Under the pieces are notes generated by a model that made no database searches, was not told where the DNA came from, and saw only the letters and a list, made by a program, of their open reading frames with translations. From Methanobacteriota archaeon (GTDB lineage Archaea; Halobacteriota; Bog-38; Methanoflorentales; Methanoflorentaceae): a stretch of 64,000 nt of DNA. The stretch spans positions 2,112,001 to 2,176,000 of the forward strand of contig OY970393.1 of NCBI GenBank assembly GCA_963720465.1, written 5' to 3'. Below are positions 1 to 64,000 of this stretch, piece after piece; position 1 is the stretch's first letter; every line of letters starts with the position of its first letter. Position numbers and translations under genes: made by a program.

Positions 1-179
1 CTCTGCCTCGTTGAGGTTAGCTCGCGGCCCTACCAGAATCGATGTGACAAACGTAGTCGACGTCTGAGCGAGCTGTTCTTTCAACTCGAGAGCAAACGTT
101 CGCAAATACAACCCATCAAGCCGTTCGGCTCTGCCGAGGCAGTAGCTGCACGCCGCCCCGTATAATACCACGTGCCAGT

Positions 180-188
180 AAAAAAAAA
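180..188 (-). terminator. Oligo-T terminator after the CMD-family gene
   Basis: T9 on the minus strand immediately after the stop codon. Confidence 0.5.
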
Positions 189-509
189 TTATTTCTCCAG
201 TTCCCCCAATATCTTCATGGCCTTGGTGAAGGGCGGCATTCCCGATGTCAGTAAAACCACTCTCAGGACATCCACTATCTCTTCCTTGGTGATTCCCAGC
301 TCCTTCATGCCGCTCACCATCTGCTTCTTGGCGGCCCGGTCGTCCGAGGCGGCGGCAGTGATGGCTATGGCAATCAGCTTCTGGGTCTTGTAGTCCAAGA
401 CCTTACCAGTATAAGCTGCCTCATTCAAAGATACAATGGCTTTATAGAGGTCTGGATATTCGTTCTTGGTCCTTGCCATTCCCTCGCCGAAAAAGACTTC
501 ATCCTTCAT
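189..509 (-). CDS. Carboxymuconolactone decarboxylase (CMD/AhpD-like) family protein
   Basis: 106 aa; LDYKTQKLIAIAI...GITKEEIVDVL pattern; no CxxC. Confidence 0.8.
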   Translation of the reverse strand: MKDEVFFGEGMARTKNEYPDLYKAIVSLNEAAYTGKVLDYKTQKLIAIAITAAASDDRAAKKQMVSGMKELGITKEEIVDVLRVVLLTSGMPPFTKAMKILGELEK

Positions 510-1113
510 AACATCTCACTGGATATTCCTTGTCGTCCTTGGAATTATAGATTTCGTCATTCTCTGACCAAAGACCAGATCAGGATTCTAAGCTGTGCAT
601 CTCGCGCTCTCTTTCGACCCTTTCTAATGGCTCTTCTAGCGGTTTGGTATGTAAGGAAGCAGCAAAGAGGTTGTAGAGTGCTTCTTGGTTAATTTTTCCT
701 GTATAAATCTGAGAATTGATGGCTTGCACACCGTTCCCGGTGAGATGTGAGAGTAGAAACTGTGCTATGGTGGTGCTCAAACCATGAAGTGGTCAAAATG
801 AATACGTTCCAACGATCATACGTTCGTTAGATCCTTCTTTTTTCCACGACCTTGGTTACCGCCGTTTAACTGGTGCCTTCTCTTTTTTGGCGGGTTCTTC
901 TGCGTTCGATGTTTAGTCAAGAGGGTCCAATCATAATGATTAAGTGTGCGGCGCCGCTACGCACGTACTATGCTAGCTGCTGAATGTTCCCCATATTATG
1001 ATGTGATGTCAAACCGCGAGCTGCTGGAGATTCACCGCAGCAAAATCTCACTTCACGAGGTGAATGGAAACAGAATCTGAGCGGTTAAGATGCTTGGCGG
1101 CAATCAATAACCT

Positions 1114-1521
1114 ATGCAACCAATCTGCACGCACAAAATCAGCGTTCAGAGTTCAAAGCCGTCGCACGCATATCCGATTATACGGCTGCCGCGTGAGTTT
1201 AGCGGGCTTGTAGGTGCCGCTGCTACCATCTATCAAACAGTCCACGATGGAGCACAAGCATTCCTTGTGGTCGTCAACAGTCAGCAAGACCATAAGCTCA
1301 AAATGGGCTCAGAATCAAAAAAGAGGCTTTATTATGGCAATGGTCGCACATCCTGGTACCACGCGTTGACAAAATCAACTAAGCCTTGCTGTTTCGCGAT
1401 TTCGACAGCGATCATGTGGCTGCATTTCATGATATTTCGTGAGGCATTGAACAAGAAGTCCTTACAGGTGCACGCAGCGTCTTCGACAATGTACTCATCA
1501 GCCTCTCCCACGACAACATAA
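1114..1521 (+). CDS. Small hypothetical protein, probably truncated, possibly of mobile-element origin
   Basis: Protein-like N-terminal ~60 aa (YPIIRLPREF...AFLVVV); the frame then runs 190 nt antisense into the SWIM gene. Confidence 0.4.
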   Translation: MQPICTHKISVQSSKPSHAYPIIRLPREFSGLVGAAATIYQTVHDGAQAFLVVVNSQQDHKLKMGSESKKRLYYGNGRTSWYHALTKSTKPCCFAISTAIMWLHFMIFREALNKKSLQVHAASSTMYSSASPTTT

Positions 1522-1652
1522 AAGTCTTTATAGCGTTTAACGCGTCCTTCTTTCGCTATTTCAAGTCCCTTTTTGCCTCGATTGCCGTATTCGCGCTCGA
1601 TTTGTTGCTTAAAGGCATCCGCAAACAAAGGTCCTTCTCCTACCTTACTCAT
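1332..1652 (-). CDS. SWIM zinc-finger protein
   Basis: CTCKDF-x8-KCSHMIAV (CxC...CxH). Confidence 0.85.
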   Translation of the reverse strand: MSKVGEGPLFADAFKQQIEREYGNRGKKGLEIAKEGRVKRYKDFYVVVGEADEYIVEDAACTCKDFLFNASRNIMKCSHMIAVEIAKQQGLVDFVNAWYQDVRPLP

Positions 1653-1677
1653 ATGTGTCCGCGTTGGCGATTTTTTG

Positions 1678-2409
1678 TCATTGGTGGTCGTAGACGAGGC
1701 CCAAAAGCCTCGGCCTATCGTCGATGAACTCGCCGCCTAACCGTTGCGCTAGGATTTGCATTGCTGGCGCTTCAGTCGCATAGTGCGTGGCGTCAATAAG
1801 AGAAAGATGTCCTTCTGCGCAGCGAATAGCGTCGTGCTTCAGCTCGGCTGAAAGAAGCGCGTCAACGCCAGCTGCGATTGCCTTCTCAGTTGCGTCAAAG
1901 CCGCTGCCGCCAATCACGGCGACTTTTTCGACGATTCCGCTCCCCGTGAACAGGACGTGTGTGCCAAGTTTTAGTGCCACGTGCTTAACAAAATCAACTG
2001 TGCTGACGGGATCGATTATACCCATTCTTCCGATGCCAAATGGTTCGATGTCTTGCAATCCTACGAGTTTCGCCAACACATCGTTGACCCCTCCAGGCGC
2101 CGCATCGTAGTTGGTATGCAAGACGTAAAACGACAAACCGTTCTCTAAGATGAGCGTTAGCTGTTTTTGAATACGCAAAGGAACTTTAGTGATAGGACTC
2201 CAAATTAGCGTGTGATGCGTGATAAGGACATCGGCCTCGTTCTGGACTGCCTTTTGAATCACGTTCGCTGTTGGATCTAATGCAACAGCTACCGAGTTTG
2301 CTTCGTCTCTCCCGCGAGCTATAAGCCCGATTCGCCCATCATCGATCGGCTCGGCAAGTTCAGGTGGCGCAATGGCTTCGAGTGTTTCGATCAGCGAGTA
2401 TAAGTCCAT
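1678..2409 (-). CDS. Nif3-like dinuclear metal-centre protein (DUF34)
   Basis: LITHHTLIW, LHTNYD, ELKHD and HYATE motifs. Confidence 0.92.
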   Translation of the reverse strand: MDLYSLIETLEAIAPPELAEPIDDGRIGLIARGRDEANSVAVALDPTANVIQKAVQNEADVLITHHTLIWSPITKVPLRIQKQLTLILENGLSFYVLHTNYDAAPGGVNDVLAKLVGLQDIEPFGIGRMGIIDPVSTVDFVKHVALKLGTHVLFTGSGIVEKVAVIGGSGFDATEKAIAAGVDALLSAELKHDAIRCAEGHLSLIDATHYATEAPAMQILAQRLGGEFIDDRPRLLGLVYDHQ

Positions 2410-2526
2410 AAAGATTAATCAGCACGCGTTATCTTCACTTCTGCGAGCTTCCAGTCGTCGCCGACGCCGTGAATAGACAAGAGCACGCCGCCGATTATTC
2501 CGGCAAAGATATCTTGGACGAACTGG

Positions 2527-3456
2527 TTAACAGGTACCCGCTTTCCGTCGACTATAAGCTCCGCCAAGGAATCTTGGTTTGTAATATGGCTCCCTCCTTT
2601 GGACTGCCCTCATAATAAGTTCCAACGCGCGTTCGTCGGACAAGTTGTCGATTCCTCGCACATCCACGAGGTTATCGTTTCTGAGAAGACAAGGCTTAAG
2701 CTTTGCGTCTGACGTGACCCGCAGCCTATTACAGTTCATGCAAAACTCGGTATTATCTATGGGGCGAACAATTTCAATTTCGGCGTTGTTGATCTCGAAC
2801 TTCTTTCTTTTATGCAAGGTATTTGCGGTCGTTCTATTTGACAGCCCTTCCAGTGTACTTTCTATAATGCGCAGATTAGATCCCCGTAGCTCCGGGCGAC
2901 TCTTGAAGTCCATTAATTCGATCAGTTGCAAAACCATCTCTTTTCCTTGCACGTACCTGATCATATCCCCGATCTCATGGTCATTTATCCCGTCCATCAC
3001 GACCATGTTTATCTTAACAGGCGTTAGGTCTGCTTCAAGGGCTGCGTCGACTCCTCTCAAAACGTTTTCAATCTCTCCCCCGGTCAGTTTCTTATAGGTC
3101 GCTGCGTTTAGCGTATCTACGCTTACGTTTATTCGATCAAGTCCTTCTACGTCGCGGATCCGCTCAGCGAGGAGTTGACCGTTGGTAGTCATTGAAATGT
3201 CTTCGAACGGGGGCAACGCCTCGATGACTTCGCGAATGTCTTTGCGCAGCAGCGGCTCTCCGCCTGAAAACTTGACTTTCGTGACTCCTTCATCATAGCA
3301 GAGTCGAGCGATTTTTGCTATCTCAGGCACAGAGATCTCATGCGGGCGGGCACTGTGCAGTTCTCCTTCTTCGTGACAATATATGCAGTTGAGATTGCAT
3401 TTGTGCGTCAGCGAAATACGCAGACTCTTGATGGGACGGTCGTACGGGTCAAACAT
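2527..3456 (-). CDS. moaA: GTP 3',8-cyclase (radical SAM, Moco biosynthesis)
   Basis: LRISLTHKCNLNCIYCHEEG, GGEPLLR, C-terminal FCMNCNRLR...KPCL; start placed at ATG 3456 downstream of a TTTATATA box (3486-3493, minus strand). Confidence 0.95.
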   Translation of the reverse strand: MFDPYDRPIKSLRISLTHKCNLNCIYCHEEGELHSARPHEISVPEIAKIARLCYDEGVTKVKFSGGEPLLRKDIREVIEALPPFEDISMTTNGQLLAERIRDVEGLDRINVSVDTLNAATYKKLTGGEIENVLRGVDAALEADLTPVKINMVVMDGINDHEIGDMIRYVQGKEMVLQLIELMDFKSRPELRGSNLRIIESTLEGLSNRTTANTLHKRKKFEINNAEIEIVRPIDNTEFCMNCNRLRVTSDAKLKPCLLRNDNLVDVRGIDNLSDERALELIMRAVQRREPYYKPRFLGGAYSRRKAGTC

Positions 3457-3662
3457 GCTCTCACTATACATGTATCGATGTGATTGTATATAAACATCGA
3501 GCTGCGTTTTCACGCCGCTCCGTCGCTCTTTTTTGCGCGGCGCCCTCTCAAAGCGTCATTTTGCAGGTGCGTGTGTTGATGCGCGGCGCTTTCGCTCAGG
3601 CACTTGAGTAATCCTGTCGATGCACTACCGTCGGACGCAAGTGAAGTGTTTTCTTCGAAGCA

Positions 3663-3680
3663 GAAGAAAACGATATATAA
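3663..3680 (+). promoter_or_regulatory. BRE/TATA promoter for the ncRNA at 3701
   Basis: GAAGAAAACG-ATATATAA about 20-25 nt upstream of the first paired base of the structured RNA. Confidence 0.6.
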
Positions 3681-3700
3681 CATCTTCAATATACATATTA

Positions 3701-3945
3701 GTGCTCCTAAGAGGACTGATATAACGTATCACGTGCGTGTTTGGATGATTATCGGTGCATATGGGAGCAAAAATGCCCCGTTACGTATAGGTCCTTGTTT
3801 GAGTGCCTGGCGAACGCCTTTTGATGATAACAAGACAACCCCGTAATGGCAAAGGTCGCATCACGCCCTGGCACGAGGGTAACTGAAGGGGACAGCGAAG
3901 ATTTCAATAGAATGAACCTTCGGAGTTAGTGCGTCAGGGCAAAGA
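3701..3945 (+). ncRNA. Structured ncRNA, probable multi-domain box H/ACA guide RNA (last hairpin complementary to 23S helix 69)
   Basis: Stems GCCCTGGC(3865-72)/GTCAGGGC(3933-40) and CTGAAGG(3883-89)/CCTTCGG(3917-23); pocket GAGGGT + AGTTA; K-turn-like GAT/TGA apex; AAA after the stem; G-U pairs favour the + strand; T-rich tract follows. Confidence 0.7.
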
Positions 3946-3973
3946 CCAATATTTCTATCTTTTCATCCCGTTT

Positions 3974-4312
3974 ATGCAGCTTGAAGGCGCACTGAGGGCC
4001 GTACCAGAAGGCGTTGCGATTCGCATTCAGGTTACGCCAGGTTCGCGATACCTAGGCGTTGGGAAGTACGATGGGTGGCGGCACGCTATACATTTAAAGC
4101 TCACCGAGCCCGCGCAGAAGGGAAAAGCCAACGAGGAGCTCGTCAGATACCTAGCGGCTTTGTTCAACAAGCCTGCGAAAGACGTGCACTTGGTTTGCGG
4201 TCACACTAGCAGTCAGAAAGTGGTGTTATTGTACAATACCAACGTCCTGGAAGCTCAGTCGGTTATTAGCCAGGCTATAGAAAATAGTGCCACCCAGACA
4301 AAGCAGTCGTAG
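3974..4312 (+). CDS. DUF167/YggU (UPF0235) family protein
   Basis: IQVTPGS...PAQKGKANEELVRYLA...GHTSSQK. Confidence 0.88.
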   Translation: MQLEGALRAVPEGVAIRIQVTPGSRYLGVGKYDGWRHAIHLKLTEPAQKGKANEELVRYLAALFNKPAKDVHLVCGHTSSQKVVLLYNTNVLEAQSVISQAIENSATQTKQS

Positions 4313-4507
4313 CGCTTGTCGTGACACATCGGTAGTTTTAATTATTAGCGAGTCAAGATATCATCTGAAAAAGGTCACATTAACCCTACATTCACAATTG
4401 CGGGCAGGCGCTCGCAAACTTACGAAGCGCGACTGTGGAAATAGCAAACGGCTAGTTACTGGATCTTTTGTTCAACAACTTCTGCAGTTTCTAAGGAGTT
4501 GACGATA

Positions 4508-5707
4508 ATGCAAAATTCTGACACTACAAAATACGTTATTTATGCTGACATTCATACCGACGGCGTCGTCGAGAAGCCCGACGTAGTGGGAGCAATATTT
4601 GGACAGACAGAGGGGTTGCTTGGAGACGATTTGGATCTCAGAGAGCTCCAAAAGACAGGCAGGATAGGACGCATTGAGGTAAACATAAGCTCCAAAAGTG
4701 GTAAGTCCGATGGATTCGTCCTCATTTCCTCCTCCCTCGACAAAATTGAGACTTCGATACTCGCAGCATCGTTGGAGACAATCGATCGTGTGGGACCGTG
4801 CATCGCCAACCTTTCCGTTACTAAGATCGAGGATGTCAGAGCGTCGAAGAGACGTCAGATCGTTGATCAGGCAAAGAACATACTTCTCAACAAGTTTGAT
4901 GAAAGCTTGCCAGAGAGCCAAGAACTCACTGAATCCGTAAAGCAGGCTGTGCGAGTCGATGAACTTGTCTCTTATGGTAAAGAAAAACTCCCGTCGGGTC
5001 CTAACGTTCAGGATTCTGACGCAATACTAATCGTTGAAGGACGAGCCGACGTTTTGAATCTGCTCAGGGGCGGCATCAAGAATGCCATAGCTGTTGAAGG
5101 GACGAACGTGCCTAAGGCAGTGATTGAACTGAGCAAGAAGAAGACCGTCACAACGTTCTTGGACGGCGACCGAGGGGGCGAGTTGATCCTCAAGGAGCTC
5201 CTGCAAACCGCTGACGTCGATTACGTCGCGTACGCGCCCGAAGGCAAGAGCGTTGAAGATTTGTCTCAAAAAGAGATCGTAAAGGCGCTAAGAAACAAAC
5301 TGCCCATCGAACAGGTGCTCGAACAAAAGAACAAGAAAAGGCCCTCGCAAAATACTCGAAATAAGCCAGAGCCGGCGCCTCGCGTTGCGCCTATTGAAGC
5401 CAGCGAGCCGTCTCCGCTTGAAAGCAGCTTTAGAAACTACGTAGAGGCGCTGAACGGCACGTTGAATGCGTTTTTGCTCGACGCAGAGGGGAAAGTTTTA
5501 AAAGAGGTAGAAGTGCGGAACCTCGCAAGCGCTCTGAAAGAATCAAATGGCCTTGTCAAAAGTGTCGTTTTTGATGGGGTTATCACTCAGCGTATTCTTG
5601 ATATTGCGGCAGAAAAAGAGCTTGATTATCTAATAGGCGTCAAAATCGGCAATGTCGTTAAAAGGCCGCTTTCGGTCAAAGTACTCACTGTTGAAGATAT
5701 CCAATAA
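4508..5707 (+). CDS. dnaG: Archaeal DnaG (TOPRIM; exosome-associated)
   Basis: [37 protein letters not shown]. Confidence 0.97.
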
Positions 5708-5718
5708 TTATTTAGTTT

Positions 5719-5755
5719 CGGAGCTAGTTGACCAGCTCCGTTTCCAATTTTTTTT
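5719..5755 (+). terminator. Hairpin plus oligo-T terminator after dnaG
   Basis: CGGAGCT-N8-AGCTCCG followed by TTT and T8. Confidence 0.75.
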
Positions 5756-5886
5756 GTCTATCTGTTTTGAGAATTGCCTAGCGCCATCTTTAAATACTTT
5801 TTTTTAGGAAGCATTGTTCCTACATAAATACTTTATACCACGTGATTTTAACATTTGTAGCGTCTAACGACACCGAGGTATGGCCC

Positions 5887-6168
5887 ATGCATAAAGAGGA
5901 ACTTATTCAACTACATACACTGTTGGTTCGAGTCAAAAACTATTTTGAAGAACACACGTGTTGTAATGGTGAATTTGAGCGATACGCATCGCTTCACATC
6001 GGCCCGATGCACATACACAGAAGCAAGGCTGAGCATAAGCACGCGATCTTCGTGCTTGGCAATGAGCTCGCGTCTGTAATGGACTCCGAGGAGCTCTCTG
6101 GTACAGGCAGGATTTCAGTACCAATGCAAGAACTTGCTGCACGAACCGAGATGATAAAACTACGATAG
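5887..6168 (+). CDS. UPF0058 family protein
   Basis: MHKEELIQLH...HIHRSKAEHKHAIFVLG; GAGGT SD upstream. Confidence 0.9.
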   Translation: MHKEELIQLHTLLVRVKNYFEEHTCCNGEFERYASLHIGPMHIHRSKAEHKHAIFVLGNELASVMDSEELSGTGRISVPMQELAARTEMIKLR

Positions 6169-6609
6169 TTGGTTAACTAATCGTTTCTCCATCAAATAGG
6201 CGTCTTCGCCATCTTGGTAATAAGCAGCAATAACCTTGACCAGATTGAAGCCGAGCGATAAGTACAATCGCTGAGCGCCAATGTTGCTCAACCTCACCTC
6301 AAGGAGCAGCCGTAGGATACCTTTTGTGCGCAAGACTTGAAAGAGAGCCTTTAGCAGCATTGAAGCGAACCCCTTGTTTTGGCACCTCTTATCTACGGCT
6401 ATTGACAGGATTTTCACGTCAAATAAAGAGATTACTACAGTGGTCAGGAACCCAACCACGTGACCACCTTCTTCCGCAACAAGGAAACCGTCAGGAAACG
6501 TTTCGTATGCCGTCATAAACAATATAGGGTTGTATTCGCCAAATGCCTCTTTTTCGATCGCTATGACCCGTTCAAAATCTGATGGTCGGAACCTACGAAT
6601 TAAGGACAA
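6160..6609 (-). CDS. rimI: RimI/Ard1-type N-acetyltransferase
   Basis: ILSIAVD..QNKGFA, LEVRLSN, YYQDGEDAYLM. Confidence 0.9.
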   Translation of the reverse strand: MSLIRRFRPSDFERVIAIEKEAFGEYNPILFMTAYETFPDGFLVAEEGGHVVGFLTTVVISLFDVKILSIAVDKRCQNKGFASMLLKALFQVLRTKGILRLLLEVRLSNIGAQRLYLSLGFNLVKVIAAYYQDGEDAYLMEKRLVNQLS

Positions 6610-6677
6610 GAACCAGCTCCTGGCTACGGCCTGTCGACACGGAATATGTATATGCTAACAAAGGATAATTAAAGGCT

Positions 6678-7103
6678 GTGGCTATGTCTGACCGCTGCGT
6701 GGAAGTACTCCCAGAGTTTATACGAAACAACTACTCCGCAAGGCTAGTTGAAGTCGGGAGCGGCAGATATTCGGGAGTCGCTATTGCGCTTCGCTCTAGG
6801 TTTAAGGTGACGGCGACGGACATCCTTGAAATTGATGCGGTCGATCGCCGCTTGAAGCCCATTTACGTCAAAGACGATGTCACGCGTCCAGATCTGCGAC
6901 TGTATCGAGGTGCTAGTTTGATCTATGCCATTCGGCCCCCGATGGAAATTCAGCGAAGCATTATAGAGTTATCTGAGCGAATAGGTGCAGATGCGCTCAT
7001 TAAACCGCTTGGGTCTGAGATTATCGAGGATACGCGATTAAGCTTGATCAATTTTCGCGGAATGCCGATGTACATCGTGAGATACGCGACTGCGATTGAG
7101 TAG
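6678..7103 (+). CDS. UPF0146 family protein
   Basis: VEVGSG, DDVTRPDLRLY, LIYAIRPPMEIQ. Confidence 0.88.
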   Translation: MAMSDRCVEVLPEFIRNNYSARLVEVGSGRYSGVAIALRSRFKVTATDILEIDAVDRRLKPIYVKDDVTRPDLRLYRGASLIYAIRPPMEIQRSIIELSERIGADALIKPLGSEIIEDTRLSLINFRGMPMYIVRYATAIE

Positions 7104-7294
7104 CTCAACTCAGCCTGCTGATCTGGCTTTAGACGTGAATGCTGCCCCAGGCGGCTAGTGCGCACAAGCGGAGCCGCGCAGCCCAGCACTTGCTTGCTAA
7201 CTGCGACTTGTTCAATGTTGCAGCCCCAGTCGGCCGCAGCTGGCCGATCGATAGAGCTATTTTTCATAACAACACCTATTGAATCGCGAATCTT

Positions 7295-8869
7295 ATGGTG
7301 TCAGGCTTTGAAAAATTGACTGCGATCGCGGGCAACGGTGAAGGGGTGGGGCTCGAGTTTAAGGAGTTCTTAACACGAGAAACCCATCTTAAGGGAGAGC
7401 GACGGCAAACTCTCGCGTGTCAAATGAATTACAAACTCCTGCAAGCTGATGGGAAAGCGCAGTATATTGTAGGGATTACCGATTCAGGCTATCTGAAAGG
7501 TATTTCAAGGCCGCAGCTAGATGAGTCAGTGCATGTCTTGCACGCCATCGCTCGCGACGTTGGCGCGGACGTTTGTGGGCTAGAAGAATATGTGGTCAAG
7601 GGAGGTTATATCGGATTAATAACCATTAAAAACGAGCACTCAGAAAGAGACCATATTCTTATTGGAACCGCCGGCCATGTTGACCACGGCAAAAGCACCT
7701 TAGTGGGCACGATTGTAAGCGGCATTCCTGATGATGGGGCAGGAAAAACGAGGCTGTTTTTGGACGTCAAGCCCCATGAAATAGAGAGAGGACTCTCAGC
7801 AGATCTTTCGTACGTAGTGTACGGTTTTAACGAGCACGTCGTCCGACTTAAAAACCCACTTAGCAAGAGAGAACGAGCAGACGTCGTTCAAAATTCCGGA
7901 AAGCTTGTTTCGTTTGTAGATACTGTGGGGCACGAACCGTGGCTCAGAACTACCATAAGGGGAATCGTCGGTCCAAAGCTTGATTACGGCCTTTTAGTCG
8001 TCTCAGCTGACGATGGTGTAACCCACGTCACGCGGGAACATCTAGGCATCTTACTCGCAATGGAACTTCCCACCATTGTCGCATTGACGAAGATCGATAG
8101 AGTTAGTGAGCGGGCTATCCAAGAGGTCGAATCTCAGATCCACGACATCCTGCGTATCGTCGGCCGAGTGCCTTACAAATTGAAAGCGGTCGACGGGGTC
8201 GAGAAGATTTGCGGTAAGGTCGCGCAAGGGCTGCTCGTGCCGATTATACGGACTTCGCCTGTGACTCTTGATGGAATTGAAATCTTGGACGAGCTTTTCA
8301 AGCGCCTGCCAAAAAGGAACATGACTGAGAACGGGGACTTTGAGATTTACATCGACCGCGTTTACCAGATAACTGGCGTTGGGTCCGTAGCCAGCGGCAC
8401 GATCAAGAGCGGCACGGTAGCTGTTGGCGACACGCTCTATCTTGGCCCCGCAAAAGACGATGCATTCTGGCGAGTTAAGATCCAATCGATTGAAATGCAT
8501 CACTGTAAAGTTGAAAAAGCCTCAGCGGGCGATATCGTCGGGCTTGCTGTTAAGGGCGTTAAGCCTCACGACATTGAGCGAGGCATGGTTCTAGCGCGAA
8601 ATAAACCCGCTGCGGTCAGGGAATTTGTCAGTGAAGTATATATCTTGCACCACCCAACGAGGATCGGACACGGTTATGAGCCAGTAATTCACATCGAAAC
8701 GATATCAGAGAGCGTGACCTTTGATCCTGAGCGTGAGTTCATGATGGCCGGCGAGTCTGGGATAGTACGGGTCCGGTTCAAATATCGACCGTATCACGTA
8801 TATATGGGTCAGAAATTCATTTTTAGAGAAGGCAAGAGCAAGGGTGTTGGAACTATAGTAAGCGTTTGA
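7295..8869 (+). CDS. Archaeal GTPBP1-like translational GTPase
   Basis: GHVDHGKST, DTVGHE, TKID; EF-Tu-like domains II/III; N-terminal EFKE domain. Confidence 0.92.
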   Translation: MVSGFEKLTAIAGNGEGVGLEFKEFLTRETHLKGERRQTLACQMNYKLLQADGKAQYIVGITDSGYLKGISRPQLDESVHVLHAIARDVGADVCGLEEYVVKGGYIGLITIKNEHSERDHILIGTAGHVDHGKSTLVGTIVSGIPDDGAGKTRLFLDVKPHEIERGLSADLSYVVYGFNEHVVRLKNPLSKRERADVVQNSGKLVSFVDTVGHEPWLRTTIRGIVGPKLDYGLLVVSADDGVTHVTREHLGILLAMELPTIVALTKIDRVSERAIQEVESQIHDILRIVGRVPYKLKAVDGVEKICGKVAQGLLVPIIRTSPVTLDGIEILDELFKRLPKRNMTENGDFEIYIDRVYQITGVGSVASGTIKSGTVAVGDTLYLGPAKDDAFWRVKIQSIEMHHCKVEKASAGDIVGLAVKGVKPHDIERGMVLARNKPAAVREFVSEVYILHHPTRIGHGYEPVIHIETISESVTFDPEREFMMAGESGIVRVRFKYRPYHVYMGQKFIFREGKSKGVGTIVSV

Positions 8870-8898
8870 AGTTACTTCCACGCAACAGATGCGCTAGT

Positions 8899-9837
8899 CT
8901 ATATCCCAAATGATTCCGCGAGCACCGCTTCGTTCAATCGGCCAAACTTGAGCGTGTTATTTGATTGCGCATCCGTGATCGTGACTTGGGCAGGTGCGAA
9001 CATGAACTTGTCTATCTTATAAAAATCATGGTTTGCGTCTTTGAAGGTTTGGTAAAACGGCTTGCCATAGGACGCAGACGTTTCCGAGGGCAGTTTTTCG
9101 AATAGCTCGTCGTACTTATTGACCGTCATGAAGACATTTCCATAGTAGATTATGCCATCGTTCGTCATGCCCATCGCTCGAAGTGAGTCCTTTGTGACGG
9201 GCGCGATCGGGCACGAACCGGCTGCGCTCATTATTTGTAACGTGTCATATCCCAGTTCAGCGGCTTTGTAAACGGCGACTTCAACTACTCTGCCGGCCAC
9301 CTGAACAGTCCCGACAATTGATGACGTCGGCGCGTTAAGAAGTGTCAATTTTGAAGGCTCGAGGTTGCATTGCTCGGCGATCTCGTCTGCAACCTTCTCA
9401 TCGGGCAAATGGTCGCATTCAAGTGCGATTACCCCAAAATCATAATCATCTTCGTAGTCTATCAGTTCGTACGTCTTCTTCGGCTGGCACGACAAAGCTC
9501 GCGCCGGTCCTGAACCCATTGCACTGTAGTTATCGCCCCTTATCGACCAGCCCGCTTTCTGAGACCCAAGCGTGGCAAGAGCGGGATGGTCTGTAAAAAC
9601 GTGGATAAACACCAGGGGCGTATCTTTCAACGTCTGCACAGTGAGCCTGACAGACCCGAGCCCACCGAGGCATATTTCGGTAAACATCTCGCCAGCTTCG
9701 TAGCCACCCTCAACATTAACGCCGCAGTCAATAACCGTAGAACCGTTGTCAAGCTCAAGCGCCTCGATCTTCAGTTCTTCGGTGTAGTCTAACATTTCTT
9801 CAACGATTCCCATAGAGATTTCATTAACGCTAAGCAC
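8899..9837 (-). CDS. mch: Methenyltetrahydromethanopterin cyclohydrolase
   Basis: MLSVNE, EICLGGLG, GSQKAGW, GSGPARAL, TNDGIIYYG, FAPAQV. Confidence 0.97.
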   Translation of the reverse strand: MLSVNEISMGIVEEMLDYTEELKIEALELDNGSTVIDCGVNVEGGYEAGEMFTEICLGGLGSVRLTVQTLKDTPLVFIHVFTDHPALATLGSQKAGWSIRGDNYSAMGSGPARALSCQPKKTYELIDYEDDYDFGVIALECDHLPDEKVADEIAEQCNLEPSKLTLLNAPTSSIVGTVQVAGRVVEVAVYKAAELGYDTLQIMSAAGSCPIAPVTKDSLRAMGMTNDGIIYYGNVFMTVNKYDELFEKLPSETSASYGKPFYQTFKDANHDFYKIDKFMFAPAQVTITDAQSNNTLKFGRLNEAVLAESFGI

Positions 9838-9915
9838 ATTATCAACTCCAAGATTTAGATAGGATAAAGGCTATATTTCTCTTGCGATCAGACTTGTATG
9901 CCTCAGCGGGGGTGA

Positions 9916-10836
9916 TTAGTCAGCTCTAGCTTCCATACGTACTTTGGCTATTTCAAGATGCCTCAGTTTGTCAAAGGCAGCCAATCGAGGCAAATTGGCG
10001 AGCGTTTTACTCGGAGAAATCCAAACGTGCTCTTGACCAAAGGCTTCAATGAACGGGCCAACCCGCTTTTCGAGAGCTTCAATTGATTCTGGTTGCGCCT
10101 TTGATGAATCTACACATCCTACACAGGCTACTTTTTCGTGCACCTCAAAAAGTTCTTTAAATTTAAGCGTCGCGTTATTCTGGGCGAAATCAACAACGTC
10201 AAAGGAAATGACCGCGATTTTTGCTTCTAACAGCTTTGGAAAGGCTTCGCTCACGTTTCCTTCGAAGTGACAAACGGGCGTTTTCACTCTTTTGAAAAGT
10301 ACCGACAGCAGGTCTAAAAATACGTCAAGATCGCGGACGATCCCGATGGGTTCGATGATTTGGATCAAGCTTGCGTGGTTCTCTCTCAGCGCGTCGATTT
10401 CGTAGCGAAGCACAGATGCTATATCAAATAGCAAGTTCACGTCATGTTTGGATCTGTACGGCGCTTTTGGGTCTAGTACGCAGCTTTCGGCAAATGAGAA
10501 CGGGCCCGGCAACACTGCCTTGACACGCGCTACGTCGCCACATTCTCTCGCAGCCGTAAGAAAATCCAATTCTGCTGTTGTACTGTGCAGAGTCCCCAAG
10601 GTGTTTTGAATTCGTGGGCGATCATCCATAAGCATTCCGGGAACATTGGATGCGAGCAGGTGAGTGACATGCCTCACTTGACCGTCTGTAACGATGTCCA
10701 CGCCGGCTCTTAGCTGGTCCTGAACCGCCTTTTTGACCGCAACGGTGAATGGGTTCTCGCCACCTACTCGGACGTATTCTCGTATAGAGTTGAGGTCCGG
10801 TCGTGTTGGGTAACCGCTCAAGTTCGCTGAGAGCAT
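9916..10836 (-). CDS. Single-barrel MetE/MesA-like protein lacking the Zn-binding cysteines
   Basis: SGYP, AVQDQLRAGVDIVTDGQVR, KAVLPGPFSF, GCVD; HFEG in place of HxC; PSKTL in place of PDCGL. Confidence 0.75.
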   Translation of the reverse strand: MLSANLSGYPTRPDLNSIREYVRVGGENPFTVAVKKAVQDQLRAGVDIVTDGQVRHVTHLLASNVPGMLMDDRPRIQNTLGTLHSTTAELDFLTAARECGDVARVKAVLPGPFSFAESCVLDPKAPYRSKHDVNLLFDIASVLRYEIDALRENHASLIQIIEPIGIVRDLDVFLDLLSVLFKRVKTPVCHFEGNVSEAFPKLLEAKIAVISFDVVDFAQNNATLKFKELFEVHEKVACVGCVDSSKAQPESIEALEKRVGPFIEAFGQEHVWISPSKTLANLPRLAAFDKLRHLEIAKVRMEARAD

Positions 10837-10837
10837 G

Positions 10838-11905
10838 CTATGAACCCGCCGGCAGCATTTTTTCTTGTTGCGTCTCTCGGTACGTCCTGTACAAAGCGAG
10901 GGCCAGGCCGTAAGCCGCCGGCCCTATGACGAAGCCGATCGGCCCGAGTGCTAAAATGGGGGCCGTGAACGCAAGAATCGTCAGTGCTTGAGGCACCCTG
11001 CCCGTGCGATGGGCCCACATCGGAAGTATGTACAAACCTACAAGTTGATCAAGCACTGCCCAGCTAAAAATCAAAAGAACCACGGCTCTTATCGGATCTC
11101 CGATAAGCAGGTAATACAATGTGAGCGGTACGTACACGATTGCTCGCCCAATGACTGGGATCAGCCCAAAAATCGCAATGAGTATTGCGAACGTAATGAA
11201 ATAGGGCACACCGAGGATTGCATATCCCACAGCCGCTAAGATGCCACTCACGATACTAGATCCGAGATTGACGACGTAGAGTGAGTAATAAATGAGTTGT
11301 AGGTGTCCCAGAAACCGATTTACGACGGTTTGATACTCCGCCGGTACTAGCGTGGTCATCTCGTCGAAGAAATCCTTGCCACGCAGCAAGAGGTAGTAGA
11401 GAAGCAAAGTCACGATCACCAGTTCGACGATGTAGAGCGGTATGTTTAGAATCACCCGTTCTATGACACTTGTTGAACTCGCTAGCAGATCCTGCAGAAT
11501 GGTCGACAATATCTGAGAGATCCTACCCTGTAAGCTTGCCACTTGGAGGCTCTCGCTTATTCGCGCGCTAAGGTTCGTGATTAGACTTGCGAAGCCCTGG
11601 TTGAGCAAGTTGTTAAGGTTTTCAGAAGAGATAGACAAACTCGCGATCTCACTGTACAATATGTAAACGATGTCTAGCAATACGAAAGCGAGCGCCGCGA
11701 AGATGGAAACGATGACGATTAGAATGGCGCTTCGCCGTCGGTGTATGCGTTTTTCGAGCCACGCAGTGGGGTATTGTAGAATAAAAGCGAGCAACAGCGT
11801 TATGGCAATGACGTCTTTGAATGGCCACGAGATAAAGACAAGGACTGTGGCAACACTCGCTACGAGAACTAGGAGTACTAGCCTATCGCGTAGCTTTTTG
11901 TCCAT
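10838..11905 (-). CDS. AI-2E family transporter
   Basis: Multi-TM; LAFILQYP, LIPVIG, LGPIGFVIGP. Confidence 0.9.
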   Translation of the reverse strand: MDKKLRDRLVLLVLVASVATVLVFISWPFKDVIAITLLLAFILQYPTAWLEKRIHRRRSAILIVIVSIFAALAFVLLDIVYILYSEIASLSISSENLNNLLNQGFASLITNLSARISESLQVASLQGRISQILSTILQDLLASSTSVIERVILNIPLYIVELVIVTLLLYYLLLRGKDFFDEMTTLVPAEYQTVVNRFLGHLQLIYYSLYVVNLGSSIVSGILAAVGYAILGVPYFITFAILIAIFGLIPVIGRAIVYVPLTLYYLLIGDPIRAVVLLIFSWAVLDQLVGLYILPMWAHRTGRVPQALTILAFTAPILALGPIGFVIGPAAYGLALALYRTYRETQQEKMLPAGS

Positions 11906-12010
11906 AGATCCTGTGCGGCCCCTTCCTCAACTCACTACTCATCCGAGATCAAGCTTTCTATGCGCGCGCATCGACAGCGTTATTATCTCCGTCCTCGTGT
12001 AATTCACCGC

Positions 12011-12370
12011 ATGGACCGACTAAACAAGATCTTTGAATTGCAGGCGAGCTTTGACGAATCCGTTCAAAATCGCGCCCCTTTTAACGAGTGGAGCAGAGAA
12101 GACCAGGTCGTCGCCTTGCTTGGGCATTTGATACAGGAGTCTTACGAGACGCGCAACACGCTAGGCGTCGTCATCACCGGTGAGAGGAAGTGGTGGAAAA
12201 AACACACACTGTCTGCGGAAAAGTGGGCTAGCGTTCACGAAGAACTAATTGATTGCTTGCACTTCCTCGTGTCTGCAATGATCAGCGCAGGTCTGACGCC
12301 ACAAACTGTCATCGAAGCGTATGAAAAAAAGAACCTCGTTAATAGAAAGAGGCAAGCTGAGGACTACTAA
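12011..12370 (+). CDS. Dimeric all-alpha dUTPase
   Basis: IFELQASFD, KWWKK, EELIDCLHF, YEKKNLVNRKRQ. Confidence 0.85.
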   Translation: MDRLNKIFELQASFDESVQNRAPFNEWSREDQVVALLGHLIQESYETRNTLGVVITGERKWWKKHTLSAEKWASVHEELIDCLHFLVSAMISAGLTPQTVIEAYEKKNLVNRKRQAEDY

Positions 12371-13557
12371 ATCTTAATCTTTCCATACCAACCGCCCCTG
12401 CCCACAAACTCGAAGTCGATAGCGTCTTTTCTGAACCGTTCAAGCACTTCCGCGAGTTCTGGGTGCTGTTGCCTCACATCACCTAGAGGCGCATCGATTA
12501 GAATGTTTATTTCGTTATGAAATTCCCGTATCAGTTCGCCGTAACTCTTCTTGACGTTCATAGCCTTAGACCGCTTCATAGCCTTGGACCGCTTCATAGC
12601 CTTCAGTATCTCTAAGAGCGGCACAGTGTGTCTATAAGGTGGTCTTCGTGCTAATGGAACCTCGCCACTCTTGAGCGCAAGGAGTCGAATTCTATCTTTG
12701 ACACCTATTTTGAGTGGCCCGCCGCACTCGGGACAGGTTTTTAGCACGTTTCCGTCAACGGTGATATCTTCTAGGTCGTAAGCTTTTTTGCAGCGATGAC
12801 ATCCTGTCAGATGGTACTTGCCCTCTCGTGGATCGAGACCCACGTTGAGGGCTACCCCCCGACCGTTGACGCCTTGGAATGCTCGACGTATCTCTTTAAA
12901 ACTTGGGCGTCGCAAGCAGAATCGCGTAAACTCTCTGCCTAACTTGTCAGGCACCGCGGAATGTGCGTCACTGAAAGACACGAAGGCGCATGAATCCAAC
13001 TCTGCTAGCTTGCTGGCCATTTCGGTGTCGGCACTTAGTCCAAGCTCTAGAAAAGTGACAAGATCTGTATTCTCCCCATAACACTCACGAATGCTATCGT
13101 AAGCGGCATACATTGATGTCCAAGGAGTGAAGGCGTGTGACGGCCCCGCGAGTGCGTCGACGTCACGAACTAAACTAATAAGCTCTTCAGGCGATACTCT
13201 GAGCTGAGGTCTGCCGCCAGTTAATTGGGAATACCCGTTGTCCAACACCACTTCGCGCAGTTCGTGCGCGGAAGAGAAATTCGGAAACAATATCACATGA
13301 TGAACACGCCCCTTGACCGTTGTTTCAATTTCAGTTTGAATAACATACGCAATTCCATCAATCTCGTAACAGTCTCCACGCTTTTCTAAGCTCGATTCTA
13401 GCTCTTCTAGCCATGCGCTGTGAAGACTATCGCCAGTTCCGAGCACTTGAATGCCTTTCAAATGAGCAGTTTCACACATTCGCGGCAGATCCATCTTGGG
13501 GCTCGTCGCGATGCTGAAACGTGAGTGCACGTGCAGATCTACGTCAAAGTGCTTCAT
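12367..13557 (-). CDS. endoQ: Endonuclease Q (TIGR00375, PHP domain plus Zn ribbon)
   Basis: DLHVHSRFS, GTGDSLH, HAFTPWTS, ELGLSAD, SDAHS, LGRE, GKYHLTGCHRC, CPECGG. Confidence 0.9.
   Translation of the reverse strand: MKHFDVDLHVHSRFSIATSPKMDLPRMCETAHLKGIQVLGTGDSLHSAWLEELESSLEKRGDCYEIDGIAYVIQTEIETTVKGRVHHVILFPNFSSAHELREVVLDNGYSQLTGGRPQLRVSPEELISLVRDVDALAGPSHAFTPWTSMYAAYDSIRECYGENTDLVTFLELGLSADTEMASKLAELDSCAFVSFSDAHSAVPDKLGREFTRFCLRRPSFKEIRRAFQGVNGRGVALNVGLDPREGKYHLTGCHRCKKAYDLEDITVDGNVLKTCPECGGPLKIGVKDRIRLLALKSGEVPLARRPPYRHTVPLLEILKAMKRSKAMKRSKAMNVKKSYGELIREFHNEINILIDAPLGDVRQQHPELAEVLERFRKDAIDFEFVGRGGWYGKIKI
12557..12603. repeat. In-frame 18-bp tandem repeat (2.6 copies) within endoQ
   Basis: ttcatagccttagaccgc / ttcatagccttggaccgc / ttcatagcctt, encoding KAMKRS repeats. 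Confidence 0.9.
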
Positions 13558-13695
13558 CTCTGGGTATTTCGTAAAACAGATATAAATAGCTAAATACCTC
13601 ATAATCGCTATCGTGAAGACGAACATCCAAGTAGTTTTTAAGTCAAGAAAAAGAGTATACGTGGGAAAGCTAGACGCCTGAAGCGATTGAGCTCT

Positions 13696-14568
13696 ATGGA
13701 TAAACTTTACACAGCAATCACTGAGGCTGCCAATGAGCTGGCAAAAAAAATCAATGCAGCACATATTTTTGTGATCTCAGATGCATCGTGTATCGAGGTG
13801 TCCTGCGACGTCCCTTCAACTTTTATTGAAACCTCTTCGCTAACGAAAGGTGTCACTAATGAGTTGCAAGACCTCCTAAGCGAAAGCGCAACCCAGGACC
13901 TCAAAACTAAAATCGTCGCACCAGCGCTCAATGATTTCGCGCTTGTGCAGGACATTGCCACCGCGGCCTATGTTCAGGATGTAGTAAGTGGGGGCTACAT
14001 CGTTGGTGTGTTATGCCTGGCGGATCTATCGTCTATCGTTGTCTGTGACGTCAAACAGCTTGTAACGGTGCAGGCTATAGATCGGACAGCGGAACGCGTG
14101 GAGCCAACGGCGCTAAAAGCGGTGTTGCGATTGGCTCTTGAATTGGGAAGAGAGGGCCGAGAGGGCAAGAAAGTGGGAACGGCATTCATAGTTGGAGACA
14201 CGAATGAAGTGCTAAGAAGATCTCATCAGCTTATTCTAAATCCGTACAAGGGACACGCCGAAGATATGCGGGACATAAAGAATCCATCGCATTGGGAAAC
14301 CGTCAAAGAATTTGCTCAGATAGACGGCGTGTTTATCGTAGATGAGAAAGGTTTCATCACATCAGCCGGCAGATACTTAGACGTAAACACAAAATCAATA
14401 GAGTTAGAGGGGTTAGGGGGGCGACATTTATCGGCGCTCGCGATCACGCGCGAGACACACGCAATAGCAATAACCGTTTCAGAAAGCGGGGGAACAGTCC
14501 GCCTTTTCAAAGACGGCATCGAAACCAGAATCGAGCCGAGCGCTGACCTATTTATGCTCCTACCTTAA
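13696..14568 (+). CDS. dacZ: Archaeal diadenylate cyclase
   Basis: EGREGKKVGTAF, KEFAQIDG, GLGGRH, VSESGG (DAC domain). Confidence 0.9.
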   Translation: MDKLYTAITEAANELAKKINAAHIFVISDASCIEVSCDVPSTFIETSSLTKGVTNELQDLLSESATQDLKTKIVAPALNDFALVQDIATAAYVQDVVSGGYIVGVLCLADLSSIVVCDVKQLVTVQAIDRTAERVEPTALKAVLRLALELGREGREGKKVGTAFIVGDTNEVLRRSHQLILNPYKGHAEDMRDIKNPSHWETVKEFAQIDGVFIVDEKGFITSAGRYLDVNTKSIELEGLGGRHLSALAITRETHAIAITVSESGGTVRLFKDGIETRIEPSADLFMLLP

Positions 14569-14569
14569 T

Positions 14570-14601
14570 GCGATCACTCAGCTGAGGCGATTACTCAGCT
14601 G
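14570..14601. repeat. 15-bp direct repeat with 17-bp period
   Basis: gcgatcactcagctg / gcgattactcagctg just after the dacZ stop. Confidence 0.7.
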
Positions 14602-14788
14602 CAGAGGTCTTAGCACCGAATCAGCGAAGTGAATCTCTCTTTGTTCTCTCAGAATTTGCTCGCCTATCGTTTTTGGGCTCGCCGATTTATATTTCCTTTG
14701 GTCTAGCTGTCTGTTCAATCCGCGCGCTGAAAAAGCGTCTTGTGTGAGGAGCTAAAAAGAAAGCTGAATGCACGAGTGACAACGTTTA

Positions 14789-14894
14789 TGCGGGGGGTGC
14801 GATTTGAACGCACGAACTCCTATGAGACAGGGTATCTTACTTGCACGTCGCAGCCCTAAGCCCTGCGCCTTTGACCTAGCTTGGCAACCCCCGC
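14789..14894 (-). tRNA. tRNA-Leu(TAG) with a 21-nt intron at 37/38 (intron 14834-14854)
   Basis: Cloverleaf GCGGGGG/CCCCCGC; CAGGG-CTTAGG|intron|A-CCCTG; canonical BHB (CTTA/TAAG helix with two 3-nt bulges). Confidence 0.97.
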
Positions 14895-14903
14895 TAAGCA
14901 CTC

Positions 14904-15488
14904 TCATGTGTTGCTATTATTTAAAAATCTGGCTGCAGCGTATGCAACGATTATGAAGACCGGTGTAAGCAGGAAAGTGAAAATGGCGATCTGCGTGATA
15001 TCGCCTGTCGGTATGGGTGGGTGAGTGCCCAAAAAATAATCCGCGTAATCGTTTGCAAAAAACCATATGAGCGCAACGGCGATGAACCTCTGCCTCAGAT
15101 GTCGAATTAACATCACCGGCAGAATGAACTCGGCAGCCATCGCGACGTGCAAAAGAACCAGCAGTGAGTAGAAACTACTGTCGATTGAAAAATAGAACCC
15201 AGCGAAGGTCAAAATGACGAATACGGTCCACGTGCCGTATTTTGCCAATCCTATTGCGGTGATGAAATTGACGAGATCGGAACTACGCCTCGTGCTCACG
15301 TAAACGGCGAAAATTGCCGCGGCGAGCATAGTGTACAGAGGGCAGTCTGGAATGAATATCCAATAAACCGGGCTCGAAGAAACTAGCTGATCCCAGTAGT
15401 AGTAGAAGCCGATTAGCGTTCCCGCGACGTTGATAATTATGATCGCAACTAATAGCGGCGTGTTTTCCAAGATACCGCGGAGTTTCAC
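14904..15488 (-). CDS. DUF1405 membrane protein
   Basis: GFYYYWDQL, FIPDCP, KYGTW, NDYADYFLGTHP. Confidence 0.88.
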   Translation of the reverse strand: MKLRGILENTPLLVAIIIINVAGTLIGFYYYWDQLVSSSPVYWIFIPDCPLYTMLAAAIFAVYVSTRRSSDLVNFITAIGLAKYGTWTVFVILTFAGFYFSIDSSFYSLLVLLHVAMAAEFILPVMLIRHLRQRFIAVALIWFFANDYADYFLGTHPPIPTGDITQIAIFTFLLTPVFIIVAYAAARFLNNSNT

Positions 15489-15973
15489 GTCGTGTATTCA
15501 CTCCTAATCTCTCGAGCGGGCACACCGCCGACCAGAGCGTCGCTGGTGATGTCTCGGTTAACAAGAGAGCAAGCAGAAATCGTGGCTCCGCTTCCGATGA
15601 CTACGCCTGCTAGGACAGTCGAGTTTGCTCCTATCAGAACATTTTTGCCGATTTCGATCGGGCCTTTTTTCCATTTGCCTATCAGGAATTCGTGACAAAG
15701 CAGGGTAGACCCGTATCCGATGATGGAGTTGTCGCCAATTTCTATAAGTTCAGGAAAAAAGATGTCAAAAGTGACTTCCAGACCGACAGAAACGTTCTTG
15801 CCGATTTTGATCCCAATTGAACGATATAGCGCGTTTTTTGTTTTCAGTGAAGGCATCGAGCCGCATACGCGCACAACGACGTAGTTTAGGGCCACTCGCA
15901 GCGGGTTTTTGACTTTGGACCAGTCCCACATTGAGTTACGTTCGTGAGCCGCATACTCTGTTAATCGACGCAC
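15485..15973 (-). CDS. Hexapeptide-repeat acyltransferase
   Basis: LbH repeats, LLCHEF, VGGVPAR; probable GTG start at 15973. Confidence 0.88.
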   Translation of the reverse strand: MRRLTEYAAHERNSMWDWSKVKNPLRVALNYVVVRVCGSMPSLKTKNALYRSIGIKIGKNVSVGLEVTFDIFFPELIEIGDNSIIGYGSTLLCHEFLIGKWKKGPIEIGKNVLIGANSTVLAGVVIGSGATISACSLVNRDITSDALVGGVPAREIRSEYTT

Positions 15974-16098
15974 GTAGTATTCAACGCGTATCTCTCGATT
16001 TATAGTTTTACCAAAACATTTAATTTTAATGCGGAGAGGATTCTGAGTGTAATTTTGTTCATTTAACTGGTAAATCAATTGGAAAACGGAGGCCTGTC

Positions 16099-17412
16099 AT
16101 GTTTGGATCTTCCGGAATTCGCGGAGTGGCCAACAAGGAGCTGACCTCAGAATTGGCGCTCAGTGTTGGGCTAGCCGTCGGATCTCGATGCAAATCTGCC
16201 GTTATAGGCAGAGATCCTCGGATCGCAAGCGAGATGGTTGAATATGCGCTTATCTCAGGGCTCACCGCCTGTGGGTGTGACGTCACTCGAATCGGCCTCG
16301 TCTCGACGCCGACTCTTTCTTACGCAGCCCGCAACTACGAATGTGGGGTTATGGTTACAGCCTCACATAACCCTGCTGAATATGTTGGCATCAAATTGTG
16401 GAACGCAGATGGCACTTCATTTAATAGCGAGCAGCAGGAAGACATCGAGTCATTGATCACGGAAGAAGAATCGCACCCTGCGTACAGAGGTAAGCGGGCC
16501 GGCTGGGACGCTATTGGCAACATTGCGTCTTATGGCAATGCCATCGATGACCATAAAAAGAACATCCTTAGTCATTTCACCGACGTAAGCTGTCGCGTGG
16601 TTGTCGATTGCGGCTCAGGCGCAGGGGCGACAATCACGCCATACGTGCTTAGAGAGATGGGATGCGACATCATCACGCTGAATGCGCAGCCCGATGGGTT
16701 CTTCCCCGCAAGAAATCCAGAGCCTATAAAAAGCAACTTAAACCTCCTCATTGAAGCTGTGCGAAGCTTCCGCGCCGATATCGGTATAGCCCACGACGGT
16801 GACGCCGATCGTATGATGGCGGTCGACCGAAGTGGCAGGTATATTGCCGGCGATGAAATGCTCGCGTTGTTCGGCGTGAACGAGGCAAAAAAGATTGCAG
16901 TTTATCCCGTTGACGTTTCGCACATGGTCGATGACGTTCTCACCTGCGCAATTCATCGAACACGCGTAGGTGACGTGTACGTCGCGGAAGAGGTCAAGCG
17001 TGCAGGAGCGGACTTCGGTGGCGAAAGTAGCGGTAGCTGGATTTTTCCCCGGATTTCATATACTCCGGACGGTATCTATGCGGCGGCACTGATCGTGTCG
17101 ATCGCTAGTCGGCAATCGATCTCCGACGTGATTGCACGGTTTCCCAAGTATCACATTTTGCGGGGGTCGGTCACCTACAGCAGCCGAAACGATCCAATGG
17201 CTGCGATTACTCAAGAATTGCGCTCTCTCGAATATACTGAGATAATAACCATTGACGGCGTAAGGCTTGATTTTGAAGACGGCTGGATGCTAGTGAGAAG
17301 ATCAGGAACAGAACCGAAGATAAGAATTACAGCGGAGGCAAGAGACTCAGCAATGGCAAAACGGCTTTATGAAAAAGCGTCGGCATTAGTGCAGAGGCAC
17401 ATAGAATGTTAG
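16099..17412 (+). CDS. glmM: Phosphoglucosamine mutase
   Basis: FGSSGIRG, TASHNP, DGDADR, RRSGTEPKIR. Confidence 0.93.
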   Translation: MFGSSGIRGVANKELTSELALSVGLAVGSRCKSAVIGRDPRIASEMVEYALISGLTACGCDVTRIGLVSTPTLSYAARNYECGVMVTASHNPAEYVGIKLWNADGTSFNSEQQEDIESLITEEESHPAYRGKRAGWDAIGNIASYGNAIDDHKKNILSHFTDVSCRVVVDCGSGAGATITPYVLREMGCDIITLNAQPDGFFPARNPEPIKSNLNLLIEAVRSFRADIGIAHDGDADRMMAVDRSGRYIAGDEMLALFGVNEAKKIAVYPVDVSHMVDDVLTCAIHRTRVGDVYVAEEVKRAGADFGGESSGSWIFPRISYTPDGIYAAALIVSIASRQSISDVIARFPKYHILRGSVTYSSRNDPMAAITQELRSLEYTEIITIDGVRLDFEDGWMLVRRSGTEPKIRITAEARDSAMAKRLYEKASALVQRHIEC

Positions 17413-18638
17413 CGGTCATACTTGGTGCAGGCGAAGGCACACGGATGCGCCCACTGACTTATAACCGCCCCAAAGTTATGCTCCCGGTACTAGGCACGCC
17501 CATACTCGAACGCATAGTTAGCTCATGTGTCAAAGCAGGCATTTTGCGCATAATAATCGTAACCGGTTATCACGAGGAAGCAATTCGTTCACATTTCGAT
17601 AAGGCGGAGCTCGGAGCCCAGATTGAGTACGTCCGGCAAGAACAGCAATGCGGGACGGCCAACGCAATTAACCAGGTTAGGGATCTCGTAGACGAGCGTT
17701 TTCTCGCGTTAAATGGCGATAGCTTGGTGAGCCCACTCACATTGAAGCTCCTCACAGAGACAGCTCCAGACCGAGTAGTCCTTATCGCCGCGAAGAGAGT
17801 GAAAGAACCGAGCAACTATGGCATACTAGAAGTCACTGACGACGCTGTGGTTCGAATAGCGGAAAAACCCAATGAGCCCGTGTCTGATTTGGCAAATCTC
17901 GGTATTTACGCCTTTGAGCCGGATATCTTCGAGTGCATAGCTGAGACGCGGAAGTCGGCAAGGGGGGAGTACGAGATCACTGACGCCATACAATTGCTGA
18001 TCGATCAGGGCTACCGAGTTGGGTACGCGAAGGTTGAGGAGGAGTGGATCGACATAGGAAGGCCCTGGGACTTGTTGAGCGCAAATGAGCTTCTGTTGCA
18101 GACGCTCGAGAGCGCGAACGAAGGGGTCGTCGAGCCTCTTGCGACGTTAAAAGGTGTGGTGCGAATCGGGCGTGACTCGGTCATAAAAAATGGCGCGTAC
18201 GTTACTGGGCCGGTCATAATCGGCGAAGGATGCGAAATCGGGCCCAACTGCCTCTTACGCGCAGGTGCCTGCATAGGGAATCGAGTCAAGATCGGCAATG
18301 CCGTCGAAGTGAAAAACTCAATCATAATGGATGATAGTAAAATCGGACATTTGTCGTACGTCGGGGACAGCATCATCGGCATGCGCTGCAATTTCGGTGC
18401 CGGTACCACAGTCGCCAATCTGCGTTTTGACGAGAAGCTCATTAAACTCGGGGGCGCGGACACCGGTAGGCGGAAACTAGGGGTCATCATGGGTGACGAC
18501 GTGCGCACAGGCATTAACAGCATGATAAACGTCGGCACGTCGATTGGTCCCGGATCGACACTCGGCGTGGGTGTCGTGGCTGCCGGAGTTTATCCTCCAG
18601 GGTCGCGAATCGAATCGAAATCTACGACGCTGCAATGA
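17406..18638 (+). CDS. glmU: Bifunctional sugar-1-phosphate nucleotidylyltransferase/acetyltransferase
   Basis: GAGEGTRMRPLT, EKP, RGEYEITD, HLSYVGDS, NFGAGT, LbH tail. Confidence 0.93.
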   Translation: MLAVILGAGEGTRMRPLTYNRPKVMLPVLGTPILERIVSSCVKAGILRIIIVTGYHEEAIRSHFDKAELGAQIEYVRQEQQCGTANAINQVRDLVDERFLALNGDSLVSPLTLKLLTETAPDRVVLIAAKRVKEPSNYGILEVTDDAVVRIAEKPNEPVSDLANLGIYAFEPDIFECIAETRKSARGEYEITDAIQLLIDQGYRVGYAKVEEEWIDIGRPWDLLSANELLLQTLESANEGVVEPLATLKGVVRIGRDSVIKNGAYVTGPVIIGEGCEIGPNCLLRAGACIGNRVKIGNAVEVKNSIIMDDSKIGHLSYVGDSIIGMRCNFGAGTTVANLRFDEKLIKLGGADTGRRKLGVIMGDDVRTGINSMINVGTSIGPGSTLGVGVVAAGVYPPGSRIESKSTTLQ

Positions 18639-18708
18639 AGCGCATCGCCTCATAGCAGATGATAAGCTATTTAGCCGATGGAGCTCGTAAGCTCAGAGGA
18701 GACGAGAC

Positions 18709-20013
18709 ATGCGTATTGCCGTTTTTATTGGGACGCGAGCGGAGCTAATAGGAATGGCCTCTTTCCTCAAGGAGGTCGACAAGAACCCTGATACAGAACT
18801 CGTTTTCACTCATACCGGACAACATTTTGACCGCGAAATGTATGAGAACTTGCTTCAGGATTTGGGTCTTCGAGACCCAGATTATGGCCTGTCGCTTGGC
18901 AACATGAGCTACAACAAGCAGATCTCCGGCATGATCAATCAAATCGATGATATATTGGATAAAGCGCGGCCTGACTTTGTGTTTGTTCAAGGCAACGTAA
19001 TCTCATCTTTTAGTGCAGCAATTGCATCGTCGATGAATTTTATTCCTGTCGGCCATATTGAATCGGGCTATCGCTCACTACGGGACTTACACAGTGATGT
19101 TAGAAGGAAAGTCATCGAAATGTGCTCGACGCTGTTTTTTCCTGTATGCAACACTGCTTACCTAAACCTTCTTGAAGAGTGCTACGATCCTGATTGTGTC
19201 TACTACTTAGGTGATCCTCTCGTCGACGCACTTTTGGACTACAAGCCGACGGCGCAAAAGGCGGATTCTGTCAGTGCGTTCTGTGAAGACGAACGACCGA
19301 TTGTTTCTGTTGCGGTTAGGCTGCCGTGGAACATAGGAAGCCCAGAGGCGCTCGGCAGAATCACAAAAGCGGCGACTGGCCTTGATGAGTACAACGTTGT
19401 CATGCTCTTACACCCAAATACTAGGAGACATCTCGTCAAATTCGGCCTAATGGAAAAACTGCAATCGTGTGAGAACATCCATCTTATCGATCCATTGGCC
19501 TACACTGGCTTCATAAAACTGATGATGGACTCTCACGTGTTAGTCACTGATTCCGGAGGGCCTCAGAAAGAAAGCGCCATTTTGGAAACGCCGTGCATCA
19601 CGCTGTCCAATAGCACCTATTACATTGAGACCGTTGAAAATGGTTGGAATAGGGTACTAGGAAATAGCCCGCACCCGGATGTCTTGACTGAAGCCGTACG
19701 CGCTACGGCGCCGGGAAAGAAAATAAGCGACCCGCTTAACGACGGCAAATCATCACAGCGAATAATTTCCAAAGTCGTTGAGCTGTTCGAAGAAAGACGT
19801 CTCACGATTTCTCCGCAAGTGTCAAAAACGAGCTTCTATGCTCACCTAACGGTTTTTTCGGAAGGGTTCATGGGCATGCGCACACGCACCACGTCTCACG
19901 CTGACGGGACAGTTCAGGCGATGTTCGACCAAACGGGAGAAATCACGTTCGATCCGACGCAGGCTCAGATTGTGCGTACTTTCGGGCCGGTGCGAAACAC
20001 AAAAGAAATGTGA
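18709..20013 (+). CDS. UDP-GlcNAc 2-epimerase (WecB)-like protein with a degenerate active site
   Basis: GTRAE, HTGQH, HIESGYRS, TDSGGPQKE; several catalytic positions substituted; C-terminal extension. Confidence 0.8.
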   Translation: MRIAVFIGTRAELIGMASFLKEVDKNPDTELVFTHTGQHFDREMYENLLQDLGLRDPDYGLSLGNMSYNKQISGMINQIDDILDKARPDFVFVQGNVISSFSAAIASSMNFIPVGHIESGYRSLRDLHSDVRRKVIEMCSTLFFPVCNTAYLNLLEECYDPDCVYYLGDPLVDALLDYKPTAQKADSVSAFCEDERPIVSVAVRLPWNIGSPEALGRITKAATGLDEYNVVMLLHPNTRRHLVKFGLMEKLQSCENIHLIDPLAYTGFIKLMMDSHVLVTDSGGPQKESAILETPCITLSNSTYYIETVENGWNRVLGNSPHPDVLTEAVRATAPGKKISDPLNDGKSSQRIISKVVELFEERRLTISPQVSKTSFYAHLTVFSEGFMGMRTRTTSHADGTVQAMFDQTGEITFDPTQAQIVRTFGPVRNTKEM

Positions 20014-20028
20014 AAAGTAAGGTTATGG

Positions 20029-21030
20029 ATGATTGACAGCTATACCTTCTTTTTGCTTGTAGTCTCGGTTCTGCTTTCATTTGTAGTCACGTTTGTTGTG
20101 ACGCCGCCGCTTATCAAGAGAATGAAATCTGCGGGGGTGTTTGGCGTTGACGTTCACAAAGTTGAAAAGCCTGAGATTTCTGAAATGGGCGGCTTTGCTA
20201 TCTACGCAGGGTTCGCCACGTCCTTGATCTTCGCAGCTTTTTTGGGACTCAATTTAATGGTAATATTGGTTTCACTGCTTGTGGTAACCATATCAGCTAT
20301 GGTTGGGGCCTTGGATGACGTGATGCACCTTGGCGCCAAAGAAAAGCCGCTCCTCGGCTATTTCGCTGGCATTGCGCTCATATTGACTGCGGGGAGCGAC
20401 CCTTACCTTCTCGTGCCTTTGTTAGGAACGTTTTGGCTTGGACTCGCGTGGATCCCTATTGTGCCTTTTGCCGTCACAGCTGGGGCCAATGCAGTCAACA
20501 CCTTTGCTGGATTCAATGGGATGGAGATAGGTTGCGGCGCCATAGTGACGTTTGCATTAATAGTCGTTGGAATGGTGTTGATATCGCCGACTGGAGGCGT
20601 CGCGGGACTTTTGGTACTGGCGGCGCTATTAGGGTCTCTCTTAGGGTTTTTTCCGTATAATCGATATCCTGCCCGCATATTTACGGGCGATATAGGGACG
20701 CTCTGCATCGGTAGCGCTATCGCCGTTGGCGCCATAGCGCTAAAAATCGAATTATTTGCGGTCATCGCGGCTTTGCCTTATATCGTCAACTACGGCATGG
20801 TATTGCTCTCTGTTGGAAAGGTAACAGAGAGTCACTTGTTTACGGCCACGCAGGTAACGAATGACGGGTACTTGATCCCCTCAAAGTCGTATTCCGTTCG
20901 AAAGAACTTGTCCGATTACATCTTGAGCAGGAGATCGATGAAAGAACCGGCACTAGTGAAAACGCTTTGGACTTTGTGCATAATATCCGCCGCAATAAGC
21001 ATTTTGTTGGCGGTCTTGTCGACTCGTTGA
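20029..21030 (+). CDS. MraY/GPT (AglH-like) polyprenol-phosphate HexNAc-1-P transferase
   Basis: DVHK, EMGG, GALDD, NAVNTFAGFNGME, FTGDIGT; about 10 TM segments. Confidence 0.92.
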   Translation: MIDSYTFFLLVVSVLLSFVVTFVVTPPLIKRMKSAGVFGVDVHKVEKPEISEMGGFAIYAGFATSLIFAAFLGLNLMVILVSLLVVTISAMVGALDDVMHLGAKEKPLLGYFAGIALILTAGSDPYLLVPLLGTFWLGLAWIPIVPFAVTAGANAVNTFAGFNGMEIGCGAIVTFALIVVGMVLISPTGGVAGLLVLAALLGSLLGFFPYNRYPARIFTGDIGTLCIGSAIAVGAIALKIELFAVIAALPYIVNYGMVLLSVGKVTESHLFTATQVTNDGYLIPSKSYSVRKNLSDYILSRRSMKEPALVKTLWTLCIISAAISILLAVLSTR

Positions 21031-21129
21031 GGCGTATGGTTCACGGCGACAGACTGGAAAAATGGCAATGACTGCCTCCGGCAGAGCGTATAAGGGCCAA
21101 CAGCCTTGTGTGGCCGCAAGCATGAGACC

Positions 21130-21153
21130 GTCCGTGATCGTCTGGTCACGGAC
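21130..21153. terminator. Hairpin between convergent genes
   Basis: GTCCGTGATC-GTCT-GGTCACGGAC. Confidence 0.45.
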
Positions 21154-21205
21154 TCACGGAATTGGTTGTGGAAGTAGCTAGTGTGCCTAATCTAAGCCGC
21201 AGAGG

Positions 21206-23521
21206 TCACAGCAGCTGTTGTGAATTGATGCTAACTGCGTCGATCGGAGCTGTGTATCTCGCGTCGAGAGTCCCATTGGATGGGGGATCCATCCATAGAC
21301 TTACGTACAGGGTGCTTGTTGCCCCCACAGTGGGCAGAATCTTTAACGGGCTAGAGCTGCCGCTTGTTGTAAGATCGATCGGCACTGCCTTAGTCTCCCC
21401 GACATTTAACGTCACCGGCTTGTACTGGTCTAGCCAAGCCATGTGCAAGCTCAGCGGATCACTGGCGTAATTCGTTACATAAACAACTACTGAGTCGCCG
21501 TTCACTTCGACGTTGCTGATCGACGCGTATTGTGTAGGCGTTTGGGCGAGCGCGTTTTGGTTCATTTGGTAAATCACGACACCATTATTCTGGAATACTT
21601 CTGTCATAATCGTGGGATCTGGAACGAAGTTCGCCAATGGAAATCCCCAGACGCTGCTTGAGTAATTTGCTTTGATCGGATCGTAAACGAAGTAATCTAT
21701 CCCCATTTTTTTTGCTATGAGTAGCTTGGTGGCAGAATCTGTGGAGCCGTTCATGAAATTGGAGAGGTCCGTGAGCTGCGATAACTGATGGGTGACAACG
21801 TAAGAGTTTTCGGAGTCGGTTGATATTGCAGCTCGGGCACTGGTGAACGTGCTTATGTATTGCAAGAAAGTCGGATCTGACAATACTGTGTCGTTGGACG
21901 TTGTGTGTTGATTGAGCCATTGCAGTGCGCTCATTTCGTCAGGGGTGATTTTTGGTTCCTGTGCGTTTACGGCAAGGGCGCTGGCTGCGGCGATATGAAA
22001 TACCGGGGATAACACGGAGATAACCACGAAAGCGATGATAAGCATCGAGCGCATTGCCCGATTGTCTCGCCTCCGTCGCAAGCCTTGGACGCGCGGCTGC
22101 GGTTCATATGCGAGCCGAAAAACAAGGATTGCAGCAAGTATTGACAGCGGGAGCACGAGATAGAGTATCGACTGCACCCCGCCTTGATTTCGGAGAACGC
22201 CAGGTATGACGCGTTGAATAAGATAAGGCAAGTGCGGCGCAGCTACTCCCAAAACACCGATTAGCGCGGGTATCAATGCCACGAGGAGCCAGCTTGAAAC
22301 AAGCATGTTTCGCAGGTTTGTCTCAGCTCGATCCCAGAGGGTTGTTTTGTAAACCAGAATACTCAGAATTGGGATGAGACCAAGACTTGAAACCATGAAA
22401 GCTAGTGAGAACGCCGTCTGAGCCGAAAACACGAGGGAAACCGCAATTACTCCAGCCATCGCGACTAAAACCAAAATTATGATCAAATTAAGGGCATTTT
22501 TTGTCGTGTGGCCAATTACGGCAAACAGTCTGTCACGGCGTTTGTACGGTGACCTTTGATCTGTGCCCCCGCTAAAAAGCACGCCGACTGCTGCGAGCCC
22601 CAACATGCCTGCCGACAAAGTCAAGATCTCTGGAATGCTCCACGGTAAAGTTTGGTACTGGCTATACATGTACAGCCACCAAGGGGCGCTAATTATGACT
22701 GGTAGCAGGACCATTGCACTTATCTGCTTCAAATGCATCCGAGTGCCAAGATTAATCAGCACATAGAGTATGATGAAGATTGTGAAAATGTAATAAAACG
22801 TCGTGGTAGAAAGCCTGTGCGTAAAAATAAGCGTTGTCACGGTGAGAGCGCCCAGAAATGTGTATTTTGATCTCAGGATAGACTTACCTGCATCGTTCTT
22901 GATTGCAGCGTAGAGGTAATATGTCGCAAGCATCATCAATATCAGCCCGAAGCTTGACGCAACGATGTATTGCGGCCCTAAAATTGCCGGATTTGGGCTG
23001 AACGTTGCCGAAAAAAACGATGCCAGGGCGGCTATTCGGGTGTCGTCTGTGATTTTCTTTACTACAACAAAAGTGGTGAGAACGAAGGCTACCAAAATGA
23101 ACGCGGAAAACCCCTGCAGCAGAACGAGCAGTTCGGAATTCATGCTAATATTCACTCCACCGAGTATAGCGACTGCGCTAAATACGATCGGGAGGCCGGG
23201 TGGGTTAATGTTGTACCAGACGTCTCCAGGGGCGGCGTTTGGATCATTTGGGCTTAACGCATTGGTTTGTTGAACGGTTTTTGCTAAAGCGATGTTCGTC
23301 GCGGTGTCGTGATCAATCAAACCGGTGCCGCCGCTCCAGTATCCAGCGTAGCCTACGGTGATAAGCAGCAGCGCGAGGGTCGTGAGCAAGATACCTACCG
23401 ACACTTTCTTGCCCAGCTCTCTCGAACGCGTTCGCTCACCCTTGTGACTGTGCTGCGTCGATGGCGGCTGAGGTGATCCCAGTCTAGAATACCCTTGGTT
23501 CTGCTCGTATCGCTCTCGCAT
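21206..23521 (-). CDS. GT-C/STT3-like polytopic membrane glycosyltransferase with an external C-terminal domain
   Basis: DHD after TM1, NPPGL loop, many TM segments, EMSALQWL...TVLSD, IDYFVY, VFQNNGVVIY; no WWDYG motif. Confidence 0.7.
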   Translation of the reverse strand: MRERYEQNQGYSRLGSPQPPSTQHSHKGERTRSRELGKKVSVGILLTTLALLLITVGYAGYWSGGTGLIDHDTATNIALAKTVQQTNALSPNDPNAAPGDVWYNINPPGLPIVFSAVAILGGVNISMNSELLVLLQGFSAFILVAFVLTTFVVVKKITDDTRIAALASFFSATFSPNPAILGPQYIVASSFGLILMMLATYYLYAAIKNDAGKSILRSKYTFLGALTVTTLIFTHRLSTTTFYYIFTIFIILYVLINLGTRMHLKQISAMVLLPVIISAPWWLYMYSQYQTLPWSIPEILTLSAGMLGLAAVGVLFSGGTDQRSPYKRRDRLFAVIGHTTKNALNLIIILVLVAMAGVIAVSLVFSAQTAFSLAFMVSSLGLIPILSILVYKTTLWDRAETNLRNMLVSSWLLVALIPALIGVLGVAAPHLPYLIQRVIPGVLRNQGGVQSILYLVLPLSILAAILVFRLAYEPQPRVQGLRRRRDNRAMRSMLIIAFVVISVLSPVFHIAAASALAVNAQEPKITPDEMSALQWLNQHTTSNDTVLSDPTFLQYISTFTSARAAISTDSENSYVVTHQLSQLTDLSNFMNGSTDSATKLLIAKKMGIDYFVYDPIKANYSSSVWGFPLANFVPDPTIMTEVFQNNGVVIYQMNQNALAQTPTQYASISNVEVNGDSVVVYVTNYASDPLSLHMAWLDQYKPVTLNVGETKAVPIDLTTSGSSSPLKILPTVGATSTLYVSLWMDPPSNGTLDARYTAPIDAVSINSQQLL

Positions 23522-23649
23522 TAGACGTGGACTATCTCAAAACGTGTAATAATAAATCTCATTTATAGAATCGCATGTCCTAGTCACTTATAGTTTTTGG
23601 TCGCCGTTTTCCAGTCTCGCTAACCTTGAACCAGCTTAGAAGCACGGCA

Positions 23650-24805
23650 CCGTAGGTGATCTCATCCGAGACCGTTCTGGTAGCTATTGCGAGCATTTCT
23701 GCCTAGGATAGGGGTAAGCCTTACCATGGTCGAAAGGGATGCAACTGCGGCGAAAACTACTCCCGATCCAATAATTTTTGCGCCCTAGCACGCAGCGACC
23801 ATTTTGTCCCAGATTCCGTTATAGACAAAAAGCCCTGAACAAGCCGCCAGCACAAGCAACAATGGCCGAATCTCTTGAATCTTAAAAAGCGCAAGAGACC
23901 ACGTCATTTATTTAAGATAACAAAACCGGGCTAAACATATCAGAACCAGGAAGTAAGCTAGGTACCCTCAGCCCTGGGCCGCAAATCCCAGTCAAGAGAG
24001 CAAAAACGCGGGTACGATGCTATAGAAAGGACGGTTATCAGCGGCACAATCAGGAAAATACTCGAGCGATAATGTGCGTCAAATACCCCTACGGCGTAAG
24101 CAGTCGCTATGACGTTGAGGTAGAGCATGCAATCTGCTACGCTGCGACGGCGCGGACGCTGTCAACGCCCAAATAGACGGGGAGGGGAATAGTGATCTCA
24201 TTCTCTCTGTCAAAACGAGCGAGAACCCCAAGGACACTTTTTGAATAAGGATTAGAGAATCAAGTAAGGACCGACGCATATTCCGACTAAGCCAGGTGTC
24301 AAGTTGCGAAATAGGACTAGAAATATGAGTGCAACGCCTCAGTCAATGATGTTTGCGAAAACGACAGTCTGATCTTGTAGAGCGCCAGCTTGAAAGATTG
24401 TACAACGGCGTATATCGTAACCAAAAACGCTATTTTGCCGAAGATCCCTCGTACTGGGTCAAGCTGGCTGAGTAACTTGCTGGAGGATCTGAGGACGATT
24501 TCTGGCGAGAGATTGCAATCGAGAGAAAAAAGCAATATGAAGAGCATTGATCGGCACGTCGGCAATACGCGAGTTTCGTTCGGCAACGATCTTCACAACG
24601 CCTTCTCAATCCGAGGGTCATCACGGCGCTTAAGATCGTAGCTATGGCGGAATGGCGAGACAAGTTCAGCAAACCTGTACGCTGGGCACTATGCAACAAA
24701 AAGTTCTTCTGCCAGCGATATGAGTTTCGCCAGCGCATATCCGGTCCTCAAAACTGAGAGCCCTCACCAGAGCTTCGGATGAAGTGTAACAGCAACAATT
24801 TGCAT
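23650..24805 (-). pseudogene. Heavily decayed Wzx-type oligosaccharide flippase (boundaries approximate)
   Basis: Collinear fragments in different frames: GYALAKLISLAEELFVA*, AIATILSAVMTLGL, YAVGVFDA, SIFLIVPLITVLSIASYPRF. Confidence 0.65.
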
Positions 24806-24925
24806 GCTTTTTGAAAAAACCGACCCAAGTCTCGCGACGGGCTGGCCGTTATGGGTCAACTATTCAGCCGTTGCTAAATACACTTTTGTTGGCGCATCTA
24901 AAAGATTATTAACGTTTACTCTGCT

Positions 24926-26083
24926 ATGGTCAATCGGATGCCTCAAGAAAGGTGCAGAATCCTGTTTGTAACTTCTTTCGACGTTCGACTGATTGACAGC
25001 GTGAAGACAGACGGCAGCATGATTCGTCTGCTCAAAGATTTCTTGCTGAGATACGAGGATCTGTGCGATCTATTCCTGTTTACAGGAGACACAAGCAAAT
25101 TTGATTTGGCGCCCGCCATAGAACACGTTCCGTCGGCGGTGTTCGAGAAATTTGGTCTTTGGCACCTTTCATATGCTGTCTTAAGCACATTCAGAATCGC
25201 CAAGCGATTGAAAGGAAATGCGCTAGTCAGGGGGTTTTCTGCTGCGTGTCCCGGGGCAATAGTCGCAGCAAAGGCAAAAAAGAAGCCTTCACTCGTTTTT
25301 TATGAATATAACTGGTCGTATCAAGTTACGCACGTGAACAAAGGCAAAATCCTTGGGACAGTTGCAAGACTTATCGAGAACTATGTCATAAAAAACGCCG
25401 ATGTTTTAGTCACGCGAAACCAGTCTCTTGAAACAGAGCTTTGCGAACGAGGCGCTACAAGAGTGGTCATCATACCATTGACGTTCGATGAAGACATTTT
25501 CAGACCCGGCATTGATGTCACAGCGCTCAAAAAGACTTACCGCGTCCGAGACGAAAAGATACTCATGTATATTGGAAGACTGCATCCAGTCAAACGGCTT
25601 GACCTCCTTCTCAAGGCAGCTGCCCAGCTTCCTGAGCACTTCAAGCTCTTTATAGTCGGTTCTGGAGCTCTGGAAGATGAGCTCAAAGACATGACAAAAT
25701 CCCTTGGCATTGCGGACAAGGTGATTTTCACGGGCGCAGTGCAATATTCCGACGTGCCGAAATTCATGAATATGGCAGACTTGATCGTGCTGACCAGTTC
25801 AATGGAAGGGCAGCCGAGGGTTCTGATAGAGGCCATGTCTTGCGGGACGCCGGCGGTTGGAACGAACGTGTTCGGAATTAGAGATACTATAGATGATGGG
25901 GTGACAGGGTATCTCGCCTCCGACGATCCTGGTGACATCGCAAGAAAAATTTCCGAGGCTTTGGCAAACGATGCGTTTCCACAAATGTGCAGGTCAGTCG
26001 CACTTGAGAAATACTCGAACGAAGCCTGTGCGTTGAAAGAAAAGGCGCTATGCAAAGAGCTTTTGGCGCTCGACAGCTACTAA
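24926..26083 (+). CDS. GT4 family glycosyltransferase
   Basis: YIGRLHPVKRLD, EGQPRVLIEAMSCGTP (Ex7E). Confidence 0.92.
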   Translation: MVNRMPQERCRILFVTSFDVRLIDSVKTDGSMIRLLKDFLLRYEDLCDLFLFTGDTSKFDLAPAIEHVPSAVFEKFGLWHLSYAVLSTFRIAKRLKGNALVRGFSAACPGAIVAAKAKKKPSLVFYEYNWSYQVTHVNKGKILGTVARLIENYVIKNADVLVTRNQSLETELCERGATRVVIIPLTFDEDIFRPGIDVTALKKTYRVRDEKILMYIGRLHPVKRLDLLLKAAAQLPEHFKLFIVGSGALEDELKDMTKSLGIADKVIFTGAVQYSDVPKFMNMADLIVLTSSMEGQPRVLIEAMSCGTPAVGTNVFGIRDTIDDGVTGYLASDDPGDIARKISEALANDAFPQMCRSVALEKYSNEACALKEKALCKELLALDSY

Positions 26084-26454
26084 CTTTTGACATACTCTGC
26101 CTCGCTTGCTGGCGTAGTTCTCGCACTGTTTCGTTTTCTCAGAGTAAGCGCACTCTCAAAGTCAATTCACTGCCAAAACACGGTAATTCGCCTTAGAACC
26201 TTGATCAAAGCTTGATTTCAGCGAGGACTTGATCGTAGCTTGGAGAAGGACGTTAGGAGATGATGTCCGAGTGAGGGTGTCGAGCTTCGAATGGCCAGGA
26301 TATAACAGGCTGGAGCCCGAACGAAAGAAAACGTTAAGAACCTGCGCAAGGCGATGACAGATTGACCCCAGCATTCAGACGACACTCTCTGGGTGCCGTG
26401 GTAGGGTCTCTTGTCGGTAAGCACCGAGGATCGTCCGCTGTGAGCCGATATTCG

Positions 26455-27042
26455 CTACTGTGGGGGCTTCTGGATTTCGAGGACCTGCTCGTCTGGAAGT
26501 TCGATGTGCTGATCTAGTTCGTGCCCAAACATGTTGATCAAAACGGTTCTCAGCTCCTTTCGAGGAATGTTTCCGGTGTTTTTCAAGCGGCACTTCTCTA
26601 AGTACTCCTCGTAAGTGCAGATGAACCGTGCCGGATTGCCCGCATAGACACTGTTCGGCGGCACGTCTTTTGTGACCACAGATCCCGCCCCTACCACGCT
26701 ACTCGGACCGATTACTACGCCCGGCATTATAATTGCGTTGACGCCGATGAAAGAGTTATCCCGAATAATTATGGGACCGAACTTGCTGCCTTCGAAGTCC
26801 GCGTTCTGCTCGAGCACCCATTTGGCTCCGTCGTGAGTCATAAAGGTAACGCCGTATGTAACCTTGCAGTTATTTCCGATCGAAATCAAGTACGGTTCGG
26901 TGCTTAAATTGCAGTAGTAGAGTTGACAGTTGCTGCCTACGCGTACTCCTAATCTTCGTGCTAGGCGGACACGGGCTTTCCCCGTGCTTATCCTGAATAA
27001 AACGACGTTCAATCTGTAAGCGATTTTTTCTAGCCAGTTCAT
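26455..27042 (-). CDS. Hexapeptide-repeat sugar acyltransferase
   Basis: EPYLISIG, THDG, VGAGSVVTKDVP, AGNPAR. Confidence 0.9.
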   Translation of the reverse strand: MNWLEKIAYRLNVVLFRISTGKARVRLARRLGVRVGSNCQLYYCNLSTEPYLISIGNNCKVTYGVTFMTHDGAKWVLEQNADFEGSKFGPIIIRDNSFIGVNAIIMPGVVIGPSSVVGAGSVVTKDVPPNSVYAGNPARFICTYEEYLEKCRLKNTGNIPRKELRTVLINMFGHELDQHIELPDEQVLEIQKPPQ

Positions 27043-27227
27043 TTGACGATTGTTTGTTGATTTAGATACGTTCCTGCTTGCTGAACCGACAGCCGCACGT
27101 TACACAATCTATATTTTACCCAGCTCTTTAAGCTTGCGATCTTCGCTCAAACTCGCCGAGCAAAAGCGAGGTGATAGGCGGCAGGTTATTATTGTTAGGT
27201 TGATATATTGCACCACAACTTTGTGTT

Positions 27228-28277
27228 ATGTTCAAAGCTATTCCCGTAGAAAGAAGAAGTAGAGTTATTCATGATTTTCCCTACAGTGCCGAGAGCAGGC
27301 GATGTCCACACGCAGGTATCGTCAATATCACAAAGAGCGGGCACTGCGTTTTTGGTTGCGCATATTGCTATGCGAAGAGCTACCCTTGGTCTGCGAACGG
27401 ACGTTTCATTGAGGTGTACGAAAATACGCCCGAGCTGCTTGATAGTGAATTAAGAACGATTCGCACGTGTCCGCCTCTTTATTTTTGCGCCGTGACCGAT
27501 CCATTCCAACCGTTTGATCTCGTGTGGAAAACTTCCCTCGACGCAATGCGTATCGCCGCGAACCATGGCGTTTTTTTTACTATCGTCACTAAATCGGACC
27601 TCGCCTTGAAAGTCCTTGAAACTCGCTGGGCAGATTATGAAAGATTTCGCGTTTCCTTCACGTGTGAGAGTCTCAACCGTAACAAGCTCAGCGCGATCAG
27701 CAATGCCCCAGACATCTTTCGCAGGCTGAGAGCAATCGAAAGGCTTGTGAGTGCTGGCGTCAACGTCTCAGTGAGAGTTGATCCGATAATCTCTGGGTTG
27801 ACAGATGATTACGGTGAGTTGGACGAACTGTTTCAGACGTTGAGTTCGATGGACATTTGCCACGTTACCACGTCAACCGGCAGTTTCAATTCCCGGGCGT
27901 TTCGGAAATTGCTCGCTAGGATCGAGGAAGGGGGCTATGCGGAGTCAGCTGCGCTAATTCGAAGTCGCTATGTCTTTAATGGAAAAAAGTACACGCTAAA
28001 CCCGAAGGACCGACTGACGCTTTACACGTATCTCGCGTCGCTTTGCGATCATTACGACATGGGTCTCTCTCTTTGCCAAGAACCGCTTAATCTCATACCT
28101 GGTGACGCCACACGATGCCGCACTCTTGGAGAGTTGGCTATGCGAGATCGATCGGGGCGGTTCATTCCAGTTTGCGGTTCTGACTGCTTAAACGCTTGTC
28201 CAAACGCGGAATATCCGCCTTGCAAGAACGAGAAGCTTCGCACGGAATATCCCTTCAAATGGCGGACGCTTAGATAG
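27228..28277 (+). CDS. Radical SAM protein, SPL-like (COG1533-type), with a Cys-rich tail
   Basis: CVFGCAYCYA, TDPFQP, IVTKSD, RVDPII; tail CGSDCLNACPNAEYPPC. Confidence 0.85.
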   Translation: MFKAIPVERRSRVIHDFPYSAESRRCPHAGIVNITKSGHCVFGCAYCYAKSYPWSANGRFIEVYENTPELLDSELRTIRTCPPLYFCAVTDPFQPFDLVWKTSLDAMRIAANHGVFFTIVTKSDLALKVLETRWADYERFRVSFTCESLNRNKLSAISNAPDIFRRLRAIERLVSAGVNVSVRVDPIISGLTDDYGELDELFQTLSSMDICHVTTSTGSFNSRAFRKLLARIEEGGYAESAALIRSRYVFNGKKYTLNPKDRLTLYTYLASLCDHYDMGLSLCQEPLNLIPGDATRCRTLGELAMRDRSGRFIPVCGSDCLNACPNAEYPPCKNEKLRTEYPFKWRTLR

Positions 28278-28385
28278 GGTCGTTCGTTTGACGCCGTTGC
28301 TGTGCTATTTTATGCGCCGGCTGATTAACGATGCTTTTAAGTATAAGCCGTACGGAATAAAACCTGAGACTTTTTCGCTTGTGAT

Positions 28386-29306
28386 ATGATTGCGTTAGTT
28401 ACAGGTGGCTACGGGTTTATAGGAAACCAGATTGCCGAGCTAATCTCGACCGAATATTCTGAAGTGCGCATACTTGACAATCTAAGCAACGCAGCGCGGG
28501 TAGTTCGATTGCCAAACGTGCGCCTAATCAAGACGGATATCAGAGATCCAGTCGCGACGAACGAGGCATTTGATGATGTTGACGTAGTTTTCCACACCGC
28601 CGCTCGCGTCGACGTAGTCGCAAGCACCAGAGAGCCATTTGTCGATATGGATAACAACGTTAAGGGTACTTTATCAGTCTGTGAGGCTGCTCGAAGAAAT
28701 GACGTGTCTAAGCTCGTTTATTCATCTAGCGCTGCTGTCTATGGAAATGCTGATTCTTTTCCCACAGATGAGGCGCAGCCGACACGTCCTCTATCTCCCT
28801 ATGCTGTGAGCAAGTATTGCGGCGAACTCTACATGGCTGCTTATCATCATTTGTATGGTCTCAGCACGCTGTCTTTGCGATACTTCAACGTTTATGGTCC
28901 GTATCAACGTCCGGAAAACGCGTACTCTGGCGTGATTAGCAAATTCTTCTATAATGCAACAAGAGACGCACCTCTAGAAATACACGGCGACGGCAATCAG
29001 ACCCGGGATTTCGTGTATGTAACGGATGTGGCGAATGCGAATCTGCTGGCAGCAAATAGCGACGCACCAAATGCAGTTGTGAACATAGGAAGCGGGCGCG
29101 AGACGTCTATAAATGAACTGGCGACGATAATCAAGGAAATGGCTCTCTCTCATTCGAGCATCGCGCACGGCGCCCCGCGCATCAGTGACGGCAGGAGATC
29201 ACTGGCGGATATCAGGAACGCAAAGAGAGTCATCAACTATGAGCCACAGATCCACATAGCTGATGGCCTTACAAAGCTCAGTCAGTTCTTTCGTGGAACG
29301 CGCTGA
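28386..29306 (+). CDS. NAD-dependent nucleotide-sugar epimerase (GalE/WbpP-like)
   Basis: TGGYGFIG, SSAAVYG, YAVSK, RYFNVYGP, QTRDF. Confidence 0.93.
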   Translation: MIALVTGGYGFIGNQIAELISTEYSEVRILDNLSNAARVVRLPNVRLIKTDIRDPVATNEAFDDVDVVFHTAARVDVVASTREPFVDMDNNVKGTLSVCEAARRNDVSKLVYSSSAAVYGNADSFPTDEAQPTRPLSPYAVSKYCGELYMAAYHHLYGLSTLSLRYFNVYGPYQRPENAYSGVISKFFYNATRDAPLEIHGDGNQTRDFVYVTDVANANLLAANSDAPNAVVNIGSGRETSINELATIIKEMALSHSSIAHGAPRISDGRRSLADIRNAKRVINYEPQIHIADGLTKLSQFFRGTR

Positions 29307-29508
29307 AAATTCGGGCTTCACCTTGGTCAAAATAGTCAATGAGTCTGAGGTTGTCCCGTACCTCGAATCATATTCGCATCGCCAAACAGAACATATAAAG
29401 CACTTATGGGAAGGTAACCGAGCGATTAACGTTGTCGCTCGGATTGAGCATTACTTAATCTGCTATCGGCTATAATCTGCAATCGCGCTTTTTTTAGGCT
29501 ATTCTCCA

Positions 29509-29601
29509 ATGCTGGTAAATGCCACGAGCAGAATCATTGCATATTCGTTATTTGCTGCCCTCGAGTTCGCGACAATCTTGCTCCTGATAATGTGGGCTTG
29601 A
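29509..29601 (+). CDS. Putative 30-aa single-TM small protein
   Basis: MLVNATSRIIAYSLFAALEFATILLLIMWA; upstream TATAAA and a hairpin. Confidence 0.3.
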   Translation: MLVNATSRIIAYSLFAALEFATILLLIMWA

Positions 29602-29688
29602 GACCAGCGCGCTTAGTAGTCAAAGACAGATGACACTATCAGTAAAAAGGCGGGCCTAACCAGGAGCCGTCTTCTTCTAAGCAATCGA

Positions 29689-30321
29689 TCACAAGGTCAG
29701 CTTTGCCAGATCGAACGCTTCAGCTTTACTATGGTTATGAATGGCTAGCATTCCGGCCTGAAAAGCGCGATACTGTGCGAGACCAGCTATCGCTTCTGTT
29801 CGCACGTAGTACTTATCGTTCTGCGTTTCGTGGAGCTTTAAAGCTTCGAGCTTGATGTTGAAGAAAGGCGTAATGTTGACAAAAACTCGCGGAGTAAACT
29901 CGAGTGACACGCTCGGAGACTCATAGAGAAAAATATCATTCACGTGCCTGTACAGCGTCATAGTCGCAAGAGCCGTATTTCGGTGATCTTGGTGATTGTC
30001 GTGCGGACTGTGCGTGTATATTCTATCGGGCCGTAATGCATTTACCTTTGCCTGAATAAGCTCGATTGTCTGAAAGTCAGTTGTAATCATGCGATCTTTG
30101 AGATTCTCAATGGTGATACTGTCCGCGCCGAGGATCTGTGCAGCTTTCTTACACTCACTGATTCTTTTGTCACTTGGCCCCCCTGCTTCGCCTTTGGAAA
30201 GTACAAGAAGGTGTACGTCGTCGCCTTCGTGTTTGTGATAGGCTAGCGTCGCGTAGCAACCTAGCTCACAATCATCTGGATGAGCTCCGATCGCGAGAAT
30301 TACTTTACCCAAATAAACCAC
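29689..30321 (-). CDS. PIG-L/LmbE (BshB-like) N-deacetylase
   Basis: AHPDDCELG, HQDH; overlaps the upstream gene by 17 nt. Confidence 0.92.
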   Translation of the reverse strand: MVYLGKVILAIGAHPDDCELGCYATLAYHKHEGDDVHLLVLSKGEAGGPSDKRISECKKAAQILGADSITIENLKDRMITTDFQTIELIQAKVNALRPDRIYTHSPHDNHQDHRNTALATMTLYRHVNDIFLYESPSVSLEFTPRVFVNITPFFNIKLEALKLHETQNDKYYVRTEAIAGLAQYRAFQAGMLAIHNHSKAEAFDLAKLTL

Positions 30322-31918
30322 CAGTGCATAATTGTTTTATAGTGTTGAACAATGCGTCCATCGAAGTATTGGTGCGCAAAGACACGTCTGCGTTAAAACT
30401 TATATTTCCTTTAAGCGCGTGCGACCATTGGGCACAGGTCGATCGTATCCCTATATTAGTTGTATAATCGATGATGGAGGGAATCACGTTGAGCGTTTTC
30501 GACGTATTGCCCACGATCGAGCGATCTCTCGCGATCTGATTTCGTTCAAATCGTGTTTTCAACTCATTTTGCATACTTGCAATCGTAACTATTTTCTCTT
30601 TAAAGTCATCAAGTTTCCTATCTGCGACTGCATTTTTTAAGTTGTCAAGCGCGCAGATGACACCGTCGATGTCCGCGAGCATATCGTCCAACTCGCCTTG
30701 GACGATCTCCACGTCGCACTTCTCATCCTTCGCCAGCTTGTATTGAGATCGCACCCTCAGTAGTTCGAGAATTGCGTCCAGCTGTCCAACGCCTCCGTAT
30801 ATATCTTTCGGTCTCCATATCGAGACGACCGGGAATCGCATCCCAAACTCTCCAGCGATCTTCTCAGCTCTGCTCAGATATTCGGCGCCCCCGTGGCCGC
30901 CGACGTAGAACGAAAGGCCTATGCCGCTAAAGGCGATGAGCATCGCCTCCGCTCGCAGCGACACGTTGGGTAACATCTGTCCCAGGGCGGAGCGCAGATC
31001 CCCCGGAAACTTCAAAGTTGCGGTGCACGCGCGACACTTCGCCACGAGCATATCATCGGGTACGTGCGTCATCTCCACGTCAGCTTTTCCGCCGCACGGG
31101 CAATGATACCAAACAGGCATTGGCGGCTTCGTAGTTAGGTTCTTCTGCGACTCGGCCATCAACTTAGCGTACTGGTCGTAGTTTTCAAGCAGAAAAGCGA
31201 TCTCTTCACTGAACACCTGTTGGCATTGGGAAAACCGCGCGAATGCGGTTGTATACCCACACTCTTCAATGAGGTACGCGAAAAAGAATGCGTTAAAATC
31301 AGCCGCGTTCGTGCTTCTGTCATACGCCCTATCGATAGCATCAGACACGACGCGCGTGTCGAAGTCGACGTCTGGAACCGGCAGCCCCAAACGTTTCGTG
31401 TATTTTGCAACCGAATCGAACGACTCGCTCGCCCAGCGTTCGATGTCGCTTTTTAGCTTTGCGACTTCGTCGCTGTCTGGCTTCGGAACAACGCGCATCA
31501 GCTTGTTGTAGTACGCCGGAGCAACCGACAAGTGGAGGGTCAGCGTGCCGTTTCTGTTTCTGACGCTCGGCAGCTGCGCTTCTCGGAACCACCGCTCATC
31601 AGCGAAGTCTTGGTCGGCAAAACAAAAGAGCTCAACTACAGGACAGTCAAGTCTCTCTCGCAACTGCTCGGCCACCGCGTGGACGAGCACCACCTTGCGC
31701 ACGACTCCACTGTAGGGCAAGAAGTTAGGCTGATGGGCAGACATCAAAATAATTCCTTCATAATCTGCTTGAAGCGGGATTCGAGAATCGTTATGAAACG
31801 CGCTGACGTGTTCAGCAAACGCTTTGCGCTTGCTTCGCATCGCGTGGTCGGGGTAAATAGCGTTGCTTGCAACAACTCGCGTGAGTTCCTGCAGATTCTT
31901 GCATTGATCTCCTTTCAT
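30305..31918 (-). CDS. Divergent BshC-like putative ligase with an inserted Cys4 module
   Basis: 537 aa, collinear with recalled BshC blocks: SAHQP..RK, PVVELFCFADQD, ADFNAFFFAYL, YVGGHGGAEY, coiled coil, SIIDYTTNIG; CPC...CRAC insert. Confidence 0.7.
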   Translation of the reverse strand: MKGDQCKNLQELTRVVASNAIYPDHAMRSKRKAFAEHVSAFHNDSRIPLQADYEGIILMSAHQPNFLPYSGVVRKVVLVHAVAEQLRERLDCPVVELFCFADQDFADERWFREAQLPSVRNRNGTLTLHLSVAPAYYNKLMRVVPKPDSDEVAKLKSDIERWASESFDSVAKYTKRLGLPVPDVDFDTRVVSDAIDRAYDRSTNAADFNAFFFAYLIEECGYTTAFARFSQCQQVFSEEIAFLLENYDQYAKLMAESQKNLTTKPPMPVWYHCPCGGKADVEMTHVPDDMLVAKCRACTATLKFPGDLRSALGQMLPNVSLRAEAMLIAFSGIGLSFYVGGHGGAEYLSRAEKIAGEFGMRFPVVSIWRPKDIYGGVGQLDAILELLRVRSQYKLAKDEKCDVEIVQGELDDMLADIDGVICALDNLKNAVADRKLDDFKEKIVTIASMQNELKTRFERNQIARDRSIVGNTSKTLNVIPSIIDYTTNIGIRSTCAQWSHALKGNISFNADVSLRTNTSMDALFNTIKQLCTGGLFG

Positions 31919-31959
31919 GAATCACCTAAAAACATGACCGCAACAAGCTTTGGAACGTG

Positions 31960-32013
31960 AAATCCAACGCTACGTTCAAATCAGCAAAATCCAGCGCTAC
32001 GTTCCAATCAGCA
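31960..32013. repeat. 27-bp tandem duplication in a divergent promoter region
   Basis: aaatccaacgctacgttcaaatcagca / aaatccagcgctacgttccaatcagca (2 mismatches). Confidence 0.9.
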
Positions 32014-32065
32014 TGATAAGTAAGCCTATATAGTTATTTTCCGTATAGATGTGCGAAGTGATACG

Positions 32066-33280
32066 GTGAAAGCCATTGTCTTAGCTGCAGGCGAAGGAAC
32101 GCGATTAAGGCCATTCACACTGACACAACCGAAAGCAATGGTACCGGTGGCTAACAGGCCCATTCTTGAATATGTGATCGATTCTCTTGCAGGTTGCGGC
32201 GTCACTGACATCAGTTTGGTAGTCGGCTACAAGAAAGAAAAAGTAATGAACTACTTTGAGGGTGGCAAGAAATTCGGCGTTAAAATAAACTACGTCGAGC
32301 AGCCACAGCAGCTCGGGACTGCTCACGCTATAAAGCTGGCCGAAGACTCAATAGAGGAAAACTTCCTAGTTCTAAATGGCGACAATCTCACCAGCCCGCA
32401 AGCCATAGAAGAAGTTATGAGCAATGCATCCGGCGACGTGACGCTCCTTCTGACCGTGAAAGAAAACGTCAAGGGCTATGGAGTCGTCACGACTGAAGGC
32501 AACCGCGTCACTCAAATAGTCGAAAAGCCCGGTACGGATATTAGCCATTATATCAATACGGGCATCTACGTTTTTGCTCCTGCTGCCTTCAATGAGATAC
32601 CTTACACAAAGATATCTCCTAGGGGTGAATACGAGATAACGGATACTATCCAAAGGATGATCGAGAAGCAGTATGACGTCAAAGGCGTCCACACTACCTC
32701 CATGTGGATCGATGCTAGTTACCCGTGGGATTTGCTTAACGCAAACGCGGCAGTGCTTGCTTCTATTAAAGAGGCTTCTGCCCGCGAAAACGGCCAAATC
32801 GAAGACGATGCTAAAGTGAGGGGAAGCGTCATTGTCGGCGAAAACTCGATAATACGTTCTGGGTCTTATGTGCTCGGGCCGGTCGTCATAGGTAGAGACG
32901 CTGAGATTGGGCCTAACGTGACTATACTCCCGTCGACGAGCATCGGAAATGGCGTTACCATCGACTCGTTTACCGAGGTGCGAAATTCTTTGGTTATGAA
33001 TGACGTGCGACTGGGCTCTCACTCTCTCGTCGCAAATTCTATCATTGGAAAAAATACAATGATCGGTTCCCATTTCATCACGGAGCAAACGAAACTTGCT
33101 ATGCCATTTCTTGATGGAGAACTGCATCACGTAATGAATTTAGGTGCGATAATCGGCGAGAATTGTCGTTTCGGGCACGGCATTCTCGTTGAAGCTGGAA
33201 AAATCATTGGTGTGCATTGCACCGTGGAATCTGCCACAACGATAAGAAAGAACGTCGACAACTACAGCAACATCGTTTGA
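32066..33280 (+). CDS. Second GlmU-like sugar-phosphate nucleotidyltransferase
   Basis: LAAGEGTRLRPFT, EKP, RGEYEITD, LbH tail lacking the HLSYVGDS motif. Confidence 0.9.
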   Translation: MKAIVLAAGEGTRLRPFTLTQPKAMVPVANRPILEYVIDSLAGCGVTDISLVVGYKKEKVMNYFEGGKKFGVKINYVEQPQQLGTAHAIKLAEDSIEENFLVLNGDNLTSPQAIEEVMSNASGDVTLLLTVKENVKGYGVVTTEGNRVTQIVEKPGTDISHYINTGIYVFAPAAFNEIPYTKISPRGEYEITDTIQRMIEKQYDVKGVHTTSMWIDASYPWDLLNANAAVLASIKEASARENGQIEDDAKVRGSVIVGENSIIRSGSYVLGPVVIGRDAEIGPNVTILPSTSIGNGVTIDSFTEVRNSLVMNDVRLGSHSLVANSIIGKNTMIGSHFITEQTKLAMPFLDGELHHVMNLGAIIGENCRFGHGILVEAGKIIGVHCTVESATTIRKNVDNYSNIV

Positions 33281-33462
33281 GGTACGCTGCAGGCGCAGCT
33301 TACTAGCATGAAATGCGTGCGAAGCTTTCAACAGCAAAAGGCGCTTGCCCTTCGTCACACGTGGCAATGCGTCGAAAGTCCAGGCCAAGAAAGTGCAAAA
33401 GCTTGACGTTACGATCGATTTTAAAGAAGCTCATAAACTCGATGTTTTTTGATTTAATTGCC

Positions 33463-33489
33463 ACAAAAGCTTTTATATAGAAGTGCAAA
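33463..33489 (+). promoter_or_regulatory. Heat-shock-type TATA promoter of grpE-dnaK-dnaJ
   Basis: ACAAAAGC-TTTTATATAGAA-GTG-CAAA resembles haloarchaeal chaperone promoters (TTTATATAGAA...CAAA). Confidence 0.65.
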
Positions 33490-33523
33490 CATACAAAAAA
33501 ATAGTCTTTTCTTAGAGGAGGTA

Positions 33524-34060
33524 TTGCTGATTCAACAAGATGACGATCAGGAGCTTGTCGAAGTAGAAATTCCCCCTGAGGAAGCAGCTCTTTTGGAAGA
33601 GCTTGACAACGTGAGAGAGGAGAACGAGGAATATCTTTCGCGCTTGCAAAGGCTTCAAGCTGACTTCGAGAACTTTAAGCGGCGCACTAAAATCCAAAGC
33701 AAGGATCTCGCTAAGTATGCGTCCACTGAACTGATCATGGAGTTACTTGATATCTCTGATAATCTCGAGCGAGCTGCTGAGGCACTGAGGGCTGAGGGAG
33801 TCCAAGGTGTCTACGAAGGAATCGAGTTGATACACAGGCAGCTATGTGATATTTTGAGTAGGAACGGAGTCACCAGGATAGAATCGGTTGGAGAGTTGTT
33901 TGACCCATACGTACACGAAGCGATCATGAGTGTAAGTGACACTGCACTCCCAGATAGCGTCATAGCAGAGGAGATTCAAAAGGGTTACAAGCTCTATGAC
34001 AAAGTGATTAGGCCCTCTAAAGTGAAGGTCAACAAAGGCACAAATAGGGTGGACCAATGA
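33524..34060 (+). CDS. grpE: Nucleotide exchange factor GrpE
   Basis: [24 protein letters not shown]...VIRPSKV; GAGGAGG SD before TTG. Confidence 0.96.
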
Positions 34061-35856
34061 GCAAAGCAATAGGCATAGATTTAGGGACGACTAATTCCGT
34101 CGTCGCAGTCATGGAAGGAGGGGAGCCAGTAGTAATTCCAAACGCAGAAGGAAATCGAACGACGCCTTCTGTCGTGGCATTCATAAAGAACGAACGCGTC
34201 GTGGGCGAGATTGCAAAACGGCAAGCGATCACTAATCCTGATCATACCATTTCGTCCATAAAGAGGAAGATGGGCTCCGACTACAAGGTCACCATCGAAG
34301 GCAAGACGTACACGCCGCAAGAAATCTCAGCAATGATCATACAGAAACTAAGGCAAGATGCTGAGAACTATCTCGGCGAGAAAGTGAACCAAGCAGTCGT
34401 TACGGTTCCAGCGTACTTCACTGATAGCCAACGGCAGGCTACCAAAGACGCGGGGACCATCGCAGGCCTCGAAGTTCTACGAATCATTAATGAGCCGACG
34501 GCGGCTTCTCTCGCATACGGCTTGGATAAGGGAGAGGAGCAAACGATTTTGGTTTTCGACCTTGGCGGCGGAACATTTGACGTATCAATACTCGACATAG
34601 GCGATGGCATATTCGAAGTAAAAGCCACCAGCGGAAATAACCTGCTCGGCGGCGACGACTTCGACCAAAGGATCATCGATTATCTGGCTGACCAGTTCAA
34701 AAAGGAACAAGGCATCGATCTAAGAAACGACAAGATGGCCTTGCAGAGACTCAAGGAAGCCGCAGAGAAGGCAAAGATAGAGCTGTCAACGCTCACCAGT
34801 TCAGTGGTAAACTTGCCGTTTATCACGGCCGATCAAAATGGCCCAAAACACTTGGACATCACCCTGACGCGGGCGCAATTTGACAAGCTGAGCGAGGATT
34901 TGATCGAAAAGACGATGGGTCCGACTAGGCAAGCCATGAAAGATGCCGGACTTAATCCCAATGATGTGGATCGTGTGCTACTCGTCGGCGGATCTACGCG
35001 CATTCCCGCGGTTCAAAACGCCATAAAGAAGTACTTAGGCAAAGATCCCGATCGCACTATCAACCCGGATGAGTGCGTCGCGATCGGGGCTGCGATACAA
35101 GCCGGCGTGCTTGTCGGCGAGGTAAAAGACGTTCTGCTACTCGACGTCACTCCCCTGTCGCTGGGAATTGAAACCCTCGGCGCGGTATTCACCAAACTAA
35201 TTGAAAAAAATACAACAATTCCGACAAAAAAATCTCAAGTGTTTTCAACTGCAGCTGATAACCAAACCTCCGTTGAGATTCATGTGCTTCAGGGCGAACG
35301 TGAAATGGTCGCTGGCAATAAGACGCTCGGACGATTTCAGTTGGTGGGAATCCTTCCAGCACCGCGAGGCGTCCCGCAAATCGAAGTTACTTTCGATATA
35401 GACGCCAATGGCATTGTGCACGTTTCGGCAAAGGATCTTGGAACAGGCAATGAGCAGAAGATCACCATCACGTCGACCAGTGGTCTGAGCAAAGAAGAGA
35501 TCAATCGGTTGGTGAAAGACGCAGAAACTCACGCTGACGAGGATCGAAAGAGAAAGGAAGAAGCCGAGATAAGAAACGGCGCGGATTCTATGGTCTATAC
35601 GGCGGAGAAAACGCTGAGAGAGATGGGGGAAAAGATCGACGAGTCGCGTAAGAGTAAAGTCACGGCCGAAATTGAAAAAGTGCGCGATGCGCTGAAAGGC
35701 GCAGATATTGATGCCATCAAGCAGGCAACAGAACAGCTAACGACCACAATCTATGAGATCTCGACTGAGCTCTATGCTAAAACCGCGGAAAAGGCTCAGG
35801 AGAAAGCCCCGGCCGGAGAGTCGGACTACGAGGTAGTCGACGAGGACGAGAAGTAG
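34057..35856 (+). CDS. dnaK: Chaperone DnaK
   Basis: [31 protein letters not shown]. Confidence 0.99.
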
Positions 35857-35865
35857 TGCGCTAGC

Positions 35866-37029
35866 ATGCCCGTGAAACGTGATTACTACGAAGTGCTAGG
35901 AGTCGGTAAGACTGCCACCGAAGCTGAAATAAAAAAGGCTTATCGTAAACTTGCCCTAAAATACCATCCAGATGTCAGCCCTGACAAAAGCGAGGCAGAG
36001 GAGAAGTTCAAAGAGATCACTGAAGCGTATGAAATCCTCAGCAATCCAAGCAAGCGCGCAACCTATGATAGATTGGGGCAGTCTGGTTTCCAGCAAGGTG
36101 CGTCTGGTGCTGGCTTCAGCGATTTCGGCGGGTTTGGTAGCTTTTCCGATATTTTCGAAACATTTTTCGGAGGCGGGTTCGGGGAGAGTCCATTCCGAAC
36201 CCAAACGAGAGCGCGCCCGTCAGGTCCGCAAAGAGGTTCCGATGTCGCAGTTGACGTTCAGGTGTCATTTGAGGAGTCAATTTTTGGAACGGAAGTTAGT
36301 GTTGAAGTACCACGTTATGAACGCTGTGAACATTGTGCGGGAACAGGCGCTGAACCCGGCACCGACGTAAAAACGTGTCCGTCCTGCGGTGGCAGCGGTG
36401 AGATACAACGGGCTCAGAACATCTTCGGGGCCCAGCTTATCAGGATAGAAACGTGCCCTCAATGCCAAGGTGAGGGAAAGGTTTTTGAGACTGCGTGCAA
36501 GAGCTGTAGGAGCGCCGGAAGGCTACGAACAACTAAGATAGTGCCGATCAAGGTCCCTCCAGGAGCATATACGGGCTTGCATATCCGAAAACCTGGGGAT
36601 GGTTCGGCAGGCGCCCGGGGCGGGCCTTCAGGCGATTTGCTTGTCGTCGTGCGCGTGTTACCACATCCGATCTTCAAACGTGAGGGCGACGACATCCATA
36701 GCGATCTATCAATCAGCGTGTCAGCTGCGGCATTGGGCGGGCAAATTGAAGTGCCTTCGGTATACGGAGCGTTAAAAGTGGATATTCCCGAAGGAACGCA
36801 GGGCGGCACAACTATCCGCCTAAGAGACAAGGGAGCCCCCAGCGTTCACAGGCGTGGCCGCGGCGACCAGTACACGACATTGATCGTTGAAATTCCGAAG
36901 AATCTGACCGAAAGAGAAAAGGCGCTCTTTCGAGAACTAGCGTCTCTAAAGGGTGAGACCATAAAGCGAGCTAGTCGCAAGGCTAAGGTTTTTAGTACCG
37001 TCAAGGATGTCTTTGGCACTAACGACTGA
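35866..37029 (+). CDS. dnaJ: Chaperone DnaJ
   Basis: HPD J-domain, G/F region, four CxxCxGxG-type repeats. Confidence 0.98.
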
Positions 37030-37049
37030 AACCCGCCTCAAGGCATCGT

Positions 37050-37859
37050 TTGCGCATGTACCCCCTTTCACTAAACGAACCGGCGCTTGCTGAAATAACT
37101 CGGCAGCTTAAAAACTTTATACAAGGGAGCGTACGATCTGCCAGAGCTAAAGGAGCGGTCGTTGCATTGAGTGGGGGCGTGGACTCCTCTGTTGTAGCCG
37201 CGTTGGCGCATGACGTTGTGAACACTAAGGCGTTAATACTCCCCGAAACAGTCGTCACCCCGCCGCAAGATGTTCTCGACGCAACATCTATCGCAGAAGT
37301 GTATGGGCTGCCGTTCACAGTAATCGAAATCAACGACCTGATCGACTGCTTTAAAGAAGCGGCGCGTCTTATACTGCCTGTGCGCAAGAATAGTCAAATT
37401 TCGATCGCCGAAGCAAATTTGAAGCCCCGGATTAGAATGACGTTAAATTACGTCACGTCGAACGCAGACTTGCGACTAGTCTTAGGAACAGGAAATAAGA
37501 CAGAGCTGCTCATGGGCTACTTCACGAAGTACGGAGACGGCGGCGTTGACGCTTTGCCCATAGGCAACCTATATAAAACTCAAGTGTTTCAGCTGGCACG
37601 ATACGTGGGGATTCCTGATAGAATAATCTCGAAAGCCCCTTCTGCCGGACTTTGGTTAGGACAAACTGATGAGGAAGAACTCGGTCTCTCGTACGAACTC
37701 CTTGATCGGATCTTGTTAGAACTGATTGACAAGGAGAAAACCGTCAAGGAAACCGCCAAGCTGCTGGACGTGGAATCACAACGGGTTCAAGAAATCTCCG
37801 ATCAAGTGCATCGCGCTAAACACAAAAGGCACACCCCACTGCTTCCACCAATAATGTAG
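37050..37859 (+). CDS. nadE: NH3-dependent NAD+ synthetase
   Basis: LSGGVDS, NLKPRIRM, GYFTKYGDG, PSAGLW, QTDE. Confidence 0.95.
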   Translation: MRMYPLSLNEPALAEITRQLKNFIQGSVRSARAKGAVVALSGGVDSSVVAALAHDVVNTKALILPETVVTPPQDVLDATSIAEVYGLPFTVIEINDLIDCFKEAARLILPVRKNSQISIAEANLKPRIRMTLNYVTSNADLRLVLGTGNKTELLMGYFTKYGDGGVDALPIGNLYKTQVFQLARYVGIPDRIISKAPSAGLWLGQTDEEELGLSYELLDRILLELIDKEKTVKETAKLLDVESQRVQEISDQVHRAKHKRHTPLLPPIM

Positions 37860-37906
37860 GGCTGAGTTTTTAAGAGTTGTTACGCGTTCAAAGAAAAACA
37901 GCAGCG

Positions 37907-38887
37907 TTAGCGCGGGGAGATTTTTATATCGAGTACGACATGGTACTGGTGGGGAGCGTAGGACCTTACTTTCTTGAGGCAAGTTGCTTCGACCGTTCTA
38001 TCAAATCTTCCGACAGCTTCTTTAATTCTTTCAATCGTACGAGGAAACTCGTTTTCCGGCTTGACGTCGTAATAATGGACAAAGCCGCCACTCCCCCTAA
38101 GCATCGTTACTGCGTCGTACAGGAAATTAAAGGCGGAATGCGGTAAATTCATAATGACGCGGTCTGCTGCGCCTATAAATTTAGGGGCTAGGTCTTTTGC
38201 GTCGCCGGGGCACGCCTCGACGTTGTGCAACCTGTTCAGTTCGATGTTCTTCTTCAAGCAGCGAAAGGCCTTGGGATTCTTCTCAAAGGCAATTCCTTTT
38301 TTGACTTTCTTAGCTAGCAGTATCGTAAAAGGCCCGACGCCGGCGAACATGTCCACCACGGTTTCCCGTGACTGCGCCAACTCGGCTATCCGATGTCTTT
38401 CTGTTGCTAGCCGTGGGCTGAAATAGACGCTCGCAACATCCACTCGCAGTCTGGAGCCATATTCTTTGTGCACCGTTTCCGTCCGTCTTTCCCCAGCAAC
38501 GAAGACAAGGTCTTTGAGCCGATATTGACCACCGACGCCACTAACAGCTGCCAGCACAACTTTGATGTCTCTTCGTGTCTCCAGAAGCTCTGTCGCGGCG
38601 GCTAGAATGCCGTCGAACCAGTCAATTATGGCGATGTCTCCAATGACATCGTACCGGATTCCAAGCCTCTTGCGAAGCGGTCGCAGCCGGGGTTTCAAAA
38701 CACAGGGTTCAACATCATAGCGAAGCTCATCAGCTTCTCCTTTGAAAGGGATATAAAGTCGACCGCATCGTTCTTCTATCCCGTAGCTCTCATCTAACAG
38801 GTCAAGTTCCTTGAGCTGTTTCCTGACCCGCTCGCCTTCTCGCTTTGGTACACTAACGCACAATTTTTCTTTCGTCGACACAGGCAT
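37907..38887 (-). CDS. trm5: Trm5-family tRNA G37 methyltransferase
   Basis: DVIGDIAI, YFSPRLATER, DMFAGVGPF, IMNLP. Confidence 0.88.
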   Translation of the reverse strand: MPVSTKEKLCVSVPKREGERVRKQLKELDLLDESYGIEERCGRLYIPFKGEADELRYDVEPCVLKPRLRPLRKRLGIRYDVIGDIAIIDWFDGILAAATELLETRRDIKVVLAAVSGVGGQYRLKDLVFVAGERRTETVHKEYGSRLRVDVASVYFSPRLATERHRIAELAQSRETVVDMFAGVGPFTILLAKKVKKGIAFEKNPKAFRCLKKNIELNRLHNVEACPGDAKDLAPKFIGAADRVIMNLPHSAFNFLYDAVTMLRGSGGFVHYYDVKPENEFPRTIERIKEAVGRFDRTVEATCLKKVRSYAPHQYHVVLDIKISPR

Positions 38888-39050
38888 CCGCACGCTATAA
38901 GAATACGCGACGCTTATCTTCTTTTGGTCTCTAAAGTCTGACGCACGAGAGTCAAACACGAATTAAAGATTCCAATTTGCCGAGAGAAAAAGCTATTTCT
39001 TTAGACGCTAAGCTATTTGCCGAATTCTGCTCGCGAAATGAGGTGATGCG

Positions 39051-39827
39051 GTGCTGACCTTCGTTGGCTTAGGCTTGTACGACGAAGAAGACGTAACGGT
39101 GAAAGGACTAAAAGCGATCGAAAATGCTGATGTGATATATGCGGAGTTCTACAGCTCAAAGCTTCTAGGAACCACAATTGAGAAATTGGAAGAATTCTAT
39201 AAGTGCGAAATCCGTCTGCTGGACAGAAATGATGTTGAGCAGGTTCCTGACGAGACAATTTTGCGAGATGCCGAGTGCAAGAATGTCGCGTTCTTAACCG
39301 CGGGCGATGCGATGATCTCTACAACGCACGTCGATTTACGGATACGGGCGCACGACAGAGGGATCAGCACCCAAATTATTCACGGCACATCGATTGCTAC
39401 GGCGGTATGCGGATTAACTGGGCTACAAAACTACCGTTTTGGCAAGTCGGCAACTATTGCATTTCCTTACCGAAAGGTGTCTGACGTGCCCTACGACACG
39501 GTTATGGCAAACTTGAGAAGTGATCTTCACACGTTGCTCTTCTTGGATATACAGGAGGAGTTTATGAAGCTTGGCCACGGAATCGAACTGTTGCTTCATA
39601 GTGAACATGAGAAAGGGCGCAATCAGTTGGCATCTCTGCTAGCCGTGGGCATCGCGCGAGCGGGGTCGCGTTCACCGACGGTTAAAGCAGACGTGTTGGC
39701 GAGGCTCAAGGAGTACGATTTTGGGCCTCCCTTGCACGTCCTTGTCATACCCGCGTCACTTCACATCGTGGAAAAGCAGGCGCTTCAAACGTTTGCTGGT
39801 GCTCAAAATGTCCCAGATTGTGGATAA
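39051..39827 (+). CDS. dph5: Diphthine synthase
   Basis: GLGLYD, ISTTH, GLQNYRFG, LHTLLFLDI. Confidence 0.96.
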   Translation: MLTFVGLGLYDEEDVTVKGLKAIENADVIYAEFYSSKLLGTTIEKLEEFYKCEIRLLDRNDVEQVPDETILRDAECKNVAFLTAGDAMISTTHVDLRIRAHDRGISTQIIHGTSIATAVCGLTGLQNYRFGKSATIAFPYRKVSDVPYDTVMANLRSDLHTLLFLDIQEEFMKLGHGIELLLHSEHEKGRNQLASLLAVGIARAGSRSPTVKADVLARLKEYDFGPPLHVLVIPASLHIVEKQALQTFAGAQNVPDCG

Positions 39828-40059
39828 AGTAGCGCTGTATGAAACGATGCTCCGCATTGCTCTGGAACGTGCAGACATTGTTTCAAATAAGAAATGTGCT
39901 GCCGATGTTTTGACCATGGCGCGGTCGTACTATAAGGATGGAGTCTATTTTCGGACGAGCGGCGATTTGGTCAATGCACTGGTCTGCTTTAGCTACGGCC
40001 ATGGGTGGCTTGACGCAGGTGTGCGTGTAGGGGCGCTTCAGGTCCAACAAAGAGAGTAG
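39808..40059 (+). CDS. DUF357 protein
   Basis: MARSYYKDG, VNALVCFSYGHGWLDAG. Confidence 0.9.
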   Translation: MSQIVDKVALYETMLRIALERADIVSNKKCAADVLTMARSYYKDGVYFRTSGDLVNALVCFSYGHGWLDAGVRVGALQVQQRE

Positions 40060-40146
40060 CCGTGGCTCTTCGGCTGAATTAGCGCTAGCATATTGATTAG
40101 GCCGCCTTTGCCAATATTAATTAACTTTGTTGACTTACACTGACGT

Positions 40147-40491
40147 ATGCCCAATTATTATGTCACGCTCGAGGCTGCGTGGTTGGTGAAGGACGTCAAA
40201 TCGGTAGATGATGCTATAGGCATAGCAATATCGGAGGCGGGCAAACGCTTAAACCCAAAACTGAGCAAGGTTGAAGTGGCGGTAGGGTCGATGTCGTGTC
40301 CTGCCTGCGGCGAAGTGTTCGACAGCGTCTACTTGGTGGCTAATACCGCTCTTGTCGGGCTAATACTCGAGATAAAAGTCGTAAATGCCGAAAATGAGTC
40401 GCACGCGGCAAAGATCGCAAAGGCGGTAATTGGTAAAGCGCTAGCTGACGTGCCGCTGAAAACAATTGATGTTGCCCTCAAGGAAGGTTAA
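40147..40491 (+). CDS. DUF555/UPF0212 protein
   Basis: [30 protein letters not shown]. Confidence 0.92.
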
Positions 40492-40526
40492 CTGCCACTT
40501 TTTCTCTTTCCCTAGTTGGAGTCTGA

Positions 40527-41192
40527 ATGCGTTTGATTGCTCTGATTTCTGGAGGCAAGGATTCTATCTGCGCGTTGACTTGCGCGTTGCGTGAACACGA
40601 AGTTGCGAAACTAGTCAACGTTCAAGCCGTAGAAGACTCGTTCCTGTATCACGTGCCGTGTTCACATCTCACTCGACTAATTTCGGAGGCCGTCGACATT
40701 CCGCTAGTGTCTGGCATATCGCTTTCGCACGAGGATGAATTGACAGTGCTGAAAACCCTCCTGCAAGACGCGGAAGCGGACGGCGTTGTAGCCGGCACGA
40801 TAGCGTCGAACTACCAAATGAGCCGACTGAAGAAACTATGCGTTCAGCTTGAATTGAAGTTGTATGCCCCCTTGTGGAACAAAGGCAGTGAACGCTTGTT
40901 ACGGGCAATGGCGGGCTCAATGGATATTATCGTTGTGCAGGTCGCCGCTTATGGAATGAATGAATCGTGGCTCGGCAGGAAACTCGATGAAGCGGCGGTC
41001 GATGATTTATCATTACTGCATAGAAAACACGGCGTGCACATTATGGGTGAGGGCGGCGAGTACGAAACACTTGTTCTGGACGCTCCTATCTTTAAGAGGC
41101 GCATTAAAGTACTGAATTATGACAAGAAGTGGTTTAGTGAGCAGTGGAGAGGGTGCCTGGAGATTCACGAGTTCAAACTCGAAGACAAATGA
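40527..41192 (+). CDS. dph6: Diphthine-ammonia ligase family protein
   Basis: SGGKDS PP-loop, SNYQ, APLW, GEGGEYET. Confidence 0.88.
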   Translation: MRLIALISGGKDSICALTCALREHEVAKLVNVQAVEDSFLYHVPCSHLTRLISEAVDIPLVSGISLSHEDELTVLKTLLQDAEADGVVAGTIASNYQMSRLKKLCVQLELKLYAPLWNKGSERLLRAMAGSMDIIVVQVAAYGMNESWLGRKLDEAAVDDLSLLHRKHGVHIMGEGGEYETLVLDAPIFKRRIKVLNYDKKWFSEQWRGCLEIHEFKLEDK

Positions 41193-41208
41193 GAACGTGG
41201 CGGACTAA

Positions 41209-42999
41209 ATGAAGTTGAGGATATTCGGCCCCAAGGAGAAAGTCGTAAAGGGGATGGAGGAGAGCACTGCCGGATTGATGAAGTACGTGTTTGCGGCTCC
41301 GCGGTGGAAGAACTCTATTCTTGTCACCCTTGCTTTGTCGCTCGTGGTTGGCGCCGGTGTCTTCAATTTTGGATGGAGGGAAAATCTCCTCGCCGGCCTG
41401 ATTCTTATCGGCATCCCAGCTGTGCTTGCCGCTGCCTTTACTCACCCGTTGGCTCGGCTTCTGCAAGGCACTATGACCGTCAATCGCTCTGCTTTGTTAG
41501 CATTCGTAGGGGCAGTGATAATCAGTGTCTTTTGCGTTGTCGGTGCACTGATTTCATTTGCAATCGGGTGGCAGCTGACAATCTCAGCCTACGTCATGTC
41601 CTTGGGCGCCGTTTTTGCTTTCAGAATTCTGGTGCTGATGGCTATCACGCAGAAAAGCTTCGTTCGAAATTTAGTCCCTGCTTCGCTTCAAACGGTATTC
41701 GGAGCGCTTTTTTTGCTGCTGTTCGGAGCGACAGGCTACGTCGTGAACTTGGTAACGATCAGTGTCGTGTTCACGCTTGGCGCGTTGGTCATCATCAGGT
41801 ACGTCGATGCGCCGTTGAGAAAATCTTTTGGCGTAAGCGGCATGGATTTCATTCGTAGCTACATTGCGCAGACAGTAGAAGGCGCCCCCGGCATGGAGGA
41901 CTTCTTCAAAAAGATAGGCGAAGCCGTTGAAGTCCCCGTCACCACGCTGTCTTTCAGAACGAACGAGCGCTTGAAAGCGACGTTTGTCGTGCCGGCTGTT
42001 CATCCTGGTCCCGTCGGCGAGATTGGTGGCGGAAACCTTCCCGTAAGAATTGTAAACAACCTCGACGGCGGAGAGATTTTTGTGCCTCATGGGACTGCAA
42101 CGCACGATTTCAACTTGGTTTCGGCGACAGAATCACTGAAAATAGTTGAAGCTGCGGCGCGAGCAGTGGAAAACACCCAATATACTACGGACGCGTCAAA
42201 ATCAATTAGAGTGCAGAAAGGGGCCATTAAGCTTCTTGCACAGAGATTTGGCAACTCCGTTTTGTTCGTCTCGACTTTGTCGCCAGAGTCAACAGAGGAT
42301 ATCGAGTATGGGCTTGGTCTCGTCGCAAGCGCTGAAGCGAGAACACAAGGCGCGCAGGATGCGGCGCTCATCGATGCGCATAACTGCACGGCTCCTTATG
42401 CATCATCAATGTGGGCGGGCACGAAGAACTCGTTCGACCTGATTGATGCGATCAGAGAAGCATCCTCAAGACTGATGCAATCAGAACCGCTAAAAAGCGA
42501 CATCAAGCTTGGAATAGCAAGTCGGGGGCCTATTTTTAGGCGAGACGAAGGTATGGGTGATCTCGGCATTCAGGTGGCATTGGTTGAAGTTGCTGGCCAG
42601 CGCACGGCTTACGTGCTCGTCGATGCCAACAACATGGTGCCTAACTTGCGCGAAATCATCGTCAGCGCCCTAAAAGTCGATGAGGCAGAAGTCATGACTA
42701 CTGACAACCACGTCGTGAACTCCTACAGCGGCGTCAATCTGTTGGGTTTTAAAGCCGATAACGGCGTCCTATTGAAGGTGATAATCGAACTGGTTGATGA
42801 GGCACAGGCCAATCTTGAACCGGTGCGTGCCGGGATGAACACTCAGCAAGCTAACGGAGTATCGGTCTTTGGCTCGCAAAAGACCGCACAACTTGCGAGT
42901 ACCGTAAATGCTATTATGGCGATGGGCGGCGCTCTGGGAATATCTGTGATAATAGCAGCTTTTGCCATCTCTTTGCTGCTTGTAATTTTCAATAGATAA
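41209..42999 (+). CDS. DUF2070 membrane protein
   Basis: N-terminal TM segments, HPGP, DAHN, DANN, TTDNH. Confidence 0.9.
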   Translation: MKLRIFGPKEKVVKGMEESTAGLMKYVFAAPRWKNSILVTLALSLVVGAGVFNFGWRENLLAGLILIGIPAVLAAAFTHPLARLLQGTMTVNRSALLAFVGAVIISVFCVVGALISFAIGWQLTISAYVMSLGAVFAFRILVLMAITQKSFVRNLVPASLQTVFGALFLLLFGATGYVVNLVTISVVFTLGALVIIRYVDAPLRKSFGVSGMDFIRSYIAQTVEGAPGMEDFFKKIGEAVEVPVTTLSFRTNERLKATFVVPAVHPGPVGEIGGGNLPVRIVNNLDGGEIFVPHGTATHDFNLVSATESLKIVEAAARAVENTQYTTDASKSIRVQKGAIKLLAQRFGNSVLFVSTLSPESTEDIEYGLGLVASAEARTQGAQDAALIDAHNCTAPYASSMWAGTKNSFDLIDAIREASSRLMQSEPLKSDIKLGIASRGPIFRRDEGMGDLGIQVALVEVAGQRTAYVLVDANNMVPNLREIIVSALKVDEAEVMTTDNHVVNSYSGVNLLGFKADNGVLLKVIIELVDEAQANLEPVRAGMNTQQANGVSVFGSQKTAQLASTVNAIMAMGGALGISVIIAAFAISLLLVIFNR

Positions 43000-43044
43000 G
43001 CGGCCACAGCGTGCTTCTCTTGCGTCGAAGCCGCCGGAGATCGG

Positions 43045-44733
43045 CTACTTGTGCGTGAAATAACAAATAATTTTAGTTTGGCCGTGCCGTTCGAGCACCT
43101 GATCAACTCTGGCAAAGCCGTAGCGTTCAAATTGTACTACTCGATCCAGCTCAGTAGCTATACCAGGTTCGCCAATCCCGATATCGATTCCGCTTGGCGT
43201 GAAGACCTCGACTTGAGGCCCGTTGGGCGGAGCCCAGTGAATTATTCTTGTGCCTTTAATGATTTCATCACCGGCGTATTCTGCCTCTAGCGGCTCTTTT
43301 TTTACAATTCTAACGTTGTAGAGATCTTTTAGTCGCACCAGATCGCTGCCGGATAAGAGGTCTTGTGCACTGACACATACGCCGCCTTCCACTGGGATCT
43401 CTCTAAAAGAGGCGGAAGATGATGGATGAAGTGGGGCGCGCGCTACCGTAGGCTTGGCGTTCATTATGCTCATTTTAATCGGGTCCGATACGAAGAAGTA
43501 TCTGTGAGCAACCGGATCCACAAGTTTCCTGTTCTCGGCATACAGGTTTTCCAAGCTAACGCTTACGTCAGATTCGTTAATGCCCAATTTCAGGATAAAC
43601 AGCCTGACGGCTTCTGGAGAGAAACCTCTCCGCCTCAAAGCCATTAACGTGGGGAGTCTAGGGTCATCCCAGCCGCTATAGAGCCCCTGAGCAATCTCAG
43701 TCCTCAGCTTACTTGTTGAGAATTTGCCGAATTCGTGGATGCTGATCCTACCCCAATGCAGGGTGAACGGATATGTCCAGCCCATATAATTGTAGAGGAA
43801 CTCCTGCCTCCTCTCGCTGTCGCGCAAGTCCTTTCCACGAATAATGTGTGTTACTCGGAGCTCGTGATCTTCGATCGCTGATTCGAAATCAAGCATGGGC
43901 CACACTCGAAATGCTAGTCCCCTAGGGTGTGTCGTGTCGACAATGCGAAAACCAATCCAGTCTCGCAATGCTGGGTTCTTATGCGTTACGTCGGTCTTAA
44001 TCCGCAAGACAGCCTCTTTTTCGCCTAGTCGCCCGTCCAGCATCTGTTCCCAAAGGCGCATATTCTTTTCTGCGGCGTTCTCGCGGTCAGGACACGCTAA
44101 TCCTGCGTCTTTGAGCTTTTTGAATTGCGGTTGGGTGCAGGTGCAGACATAAGCAACCCCCTGGGCAATGAGTTCTTCAGCGTAATGATAGTACGTTTCC
44201 ATTCGGTCGGAAGCGTTAACCACGACGTCTGGGGTTGTTCCAAGCCATTTGCAGTCCTTAAGGTACCAGTCGTAGGCCTCGAGCATTGGTGGCTTCGTTT
44301 GCGGGTCGGTATCGTCAAAACGCAGAATGAAAGAACCGCCGTACCTTTTGGCGTATTCAGAATTCACAACAATTCCGCGAGCACTGCCAAGCGTAGCCGG
44401 CCCGTTAGGATTAGGTGCGAATCGCACGACCACGCGTTCATGGTGAGGCAACTCCGGTAGGTACGTCTTTTTGTGCTGCGCCGTTACTGCTTTGCGTTGT
44501 AGCTCCGGGGCCATCTGCTGGAGTAGCTGCCTTTGCTCGTCAAGCGTCATTGCGTTGACGTCGGCGATGATACCCTCTGCCAAGCCTGATATCTGTCGTG
44601 CTTGTCGTTTAAGTTCCGGATGCTCGCCTATGAGCTTTGAGACAACGGCGTTAGGCTCTGCTTTACCTTTGTGTAGAATAGCGTTGTGAAGAGCCCGCTT
44701 CTTGATTGCAGTGCTTAAAACTTGAGGTTCCAC
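43045..44733 (-). CDS. gltX: Glutamate-tRNA ligase
   Basis: RFAPNPNGP, RFDDTDP, THIIRGKD, WDDPRLPT, QFERYGF. Confidence 0.97.
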   Translation of the reverse strand: MEPQVLSTAIKKRALHNAILHKGKAEPNAVVSKLIGEHPELKRQARQISGLAEGIIADVNAMTLDEQRQLLQQMAPELQRKAVTAQHKKTYLPELPHHERVVVRFAPNPNGPATLGSARGIVVNSEYAKRYGGSFILRFDDTDPQTKPPMLEAYDWYLKDCKWLGTTPDVVVNASDRMETYYHYAEELIAQGVAYVCTCTQPQFKKLKDAGLACPDRENAAEKNMRLWEQMLDGRLGEKEAVLRIKTDVTHKNPALRDWIGFRIVDTTHPRGLAFRVWPMLDFESAIEDHELRVTHIIRGKDLRDSERRQEFLYNYMGWTYPFTLHWGRISIHEFGKFSTSKLRTEIAQGLYSGWDDPRLPTLMALRRRGFSPEAVRLFILKLGINESDVSVSLENLYAENRKLVDPVAHRYFFVSDPIKMSIMNAKPTVARAPLHPSSSASFREIPVEGGVCVSAQDLLSGSDLVRLKDLYNVRIVKKEPLEAEYAGDEIIKGTRIIHWAPPNGPQVEVFTPSGIDIGIGEPGIATELDRVVQFERYGFARVDQVLERHGQTKIICYFTHK

Positions 44734-44757
44734 ATCACCGCCCCGAAGACCCTGCCT

Positions 44758-45726
44758 TCAATACGCTCTCGAAATCATGTAGTCGGCAAGTTTGAGCAGT
44801 TTGCGTTTTGCTTCTGAATCGGCTAGCTTGGCGAGTCGCAACTTGCCGGCTCGGAGAATCTCAGTTGCCGTTTCCATCGCGTAATCGATTGATCCCGCAT
44901 CCTGTAAATCTTTAATTGCCACTTCGATTGCTTTTTCGCTTGTGAGTTGTGACGGGTCAGGTCTGATGCCGTGCTTGAGTCCGTGGATCATGACTAGTGT
45001 CATCTTGCCCTCTAGTAAGTCACTAGCCCTATCTTTTCCAAGCACTTCACGCGCCGTAATCAAGTCGAGCACATCATCGCGGATCTGGAAGCATATGCCC
45101 ATAGCTATTCCAAACTCCCACAGGACGCTCACTTCGCTGTCGGTGCCGCCTCCAAGTATTCCCCCCATCGCCAAACCAGCTGCGTAGAGCACAGCTGTCT
45201 TTTTTTGGACCATTTCGAGATAGTCGGCCTCCGATATGTTTTTGTTATTTTCGAACTTAATATCCAGCCACTGCCCTTCGCAGATGTGTAGGCATGCCTT
45301 CGAGAGGAGCCTAAGACATTTTGTTGCATTTTCTGGTTCTGTTTTTGTGTAGGAAAGCACCTCGAAGGCTTTAGCATAAAGTGCATCGCCTGCTAAGACG
45401 GCTTCTGACATACCCCATTTTGTGTGGACGGTCTCTATGGAACGTCTTGTCGCGTCTTCGTCCATAATATCGTCGTGAATCAGCGTGAAATTGTGGATGA
45501 GCTCCACTGAAACGGCTGCTGGAAGTATTGTCTCAACAGCAATCTTAGGTTGCACTGCTTCGGCGCCCAACAGCAAAACCACTGGGCGCAGCCTCTTTCC
45601 GCCAGCTTTAATAAGATGTCGAGCGGCTCTGTACAACTCCTCAGGGAAAACTACAGGAACATACTCGTCAAGCGCATCATCGATAATTGTCTTTCTTTTG
45701 AGCAAGTCGTCGTCCAAATTGCTCAC
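44758..45726 (-). CDS. idsA: Geranylgeranyl diphosphate synthase
   Basis: GGKRLRP, DDIMD..RR, KKTA, FQIRDD. Confidence 0.93.
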   Translation of the reverse strand: MSNLDDDLLKRKTIIDDALDEYVPVVFPEELYRAARHLIKAGGKRLRPVVLLLGAEAVQPKIAVETILPAAVSVELIHNFTLIHDDIMDEDATRRSIETVHTKWGMSEAVLAGDALYAKAFEVLSYTKTEPENATKCLRLLSKACLHICEGQWLDIKFENNKNISEADYLEMVQKKTAVLYAAGLAMGGILGGGTDSEVSVLWEFGIAMGICFQIRDDVLDLITAREVLGKDRASDLLEGKMTLVMIHGLKHGIRPDPSQLTSEKAIEVAIKDLQDAGSIDYAMETATEILRAGKLRLAKLADSEAKRKLLKLADYMISRAY

Positions 45727-45790
45727 TCTTGGCCCCTCCTTGAGATGCTTTTGCGTGCAATGCACCTCGGGCGGAGGTTTTTCCCCGCCT

Positions 45791-47131
45791 TCAAGGTCTC
45801 ACCGCAATATTCTGGCCATTTCTTAGAAGGTGAATATTGTCCCTTAGGCTGTAACCTGCTTCTTCTGCAAGTTCTACGTAGGAGCTTGTCATGGTTAGAT
45901 CCCCGTGCGTGGGAAAAATATGGTCTGGCTTGAGCATCTTGATCAGCTCCCAGTGGTCTTCGCGGGCTGCGTGGCCCGACACGTGAACATCAGTATAAAG
46001 CCGTGCCCCTTGCATTTTGAGCTTGGTTTCTACTGAATATCGATTAGCCGCGTTTATTGGGGTTGGTATCACCTCGGCAGAAAACACTATTTTGTCTCCG
46101 GGCGCGACTTTATAAGGGGTCAGCTCGTTTGCTACCCGCGTGAGCATCGCTTCCGGTTCTCCTTGATGCCCCGTCATAATAGGAAGATATTTTTCTTTCC
46201 CTTCCTGCGCCACTCTCCTCAGTACCTTTTCTACAGATCGTCTATTCCCGTAGACTCCAATGTCATTCGGAAGCTCGACATATCCCATCCTTTCTGCGGT
46301 TCCTAGGTATCGTTCCATAGAGCGACCGAGGACCAGCGGGCGCCGGTCCATCTCGCGAGCTGCTTCGAAGATCGTCTTTACGCGGGCTATATGTGACGAA
46401 AACGTGGTTACGAGCACCCCATTGCCTTCTTCTTCAGTGCCGAGCAGAACGTCACGCACCAAGTCTTTCGCTATCTGTTCTGATGGGGTCTTTCCCGCCT
46501 CCTTTACGCGAGTACTTTCGACGATCAACGCGAGCACTCCGTCTTTTCCCAAACTCTTTAGGCGATTGAAGTCGGGGGGTTTGCCAATAACAGGCGTCCG
46601 ATCAAGCTTGAAATCGTTCGCATAGACCAGGGCACCGGCCGGCGTATGCAGCACGGCGAATATTGGGTCGGGGATACTGTGCGTTGCTCGTACAAATTCA
46701 ACTGCTATATCGGGAGTTATTTGATAAACCTGTCCTGCTTCGAGCGTGTACAGGGGGTTCTCGACGCCGAACTTCTTCTCAACGCGGATCTGTTGTGCGA
46801 TCAGCTCCGCCGTAAACGGCGTGGATATTATCGGGGCTTCGTACCTATGCGCAAGCTTGGGGACGGCGCCTATATGATCGAGATGTCCGTGCGTGCAGAC
46901 TATCGCCTTCACTGATTTTTTTGCTTTACTCAGCATCGCGTCATTTGGTATCGCGCCCATCTTGATAAGGTCGATAGAATGCATCTTCTCGATTTCTGCA
47001 TCCTCGTGAATTGCAATTCGATCGAGTCTAAGGCCCATGTCTATAATCACTATGTCTTCGTTCACTCGGATCGCAGTCATGTTGCGTCCGACTTCTTCGT
47101 AGCCGCCAATTGCGTTAACTTCTATCTCCAA
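45791..47131 (-). CDS. rnj: Ribonuclease J
   Basis: GGYEEVGRNM, THGHLDHIG, TFSSH, HVSGH. Confidence 0.95.
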   Translation of the reverse strand: MEIEVNAIGGYEEVGRNMTAIRVNEDIVIIDMGLRLDRIAIHEDAEIEKMHSIDLIKMGAIPNDAMLSKAKKSVKAIVCTHGHLDHIGAVPKLAHRYEAPIISTPFTAELIAQQIRVEKKFGVENPLYTLEAGQVYQITPDIAVEFVRATHSIPDPIFAVLHTPAGALVYANDFKLDRTPVIGKPPDFNRLKSLGKDGVLALIVESTRVKEAGKTPSEQIAKDLVRDVLLGTEEEGNGVLVTTFSSHIARVKTIFEAAREMDRRPLVLGRSMERYLGTAERMGYVELPNDIGVYGNRRSVEKVLRRVAQEGKEKYLPIMTGHQGEPEAMLTRVANELTPYKVAPGDKIVFSAEVIPTPINAANRYSVETKLKMQGARLYTDVHVSGHAAREDHWELIKMLKPDHIFPTHGDLTMTSSYVELAEEAGYSLRDNIHLLRNGQNIAVRP

Positions 47132-47135
47132 AGTG

Positions 47136-48200
47136 CTACCTCCTCACCTGAAGCTCGGCCAGATTGAATCCCCGTTGTTGCAGTATCTGCCTAGTTTCGC
47201 CAGTAATGACCAGCGGGCGTTGCTTTAGATCAGTGAGTTTCTTACATCCAGTTAGGAACATTGCGACTTTTAATTCTTCAACGAACGCCGTTATCTCGCT
47301 TAGCACATATTTGGTACCTTTGAATGCGGGTTTTAGCAGTGGCAAGCCTATGCCGCACAACGACGCTCCGAGTGCAATACACTTGGCGACGTGAAGGCCG
47401 TTCCTGATCCCGCCAGTTCCGATCACGGGTAAGGTGCGGGATTCTAAAATGGAGATTGCGGTCGGTATGCCCCAGTCGTCATAGAGCGCCCCCAACCTCC
47501 CTAGTCGGGGGTCCGTCTGAGCGCGGTACGATTCGACTCTTGCCCAGCTCGTGCCCCCAGCGCCGCCTACATCAATTGCAGAAGCGCCTGCCTTTTTTAA
47601 CTCAGCTGCGACTTCTCTCGAAATCCCGGCGCCCGTCTCTTTGGCGATCACTGGCACCCGAAGAGAATCGGCAAGTGATTTCATCGCGTCGAGGCATCCT
47701 TCAGCGTCTGTATCCCCCTCTGGTTGCACTGCCTCTTGCAGGAAATTCAGATGAATTGCCAATGCATCTGCTTCAACCATATCGATTAAGCGGTCAATGA
47801 TCTCCATATCATATTCCTTGACTTGTGTGGCCCCAATGTTGGCCACTACAAAAGCGCTGGGGGCTCGCTCTCGAACTATGCTGAACGACTCGACTTGGTC
47901 AGGATGTTCAATTGCTGCGCGCTGACTTCCCACGCCAATGCCGATGCCGAGTCGCTCTGCGGCCTCTGACAACGCAGCGTTGATAGCAGTTGTCTCTTCG
48001 TGCCCGCCTGTCATTCCCGCTATAAAGACGGGAGCGGTGAACTGCCTTTTTAAGAACGTGGCAGTCGCATCGATCCTTGACTTTGTCAATTCAGGAACTG
48101 CGTTGTGGACGAATCTGATATCATCGAGGCCCGTTCTTCCTGATTCGACATCTTCAGCAGCACAGAGCATTAGATGCTCGATTTTTCGGTTCGTTATCAT
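47136..48200 (-). CDS. fni: Type 2 IPP isomerase
   Basis: RKIEH, MTGG, GSQR, HLNFLQE, KETG, GGTSW. Confidence 0.96.
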   Translation of the reverse strand: MITNRKIEHLMLCAAEDVESGRTGLDDIRFVHNAVPELTKSRIDATATFLKRQFTAPVFIAGMTGGHEETTAINAALSEAAERLGIGIGVGSQRAAIEHPDQVESFSIVRERAPSAFVVANIGATQVKEYDMEIIDRLIDMVEADALAIHLNFLQEAVQPEGDTDAEGCLDAMKSLADSLRVPVIAKETGAGISREVAAELKKAGASAIDVGGAGGTSWARVESYRAQTDPRLGRLGALYDDWGIPTAISILESRTLPVIGTGGIRNGLHVAKCIALGASLCGIGLPLLKPAFKGTKYVLSEITAFVEELKVAMFLTGCKKLTDLKQRPLVITGETRQILQQRGFNLAELQVRR

Positions 48201-48961
48201 TCTTTTTCCATGGAGATCGTCGTACCCCCATCTTGGTGCGACGTTAAAAACCTGGTGATATTGCCGTCGTAAGCTGCGTTAAATATCTCAGACTGAATAC
48301 CTGACTTAGCAATCTCCAGCAGCTGCACAACTTTGTGTAACATCCCCCCAGTTACGTCCGTAGACCTAGAACCAAGAATTCCGTCTCGGTATTTTTCAAG
48401 CTCACTAGGGTTAAGATGGTTCAGTTTTCTGTTTCGATACATGATTCCATCGACGTCTGTGCCGACGCCTATTTTTTTGGGGCGCATCTTTAGTGCCAGA
48501 AACGCTACTATTTGATCACCTGACAGGACGTTGAAGCCGTCTATGCGATCCATTACGACATCGCCGTGAAGTACCGGAATGATATTGTTGTTAAGCATCA
48601 ACTCTAACGCGTTCGTATCAAAATGTGCGATCCTACCTGCGTCGAGCGTAGCGCTATTAAGCGGGTGGATCGGCAATGCGGCAGCGCCTTGAGACTGGAG
48701 TTCGTCTATGAATGCGGTGTTTAGCGAGCGCACGGCGCAATGGGTCTTCCACATTCCGCTTGCGCTAAGACCTTTGGATAAGTACTTGACAACTTGCGGG
48801 TGTCCAAAGGAGCCCGCCCCGTGGATAAGAATAAGACGTGAACTCTTTGCGTTGGCGATTTGTCGAGCGACCATACGCACGTTATCTTCTCGCAGGGTGC
48901 TCTCTCGCCCTTTGTCTGTCAATACAGAGCCGCCGATTTTAAGCACTATCATGTTGGTCAC
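48197..48961 (-). CDS. ipk: Isopentenyl phosphate kinase
   Basis: KIGGSVLT, HGAGSFGH, SGDQ, DVTGGM. Confidence 0.94.
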   Translation of the reverse strand: MTNMIVLKIGGSVLTDKGRESTLREDNVRMVARQIANAKSSRLILIHGAGSFGHPQVVKYLSKGLSASGMWKTHCAVRSLNTAFIDELQSQGAAALPIHPLNSATLDAGRIAHFDTNALELMLNNNIIPVLHGDVVMDRIDGFNVLSGDQIVAFLALKMRPKKIGVGTDVDGIMYRNRKLNHLNPSELEKYRDGILGSRSTDVTGGMLHKVVQLLEIAKSGIQSEIFNAAYDGNITRFLTSHQDGGTTISMEKE

Positions 48962-48966
48962 GCTGG

Positions 48967-49890
48967 TTATGCCTCTACATGCAGGCCTAAACTAGAAATC
49001 GCAGTGGTCAGCACTAGAGCACCCTGTTTCGCGATGGCTTGTGTAACGTGGTCGACGTTTCCGTCTGTTGCAATCGCCAACACGCATCCTCCACGGCCAG
49101 CGCCGGTGATTTTAGCACCGAGCGCCCCTGCTGTTCTCGCTGCGTAGATTAATTTGCTCAGTACAACGTCGCTTACCCCGAGCGACTCGAGGAGTCCTTG
49201 GTTGATATTCATAAGCTCGCCTACGCTGACGAGGTCTCCATCTGCAAGCTTCTGTTCTCCCAAGCGCGTGATATCTCCCATTGAAGACATCACGTCACTC
49301 AGCACAGAAGGGTACTTCTTTTTCAGATCCGATACAAAGGCGATGACGTCGCGTGTTGACCTCTCAACGCCGGTTGCGCCGATTATGATTGGCAGGTCGG
49401 GCAGTGCGAGATGAGATGTTTTGGCTCTCTCCACTAAGACCACACCGCCGGTTGCAGAAACAAAGGTATCTGCGGGGCTCGCTTTGCCCTGAACTTCGTT
49501 TTCGACCTTATGGCCTATATTCGCTACTGTTTCATTATCGAGTTCAATGTCGAGGCTCTCAGTCAGAGCTTTTATAGTTGACACTGTAACTGCTGCGGAG
49601 GAGCCTAACCCCTGTCGCGCCGGCACTTCTGACCGTACCTTTATCTCAGCACCAAAGTCCGTTTCAAACAGTTGTTTGATTATTTTGGCGGCACAACAGG
49701 CGTACTTAAACTCTTCGCTGGAGCAGTTCGCGCGCTTATCCATGGCATCTATCGTGATTTTCCCCGAAGATACGAGTTCTACTGAAACGCACACACGCAA
49801 GTTTATCGCACACGCTATCGCCGGCTCTCCGTACACAACAGCGTGTTCTCCAAACAGATAGATCTTGCCGGGGGCCGAACAGGTTATCAT
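48967..49890 (-). CDS. mvk: Mevalonate kinase
   Basis: PGKIYLFGEHAVVYG, GLGSSAA, KITGAGRGG. Confidence 0.95.
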   Translation of the reverse strand: MITCSAPGKIYLFGEHAVVYGEPAIACAINLRVCVSVELVSSGKITIDAMDKRANCSSEEFKYACCAAKIIKQLFETDFGAEIKVRSEVPARQGLGSSAAVTVSTIKALTESLDIELDNETVANIGHKVENEVQGKASPADTFVSATGGVVLVERAKTSHLALPDLPIIIGATGVERSTRDVIAFVSDLKKKYPSVLSDVMSSMGDITRLGEQKLADGDLVSVGELMNINQGLLESLGVSDVVLSKLIYAARTAGALGAKITGAGRGGCVLAIATDGNVDHVTQAIAKQGALVLTTAISSLGLHVEA

Positions 49891-49936
49891 CTTGTAGATT
49901 CTCGTTGCAAACTCCTTTTCAAGCTCATTTTCGGCA

Positions 49937-50695
49937 TCAGGCCATAATTATCCCTGCGTAACCGACCACCGCAGTGGAATCGCCACAGGTGTCTGCACTC
50001 GTAGAATAATCAATAAGCTCTCCTCGTTTGGCGCCTTTATGTTTCGCGAACTCAATGGCAATCGCTATTGGCGCAAAGCCGCACACAGAAGTCGAGCGAG
50101 CTCGCGTAAGAAATTCTCGCGACTCTAGTTTTAGAATGGGCTCTATTACCCACTGGTCAGTTGTTCTCGCGACGTGCTCTGGCACGTAATGCGTAAAATC
50201 GCTGGAGGCAATAAGCACGCTGTTTTTATCGGCAACTCTTTGGATTGTGGCGACAACACGCTGTATCGATTCAGGCCCTTGAAGTCCCATGGTGATAGGG
50301 ACGATTTCAAAGTCGTCGAATAGGAACTGCAGGAAGGGCAACTGAAGTTCTATAGAATTGTCCTCTTTGTTGGCGCCATTATTTACGTCGATATCGAGTG
50401 CGTCCACAATATCCGTGTTCACGTTCACTTCCCCGAGGGGGGTCAGCCACGGTTCGTTCGAGACCGAAATAACGGGATAATGGTGATTTGGCCCAATGAT
50501 TATGTAGGTGGCCACCTTGGGAAGTATCGAGAAGACCTTTCCTGCGGTGACACCTGAACAAGCGTAGCCCGCATGAGGAACCACCACACTCATGAGCAGA
50601 CGCGGCTCTGGCCTCCCAATGAAGCTGCGCAGAAGCTCTTCCAGCGCCCGCGGGTCACTCGGGTACCACGACCCTGCCTTCGCAGGTTTCCTCAT
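49937..50695 (-). CDS. MEMO1/AmmeMemoRadiSam protein B family
   Basis: AGSWYP, PHAGY, GPNH, SSDFTHY, VCG, VGY. Confidence 0.9.
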   Translation of the reverse strand: MRKPAKAGSWYPSDPRALEELLRSFIGRPEPRLLMSVVVPHAGYACSGVTAGKVFSILPKVATYIIIGPNHHYPVISVSNEPWLTPLGEVNVNTDIVDALDIDVNNGANKEDNSIELQLPFLQFLFDDFEIVPITMGLQGPESIQRVVATIQRVADKNSVLIASSDFTHYVPEHVARTTDQWVIEPILKLESREFLTRARSTSVCGFAPIAIAIEFAKHKGAKRGELIDYSTSADTCGDSTAVVGYAGIIMA

Positions 50696-50705
50696 AGCTA
50701 CTCTC

Positions 50706-51302
50706 TTAGATCTCTATTTCGAAATCTTTAACTCCGTAGCCCGTCTGTTGGCCGCGAAGCTTGGTGATCTCCTTTGCGAGGAGCCAATAGATGAGCGCTA
50801 ACGCTTTCCGCCCTTTGTTGTTGGTCGGGATAACGATGTCAATGTGTGTCGTCATATTATTTGTATCGCACATGGCAATTACTGGAACGCCGACATCTAC
50901 AGCTTCCTTAACGGCCTGTGAATCTCCAATAGGGTCCGTGACGACAACGACATCTGGTTCAACGAAGTCGCGGTACTCCGGATTTGTCAATGTGCCAGGT
51001 ATAAAGCGACCCACAACTGATTTCGCTCCTGTTACTTTAGCAAACATTGTTGCGGGAAATTGACCGTATTGCCGTGCGGAAACCACAAGCACGCGGGCCG
51101 GGTCGAATTTACTGAGAAATTTGGCTGCAATTCTTATACGCTCGTCTGTCGCCTTGACGTCCAGCACGTAAAGACCGTCTGGTCGGACGCGATAGACAAA
51201 GCGCTTCATATCTTCCGTTTTTTGCTGTGTGCCTATGTGCACACCTGCAGCTAGGTATTCATCAACAGGGATGAGTGATTCGTATTCTGTGGTCTCTTCC
51301 AT
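50706..51302 (-). CDS. rps2: 30S ribosomal protein S2
   Basis: [32 protein letters not shown]. Confidence 0.98.
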
Positions 51303-51315
51303 TGATCCACCTCCT

Positions 51316-52404
51316 CTAAATCGGTTTTTTCGCCATCCTGTAGCTCGATCCGTCAAATAGTTCTTGTTCTATTCGTACAAGTTCATTGATTTTTGCAGTG
51401 CTCTGTCTACCCTTGATGCTTAGTTTGACAAAGGGAGCGGACAAAGCAACAGCCAGCTGCGACGGTGATGCGTCGCAGGTCGCAGAATTGTCGGTAAGCA
51501 GAGCGCAGCTGCGGCCATTGGCTCTCTCCCTAGAGTACGTTTCGAAAACGCTCGAAACCGTACCTGAAGGCGCAATTAATGCAAGATTTGTCTCCCTACC
51601 ATTCTTCGGGGACCGTGCATCCGCAATTCTCGTGTCGAGATCTGCCTCTGACGCTATCAGACACGTCGCTCCCAACTCATCGGTTAGCTGTCGCTGAAAC
51701 TCAGACTCTGTTCGGTCGAAGGGATCTTCGATGTAATACAGATCGTACTGACGGGCGAGATCTAGTAGATACCGCAGTCGGCTGGTTCCCGTCGTGGAGG
51801 CATTGTCCGCAAAACTAAGCTTGCCGTGTGCGTGCTTGGAAGCTTTGAAATCCACTCCTAGCTTGATCTCGAAGCCAAACCTGCTACTTACACCGCCCGC
51901 GATTGCAGTCAACCGATTCAAAATGTCGGCGTGAGTAGAGTCTCCAGGGATATCCAGATTATTGAGCTCTCGATGGATGCTGGCTAGCGAAGCAATTGCG
52001 CTGGCAAATGAGCCCGCTCCTTTTGGAATACCAAAATAATCAGCGCCAGCGCTAAAGATTTTTAGCAGAGGGTAGGGCATAGCATTCGCAAAGAAGCCTC
52101 CGAGGTAGCGATACAACGGCATTCCCAGAGAGGCCGCTGCCGCGCTTGCAATCGCAACTGAGAAAGCCATACTCATATTGGGCAATGAAAAGATACCCTC
52201 TAGCACTTCGTCGATTTCTGCCTGCTGACTGGCTTCCCTGCCGATGAGTGTAGACACTTGTTCCCGCGCCTTTCTTATTGGCTCGCTTGGGGCCGGAAAA
52301 GAGCACCGGCCATAGCTGTTTGTGGTCACTATCTCTACTTCGACCGCGTCGGTCGCGTTTATGTCGAATGCCTTGCTTACAGACACCGCCTCGATCGAGT
52401 TCAT
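51316..52404 (-). CDS. Enolase-like protein with a degenerate active site
   Basis: [13 protein letters not shown] and [10 protein letters not shown] kept; PSGASTG, GDEGG, GDD, catalytic Lys and SHRS lost; sits in the eno position of the operon. Confidence 0.85.
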
Positions 52405-52592
52405 CGTGGCGTTCCTCGACGTTTTATTGTTATCGGAATGACCCCTTTCTTGAGTTCTTCTAATGCCATGTCTATAGGGTCTGCGGTGTTCGATTCTATC
52501 AATGTGGGTGCGCCCATAGAAATCTGCAAAGCTCGCGCCCCGACGATTCTGGCCCTTTCATAACGAGTAAGTTTTTCAATAACTTCTTTCAA
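52401..52592 (-). CDS. rpoK: RNA polymerase subunit K (Rpo6)
   Basis: [21 protein letters not shown]. Confidence 0.97.
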
Positions 52593-52621
52593 TGACTCCC
52601 CTCCATTTTAAAGGGCCTGCA

Positions 52622-52695
52622 TGGGGTTGCTGAGATTCGAACTCAGGTTACGGCGTCCCGAACGCCGTAGGATATCCAGGCTACCCCACAACCCC
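52622..52695 (-). tRNA. tRNA-Pro(CGG)
   Basis: GGGGTTG/CAACCCC acceptor stem; CGGCG-TTCGGGA-CGCCG; TTCGAAT. Confidence 0.97.
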
Positions 52696-52698
52696 TTG

Positions 52699-52887
52699 TC
52701 ATTGATACGGAGCAAAAATATCAACAAGCTCTTTGTGAGTCAAAAGCATTCTGCGACAGCAGTATCGCTTTACGCCAAGATCATCCAACACCATCTTCGG
52801 GTCTTCTCCAGCACTTATACGCTCCTTGTACTGATCCCAGTGTTTCGATATCACTGCACCACACGTAAAGCATCTTACGGGTATCAT
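52699..52887 (-). CDS. rpoN: RNA polymerase subunit N (Rpo10)
   Basis: [17 protein letters not shown]. Confidence 0.98.
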
Positions 52888-52899
52888 CTCTTAGCCTTA

Positions 52900-53304
52900 T
52901 TATCTGTAGGATTTTTGTCGCCGCGCTCGCGCGCCTCGGCCGCCAAATTTCTTTGGCTCTTTCTGCCGGTAGTCACTCACAAGGAGTGTTCGGTCTTGTT
53001 TCAGAAATAGATCTTTGATACTCAGATCGTTCGTCCAGTCAATTAACCCCCGCGCTATGGCTGTTCGGGCCGCATCGGCCTGTCCGACGACTCCCCCACC
53101 TCGAACGGTTACTCTGATATCAAGTCCTTTTACCAAATCGCCGGCAATGTTCAACGGTTCTTGGATCTTCTCTCGCACAACGGCGGGCTCAACTACGTTG
53201 AGAAGCTTTTTGTTGATCCTCACTACGCCTTGTCCTTCTTTGAAAGAAGCCCGTGCGATTGAGGTTTTGCGTTTGCCGCTTGAGTTGATTGTTTTTTGGC
53301 CCAT
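52900..53304 (-). CDS. rps9: 30S ribosomal protein S9
   Basis: [33 protein letters not shown]. Confidence 0.98.
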
Positions 53305-53314
53305 GTGTCTGGTC

Positions 53315-53734
53315 CTATCTCTTAGCCCCAAGTTGTTGGGAGATCTTTCCTACCTCAACAACCTTAATGGTGCTCAATCTTGTTTTTCGCGCGCGTTCAA
53401 GCGTTTCAGCACTGACACTGGAAAGCTCGGCTGGCGTTCCAACGTAAACTCGAAGCCGTCCGAATGCTGCCCTGCCGACCGATTTCTTGTACGGCAACAT
53501 CCCCCGAACCGTACGTCGTAGAATCATGTCTGAACGCTTAGGAAAATATGGTCCTTTTTCTTTGGAACCTTTATTTCGCAGGGTTTGATACTTTGATAGC
53601 GTGGTTTCTGGTGACCCTGAAACTACCGCTCTTTCTGCGTTAATAACGTCGATCTCTTCGCCGGATAACAGTCTTTGAGCTACGATGCTGGCAAGACGCC
53701 CGAGTATTAATCCATTAGCGTCAATTACTGTCAC
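53315..53734 (-). CDS. rpl13: 50S ribosomal protein L13
   Basis: [18 protein letters not shown]. Confidence 0.97.
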
Positions 53735-53755
53735 AATCTGTCTCTCTCCTGTGCT

Positions 53756-54124
53756 TCAACGTATGATCTTCACGTGACTGCCCTTTGGTGATTCGTGGGC
53801 GATTTCATCGAGCGACAAGACGGTCCCTCCGGCTGTAAGAATTTTTGACCGGGCGCTATCACTAAAATTCGGGGCACCTATAGTTATCGGATGGTCGATT
53901 GATCCCGCGCCAAGCACTTTACCGGCGACTATAACTACGTCACCCGAGGTCGTGTGTCGGTTGAGCCGGCTCAAATTGACTTTTGCGTAGCTATTTGATG
54001 GCGCCTCCAACCTTCTAGCAAGCTCTCTCCAAATATTTGCTTGATGCTGTCGTGCGTGCGCTTTGAAAGCGTCTATCTGTAACATCAACTGAGGATTGGC
54101 CTTCCGTATTCCGTGCTTTGCCAT
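53756..54124 (-). CDS. rpl18e: 50S ribosomal protein L18e
   Basis: VNLSRLNR, GKVLGAG, FSDSARSKI. Confidence 0.96.
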   Translation of the reverse strand: MAKHGIRKANPQLMLQIDAFKAHARQHQANIWRELARRLEAPSNSYAKVNLSRLNRHTTSGDVVIVAGKVLGAGSIDHPITIGAPNFSDSARSKILTAGGTVLSLDEIAHESPKGSHVKIIR

Positions 54125-54149
54125 GTTATCTCCTATCACGCATTTCGAA

Positions 54150-54234
54150 TGCGGGGGGTGCGATTTGAACGCACGAACTCCTATGAGACTAGGCCCTCAA
54201 CCTAGCGCCTTTGACCAAGCTTGGCAACCCCCGC
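54150..54234 (-). tRNA. tRNA-Leu(GAG)
   Basis: CTAGG-TTGAGGG-CCTAG anticodon arm, long variable arm. Confidence 0.97.
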
Positions 54235-55020
54235 CTATCCAAACGTTCCGAGGTACGTAGCTAATTCGCTGGCTCTGTTCATCAAAGCCTCAACTGACAT
54301 CGTCAGCAGATCTATGCAGCTCATTGACCCGTCTGACTCCGTATAGAACAAAAAGCGCTGCGGGTCGCCGGTGACTGAGATCGCGTGTGTGTCGCAGGCT
54401 TCGACGCACAAGTTGCAAAGGGTGCACTGAAGTTCGTCAGCGATGTGCACGGATCCGTTTTCGTACCGGATGATCCCCCTGGGGCAGGCGTCGACACATT
54501 CTTTACATCCGTTGCACTCTTGGACAGAAAACTTCGGCAAGTACTTGTAGCTTGTCGCGATTGCAGACTGAAATTTAGCGTGGTTTTTGGCGCTGTCTTT
54601 TCGTGCAATTGCTTCAAGCAGCAATTGTTGGCCCTCAAAAAGCTTTATGATGGGTATGTTGCCGTCGGCGGGAACCACTTCGGCATCAGCGGACGCTAAG
54701 TCCCTTGAGTAGACAGTGGCGGGCCCCTGCACGTTTAAGGTCATTGACACTTGACATTGAAAGCATCCTTCCCCGTTGCAGGAACACTCAGACGCGGAGA
54801 GATAGTGTTTCCCTCCTGTGAGGGGAATGAGCCCTAAACGAAGCGCAAGCATTTCGTCGAACAGGACTGACGTATTGTTGTAAAAGTTGACGTCATCGAT
54901 CGACATCGTTCGGACGTCAGCCATCATGCTCCGTCTAATGCTGTTCACGAGCGCTGGTGCCGTACCCGAAATTATGAAACGCGCACGTCTATCTGTAAGT
55001 TCTAGGAATTCTAAATCCAT
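54235..55020 (-). CDS. rpoD: RNA polymerase subunit D (Rpo3) with a ferredoxin-like domain
   Basis: NSIRR, LFDEMLALRLGLIPL, HAKF; CNGCKECVDACP and CTLCNLCVEAC. Confidence 0.97.
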   Translation of the reverse strand: MDLEFLELTDRRARFIISGTAPALVNSIRRSMMADVRTMSIDDVNFYNNTSVLFDEMLALRLGLIPLTGGKHYLSASECSCNGEGCFQCQVSMTLNVQGPATVYSRDLASADAEVVPADGNIPIIKLFEGQQLLLEAIARKDSAKNHAKFQSAIATSYKYLPKFSVQECNGCKECVDACPRGIIRYENGSVHIADELQCTLCNLCVEACDTHAISVTGDPQRFLFYTESDGSMSCIDLLTMSVEALMNRASELATYLGTFG

Positions 55021-55032
55021 TGTATCAGAATG

Positions 55033-55422
55033 TCAGATTCTGCGTCCCCTTCTACCTCCGGGCGACCGCGTGCCGTCATGAGGGATAGGGGTTACATCCT
55101 CTATTCTCCCTATTTTTAATCCAGCCCTTGAAAGTGCCCTTATCGCAGCTTGTGCTCCCGGGCCGGGGCTCCGCTGTCCATTCCCGCCCGGGGCTCTAAC
55201 CCTTACGTGAACACCGAGGACGCCCTTATCCAATGCCTGTTCGGCTGCGCTCGTGGCAAGCTGCATGGCAGCATAAGGCGAACTTTCGTTGCGGTCTTGC
55301 TTGACTACCATGCCCCCTGATGATTTTGCTATGGTCTCGGCTCCACTAAGATCTGTAATGGTGATAATCGTATTATTGAACGATGCAAAGATATGGGCAA
55401 TTCCCCACTTTCGCTCGGCCAT
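55033..55422 (-). CDS. rps11: 30S ribosomal protein S11
   Basis: [24 protein letters not shown]. Confidence 0.98.
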
Positions 55423-55430
55423 AATCTATG

Positions 55431-55973
55431 TCACGCTCCGTCGCTCGCTCGCTCCTCGGAACCGTCGACTTCGCGGAGCGGAGATCCGACGTAGTATCCG
55501 ATGAGCGCTTGCTCACTTATGGGTAGAACGTAGCTTGGAACGGTTACTCTACGTCCTGCGACTGCGATATGTCCGTGGACAATAAGTTGCCTGGCGTGCT
55601 TGGCAGAATTGGCTAAACCTTGCTTGTGGACTTGGGTTTGTAGCCGCCTCTCCATTAAATCCTCACTCGCCAAGGTGAGCACGTCGTCCAGAGATGAGTC
55701 ATATTTGATCAGACCTATACGTTTTAATCTGTCGAGGAATCGTTGCGTCTCAAACTTCGCATGCTCGCCACGCTCACCAACCTCTTGAATGTCGAAGAGC
55801 AATTTCCGCGCCTCACGTCGATACTTCCTCAACGTCGTGGCGACTTTCCAGACTTCTCTTTTGTTTTTCAAACCGTAACTTCTTACGAGCTCGGCTTCTT
55901 CGCCGATCCTTGCTCCCTGCCATGGGTGACTGGGCCTATCAAACGTTTTTCTGCTTTTGCCAGGATACCCCAT
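55431..55973 (-). CDS. rps4: 30S ribosomal protein S4
   Basis: YGLKNKRE, ERRLQT, ARQLIVHGH. Confidence 0.98.
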   Translation of the reverse strand: MGYPGKSRKTFDRPSHPWQGARIGEEAELVRSYGLKNKREVWKVATTLRKYRREARKLLFDIQEVGERGEHAKFETQRFLDRLKRIGLIKYDSSLDDVLTLASEDLMERRLQTQVHKQGLANSAKHARQLIVHGHIAVAGRRVTVPSYVLPISEQALIGYYVGSPLREVDGSEERASDGA

Positions 55974-55991
55974 TTCTCGCACCTTCTTTAA

Positions 55992-56465
55992 TTACCGCTT
56001 TTTGCGTTGTACGCCTACCGTCGCACCCCTACGTCCTGTCGATTTGGTCCTCTGACCGCGGACTTTATGTCCTCTTTCGTGGCGAATCCCTGCGTAGCTT
56101 CGGGTCTTTTTCATTCGATTCAGATCTTCGCGAAGCGCAATATCTAGTTGAGAGCCTAATAGGTGTTGGTCTTCGCCGGTGACGGGACTTTTCTGGTAGT
56201 TGAACATCCAAGCCGGAATATGTCGATCAAAACTAGCGACAGAATCCCTCAGCCTTTCTATTTGCTCATCGTCCAGATAGCCCATAGTATCTTTAGGGTT
56301 TACGTTGGCGCTTTGAGTCAGAATTCGCGCCGTTCGTATACCTACGCCTTTCAAACCTGTGAGTGCGTACTGGACTGCTTTTTTTCCATCCAGATCCGTT
56401 TGCGCAATTCTTACTATGTACTTGATCTCGTCGTGTTCTGGCTGTTCCTTGTCACCCTTGGGCAC
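55992..56465 (-). CDS. rps13: 30S ribosomal protein S13
   Basis: IVRIAQTDLDG, RHERGHKVRGQRTKSTGR; GTG start after GAGGT. Confidence 0.97.
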   Translation of the reverse strand: MPKGDKEQPEHDEIKYIVRIAQTDLDGKKAVQYALTGLKGVGIRTARILTQSANVNPKDTMGYLDDEQIERLRDSVASFDRHIPAWMFNYQKSPVTGEDQHLLGSQLDIALREDLNRMKKTRSYAGIRHERGHKVRGQRTKSTGRRGATVGVQRKKR

Positions 56466-56589
56466 GTCATTACCTCGCGTGTGTGGCATTTTAACCAATC
56501 ATCGTATTTATAACTAGCACGCTGAATGAGCTTTTTTGCGATAGCTCGAAGGATCGGCGCAGCTTCACGGAAACTGAGCCCACAGAAAG

Positions 56590-56676
56590 CGCTGGGGGTG
56601 GGATTTGAACCCACGAGTCCCGGTGGGACACTGGTTTAGCAAACCAGCGCCGTAGACCAAGCTTGGCTACCCCAAC
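56590..56676 (-). tRNA. tRNA-Ser(GCT)
   Basis: CTGGT-TTGCTAA-ACCAG, long variable arm, G discriminator. Confidence 0.96.
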
Positions 56677-56683
56677 AGCGGGT

Positions 56684-56992
56684 GTGGGCACACAGAAAGG
56701 TCGTCATTCCGCAGCCTGTCAGAGCTCCCAACTCATTCTCTATCCCGCGACCCTCCGAGCGTCACGCGTCCGCGATAGGTTTGCTCCCTTCCGGGCCTGA
56801 ACCGGTGCTCACGGTGAGCGCGTGCCGCTGGTTCTCCAATCAGTAACACACGGCCGTTGACCCCGCAGGACGGAATTTCATTGTCTGAATTGTAAGATGG
56901 TCAAACTGCCAAAATGCCTTCCTTCTGTTTCGCTCCCCACTTGTCGACGTTTTTGGGTTACAGAGGACGCCGAGCCATCCGAGCTAGCCCAG
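56684..56992 (-). ncRNA. ffs: Archaeal SRP (7S) RNA
   Basis: Helix-8 motif TCAGGCCCGGAAGGGAGCA, Alu TGTAAC, terminal TGGGC/GCCCA helix, about 310 nt. Confidence 0.93.
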
Positions 56993-57097
56993 TTATCATG
57001 TGGCAACTAATGTCCATAAAATTATCGCTGAACTTGCTTGCAAATGTCGCTGCGCCCCTTTGTCAACTTGATTAGCTCAATGTTTCAGATCGCTGGG

Positions 57098-58510
57098 CTA
57101 GCCCTTAATGACTCCCATGGGGGTGAGCCGCGCAACGGCTTCTGAGATACCGAGCTTTGAAACGACGTTGATTACCTCGTCTATCGGCTTGTACGCCTCT
57201 GGTGCTTCTTCTGGCACTGACGAAAGATCATCAGTTTTTATCGCGATGTGTTTTCGCTGCAGACCCTCTGTAACGCCTCTCCAAGTCAAAGAGCGTCTTG
57301 CAGCTTTCCGGCTGAGAACTCGACCTGCCCCGTGGCACGTTGATCCGAAGGTGGTACTCATTGCTTTTTTGGTGCCGTGCAGAACGTAAGAGGCAGTCCC
57401 CATGCTGCCTGGGATAAGCACCGGCTGTTCGATTCCATAACTTGCATCCTTATCGAATGCTCTTGTGGCGCCTTTGCGGTGCACGTACACCTCTTTGCGT
57501 CTTCCGTCGATCGTATGTTTTTCTAGCTTTGCAATATTGTGCGCCACATCGTATACGAGGGTTGCAGTTGTGTTGAACTGCTGCTCCAGAACGTCTCGTA
57601 CCCAATAGGACATTACTTGCCTATTTGTCCACGCGTAGTTGGCAGCTGCTGCCATTGCGCTGAAGTAGTCTCGTGCTTCTTGTGAGTCTGCAGGAACGCA
57701 CGCTAGTTGCTTATCGGGGAGTTCGATAGAATATTTGCGACTCGCTGCTTGAAACATTTTCAAGTAGTCAGTGCAGATTTGATGGCCAGCCCCCCGTGAT
57801 CCCGAATGAAGCATTATGCAAACTTGCTGTTCTTTCAAACCAAACAAATCTGCGGCCTTCTTATCAATGACGCGATCAACGCATTGAATCTCTAAAAAGT
57901 GGTTTCCACTTCCTAGACTTCCAAGCTGGGGTTTGCCCCTCTTTTTTGCCAGCGGACTGACTTTTATAGGATTTGCACCATCTAAGCAGCCGTTGCTCTC
58001 GCAGTGCTTCAGATCTGCAGGGTTTCCGTATCCCTCATTAACGGCCCACTTTGCCCCACCCAAGAACACGCCGTCAAGCTCTTTTTCGGAGAGCCGCAGC
58101 TGTCCCTTCGAGCCAAGTCCCGACGGAATTGCTTCAAATAGTGCTGTTGTCAGCTCATTAATTCTTGGCTCAATTTCTTCCTTGAACAAGGTCGTCACCA
58201 GGAGCCTAGTGCCGCAGTTGATATCGAACCCAACACCTCCTGGTGAGAGGATGCCTTCGCTAACGTCGAACGCGGCAACGCCGCCGATTGGAAAACCATA
58301 CCCCGTGTGCACATCAGGCATCGCAAGCGACCATTTCTGGATTCCGGGAAGCGTCGCGACATTCGCGACTTGTTGTATCGCGCCTCTCTCGAGGTATTTC
58401 ATAAGGACTTCTGACAAAAAGATTCGACCAGGGACACGCATCCTTAGCGCTGCGTCCTGCGGCACTTCCCAAACATACTCGCCTCGCTTGACCAATTCTT
58501 CGAACGCCAT
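57098..58510 (-). CDS. rtcB: tRNA-splicing ligase RtcB
   Basis: MPDVHTGYGFPIGG, DINCG, GNHF, HSGSRG, HRKGAT, CHGAGR. Confidence 0.98.
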   Translation of the reverse strand: MAFEELVKRGEYVWEVPQDAALRMRVPGRIFLSEVLMKYLERGAIQQVANVATLPGIQKWSLAMPDVHTGYGFPIGGVAAFDVSEGILSPGGVGFDINCGTRLLVTTLFKEEIEPRINELTTALFEAIPSGLGSKGQLRLSEKELDGVFLGGAKWAVNEGYGNPADLKHCESNGCLDGANPIKVSPLAKKRGKPQLGSLGSGNHFLEIQCVDRVIDKKAADLFGLKEQQVCIMLHSGSRGAGHQICTDYLKMFQAASRKYSIELPDKQLACVPADSQEARDYFSAMAAAANYAWTNRQVMSYWVRDVLEQQFNTTATLVYDVAHNIAKLEKHTIDGRRKEVYVHRKGATRAFDKDASYGIEQPVLIPGSMGTASYVLHGTKKAMSTTFGSTCHGAGRVLSRKAARRSLTWRGVTEGLQRKHIAIKTDDLSSVPEEAPEAYKPIDEVINVVSKLGISEAVARLTPMGVIKG

Positions 58511-58518
58511 CGAACCTC

Positions 58519-58929
58519 CTATACGTCGAGCGTTACCTCTGTGTGATAGATGTCATTTTTCGTGACTGCTAGATTGTGATATGTCACGGCCTTTACTTCT
58601 GCGTTTAGTCTATGCCTGTTTAGATCTAATCTTTCGCCTAGACAGTCAGCAGTTAACGAGAAACCCACAATGCTGACGAAGCATTTCTTAACAGCAAAGC
58701 GCTCGACTTCAAACGTGATCAGGAGTTCCGAAAGCCAGTCGTAAAGCAAGTTTTCGTAAGAGTCGGAACTCATCTCTATGGTTAAAATCTTTCCTGATGC
58801 CACTTCATCGAGGATAACCATTGTGTCTTCGAGAGCTTCAGCTGCATTTTCGAATAGCTCGTTTAAGTCTCTTCCATACGCTTTAAAAGTTACATCGGCT
58901 GTGTGCTCTAGAAACTCGTATTTTTGCAT
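58519..58929 (-). CDS. Archease
   Basis: EHTAD, EVKAVTYH, LDV C-terminus; adjacent to rtcB. Confidence 0.96.
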   Translation of the reverse strand: MQKYEFLEHTADVTFKAYGRDLNELFENAAEALEDTMVILDEVASGKILTIEMSSDSYENLLYDWLSELLITFEVERFAVKKCFVSIVGFSLTADCLGERLDLNRHRLNAEVKAVTYHNLAVTKNDIYHTEVTLDV

Positions 58930-58991
58930 GCAGCTGTCGCATACGATATGAACCAGATATTAATATAATATTGGTCAATTATGGCTAGTCG

Positions 58992-59657
58992 ATGAGACCA
59001 TATGTCTTTATTAATTCAGCAATGAGCGCCGACGGCAAGATTTCCACAGTAGCAAGAAAACAGGTGCGCATTTCTGGTGAAGACGACCTCAGGCGAGTTG
59101 ATGCGCTAAAAGCGAACGTTGATGCTGTCATGATTGGGGTCGGGACCGTTCTTGCGGACGATCCGAAGCTTACGATAAAGTCGGTGGTACTCAAGCGCAA
59201 GCGAGTGGACCAGGGGAGAAGTGAAAATCCGCTGCGAGTAGTGGTCGATAGCAGCGCACGAACGCCGGCGACCGCGGCCGTTTTGGGACCAAATGCACTT
59301 ATAGCGACGTCGCAACAGGCCCCACGTTATAGGGTAGAAGAGCTCGAAACAAAGGCTGAAATAGTCGTTGTCGGAGAGAGCAAAGTAGACCTCACTGCGC
59401 TGCTTGGGCGTTTGAAGGATCGGGGCGTCGAATCCCTCTTGGTTGAGGGTGGCGCAACGCTCAATTTCGCCCTTCTAAGTTTAGGCTTAGTCGATGAGAT
59501 TTACACATACGTAGGCAACATTATTATTGGGGGCAGTGCAGCGCCAACGCTGGTCGATGGGGAGGGCCTGACTAATGGCTTTGTTAAGCTGAATCTGCGA
59601 GAAATCCGTCAAATCGGCGACGGCGTGCTCATCAAGTGGAGAGTCGCGGGTTTTTGA
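58992..59657 (+). CDS. arfC: 2,5-diamino-6-ribosylamino-4(3H)-pyrimidinone 5'-phosphate reductase
   Basis: AMSADGKI, GVGTVLADDP, VEGGA. Confidence 0.93.
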   Translation: MRPYVFINSAMSADGKISTVARKQVRISGEDDLRRVDALKANVDAVMIGVGTVLADDPKLTIKSVVLKRKRVDQGRSENPLRVVVDSSARTPATAAVLGPNALIATSQQAPRYRVEELETKAEIVVVGESKVDLTALLGRLKDRGVESLLVEGGATLNFALLSLGLVDEIYTYVGNIIIGGSAAPTLVDGEGLTNGFVKLNLREIRQIGDGVLIKWRVAGF

Positions 59658-59666
59658 CCTCGACAT

Positions 59667-60710
59667 TCATTGTGCCTCTTGAGCGCCCCCTTCAACTGCT
59701 CCTTCCACTACTGGTCGATCTTGCAGAACCTTTATGCTCACTAGCCCACCTACGACGATATTTAGATAGTAAGTAATCACTCTCCAGCCTAGGATGAAGA
59801 TGCCGAGAATTGATGTGCTCACAAAGGCTGAATAAATCGCCGCAGTGCTCACTTCGGCTATGCCGCTGTTTCCCGGCGTGAGTGGAATCATGGCGATCAT
59901 CATTAGAACTGTTTGGGCAGAAAAGGACGCTAAAATCCACGGCTGAGCTCCTAGGCCGACGAGAATAAGCGAAGCAATGGTAAACTGCAGAAGCCAAAAC
60001 GCCATCGTAAAAAGAAAACCTTTGGCCAAAGCTCGTCGTTCATCCTTCAAGTATCGCATAGAGCTATTGTGAAAAACATCGACCTCTCGCAAAGCCTTTT
60101 GCATGGCTCTGTCAGCCTTGTCAACACCTCTCACTTTGATGAACAGCCACCGTACTCTTGTCACCATAGACTTCACTTTTCTTGGCTTTGCCATAACGTA
60201 GAGCAGGATGAAAAAGAGTAAGCCGAAAACTATGGCCGCGACCCCGAAAAGGGCTATGAGCCCGGGCGTACTCTGCACGTACCGGGTAAATAGCAGAAAT
60301 GCGATCGGGGCGGCTATGCCTAAGAAAAGCGCATCCAGCATTCTTTCTCCGAGGACGACCGCAGAGGCATCCCCCACGGACAGCTTGCAACCTCGCAAGA
60401 GCTGAACTCTGGTAACTTCTCCACCGGCGTGTCCGGGAGTGATTGCCGCGGCAAAAAGATTTGACAAGACGATCTCGACCGATTTTCTAAACGAGAGCTC
60501 GCCTCCTACCGCTTCTGCCATGGTCTTCATTCGGGCGCCCCAGACGAGCCACGAACCGAACTGAAAGATCAATGCGGCGGCCAAGAAGGCTGGGTGAATT
60601 TGTATAAGGCTTCGTAGCTGGCCCGGCGTGATCGTGTAAAATAGGAGCGCTAGGATCGAAATTATACTGAACGTCAGTGAAATCGCAAGCCACCTTCGCA
60701 AGCCGTTCAA
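59667..60710 (-). CDS. UPF0104 / lysylphosphatidylglycerol-synthase TM (flippase-like) protein
   Basis: ITPGHAGGE, ERMLD, PLTPGNSGIAE, WRVITYY. Confidence 0.9.
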   Translation of the reverse strand: MNGLRRWLAISLTFSIISILALLFYTITPGQLRSLIQIHPAFLAAALIFQFGSWLVWGARMKTMAEAVGGELSFRKSVEIVLSNLFAAAITPGHAGGEVTRVQLLRGCKLSVGDASAVVLGERMLDALFLGIAAPIAFLLFTRYVQSTPGLIALFGVAAIVFGLLFFILLYVMAKPRKVKSMVTRVRWLFIKVRGVDKADRAMQKALREVDVFHNSSMRYLKDERRALAKGFLFTMAFWLLQFTIASLILVGLGAQPWILASFSAQTVLMMIAMIPLTPGNSGIAEVSTAAIYSAFVSTSILGIFILGWRVITYYLNIVVGGLVSIKVLQDRPVVEGAVEGGAQEAQ

Positions 60711-60730
60711 GATCTACCCCCTGTCAATAG

Positions 60731-61708
60731 TTAGACTTCTGACCTGGCTACCCCGGTCCACTCGCACTTGCGGGAAGTTAGATGCTGTCCGACGGCCACG
60801 GTCCCACAGAGCGTCATCAAGCAGGCGTACCCAGATAAGCCGAGCAGGATCTTAAATGATTCCGATATGCTCTCACTTTCTACCATTACTGCTCTGGAAT
60901 ATATGAAAACAAAAGGAGCTAATAAGTATGAGAAAAATGGGATGGTTAGCGAGCCCAGCCACGTCACTTTTACTGAGGTAGGAACGCGGGCGACAAACAT
61001 TGGACCAAGATACTTTCGAAGCCCCTCGACAGCACCGCGGAACCATCGAACTCTTTGATTGTACAAGTCCTGAATGGAAGTAGGAGCCTGTTCCCCTACT
61101 TTCGTCGTGGCGAGTACTGTACGGTTCCCCGAGAGGTATATCTTCTCGCTTATATCTAGATCCTCACACGAACAACGTTCATCAAAACCTGTCGTCCTCA
61201 TAAAGGGTGCTTTTGACACGCCTATCGCGCCGTTGAACTGAATGAAGCCGCTTGACCACCTGAAAAAACGGTAGATGTCACAGAAAAACTTGTATTCGAT
61301 TGAAACGATCTTGGTAAGGGTGTTTCCCTTATTAGTCACGTAGCGGCAGCCACTGGCAAGCACCACGTCGCTCGTCGCCGTGAGTTCGCGCACACACTCC
61401 TCCAAAAAATCAGCGTTGGGTCGGCTATCGACATCGAAGAGCGCAATGCAGTCTGCGCCCTCTGTCACGTTCAGAATGTCGTTGATAGCGCCAGCCCGGC
61501 GGCCTCTGTTGCAATTTCTGATCACTATGTGGAAATGCGGCGGCATGAGTCCGTAGAGAGAGCTGTAATCTTTTCCGCTGCTGTCAATGACGTAGTACGC
61601 CTCAAAATCGAGATCATTGCAATCTAAAGCGCGGAGGCTCTCGATTGATTTTTCAATGAGTGAGTTCGGTTCGAACGGCGCGACTGGGATGATGGCGCAA
61701 ACTTTCAT
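60731..61708 (-). CDS. GT2 glycosyltransferase with QxxRW motif
   Basis: RAGAIN, FDVD, CEDLD, QRVRW, C-terminal TM segments. Confidence 0.9.
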   Translation of the reverse strand: MKVCAIIPVAPFEPNSLIEKSIESLRALDCNDLDFEAYYVIDSSGKDYSSLYGLMPPHFHIVIRNCNRGRRAGAINDILNVTEGADCIALFDVDSRPNADFLEECVRELTATSDVVLASGCRYVTNKGNTLTKIVSIEYKFFCDIYRFFRWSSGFIQFNGAIGVSKAPFMRTTGFDERCSCEDLDISEKIYLSGNRTVLATTKVGEQAPTSIQDLYNQRVRWFRGAVEGLRKYLGPMFVARVPTSVKVTWLGSLTIPFFSYLLAPFVFIYSRAVMVESESISESFKILLGLSGYACLMTLCGTVAVGQHLTSRKCEWTGVARSEV

Positions 61709-61769
61709 CTCAGGAGAAAATTCGATTAACGTATATTAAGTCGTCGTTCTTGAAGCATCTTCTTCCGTT

Positions 61770-62897
61770 TCACGCGTCTGTCACATTCGCATAAAGATCA
61801 AGGACCTCTTGCGCAATGATTTTCCAGTCATATTTCTGTTCAACGCGCTTGCGACCGTTTTTACCCATTGATCTTGCGTTTGCAGGGTTTTCGAGAATCT
61901 CTAGAATGGCATTTGCAAGGGAAGAAGGATCTCGAGGCGTGACTAGCAAACCGCCTTCGCCAACGACGTCGAGCACGCCCGGAATTCTCGAAGCAATCAC
62001 TGGCGTTTCGCACGCCATCGCTTCTAAAAGAACCAACCCGAACGCCTCGAGGCGCGTAAAAGAGGGGAGGACTAGTGCGGAAGAGCTTGTGTAGAGCTTT
62101 AGAAGAGCGCCTCTTGATATGTGCCCACAGAATTTGATTCGATGTTCATAGCCTTTTGCGAGTTTTTTTAGTCGTTCTCGCTCTTCTCCATCGCCCACGA
62201 TTAAGAAAGTCGCGTCGCTTACTTGGCTTAGTACGATCTTGGCGGCTGTGACAAAATCATCAACGCCTTTCACGGAGCTCAATCGACCAACGAAGAGTAT
62301 CTGGCGTGCCCTCTTTTCACCGTTCAACCCGAGTAAATGTCTGTCAAAGGTCTCTAGTCTAATGCCATTCGGCACGATTTCATAGCGATAATCTCGCAGT
62401 ACGGAGGAGGTTCGCGCGTAAGATTCAGTTGTAGCGATTATCTGCGCGACGTTGTCGAGGATCGGCTTTGTATACACAGCCGTGTTGACTTCGTCCACAA
62501 GGCATTTACAGATGTTCGGAATTCTGAGATTTGCGATATTGTCGGGAATTTCGAGATCGCAGTGGTAAGTAAGCACGTGTGGAACGTGCGGCAGGCCTTT
62601 GACCACGCCGTAAGACATGAAAGGTGGAGGATAATGGGAATGTACGACATCGGCGCTGAACTGCGCAATGCGCCGCCGCAAGGCGTACATATACGGGATA
62701 TATGGCAGATCCATAGCCGGAAATCTGTACACAGGGAGTCCGCGCAAGACCTCATTTGGTCTAGACTTGGGGACTTCGGCGCACAAAACAACGACTTCGT
62801 GCCCTAGGTCCCGCAAGCTTTGCGAAAGCTCAAGACAGTGAGTTTCGACTCCACCGATGTGCGGATAGAAGTAAGAAGAGGCTTGAATTATTTTCAC
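61770..62897 (-). CDS. GT4 glycosyltransferase
   Basis: YPHIGGVE, FVGRLSSVKG, EAFGLVLLEAMA. Confidence 0.93.
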   Translation of the reverse strand: MKIIQASSYFYPHIGGVETHCLELSQSLRDLGHEVVVLCAEVPKSRPNEVLRGLPVYRFPAMDLPYIPYMYALRRRIAQFSADVVHSHYPPPFMSYGVVKGLPHVPHVLTYHCDLEIPDNIANLRIPNICKCLVDEVNTAVYTKPILDNVAQIIATTESYARTSSVLRDYRYEIVPNGIRLETFDRHLLGLNGEKRARQILFVGRLSSVKGVDDFVTAAKIVLSQVSDATFLIVGDGEERERLKKLAKGYEHRIKFCGHISRGALLKLYTSSSALVLPSFTRLEAFGLVLLEAMACETPVIASRIPGVLDVVGEGGLLVTPRDPSSLANAILEILENPANARSMGKNGRKRVEQKYDWKIIAQEVLDLYANVTDA

Positions 62898-63130
62898 GTG
62901 GATTCACGTTGAATGTGCGCGTGGCTGTTGAATAACTTATCGTGGAATCTCCATCCGCGCTGAGGCATTTTAATTTCGACTGTGGATCTCACGTCTCTTG
63001 AAAGATGTTTAGCAATGCCGAAACTAACGGGTTGTAGCGCGAGCACGCGCTGGCGTGGGACAGTACCTCGTGCGCACCTGATCGACAAGAGTTAAATAGC
63101 ACATTCGTCTTGTAGCTCAGTGTGCCATCG

Positions 63131-63699
63131 ATGAGCCGTTTTATAGCCGTGATATCGGTGCTGGCTGTTTTTTTGTTATAGCGAGCTCCTCTTTAGCGGT
63201 GGGCGTCAAAGCCCAAAATGAGGTGGCGTGGGTTTATGACTACCCGACAGGGATGAAAGCTGCGGCCGAGGAAAACAAGCCCGCGATGATATACATTCAC
63301 GAAGACTGGTGTCCTCGATGCAGAAACATGGATCAAAACACTTGGACGGATAGTGAAGTTATTCAACTTTCGTCGAACTTCGTGAACATAAACGTGGTCG
63401 GGACTCAACAGGGAACGCTATATAATTATAGCAAGCCCCCACTGATTGTTTTCACGGACCCTCAAGGAAGGGTCATTGTCGAACAAAACGCAGAACTGTC
63501 AGCTAGTCAGGTGACTGCCCTGCAACGGCAGGTGCTCGCACAAGAGCCGTCCTCGTCCCCTTCGGCGACAGGTAATCCTCCAACCACAAGCGTTTCGACC
63601 AAAGCCGCGGGGGTGCCCGGTTTTGAAGCCATCCCTGCAGTCGTTGGCATATCGACTATCGCGCTCGTGGTGTCGCGCATCCGTAAGAGCCCGCGATAA
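63131..63699 (+). pseudogene. Secreted thioredoxin-fold PGF-CTERM protein, frameshifted at T7 (63168-63174)
   Basis: WCPRC; Ser/Thr/Pro linker; VPGF-TM-RIRK tail; signal peptide from ATG 63131 is one base out of frame. Confidence 0.75.
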
Positions 63700-63900
63700 G
63701 CACTCCAAGCCCGGCGGACGCTCGTCTCAGGTTAAAGAGCCCGATCGACTGCTGTCCGCCAAAGCCTCGCGTACCAACGTTCGGTTCGATCTTTTCGGCC
63801 GTTGTGTTTCGGCCAGATGGTACGCCTCGGCCGCGCTTGCCCAGTGCTTGGCAACCTGTCAGCGCCAATGTTTAACTATGAATGAGCCATAGTACCTGCC

Positions 63901-64000
63901 ATGCTTTATCGCGCTGAGATCACCATTAAACTCAAGCACGGCATGCTTGATCCGGAAGCTACGACGATAAAAAGTGCTCTCAAGCATCTTGGATATGAGT
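63901..64000 (+). CDS. purS: FGAM synthase subunit PurS (partial, runs off the window)
   Basis: MLYRAEITIKLKHGMLDPEATTIKSALKHLGYE. Confidence 0.9.
   Translation, partial: MLYRAEITIKLKHGMLDPEATTIKSALKHLGYE

Follow-up and report, generated by a model that had tools for sequence, protein, structure and literature searches.

The window analyzed here, a 64,000-nucleotide stretch of a Methanoflorentaceae genome, encodes a 537-aa protein (P0001) that is a member of an unnamed archaeal family bridging BshC and WbqC and characterized by a near-universal CxCGxK...CxxC ribbon together with an HQPN motif. Its gene overlaps that of a PIG-L/LmbE-type de-N-acetylase, and the two probably form a module that first deacetylates and then N-aminoacylates an N-acetylhexosamine in a glycoconjugate of the cell envelope. 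The features discussed below are collected in Table 1.

A first-pass annotation of this DNA had described a 537-aa ORF overlapping a PIG-L deacetylase by 17 nt. Both ORFs are present as claimed, with an overlap of 17 nt for the GTG start of the PIG-L ORF and, as read from the sequence, of 8 nt for an alternative TTG at 30312. The gene pair is confirmed as an observation beyond chance by orthologs of the 537-aa protein (matches down to E = 0), by an AF2 model of that protein with a pLDDT of 96.1, and by metatranscriptome contigs of a ~96% identical relative that cover both genes (contigs only, and weak as evidence of expression). The 18-nt word repeated upstream of the pair gives 2 matches against 0.14 expected (at least two in 0 of 100 shuffles), and locus L002 (93% orthologous) holds one copy; the repeat is possibly an operator.

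Table 1. Features of the gene pair and its surroundings, in window coordinates.
Feature	Position	Strand	Description
BshC-like protein, 537 aa	30305..31918	-	ATG start; class-I-aaRS-like Rossmann domain, zinc ribbon and C-terminal helical domain
HQPN motif, residues 62-65	31724..31735	-	End of strand beta-1; common to WbqC; aligned to GQQA of BshC
Cys4 zinc-ribbon module, residues 273-298	31025..31102	-	CxCGGK-x17-CxxC; C273, C275, C295, C298
GxGGxxY motif, residues 341-347	30878..30898	-	After Rossmann strand; aligned to BshC GPGEINY
C-terminal helical (coiled-coil-like) domain, residues 403-537	30308..30712	-	Conserved PS..D...N.G...W stretch
PIG-L/LmbE-type de-N-acetylase, 210 aa	29689..30321	-	GTG start; PF02585
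Direct repeat, two copies of 18-nt word	31960..32004		Divergent intergenic region between BshC-like and GlmU-type genes
Archaeal GlmU-type sugar-1-phosphate nucleotidylyltransferase/acetyltransferase	32051..33280	+	Divergent from pair; TIGR03992 374.7 bits vs 292.1
NAD-dependent sugar epimerase/dehydratase	28386..29306	+	PF01370 E 7.5e-63; conserved neighbor in lineage
Radical SAM protein, role unassigned	27228..28277	+	PF04055 E 6.7e-9; conserved neighbor, 12 loci
Hexapeptide-repeat acyltransferase	26455..27042	-	PF14602 and PF00132; conserved neighbor
GT4 glycosyltransferase (Glycos_transf_1)	24926..26083	+	PF00534 E 1.9e-41; conserved neighbor, 23 loci
Degraded Polysacc_synt-like flippase gene	23584..24860	-	Beside GT4; tblastn, several frames
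771-aa protein	21206..23521	-	~13 hydrophobic segments, soluble part at C-terminus; without Pfam match
Polyprenyl-phosphate HexNAc-1-phosphate transferase type (Glycos_transf_4)	20029..21030	+	PF00953 E 2.3e-26

Taken singly, the 537-aa protein falls below every curated family threshold: it scores 8.9 bits (E 0.6) against the BshC equivalog TIGR03998 (cut-off 265.8) and 12.2 bits (E 0.12) against PF10079 (Rossmann-like_BshC, gathering score 27), and gives no match at E ≤ 1 to WbqC PF08889 (gathering score 21.3 bits). Relatives at 31-35% identity score 26-49 bits against TIGR03998, and 53 of the 66 listed at this identity have a precomputed PF10079 match; one relative (P0124) reaches 33.1 bits for PF10079, and a 515-aa family member in G047 exceeds the Pfam WbqC cut-off (23.6 vs 21.3 bits). 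A family profile was built from 143 relatives, the same set being used for the conservation figures. In a PDB search with this profile, BshC (4wbd) was the sole significant match (E 4.4e-7, collinear), and hhalign matched the profile to WbqC at 96.6% (E 7e-10, 141 columns). Because its profile reaches both, the family bridges BshC and WbqC, a link that had been suggested earlier as a possibility; a PDB search with the WbqC profile alone did not find BshC.

The HMM alignment of the family profile with 4wbd reproduced four of the five motif pairs from which collinearity with BshC had been proposed by eye, aligning HQPN...K with GQQ...K, PV..F..D.D with PVIPIFWVAGEDHD, the DFN/DFF helices with each other and, in a second aligned stretch, GxGGxxY with GPGEINY. 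HQPN is conserved in 97-99% of the 143 relatives, and the recognition of HQPNFLPY as a WbqC motif was correct, as the fetched WbqC ORFs start with it and the profiles align; the WbqC consensus also has SGxxGxxY, similar to the conserved GxGGxxY of the family. The fifth proposed pair, SIIDY... vs NIMYY..., lies outside these aligned stretches, in the C-terminal domain, where P480, S481, D484, N488, G490 and W498 are conserved in the family. The possible zinc module, noted previously as CPC-x19-CRAC, is a hallmark of the whole family: C273, C295 and C298 are invariant, C275 is conserved at 99% and K278 at 89%, 206 of the 217 full-length relatives carry the CxC...CxxC pattern, and the region gives a weak CSL zinc finger match (E 0.009).

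The architecture of BshC (YllA/UPF0747; TIGR03998, PF10079 + PF24850), a class-I-aaRS-like Rossmann N-domain followed by C-terminal helices, is common to the 537-aa protein, as is the genetic partnership with a PIG-L deacetylase. However, the two are only ~12-14% identical, BshC has GQQA in place of HQPN, and the Cys4 ribbon is conserved across an archaeal family that is set in glycan clusters. WbqC-like proteins (PF08889; O-antigen loci) share HQPN(Y/F)LP(Y/W)xG at strand 1, followed by a DD/DxD strand and GxxGxxY, but are single minimal domains of about 230 aa (~220-260 aa) that lack the long helical insertions, zinc ribbon and C-terminal domain of the archaeal protein; no WbqC (PF08889) was found in its own genome. 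PMC10404621 describes a Streptomyces operon of GT4, WbqC and LmbE with its own ProRS and tRNA, a WbqC partnership that parallels the archaeal pair.

The first-pass annotation had staked its proposal on a structural match to BshC or WbqC, and the best structural match of the AF2 model was indeed BshC 4wbd (Foldseek E 4.9e-14, TM 0.59; VIA-align Z 32.8 over 440 residues, model 1-515 vs chain 29-539), the match to WbqC being the weaker one given by hhalign above. A WbqC model itself matched 4wbd weakly (E 9.8e-3, TMq 0.45). The model displays the BshC-type combination of a Rossmann-like N-domain with a C-terminal coiled-coil domain, and the predicted coiled coil corresponds to long helices at 403-434, 439-456 and 459-477. 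Class I LysRS (1irx) was second best (Z 25.2, rmsd 2.8, 292 residues), and CysRS, MshC, GluRS, MetRS, GlnRS and ArgRS gave Z values of 12-13.5 (CysRS and MshC ~13). The Rossmann catalytic fold is therefore common to the model and to class I LysRS and MshC/CysRS. Neither HIGH nor KMSKS was seen in the protein by eye (nor are they visible in BshC), no anticodon-binding domain match was reported, and sequence-level searches with the protein or the family profile gave no aaRS match. In the model, HQPN follows strand 1 and would correspond in topology to HIGH. As no HIGH or KMSKS is visible by eye, ATP-dependent activation is not assured.

The 210-aa partner scores 91.7 bits against PF02585 (cut-off 28.2), and its best NCBIfam match is BshB1 (83.9 bits, below the cut-off of 182.5). 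The metal/catalytic residues H14, D16, D17, H110, D112 and H113 (AHPDD ... HxDH) are invariant in 28 partner sequences and, judged by them, the enzyme is catalytically intact. Its PDB relatives 2ixd, 8bgn and 6p2t match at E ~1e-33, BshB-type enzymes and the archaeal diacetylchitobiose deacetylase being equally close, and it is the sole PIG-L found in the genome. Of 80 loci drawn from several archaeal phyla, 44 have a PIG-L gene within 1.5 kb of the family gene, in three gene arrangements spread over all major tree clades; where the flanks reach at least 2.2 kb on either side, the figure is 28 of 42. In another 7 loci, belonging to other families of the phylum, PIG-L is directly adjacent in all 7. 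The co-occurrence of homologs with PIG-L and glycan genes, on which the earlier proposal also depended, extends over several phyla. The family is patchy, present in 35 of 201 genomes in a sample of the phylum and in 2 of 301 in a Thermoproteota sample, both of them the seed genomes.

In the remaining 14 of the 42 long-flank loci, no PIG-L was found within 1.5 kb. Two clades among these 14, one of paralogs and one a sister clade, have non-glycan surroundings (DUF2099, FdhD, DUF1890/1894, THUMP methyltransferase), so the deacetylase is not always needed by the family. The paralogs without PIG-L and the sister clade adjoining a THUMP methyltransferase, as well as the LysRS-like catalytic fold and the tRNA-Cys genes beside two clades, would fit an aaRS-like enzyme that acts on a tRNA (e.g. 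tRNA-Cys) or a protein instead of a sugar, its linkage to PIG-L reflecting other chemistry. We regard this as most unlikely, given that the linkage to a sugar de-N-acetylase and glycan genes is both strong and ancient and that genetics ties both homologs, BshC and WbqC, to amino-sugar products; the lack of a net basic domain in the 537-aa protein is uninformative on this point and not contrary to it.

The neighboring gene families bear out the glycan island that had been recognized around the pair. The GlmU-type gene keeps its position in 14 loci, and the 771-aa protein is, as a guess, a GT-C-type glycosyltransferase. Also counting against the module, the flippase-like gene next to the GT4 has decayed, with no ORF above 102 aa where tblastn places the intact 433-aa homolog of L009 (itself a weak PF01943 match), and the FemAB-like genes of this genome are ~950 kb away. 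Across loci, the pair is surrounded by genes for GT4, GT2, GlmU-type enzymes, epimerases, UDP-sugar dehydrogenase, DegT aminotransferase, GFO/IDH/MocA oxidoreductase and hexapeptide acyltransferase. Locus L104 shows a co-directional run of PF00953 phosphotransferase, DUF1616, BshC-like, PIG-L, DUF354, PaaK-like adenylating ligase and three FemAB-like genes, with the PF00953 gene two genes upstream of the pair and DUF1616 between; 5 more loci have PF00953 matches somewhere in the stretch that was fetched, and FemAB-like genes were found in 8 of 87 loci, spanning three phyla.

The small DUF1616 membrane proteins recur next to the pair, and the combination of GT4 and PIG-L mirrors how GPI synthesis begins, in its first two steps. 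Both would suit an acceptor that is a membrane lipid head group of the glucosaminyl-archaetidylinositol type, built by a PIG-A-like GT4 and PIG-L and aminoacylated by the 537-aa protein, as would the weak match of the GT4 to the N-acetylglucosaminyl-phosphatidylglycerol synthase model (79 bits vs a cut-off of 480). This acceptor is nonetheless very unlikely: the neighborhoods are without lipid-specific genes and dominated by nucleotide-sugar tailoring genes, and to our knowledge no aminoacylated glucosaminyl archaeal lipid has been described.

A further alternative is a soluble low-molecular-weight thiol of the bacillithiol/mycothiol type (Cys-GlcN-X, possibly N-acetylated) as the product of the pair, with the GT4 as BshA/MshA analog, PIG-L as BshB/MshB, the 537-aa protein as BshC/MshC and the hexapeptide acyltransferase as MshD analog; in Nitrososphaerales, where PHP and ATP-grasp genes neighbor family members, a PHP phosphatase would fill the missing MshA2-type step. 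Such a product is consistent with BshC as the closest structure, BshB1 as the best NCBIfam match of PIG-L, the GT4 and acyltransferase genes close by and the Nitrososphaerales neighbors, and a cysteine product gains some weight from the nearby tRNA genes, 9 of 11 of which are tRNA-Cys (80 loci). A review (PMC7278568) also reports BshA/BshC InterPro hits in archaea and proposes that archaea may make bacillithiol. However, the tRNA-Cys genes sit at family copies other than that of the window, the own genome (91% complete) yielded no YtxJ, no BrxA/B and no BshA over the cut-off (best of 27 GT4 matches 108 vs 273.7 bits; the window GT4 scores 89.5 bits for BshA and 88 bits for MshA, both far under the cut-offs), and the contexts are those of polysaccharides, with GT2/GT4 arrays, DegT, UDP-sugar dehydrogenase, PF00953, flippase-like and FemAB-like genes. 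Bacillithiol proper is thus unsupported in this genome and a bacillithiol-like thiol, one of the two products first envisaged, unlikely, while the surface glycan preferred in the first-pass annotation is favored by the gene contexts.

In the favored deacetylation-aminoacylation module, PIG-L, a deacetylase by family assignment, would strip the N-acetyl group from a presumed GlcNAc-type residue that is probably already glycosidically bound, perhaps on a polyprenyl-diphosphate carrier. Homology and gene linkage suggest that the 537-aa protein, a Rossmann enzyme of class-I-aaRS descent that belongs to the BshC/WbqC superfamily and has a Cys4 zinc ribbon of its own, would then link the amine exposed on the sugar to an activated amino-acid carboxyl in an amide bond. 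The aminoacylation chemistry is wholly an inference as to the amino acid (glycine and cysteine being the leading candidates), the acceptor, and the donor, which may be an aminoacyl-adenylate formed on the enzyme or an aminoacyl-tRNA. The neighboring hexapeptide acyltransferase is a candidate for capping the added amino acid at its new alpha-amine in the lineage of the window; elsewhere, a short peptide may be built onto it by FemAB-like or ATP-grasp enzymes. A functional analog of the proposed role is found in mycothiol synthesis in MshC, which, in work attributed to Sareen et al. 2002, reportedly adds Cys with ATP onto GlcN-inositol following a PIG-L step. As a chemical precedent, N-glycyl-glucosaminyl bridges are described for the Halococcus morrhuae wall in PMC4187196.

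FemABX peptidyltransferases and cyclodipeptide synthases are non-ribosomal, aminoacyl-tRNA-dependent enzymes, and in the latter a class-I-aaRS-like fold works with aminoacyl-tRNA after the loss of its ATP motifs; the two groups are a possible analogy for the donor only, with no homology claimed. The tRNA-Cys(GCA) genes are found at distances of 0.5-1.3 kb from members of two unrelated clades of the family, one in Halobacteriota and one in Nitrososphaeraceae (two phyla), and their predominance suggests an aminoacyl-tRNA donor, which would have a bearing on the substrate of BshC. More tentatively, the whole BshC/archaeal zinc-ribbon/WbqC superfamily may consist of class-I-aaRS-derived transferases that move an amino acid from aminoacyl-tRNA, not an ATP-activated free amino acid, onto a sugar amine. 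This reading, which we hold as possible but doubtful, draws on those tRNA-Cys genes, on FemAB-like genes (of an aminoacyl-tRNA-dependent family) in the same clusters, on the ProRS and tRNA of the Streptomyces operon (PMC10404621) and on cca in the B. subtilis bshA/bshB1 operon (PMC5372718). If it is true, Cys-tRNA(Cys) would be the donor for BshC and some archaeal members. According to PMC5790435, BshC, that of B. subtilis included, has never been reconstituted in vitro and the nature of the "activated cysteine" is unknown; a tRNA donor would explain the failure to reconstitute BshC with ATP and cysteine.

The BshC reaction remains a gap in the biochemistry of low-molecular-weight thiols, and the archaeal sister family of BshC defined here brings to it a confidently predicted structure, a zinc ribbon and a few near-invariant residues. 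It ties BshC to WbqC and to the catalytic domain of the class I LysRS type, so that a single mechanism becomes testable in three related systems. The gene contexts suggest that the archaeal "BshC homologues" of PMC7278568, if they are of this family, may serve envelope-glycan pathways and not bacillithiol. Such pathways would place amino acids, perhaps short peptides where FemAB-like or ATP-grasp enzymes act, on amino sugars. We know of no biosynthetic enzyme assigned to the N-glycyl-glucosamine linkage, chemically known in the Halococcus wall, and the family is a possible biosynthetic route to it.

Both ORFs of the pair reported in the first-pass annotation were confirmed in the window, where the gene for the 537-aa BshC-like protein (P0001) overlaps that for its PIG-L partner (P0002) by 17 nt with the GTG start of P0002, or by 8 nt if the TTG at 30312 is used. 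P0002 belongs to the PIG-L/LmbE deacetylases (PF02585, 91.7 bits against a cut-off of 28.2), with BshB1 as its best NCBIfam match (83.9 bits, under the cut-off of 182.5), and is the sole PIG-L protein found in its own genome (one 2.31-Mb contig, 91% complete). Across 28 PIG-L partner sequences H14, D16, D17, H110, D112 and H113 are invariant, and BshB-type enzymes and the archaeal diacetylchitobiose deacetylase are equally near to the partner profile, all at E ~1e-33. The invariance of these metal and catalytic residues, together with the similarity to BshB and diacetylchitobiose deacetylase, indicates that P0002 is an intact de-N-acetylase, the substrate of which is not readable from sequence. 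A complex prediction for the two proteins gave a score of 0.00, which is no answer and speaks neither for nor against binding.

A direct search of curated families with P0001 returned nothing above threshold (PF10079, E 0.12; CSL zinc finger, E 0.009; TIGR03998, 8.9 bits), phmmer against PDB sequences gave a chance match only, and TIGR03998, the model of canonical BshC, had no match over its cut-off in the 5 genomes searched. Relatives of P0001 numbered 285 proteins at E <= 0.001 in one search and 297 in an exhaustive search of representatives of 50%-identity clusters (68 at E <= 1e-30). Among the matches listed, the first 54 share 53-93% identity with P0001 and carry no Pfam match; 47 of them, spanning that same identity range, cover 98-100% of the query and seven shorter entries cover 55-85%. 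The next 66 among the matches listed share 31-35% identity, and 53/66 have a precomputed PF10079 match. Longer, fused forms of 1071-3055 aa were searched for and none was found, which is weak evidence. An alignment of 143 diverse relatives (A1) shows P268, W270, C273, C295 and C298 to be invariant, and H62, Q63, P64, N65, G71, K75, D102, C275, K278, G341, G343, Y347, W368, D372, Y374, G376, D484 and W498 to be near-invariant. The CxC...CxxC pattern is present in 206 of 217 full-length relatives, which argues that the predicted zinc module is a hallmark of the family and no quirk of the window's gene.

Against the PDB, the A1 profile retrieved a single significant sequence, B. subtilis BshC (4wbd, E 4.4e-7; next match E 0.094). 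The alignment is collinear and bears out four of the five motif pairs on which the first-pass annotation had based its proposed collinearity with BshC. The AF2 model of P0001 (pLDDT 96.1, pTM 0.94) likewise placed 4wbd at rank 1 in Foldseek (E 4.9e-14, TM 0.59), with the class I LysRS structure 1irx at rank 2 (E 1.2e-10). In VIA-align, 4wbd scored Z 32.8 over 440 residues and 1irx Z 25.2 over 292 residues (rmsd 2.8), with CysRS and MshC (Z ~13.5) and GluRS, MetRS, GlnRS and ArgRS (~12) at lower ranks. The matches to 4wbd, 1irx, CysRS and MshC indicate that P0001 derives from the catalytic domain of class I aaRS enzymes and is of BshC type. No HIGH or KMSKS signature was seen by eye in P0001; in the model, HQPN would occupy the topological place of HIGH. 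The per-domain net charge of P0001 shows no basic bias and is uninformative on tRNA binding.

A link between BshC and WbqC, also raised by the first-pass annotation, emerged from the profile comparisons. In E. coli O121, WbqC is connected with an N-acetylglycyl sugar. The window's own genome has no WbqC (PF08889); of the 151 genomes in the phylum sample, 16 have a match over its cut-off. An alignment of ten WbqC ORFs (A2) was built, and at their N-termini these carry an HQPN(Y)LP(Y/W)xG word common to the archaeal family. Comparison of A1 with A2 by hhalign gave 96.6% probability (E 7e-10) over 141 columns (P0001 57-234 against WbqC 1-147), a GxxGxxY motif is common to both consensus lines further downstream, and one 515-aa family member scores above Pfam's WbqC cut-off. 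The WbqC profile alone did not find BshC in the PDB, and a WbqC model (pLDDT 88.9) had no Foldseek match at E <= 0.001, its weak matches including 4wbd (E 9.8e-3) among HUP-fold enzymes (cytidylyltransferases, pantothenate synthetase, TyrRS). As A1 matches both BshC and WbqC, while WbqC alone reaches 4wbd weakly or not at all, the archaeal family is, on these profiles, the bridge between the two. In its inferred pathway role P0001 would resemble BshC, WbqC or MshC; by their curated definitions it lies outside BshC and WbqC, and it is best filed as a new zinc-ribbon archaeal branch of the BshC/WbqC superfamily. Among the papers listed in literature searches (main texts), no account of this archaeal family, its zinc ribbon or the BshC-WbqC link was found.

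In a locus scan that took a single genome for each species, 164 places were confirmed and the best 80 went forward; their records are labelled as Halobacteriota/Methanomicrobia MAGs, Bathyarchaeia, Methanomethylicus, Nitrososphaerales, Thermoplasmata, Hadesarchaea and one Asgard archaeon. PIG-L lies within 1.5 kb of the BshC-like gene in 44/80 loci (best 80 of 164), and in 28 of the 42 loci with flanks of 2.2 kb or more on each side. The 14 misses comprise two loci with PIG-L ~3 kb away, four paralogue-clade loci, two sister-clade loci, the second copy in one Bathyarchaeia MAG and five Nitrososphaerales loci. Three arrangements of PIG-L occur (downstream and overlapping; upstream in the same orientation; convergent, beyond an ATP-grasp gene), and on a quick tree (80 rows, one locus with a split gene left out) the trait is found in all major clades, with at least 7 changes on well-supported branches. 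Four other families of the phylum supplied seven further loci, and in all of them (7/7) the two genes are direct neighbours reading the same way. Matches to the BshC-like family occur in 23/23 genomes of the window's own taxonomic family and in 35/201 of the whole phylum sample; in the Thermoproteota sample 2/301 genomes match, both of them seed genomes. The family is old but patchy. Three fetched loci (L007, L013 and L021) lie on contigs labelled Bathyarchaeia or Acidiferrales (Acidobacteriota). Their genes share 54-87% identity with those of the window, and in the tree they group within Halobacteriota clades; mis-binning of the contigs is probable.

The features located in the window and in the fetched loci are collected in the table.

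Features of the window and of fetched loci carrying family members (L-numbers)
Feature	Sequence	Coordinates	Strand	Details
BshC-like gene (P0001)	window	30305-31918	-	537 aa
PIG-L gene (P0002)	window	29689-30321	-	210 aa
Two direct 18-nt copies	window	31960-32004		27 nt apart start to start; divergent promoter region of BshC-like and GlmU-type genes; 2 matches against 0.14 expected
Degraded Polysacc_synt-like (flippase-type) gene	window	23584-24860	-	1.4-kb stretch without long ORFs
Conserved set, BshC-like gene reading rightwards	window and lineage			GlmU-type (divergent), BshC-like, PIG-L, epimerase, radical SAM, hexapeptide acyltransferase; sometimes second epimerase; GT4; then Polysacc_synt-like gene or 771-aa multi-pass membrane protein
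Co-directional run	L104	27-11102	-	PF00953 lipid-carrier HexNAc-1-P transferase, DUF1616 (three hydrophobic segments), BshC-like, PIG-L, DUF354, PaaK-like adenylating ligase (PDB 4r1l, E 8e-29), soluble 531-aa protein, three FemAB-like genes; fourth FemAB-like nearby
tRNA-Cys(GCA)	L012	10149-10220	-	
tRNA-Cys(GCA)	L013	10168-10239	-	
tRNA-Cys(GCA)	L015	10183-10254	-	
tRNA-Cys(GCA)	L023	10177-10248	-	
tRNA-Cys(GCA)	L024	7027-7098	-	
tRNA-Cys(GCA)	L063	6631-6721	-	
tRNA-Cys(GCA)	L065	6560-6650	-	
tRNA-Cys(GCA)	L067	2542-2632	-	

Sister-genus loci have an intact Polysacc_synt-like homologue (406-433 aa), which is broken up in several genomes of the window's genus. In Bathyarchaeia, Methanomethylicus and the Asgard locus, further neighbours are a DegT aminotransferase, a GFO/IDH/MocA oxidoreductase, a UDP-sugar dehydrogenase and glycosyltransferases of GT2 and GT4 type, a set that we take for one used in making di-N-acyl uronic acid sugars. 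In Nitrososphaerales the surroundings comprise two ATP-grasp genes, a PHP phosphoesterase, PIG-L and a UDP-sugar dehydrogenase. L104, from a low-GC member of the phylum, is the most informative locus: its gene run is probably one operon and resembles a route to a lipid-linked glycan that bears a peptide. FemAB-like genes occur in 8/87 loci (six Halobacteriota, one Thermoplasmata, one Bathyarchaeota), and the window's own genome has three in tandem far from the window (contig positions 1190609-1193943, 1.19 Mb), within a second apparent glycan island that has several GT4 matches at 1.18-1.22 Mb. The sister clade L020-L022 (53-55% identity) is without PIG-L and has a non-glycan context, its BshC-like gene lying between a radical SAM gene and genes for DUF2284, DUF1890, DUF1894 and a THUMP methyltransferase. 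In the window, a GrpE-DnaK-DnaJ operon (33458-37029) directly adjoins the glycan genes, and tRNA-Ser (56590-56676) follows an archaeal SRP RNA (56682-56994).

The observed family assignments, fold, conserved residues and linkage are consistent with a pathway in which PIG-L would deacetylate a GlcNAc-type residue, and an activated amino acid would be joined by the BshC-like enzyme to the amine so freed. In the window lineage the hexapeptide acyltransferase would then cap the product, elsewhere FemAB-like or ATP-grasp enzymes would extend it, and it would finally be placed in an envelope glycoconjugate. We hold this sequence of deacetylation, aminoacylation and capping or extension to be moderately probable, with lipid-linked, nucleotide-linked or other glycosides as candidate acceptors. 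FemABX peptidyltransferases, like cyclodipeptide synthases, use aminoacyl-tRNA. Two parallels support the proposed pathway: the wall polymer of Halococcus morrhuae is described as having N-glycyl-glucosaminyl bridges (PMC4187196, citing Steber and Schleifer 1979), and a figure legend depicts a GT4 + WbqC + LmbE operon in Streptomyces (PMC10404621, Figure 2). The seven extra loci (33-51% G+C, neutral to basic proteins) show no halophile-like character, so Halococcus serves as a precedent for the chemistry alone.

The first-pass annotation had offered an archaeal bacillithiol-like thiol beside the aminoacylated glycan that it preferred. PIG-L co-occurrence and glycan-gene neighbours favour its glycan reading, and bacillithiol proper is unsupported: in the window's own genome the best of 27 GT4 matches reaches 108 bits against the 273.7 of the BshA model cut-off, and neither YtxJ nor BrxA/B was found, an absence left unproven because the genome is 91% complete. 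That the pair makes a Cys-GlcN-type product seems rather improbable, though tRNA-Cys genes beside family members keep this alternative alive. For archaea, a review (PMC7278568) gives 39 InterPro matches each for BshA and BshC, mostly Asgard, with bacillithiol undetected there; the Asgard locus of the present family is set among nucleotide-sugar tailoring genes. Mycothiol in ammonia-oxidising archaea was dropped as a comparison; no relevant literature was found.

A tRNA-borne donor was addressed by scanning the same 80 loci (best 80 of 164) for tRNA genes, with introns allowed. Nine of the 11 found are tRNA-Cys(GCA), the others being tRNA-Leu and tRNA-Ser. In the paralogue clade without PIG-L, which belongs to the window's own family, five tRNA-Cys genes stand 0.5-0.6 kb downstream and on the opposite strand; three, with a 19-nt intron and missed by default ARAGORN and Rfam, lie ~1.3 kb upstream in a Nitrososphaeraceae clade; and one is 7.6 kb away in a sister clade. 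Because related genomes share copies, these are two close independent events and one distant one, not nine, and the Thermoproteota sample added no new loci. Neither of the 2 tRNA-Cys among 52 tRNA calls in the window's own genome is near the window's gene. At ~1403300-1405200 of that contig, the gene order of the paralogue locus (small ORF, tRNA-Cys, metallophosphoesterase, FdhD) persists, and the BshC-like paralogue of the sister genomes is missing, with ~138 bp between its neighbours. A tRNA gene can be a mere insertion landmark; nonetheless, chance would seldom put one and the same isoacceptor next to BshC relatives in two phyla (share 1-2 in ~50).

MshC is ATP-dependent according to the title of Sareen et al. 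2002. In a review (PMC5790435) the mycothiol enzyme is stated to use Cys-tRNA, the BshC reaction is "yet to be reconstituted in vitro" and the activated cysteine is "unknown". The Streptomyces operon is described as carrying its own ProRS and tRNA (PMC10404621), and cca is placed in the bshA/bshB1 operon of B. subtilis (PMC5372718). Taken with the tRNA-Cys and FemAB-like neighbours, these gene contexts prompt a proposal, of fairly low probability, that the superfamily takes its amino acid from aminoacyl-tRNA.

In metatranscriptome runs from four studies, contigs of a ~96% identical relative cover the gene pair; one of 2549 nt extends from 29600 to 31984, and each of the four runs has contigs across the junction of the two genes. 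Being contigs, these data show the presence of the pair in RNA libraries, and not transcript ends, strand, level or a single transcript; stretches that lack cover are uninformative. One contig from an RNA library stops at 31984 and continues as adaptor sequence. The family provides a fresh, testable route into the unsolved donor problem of BshC, and a route into the amino-acid-bearing envelope glycans of archaea.
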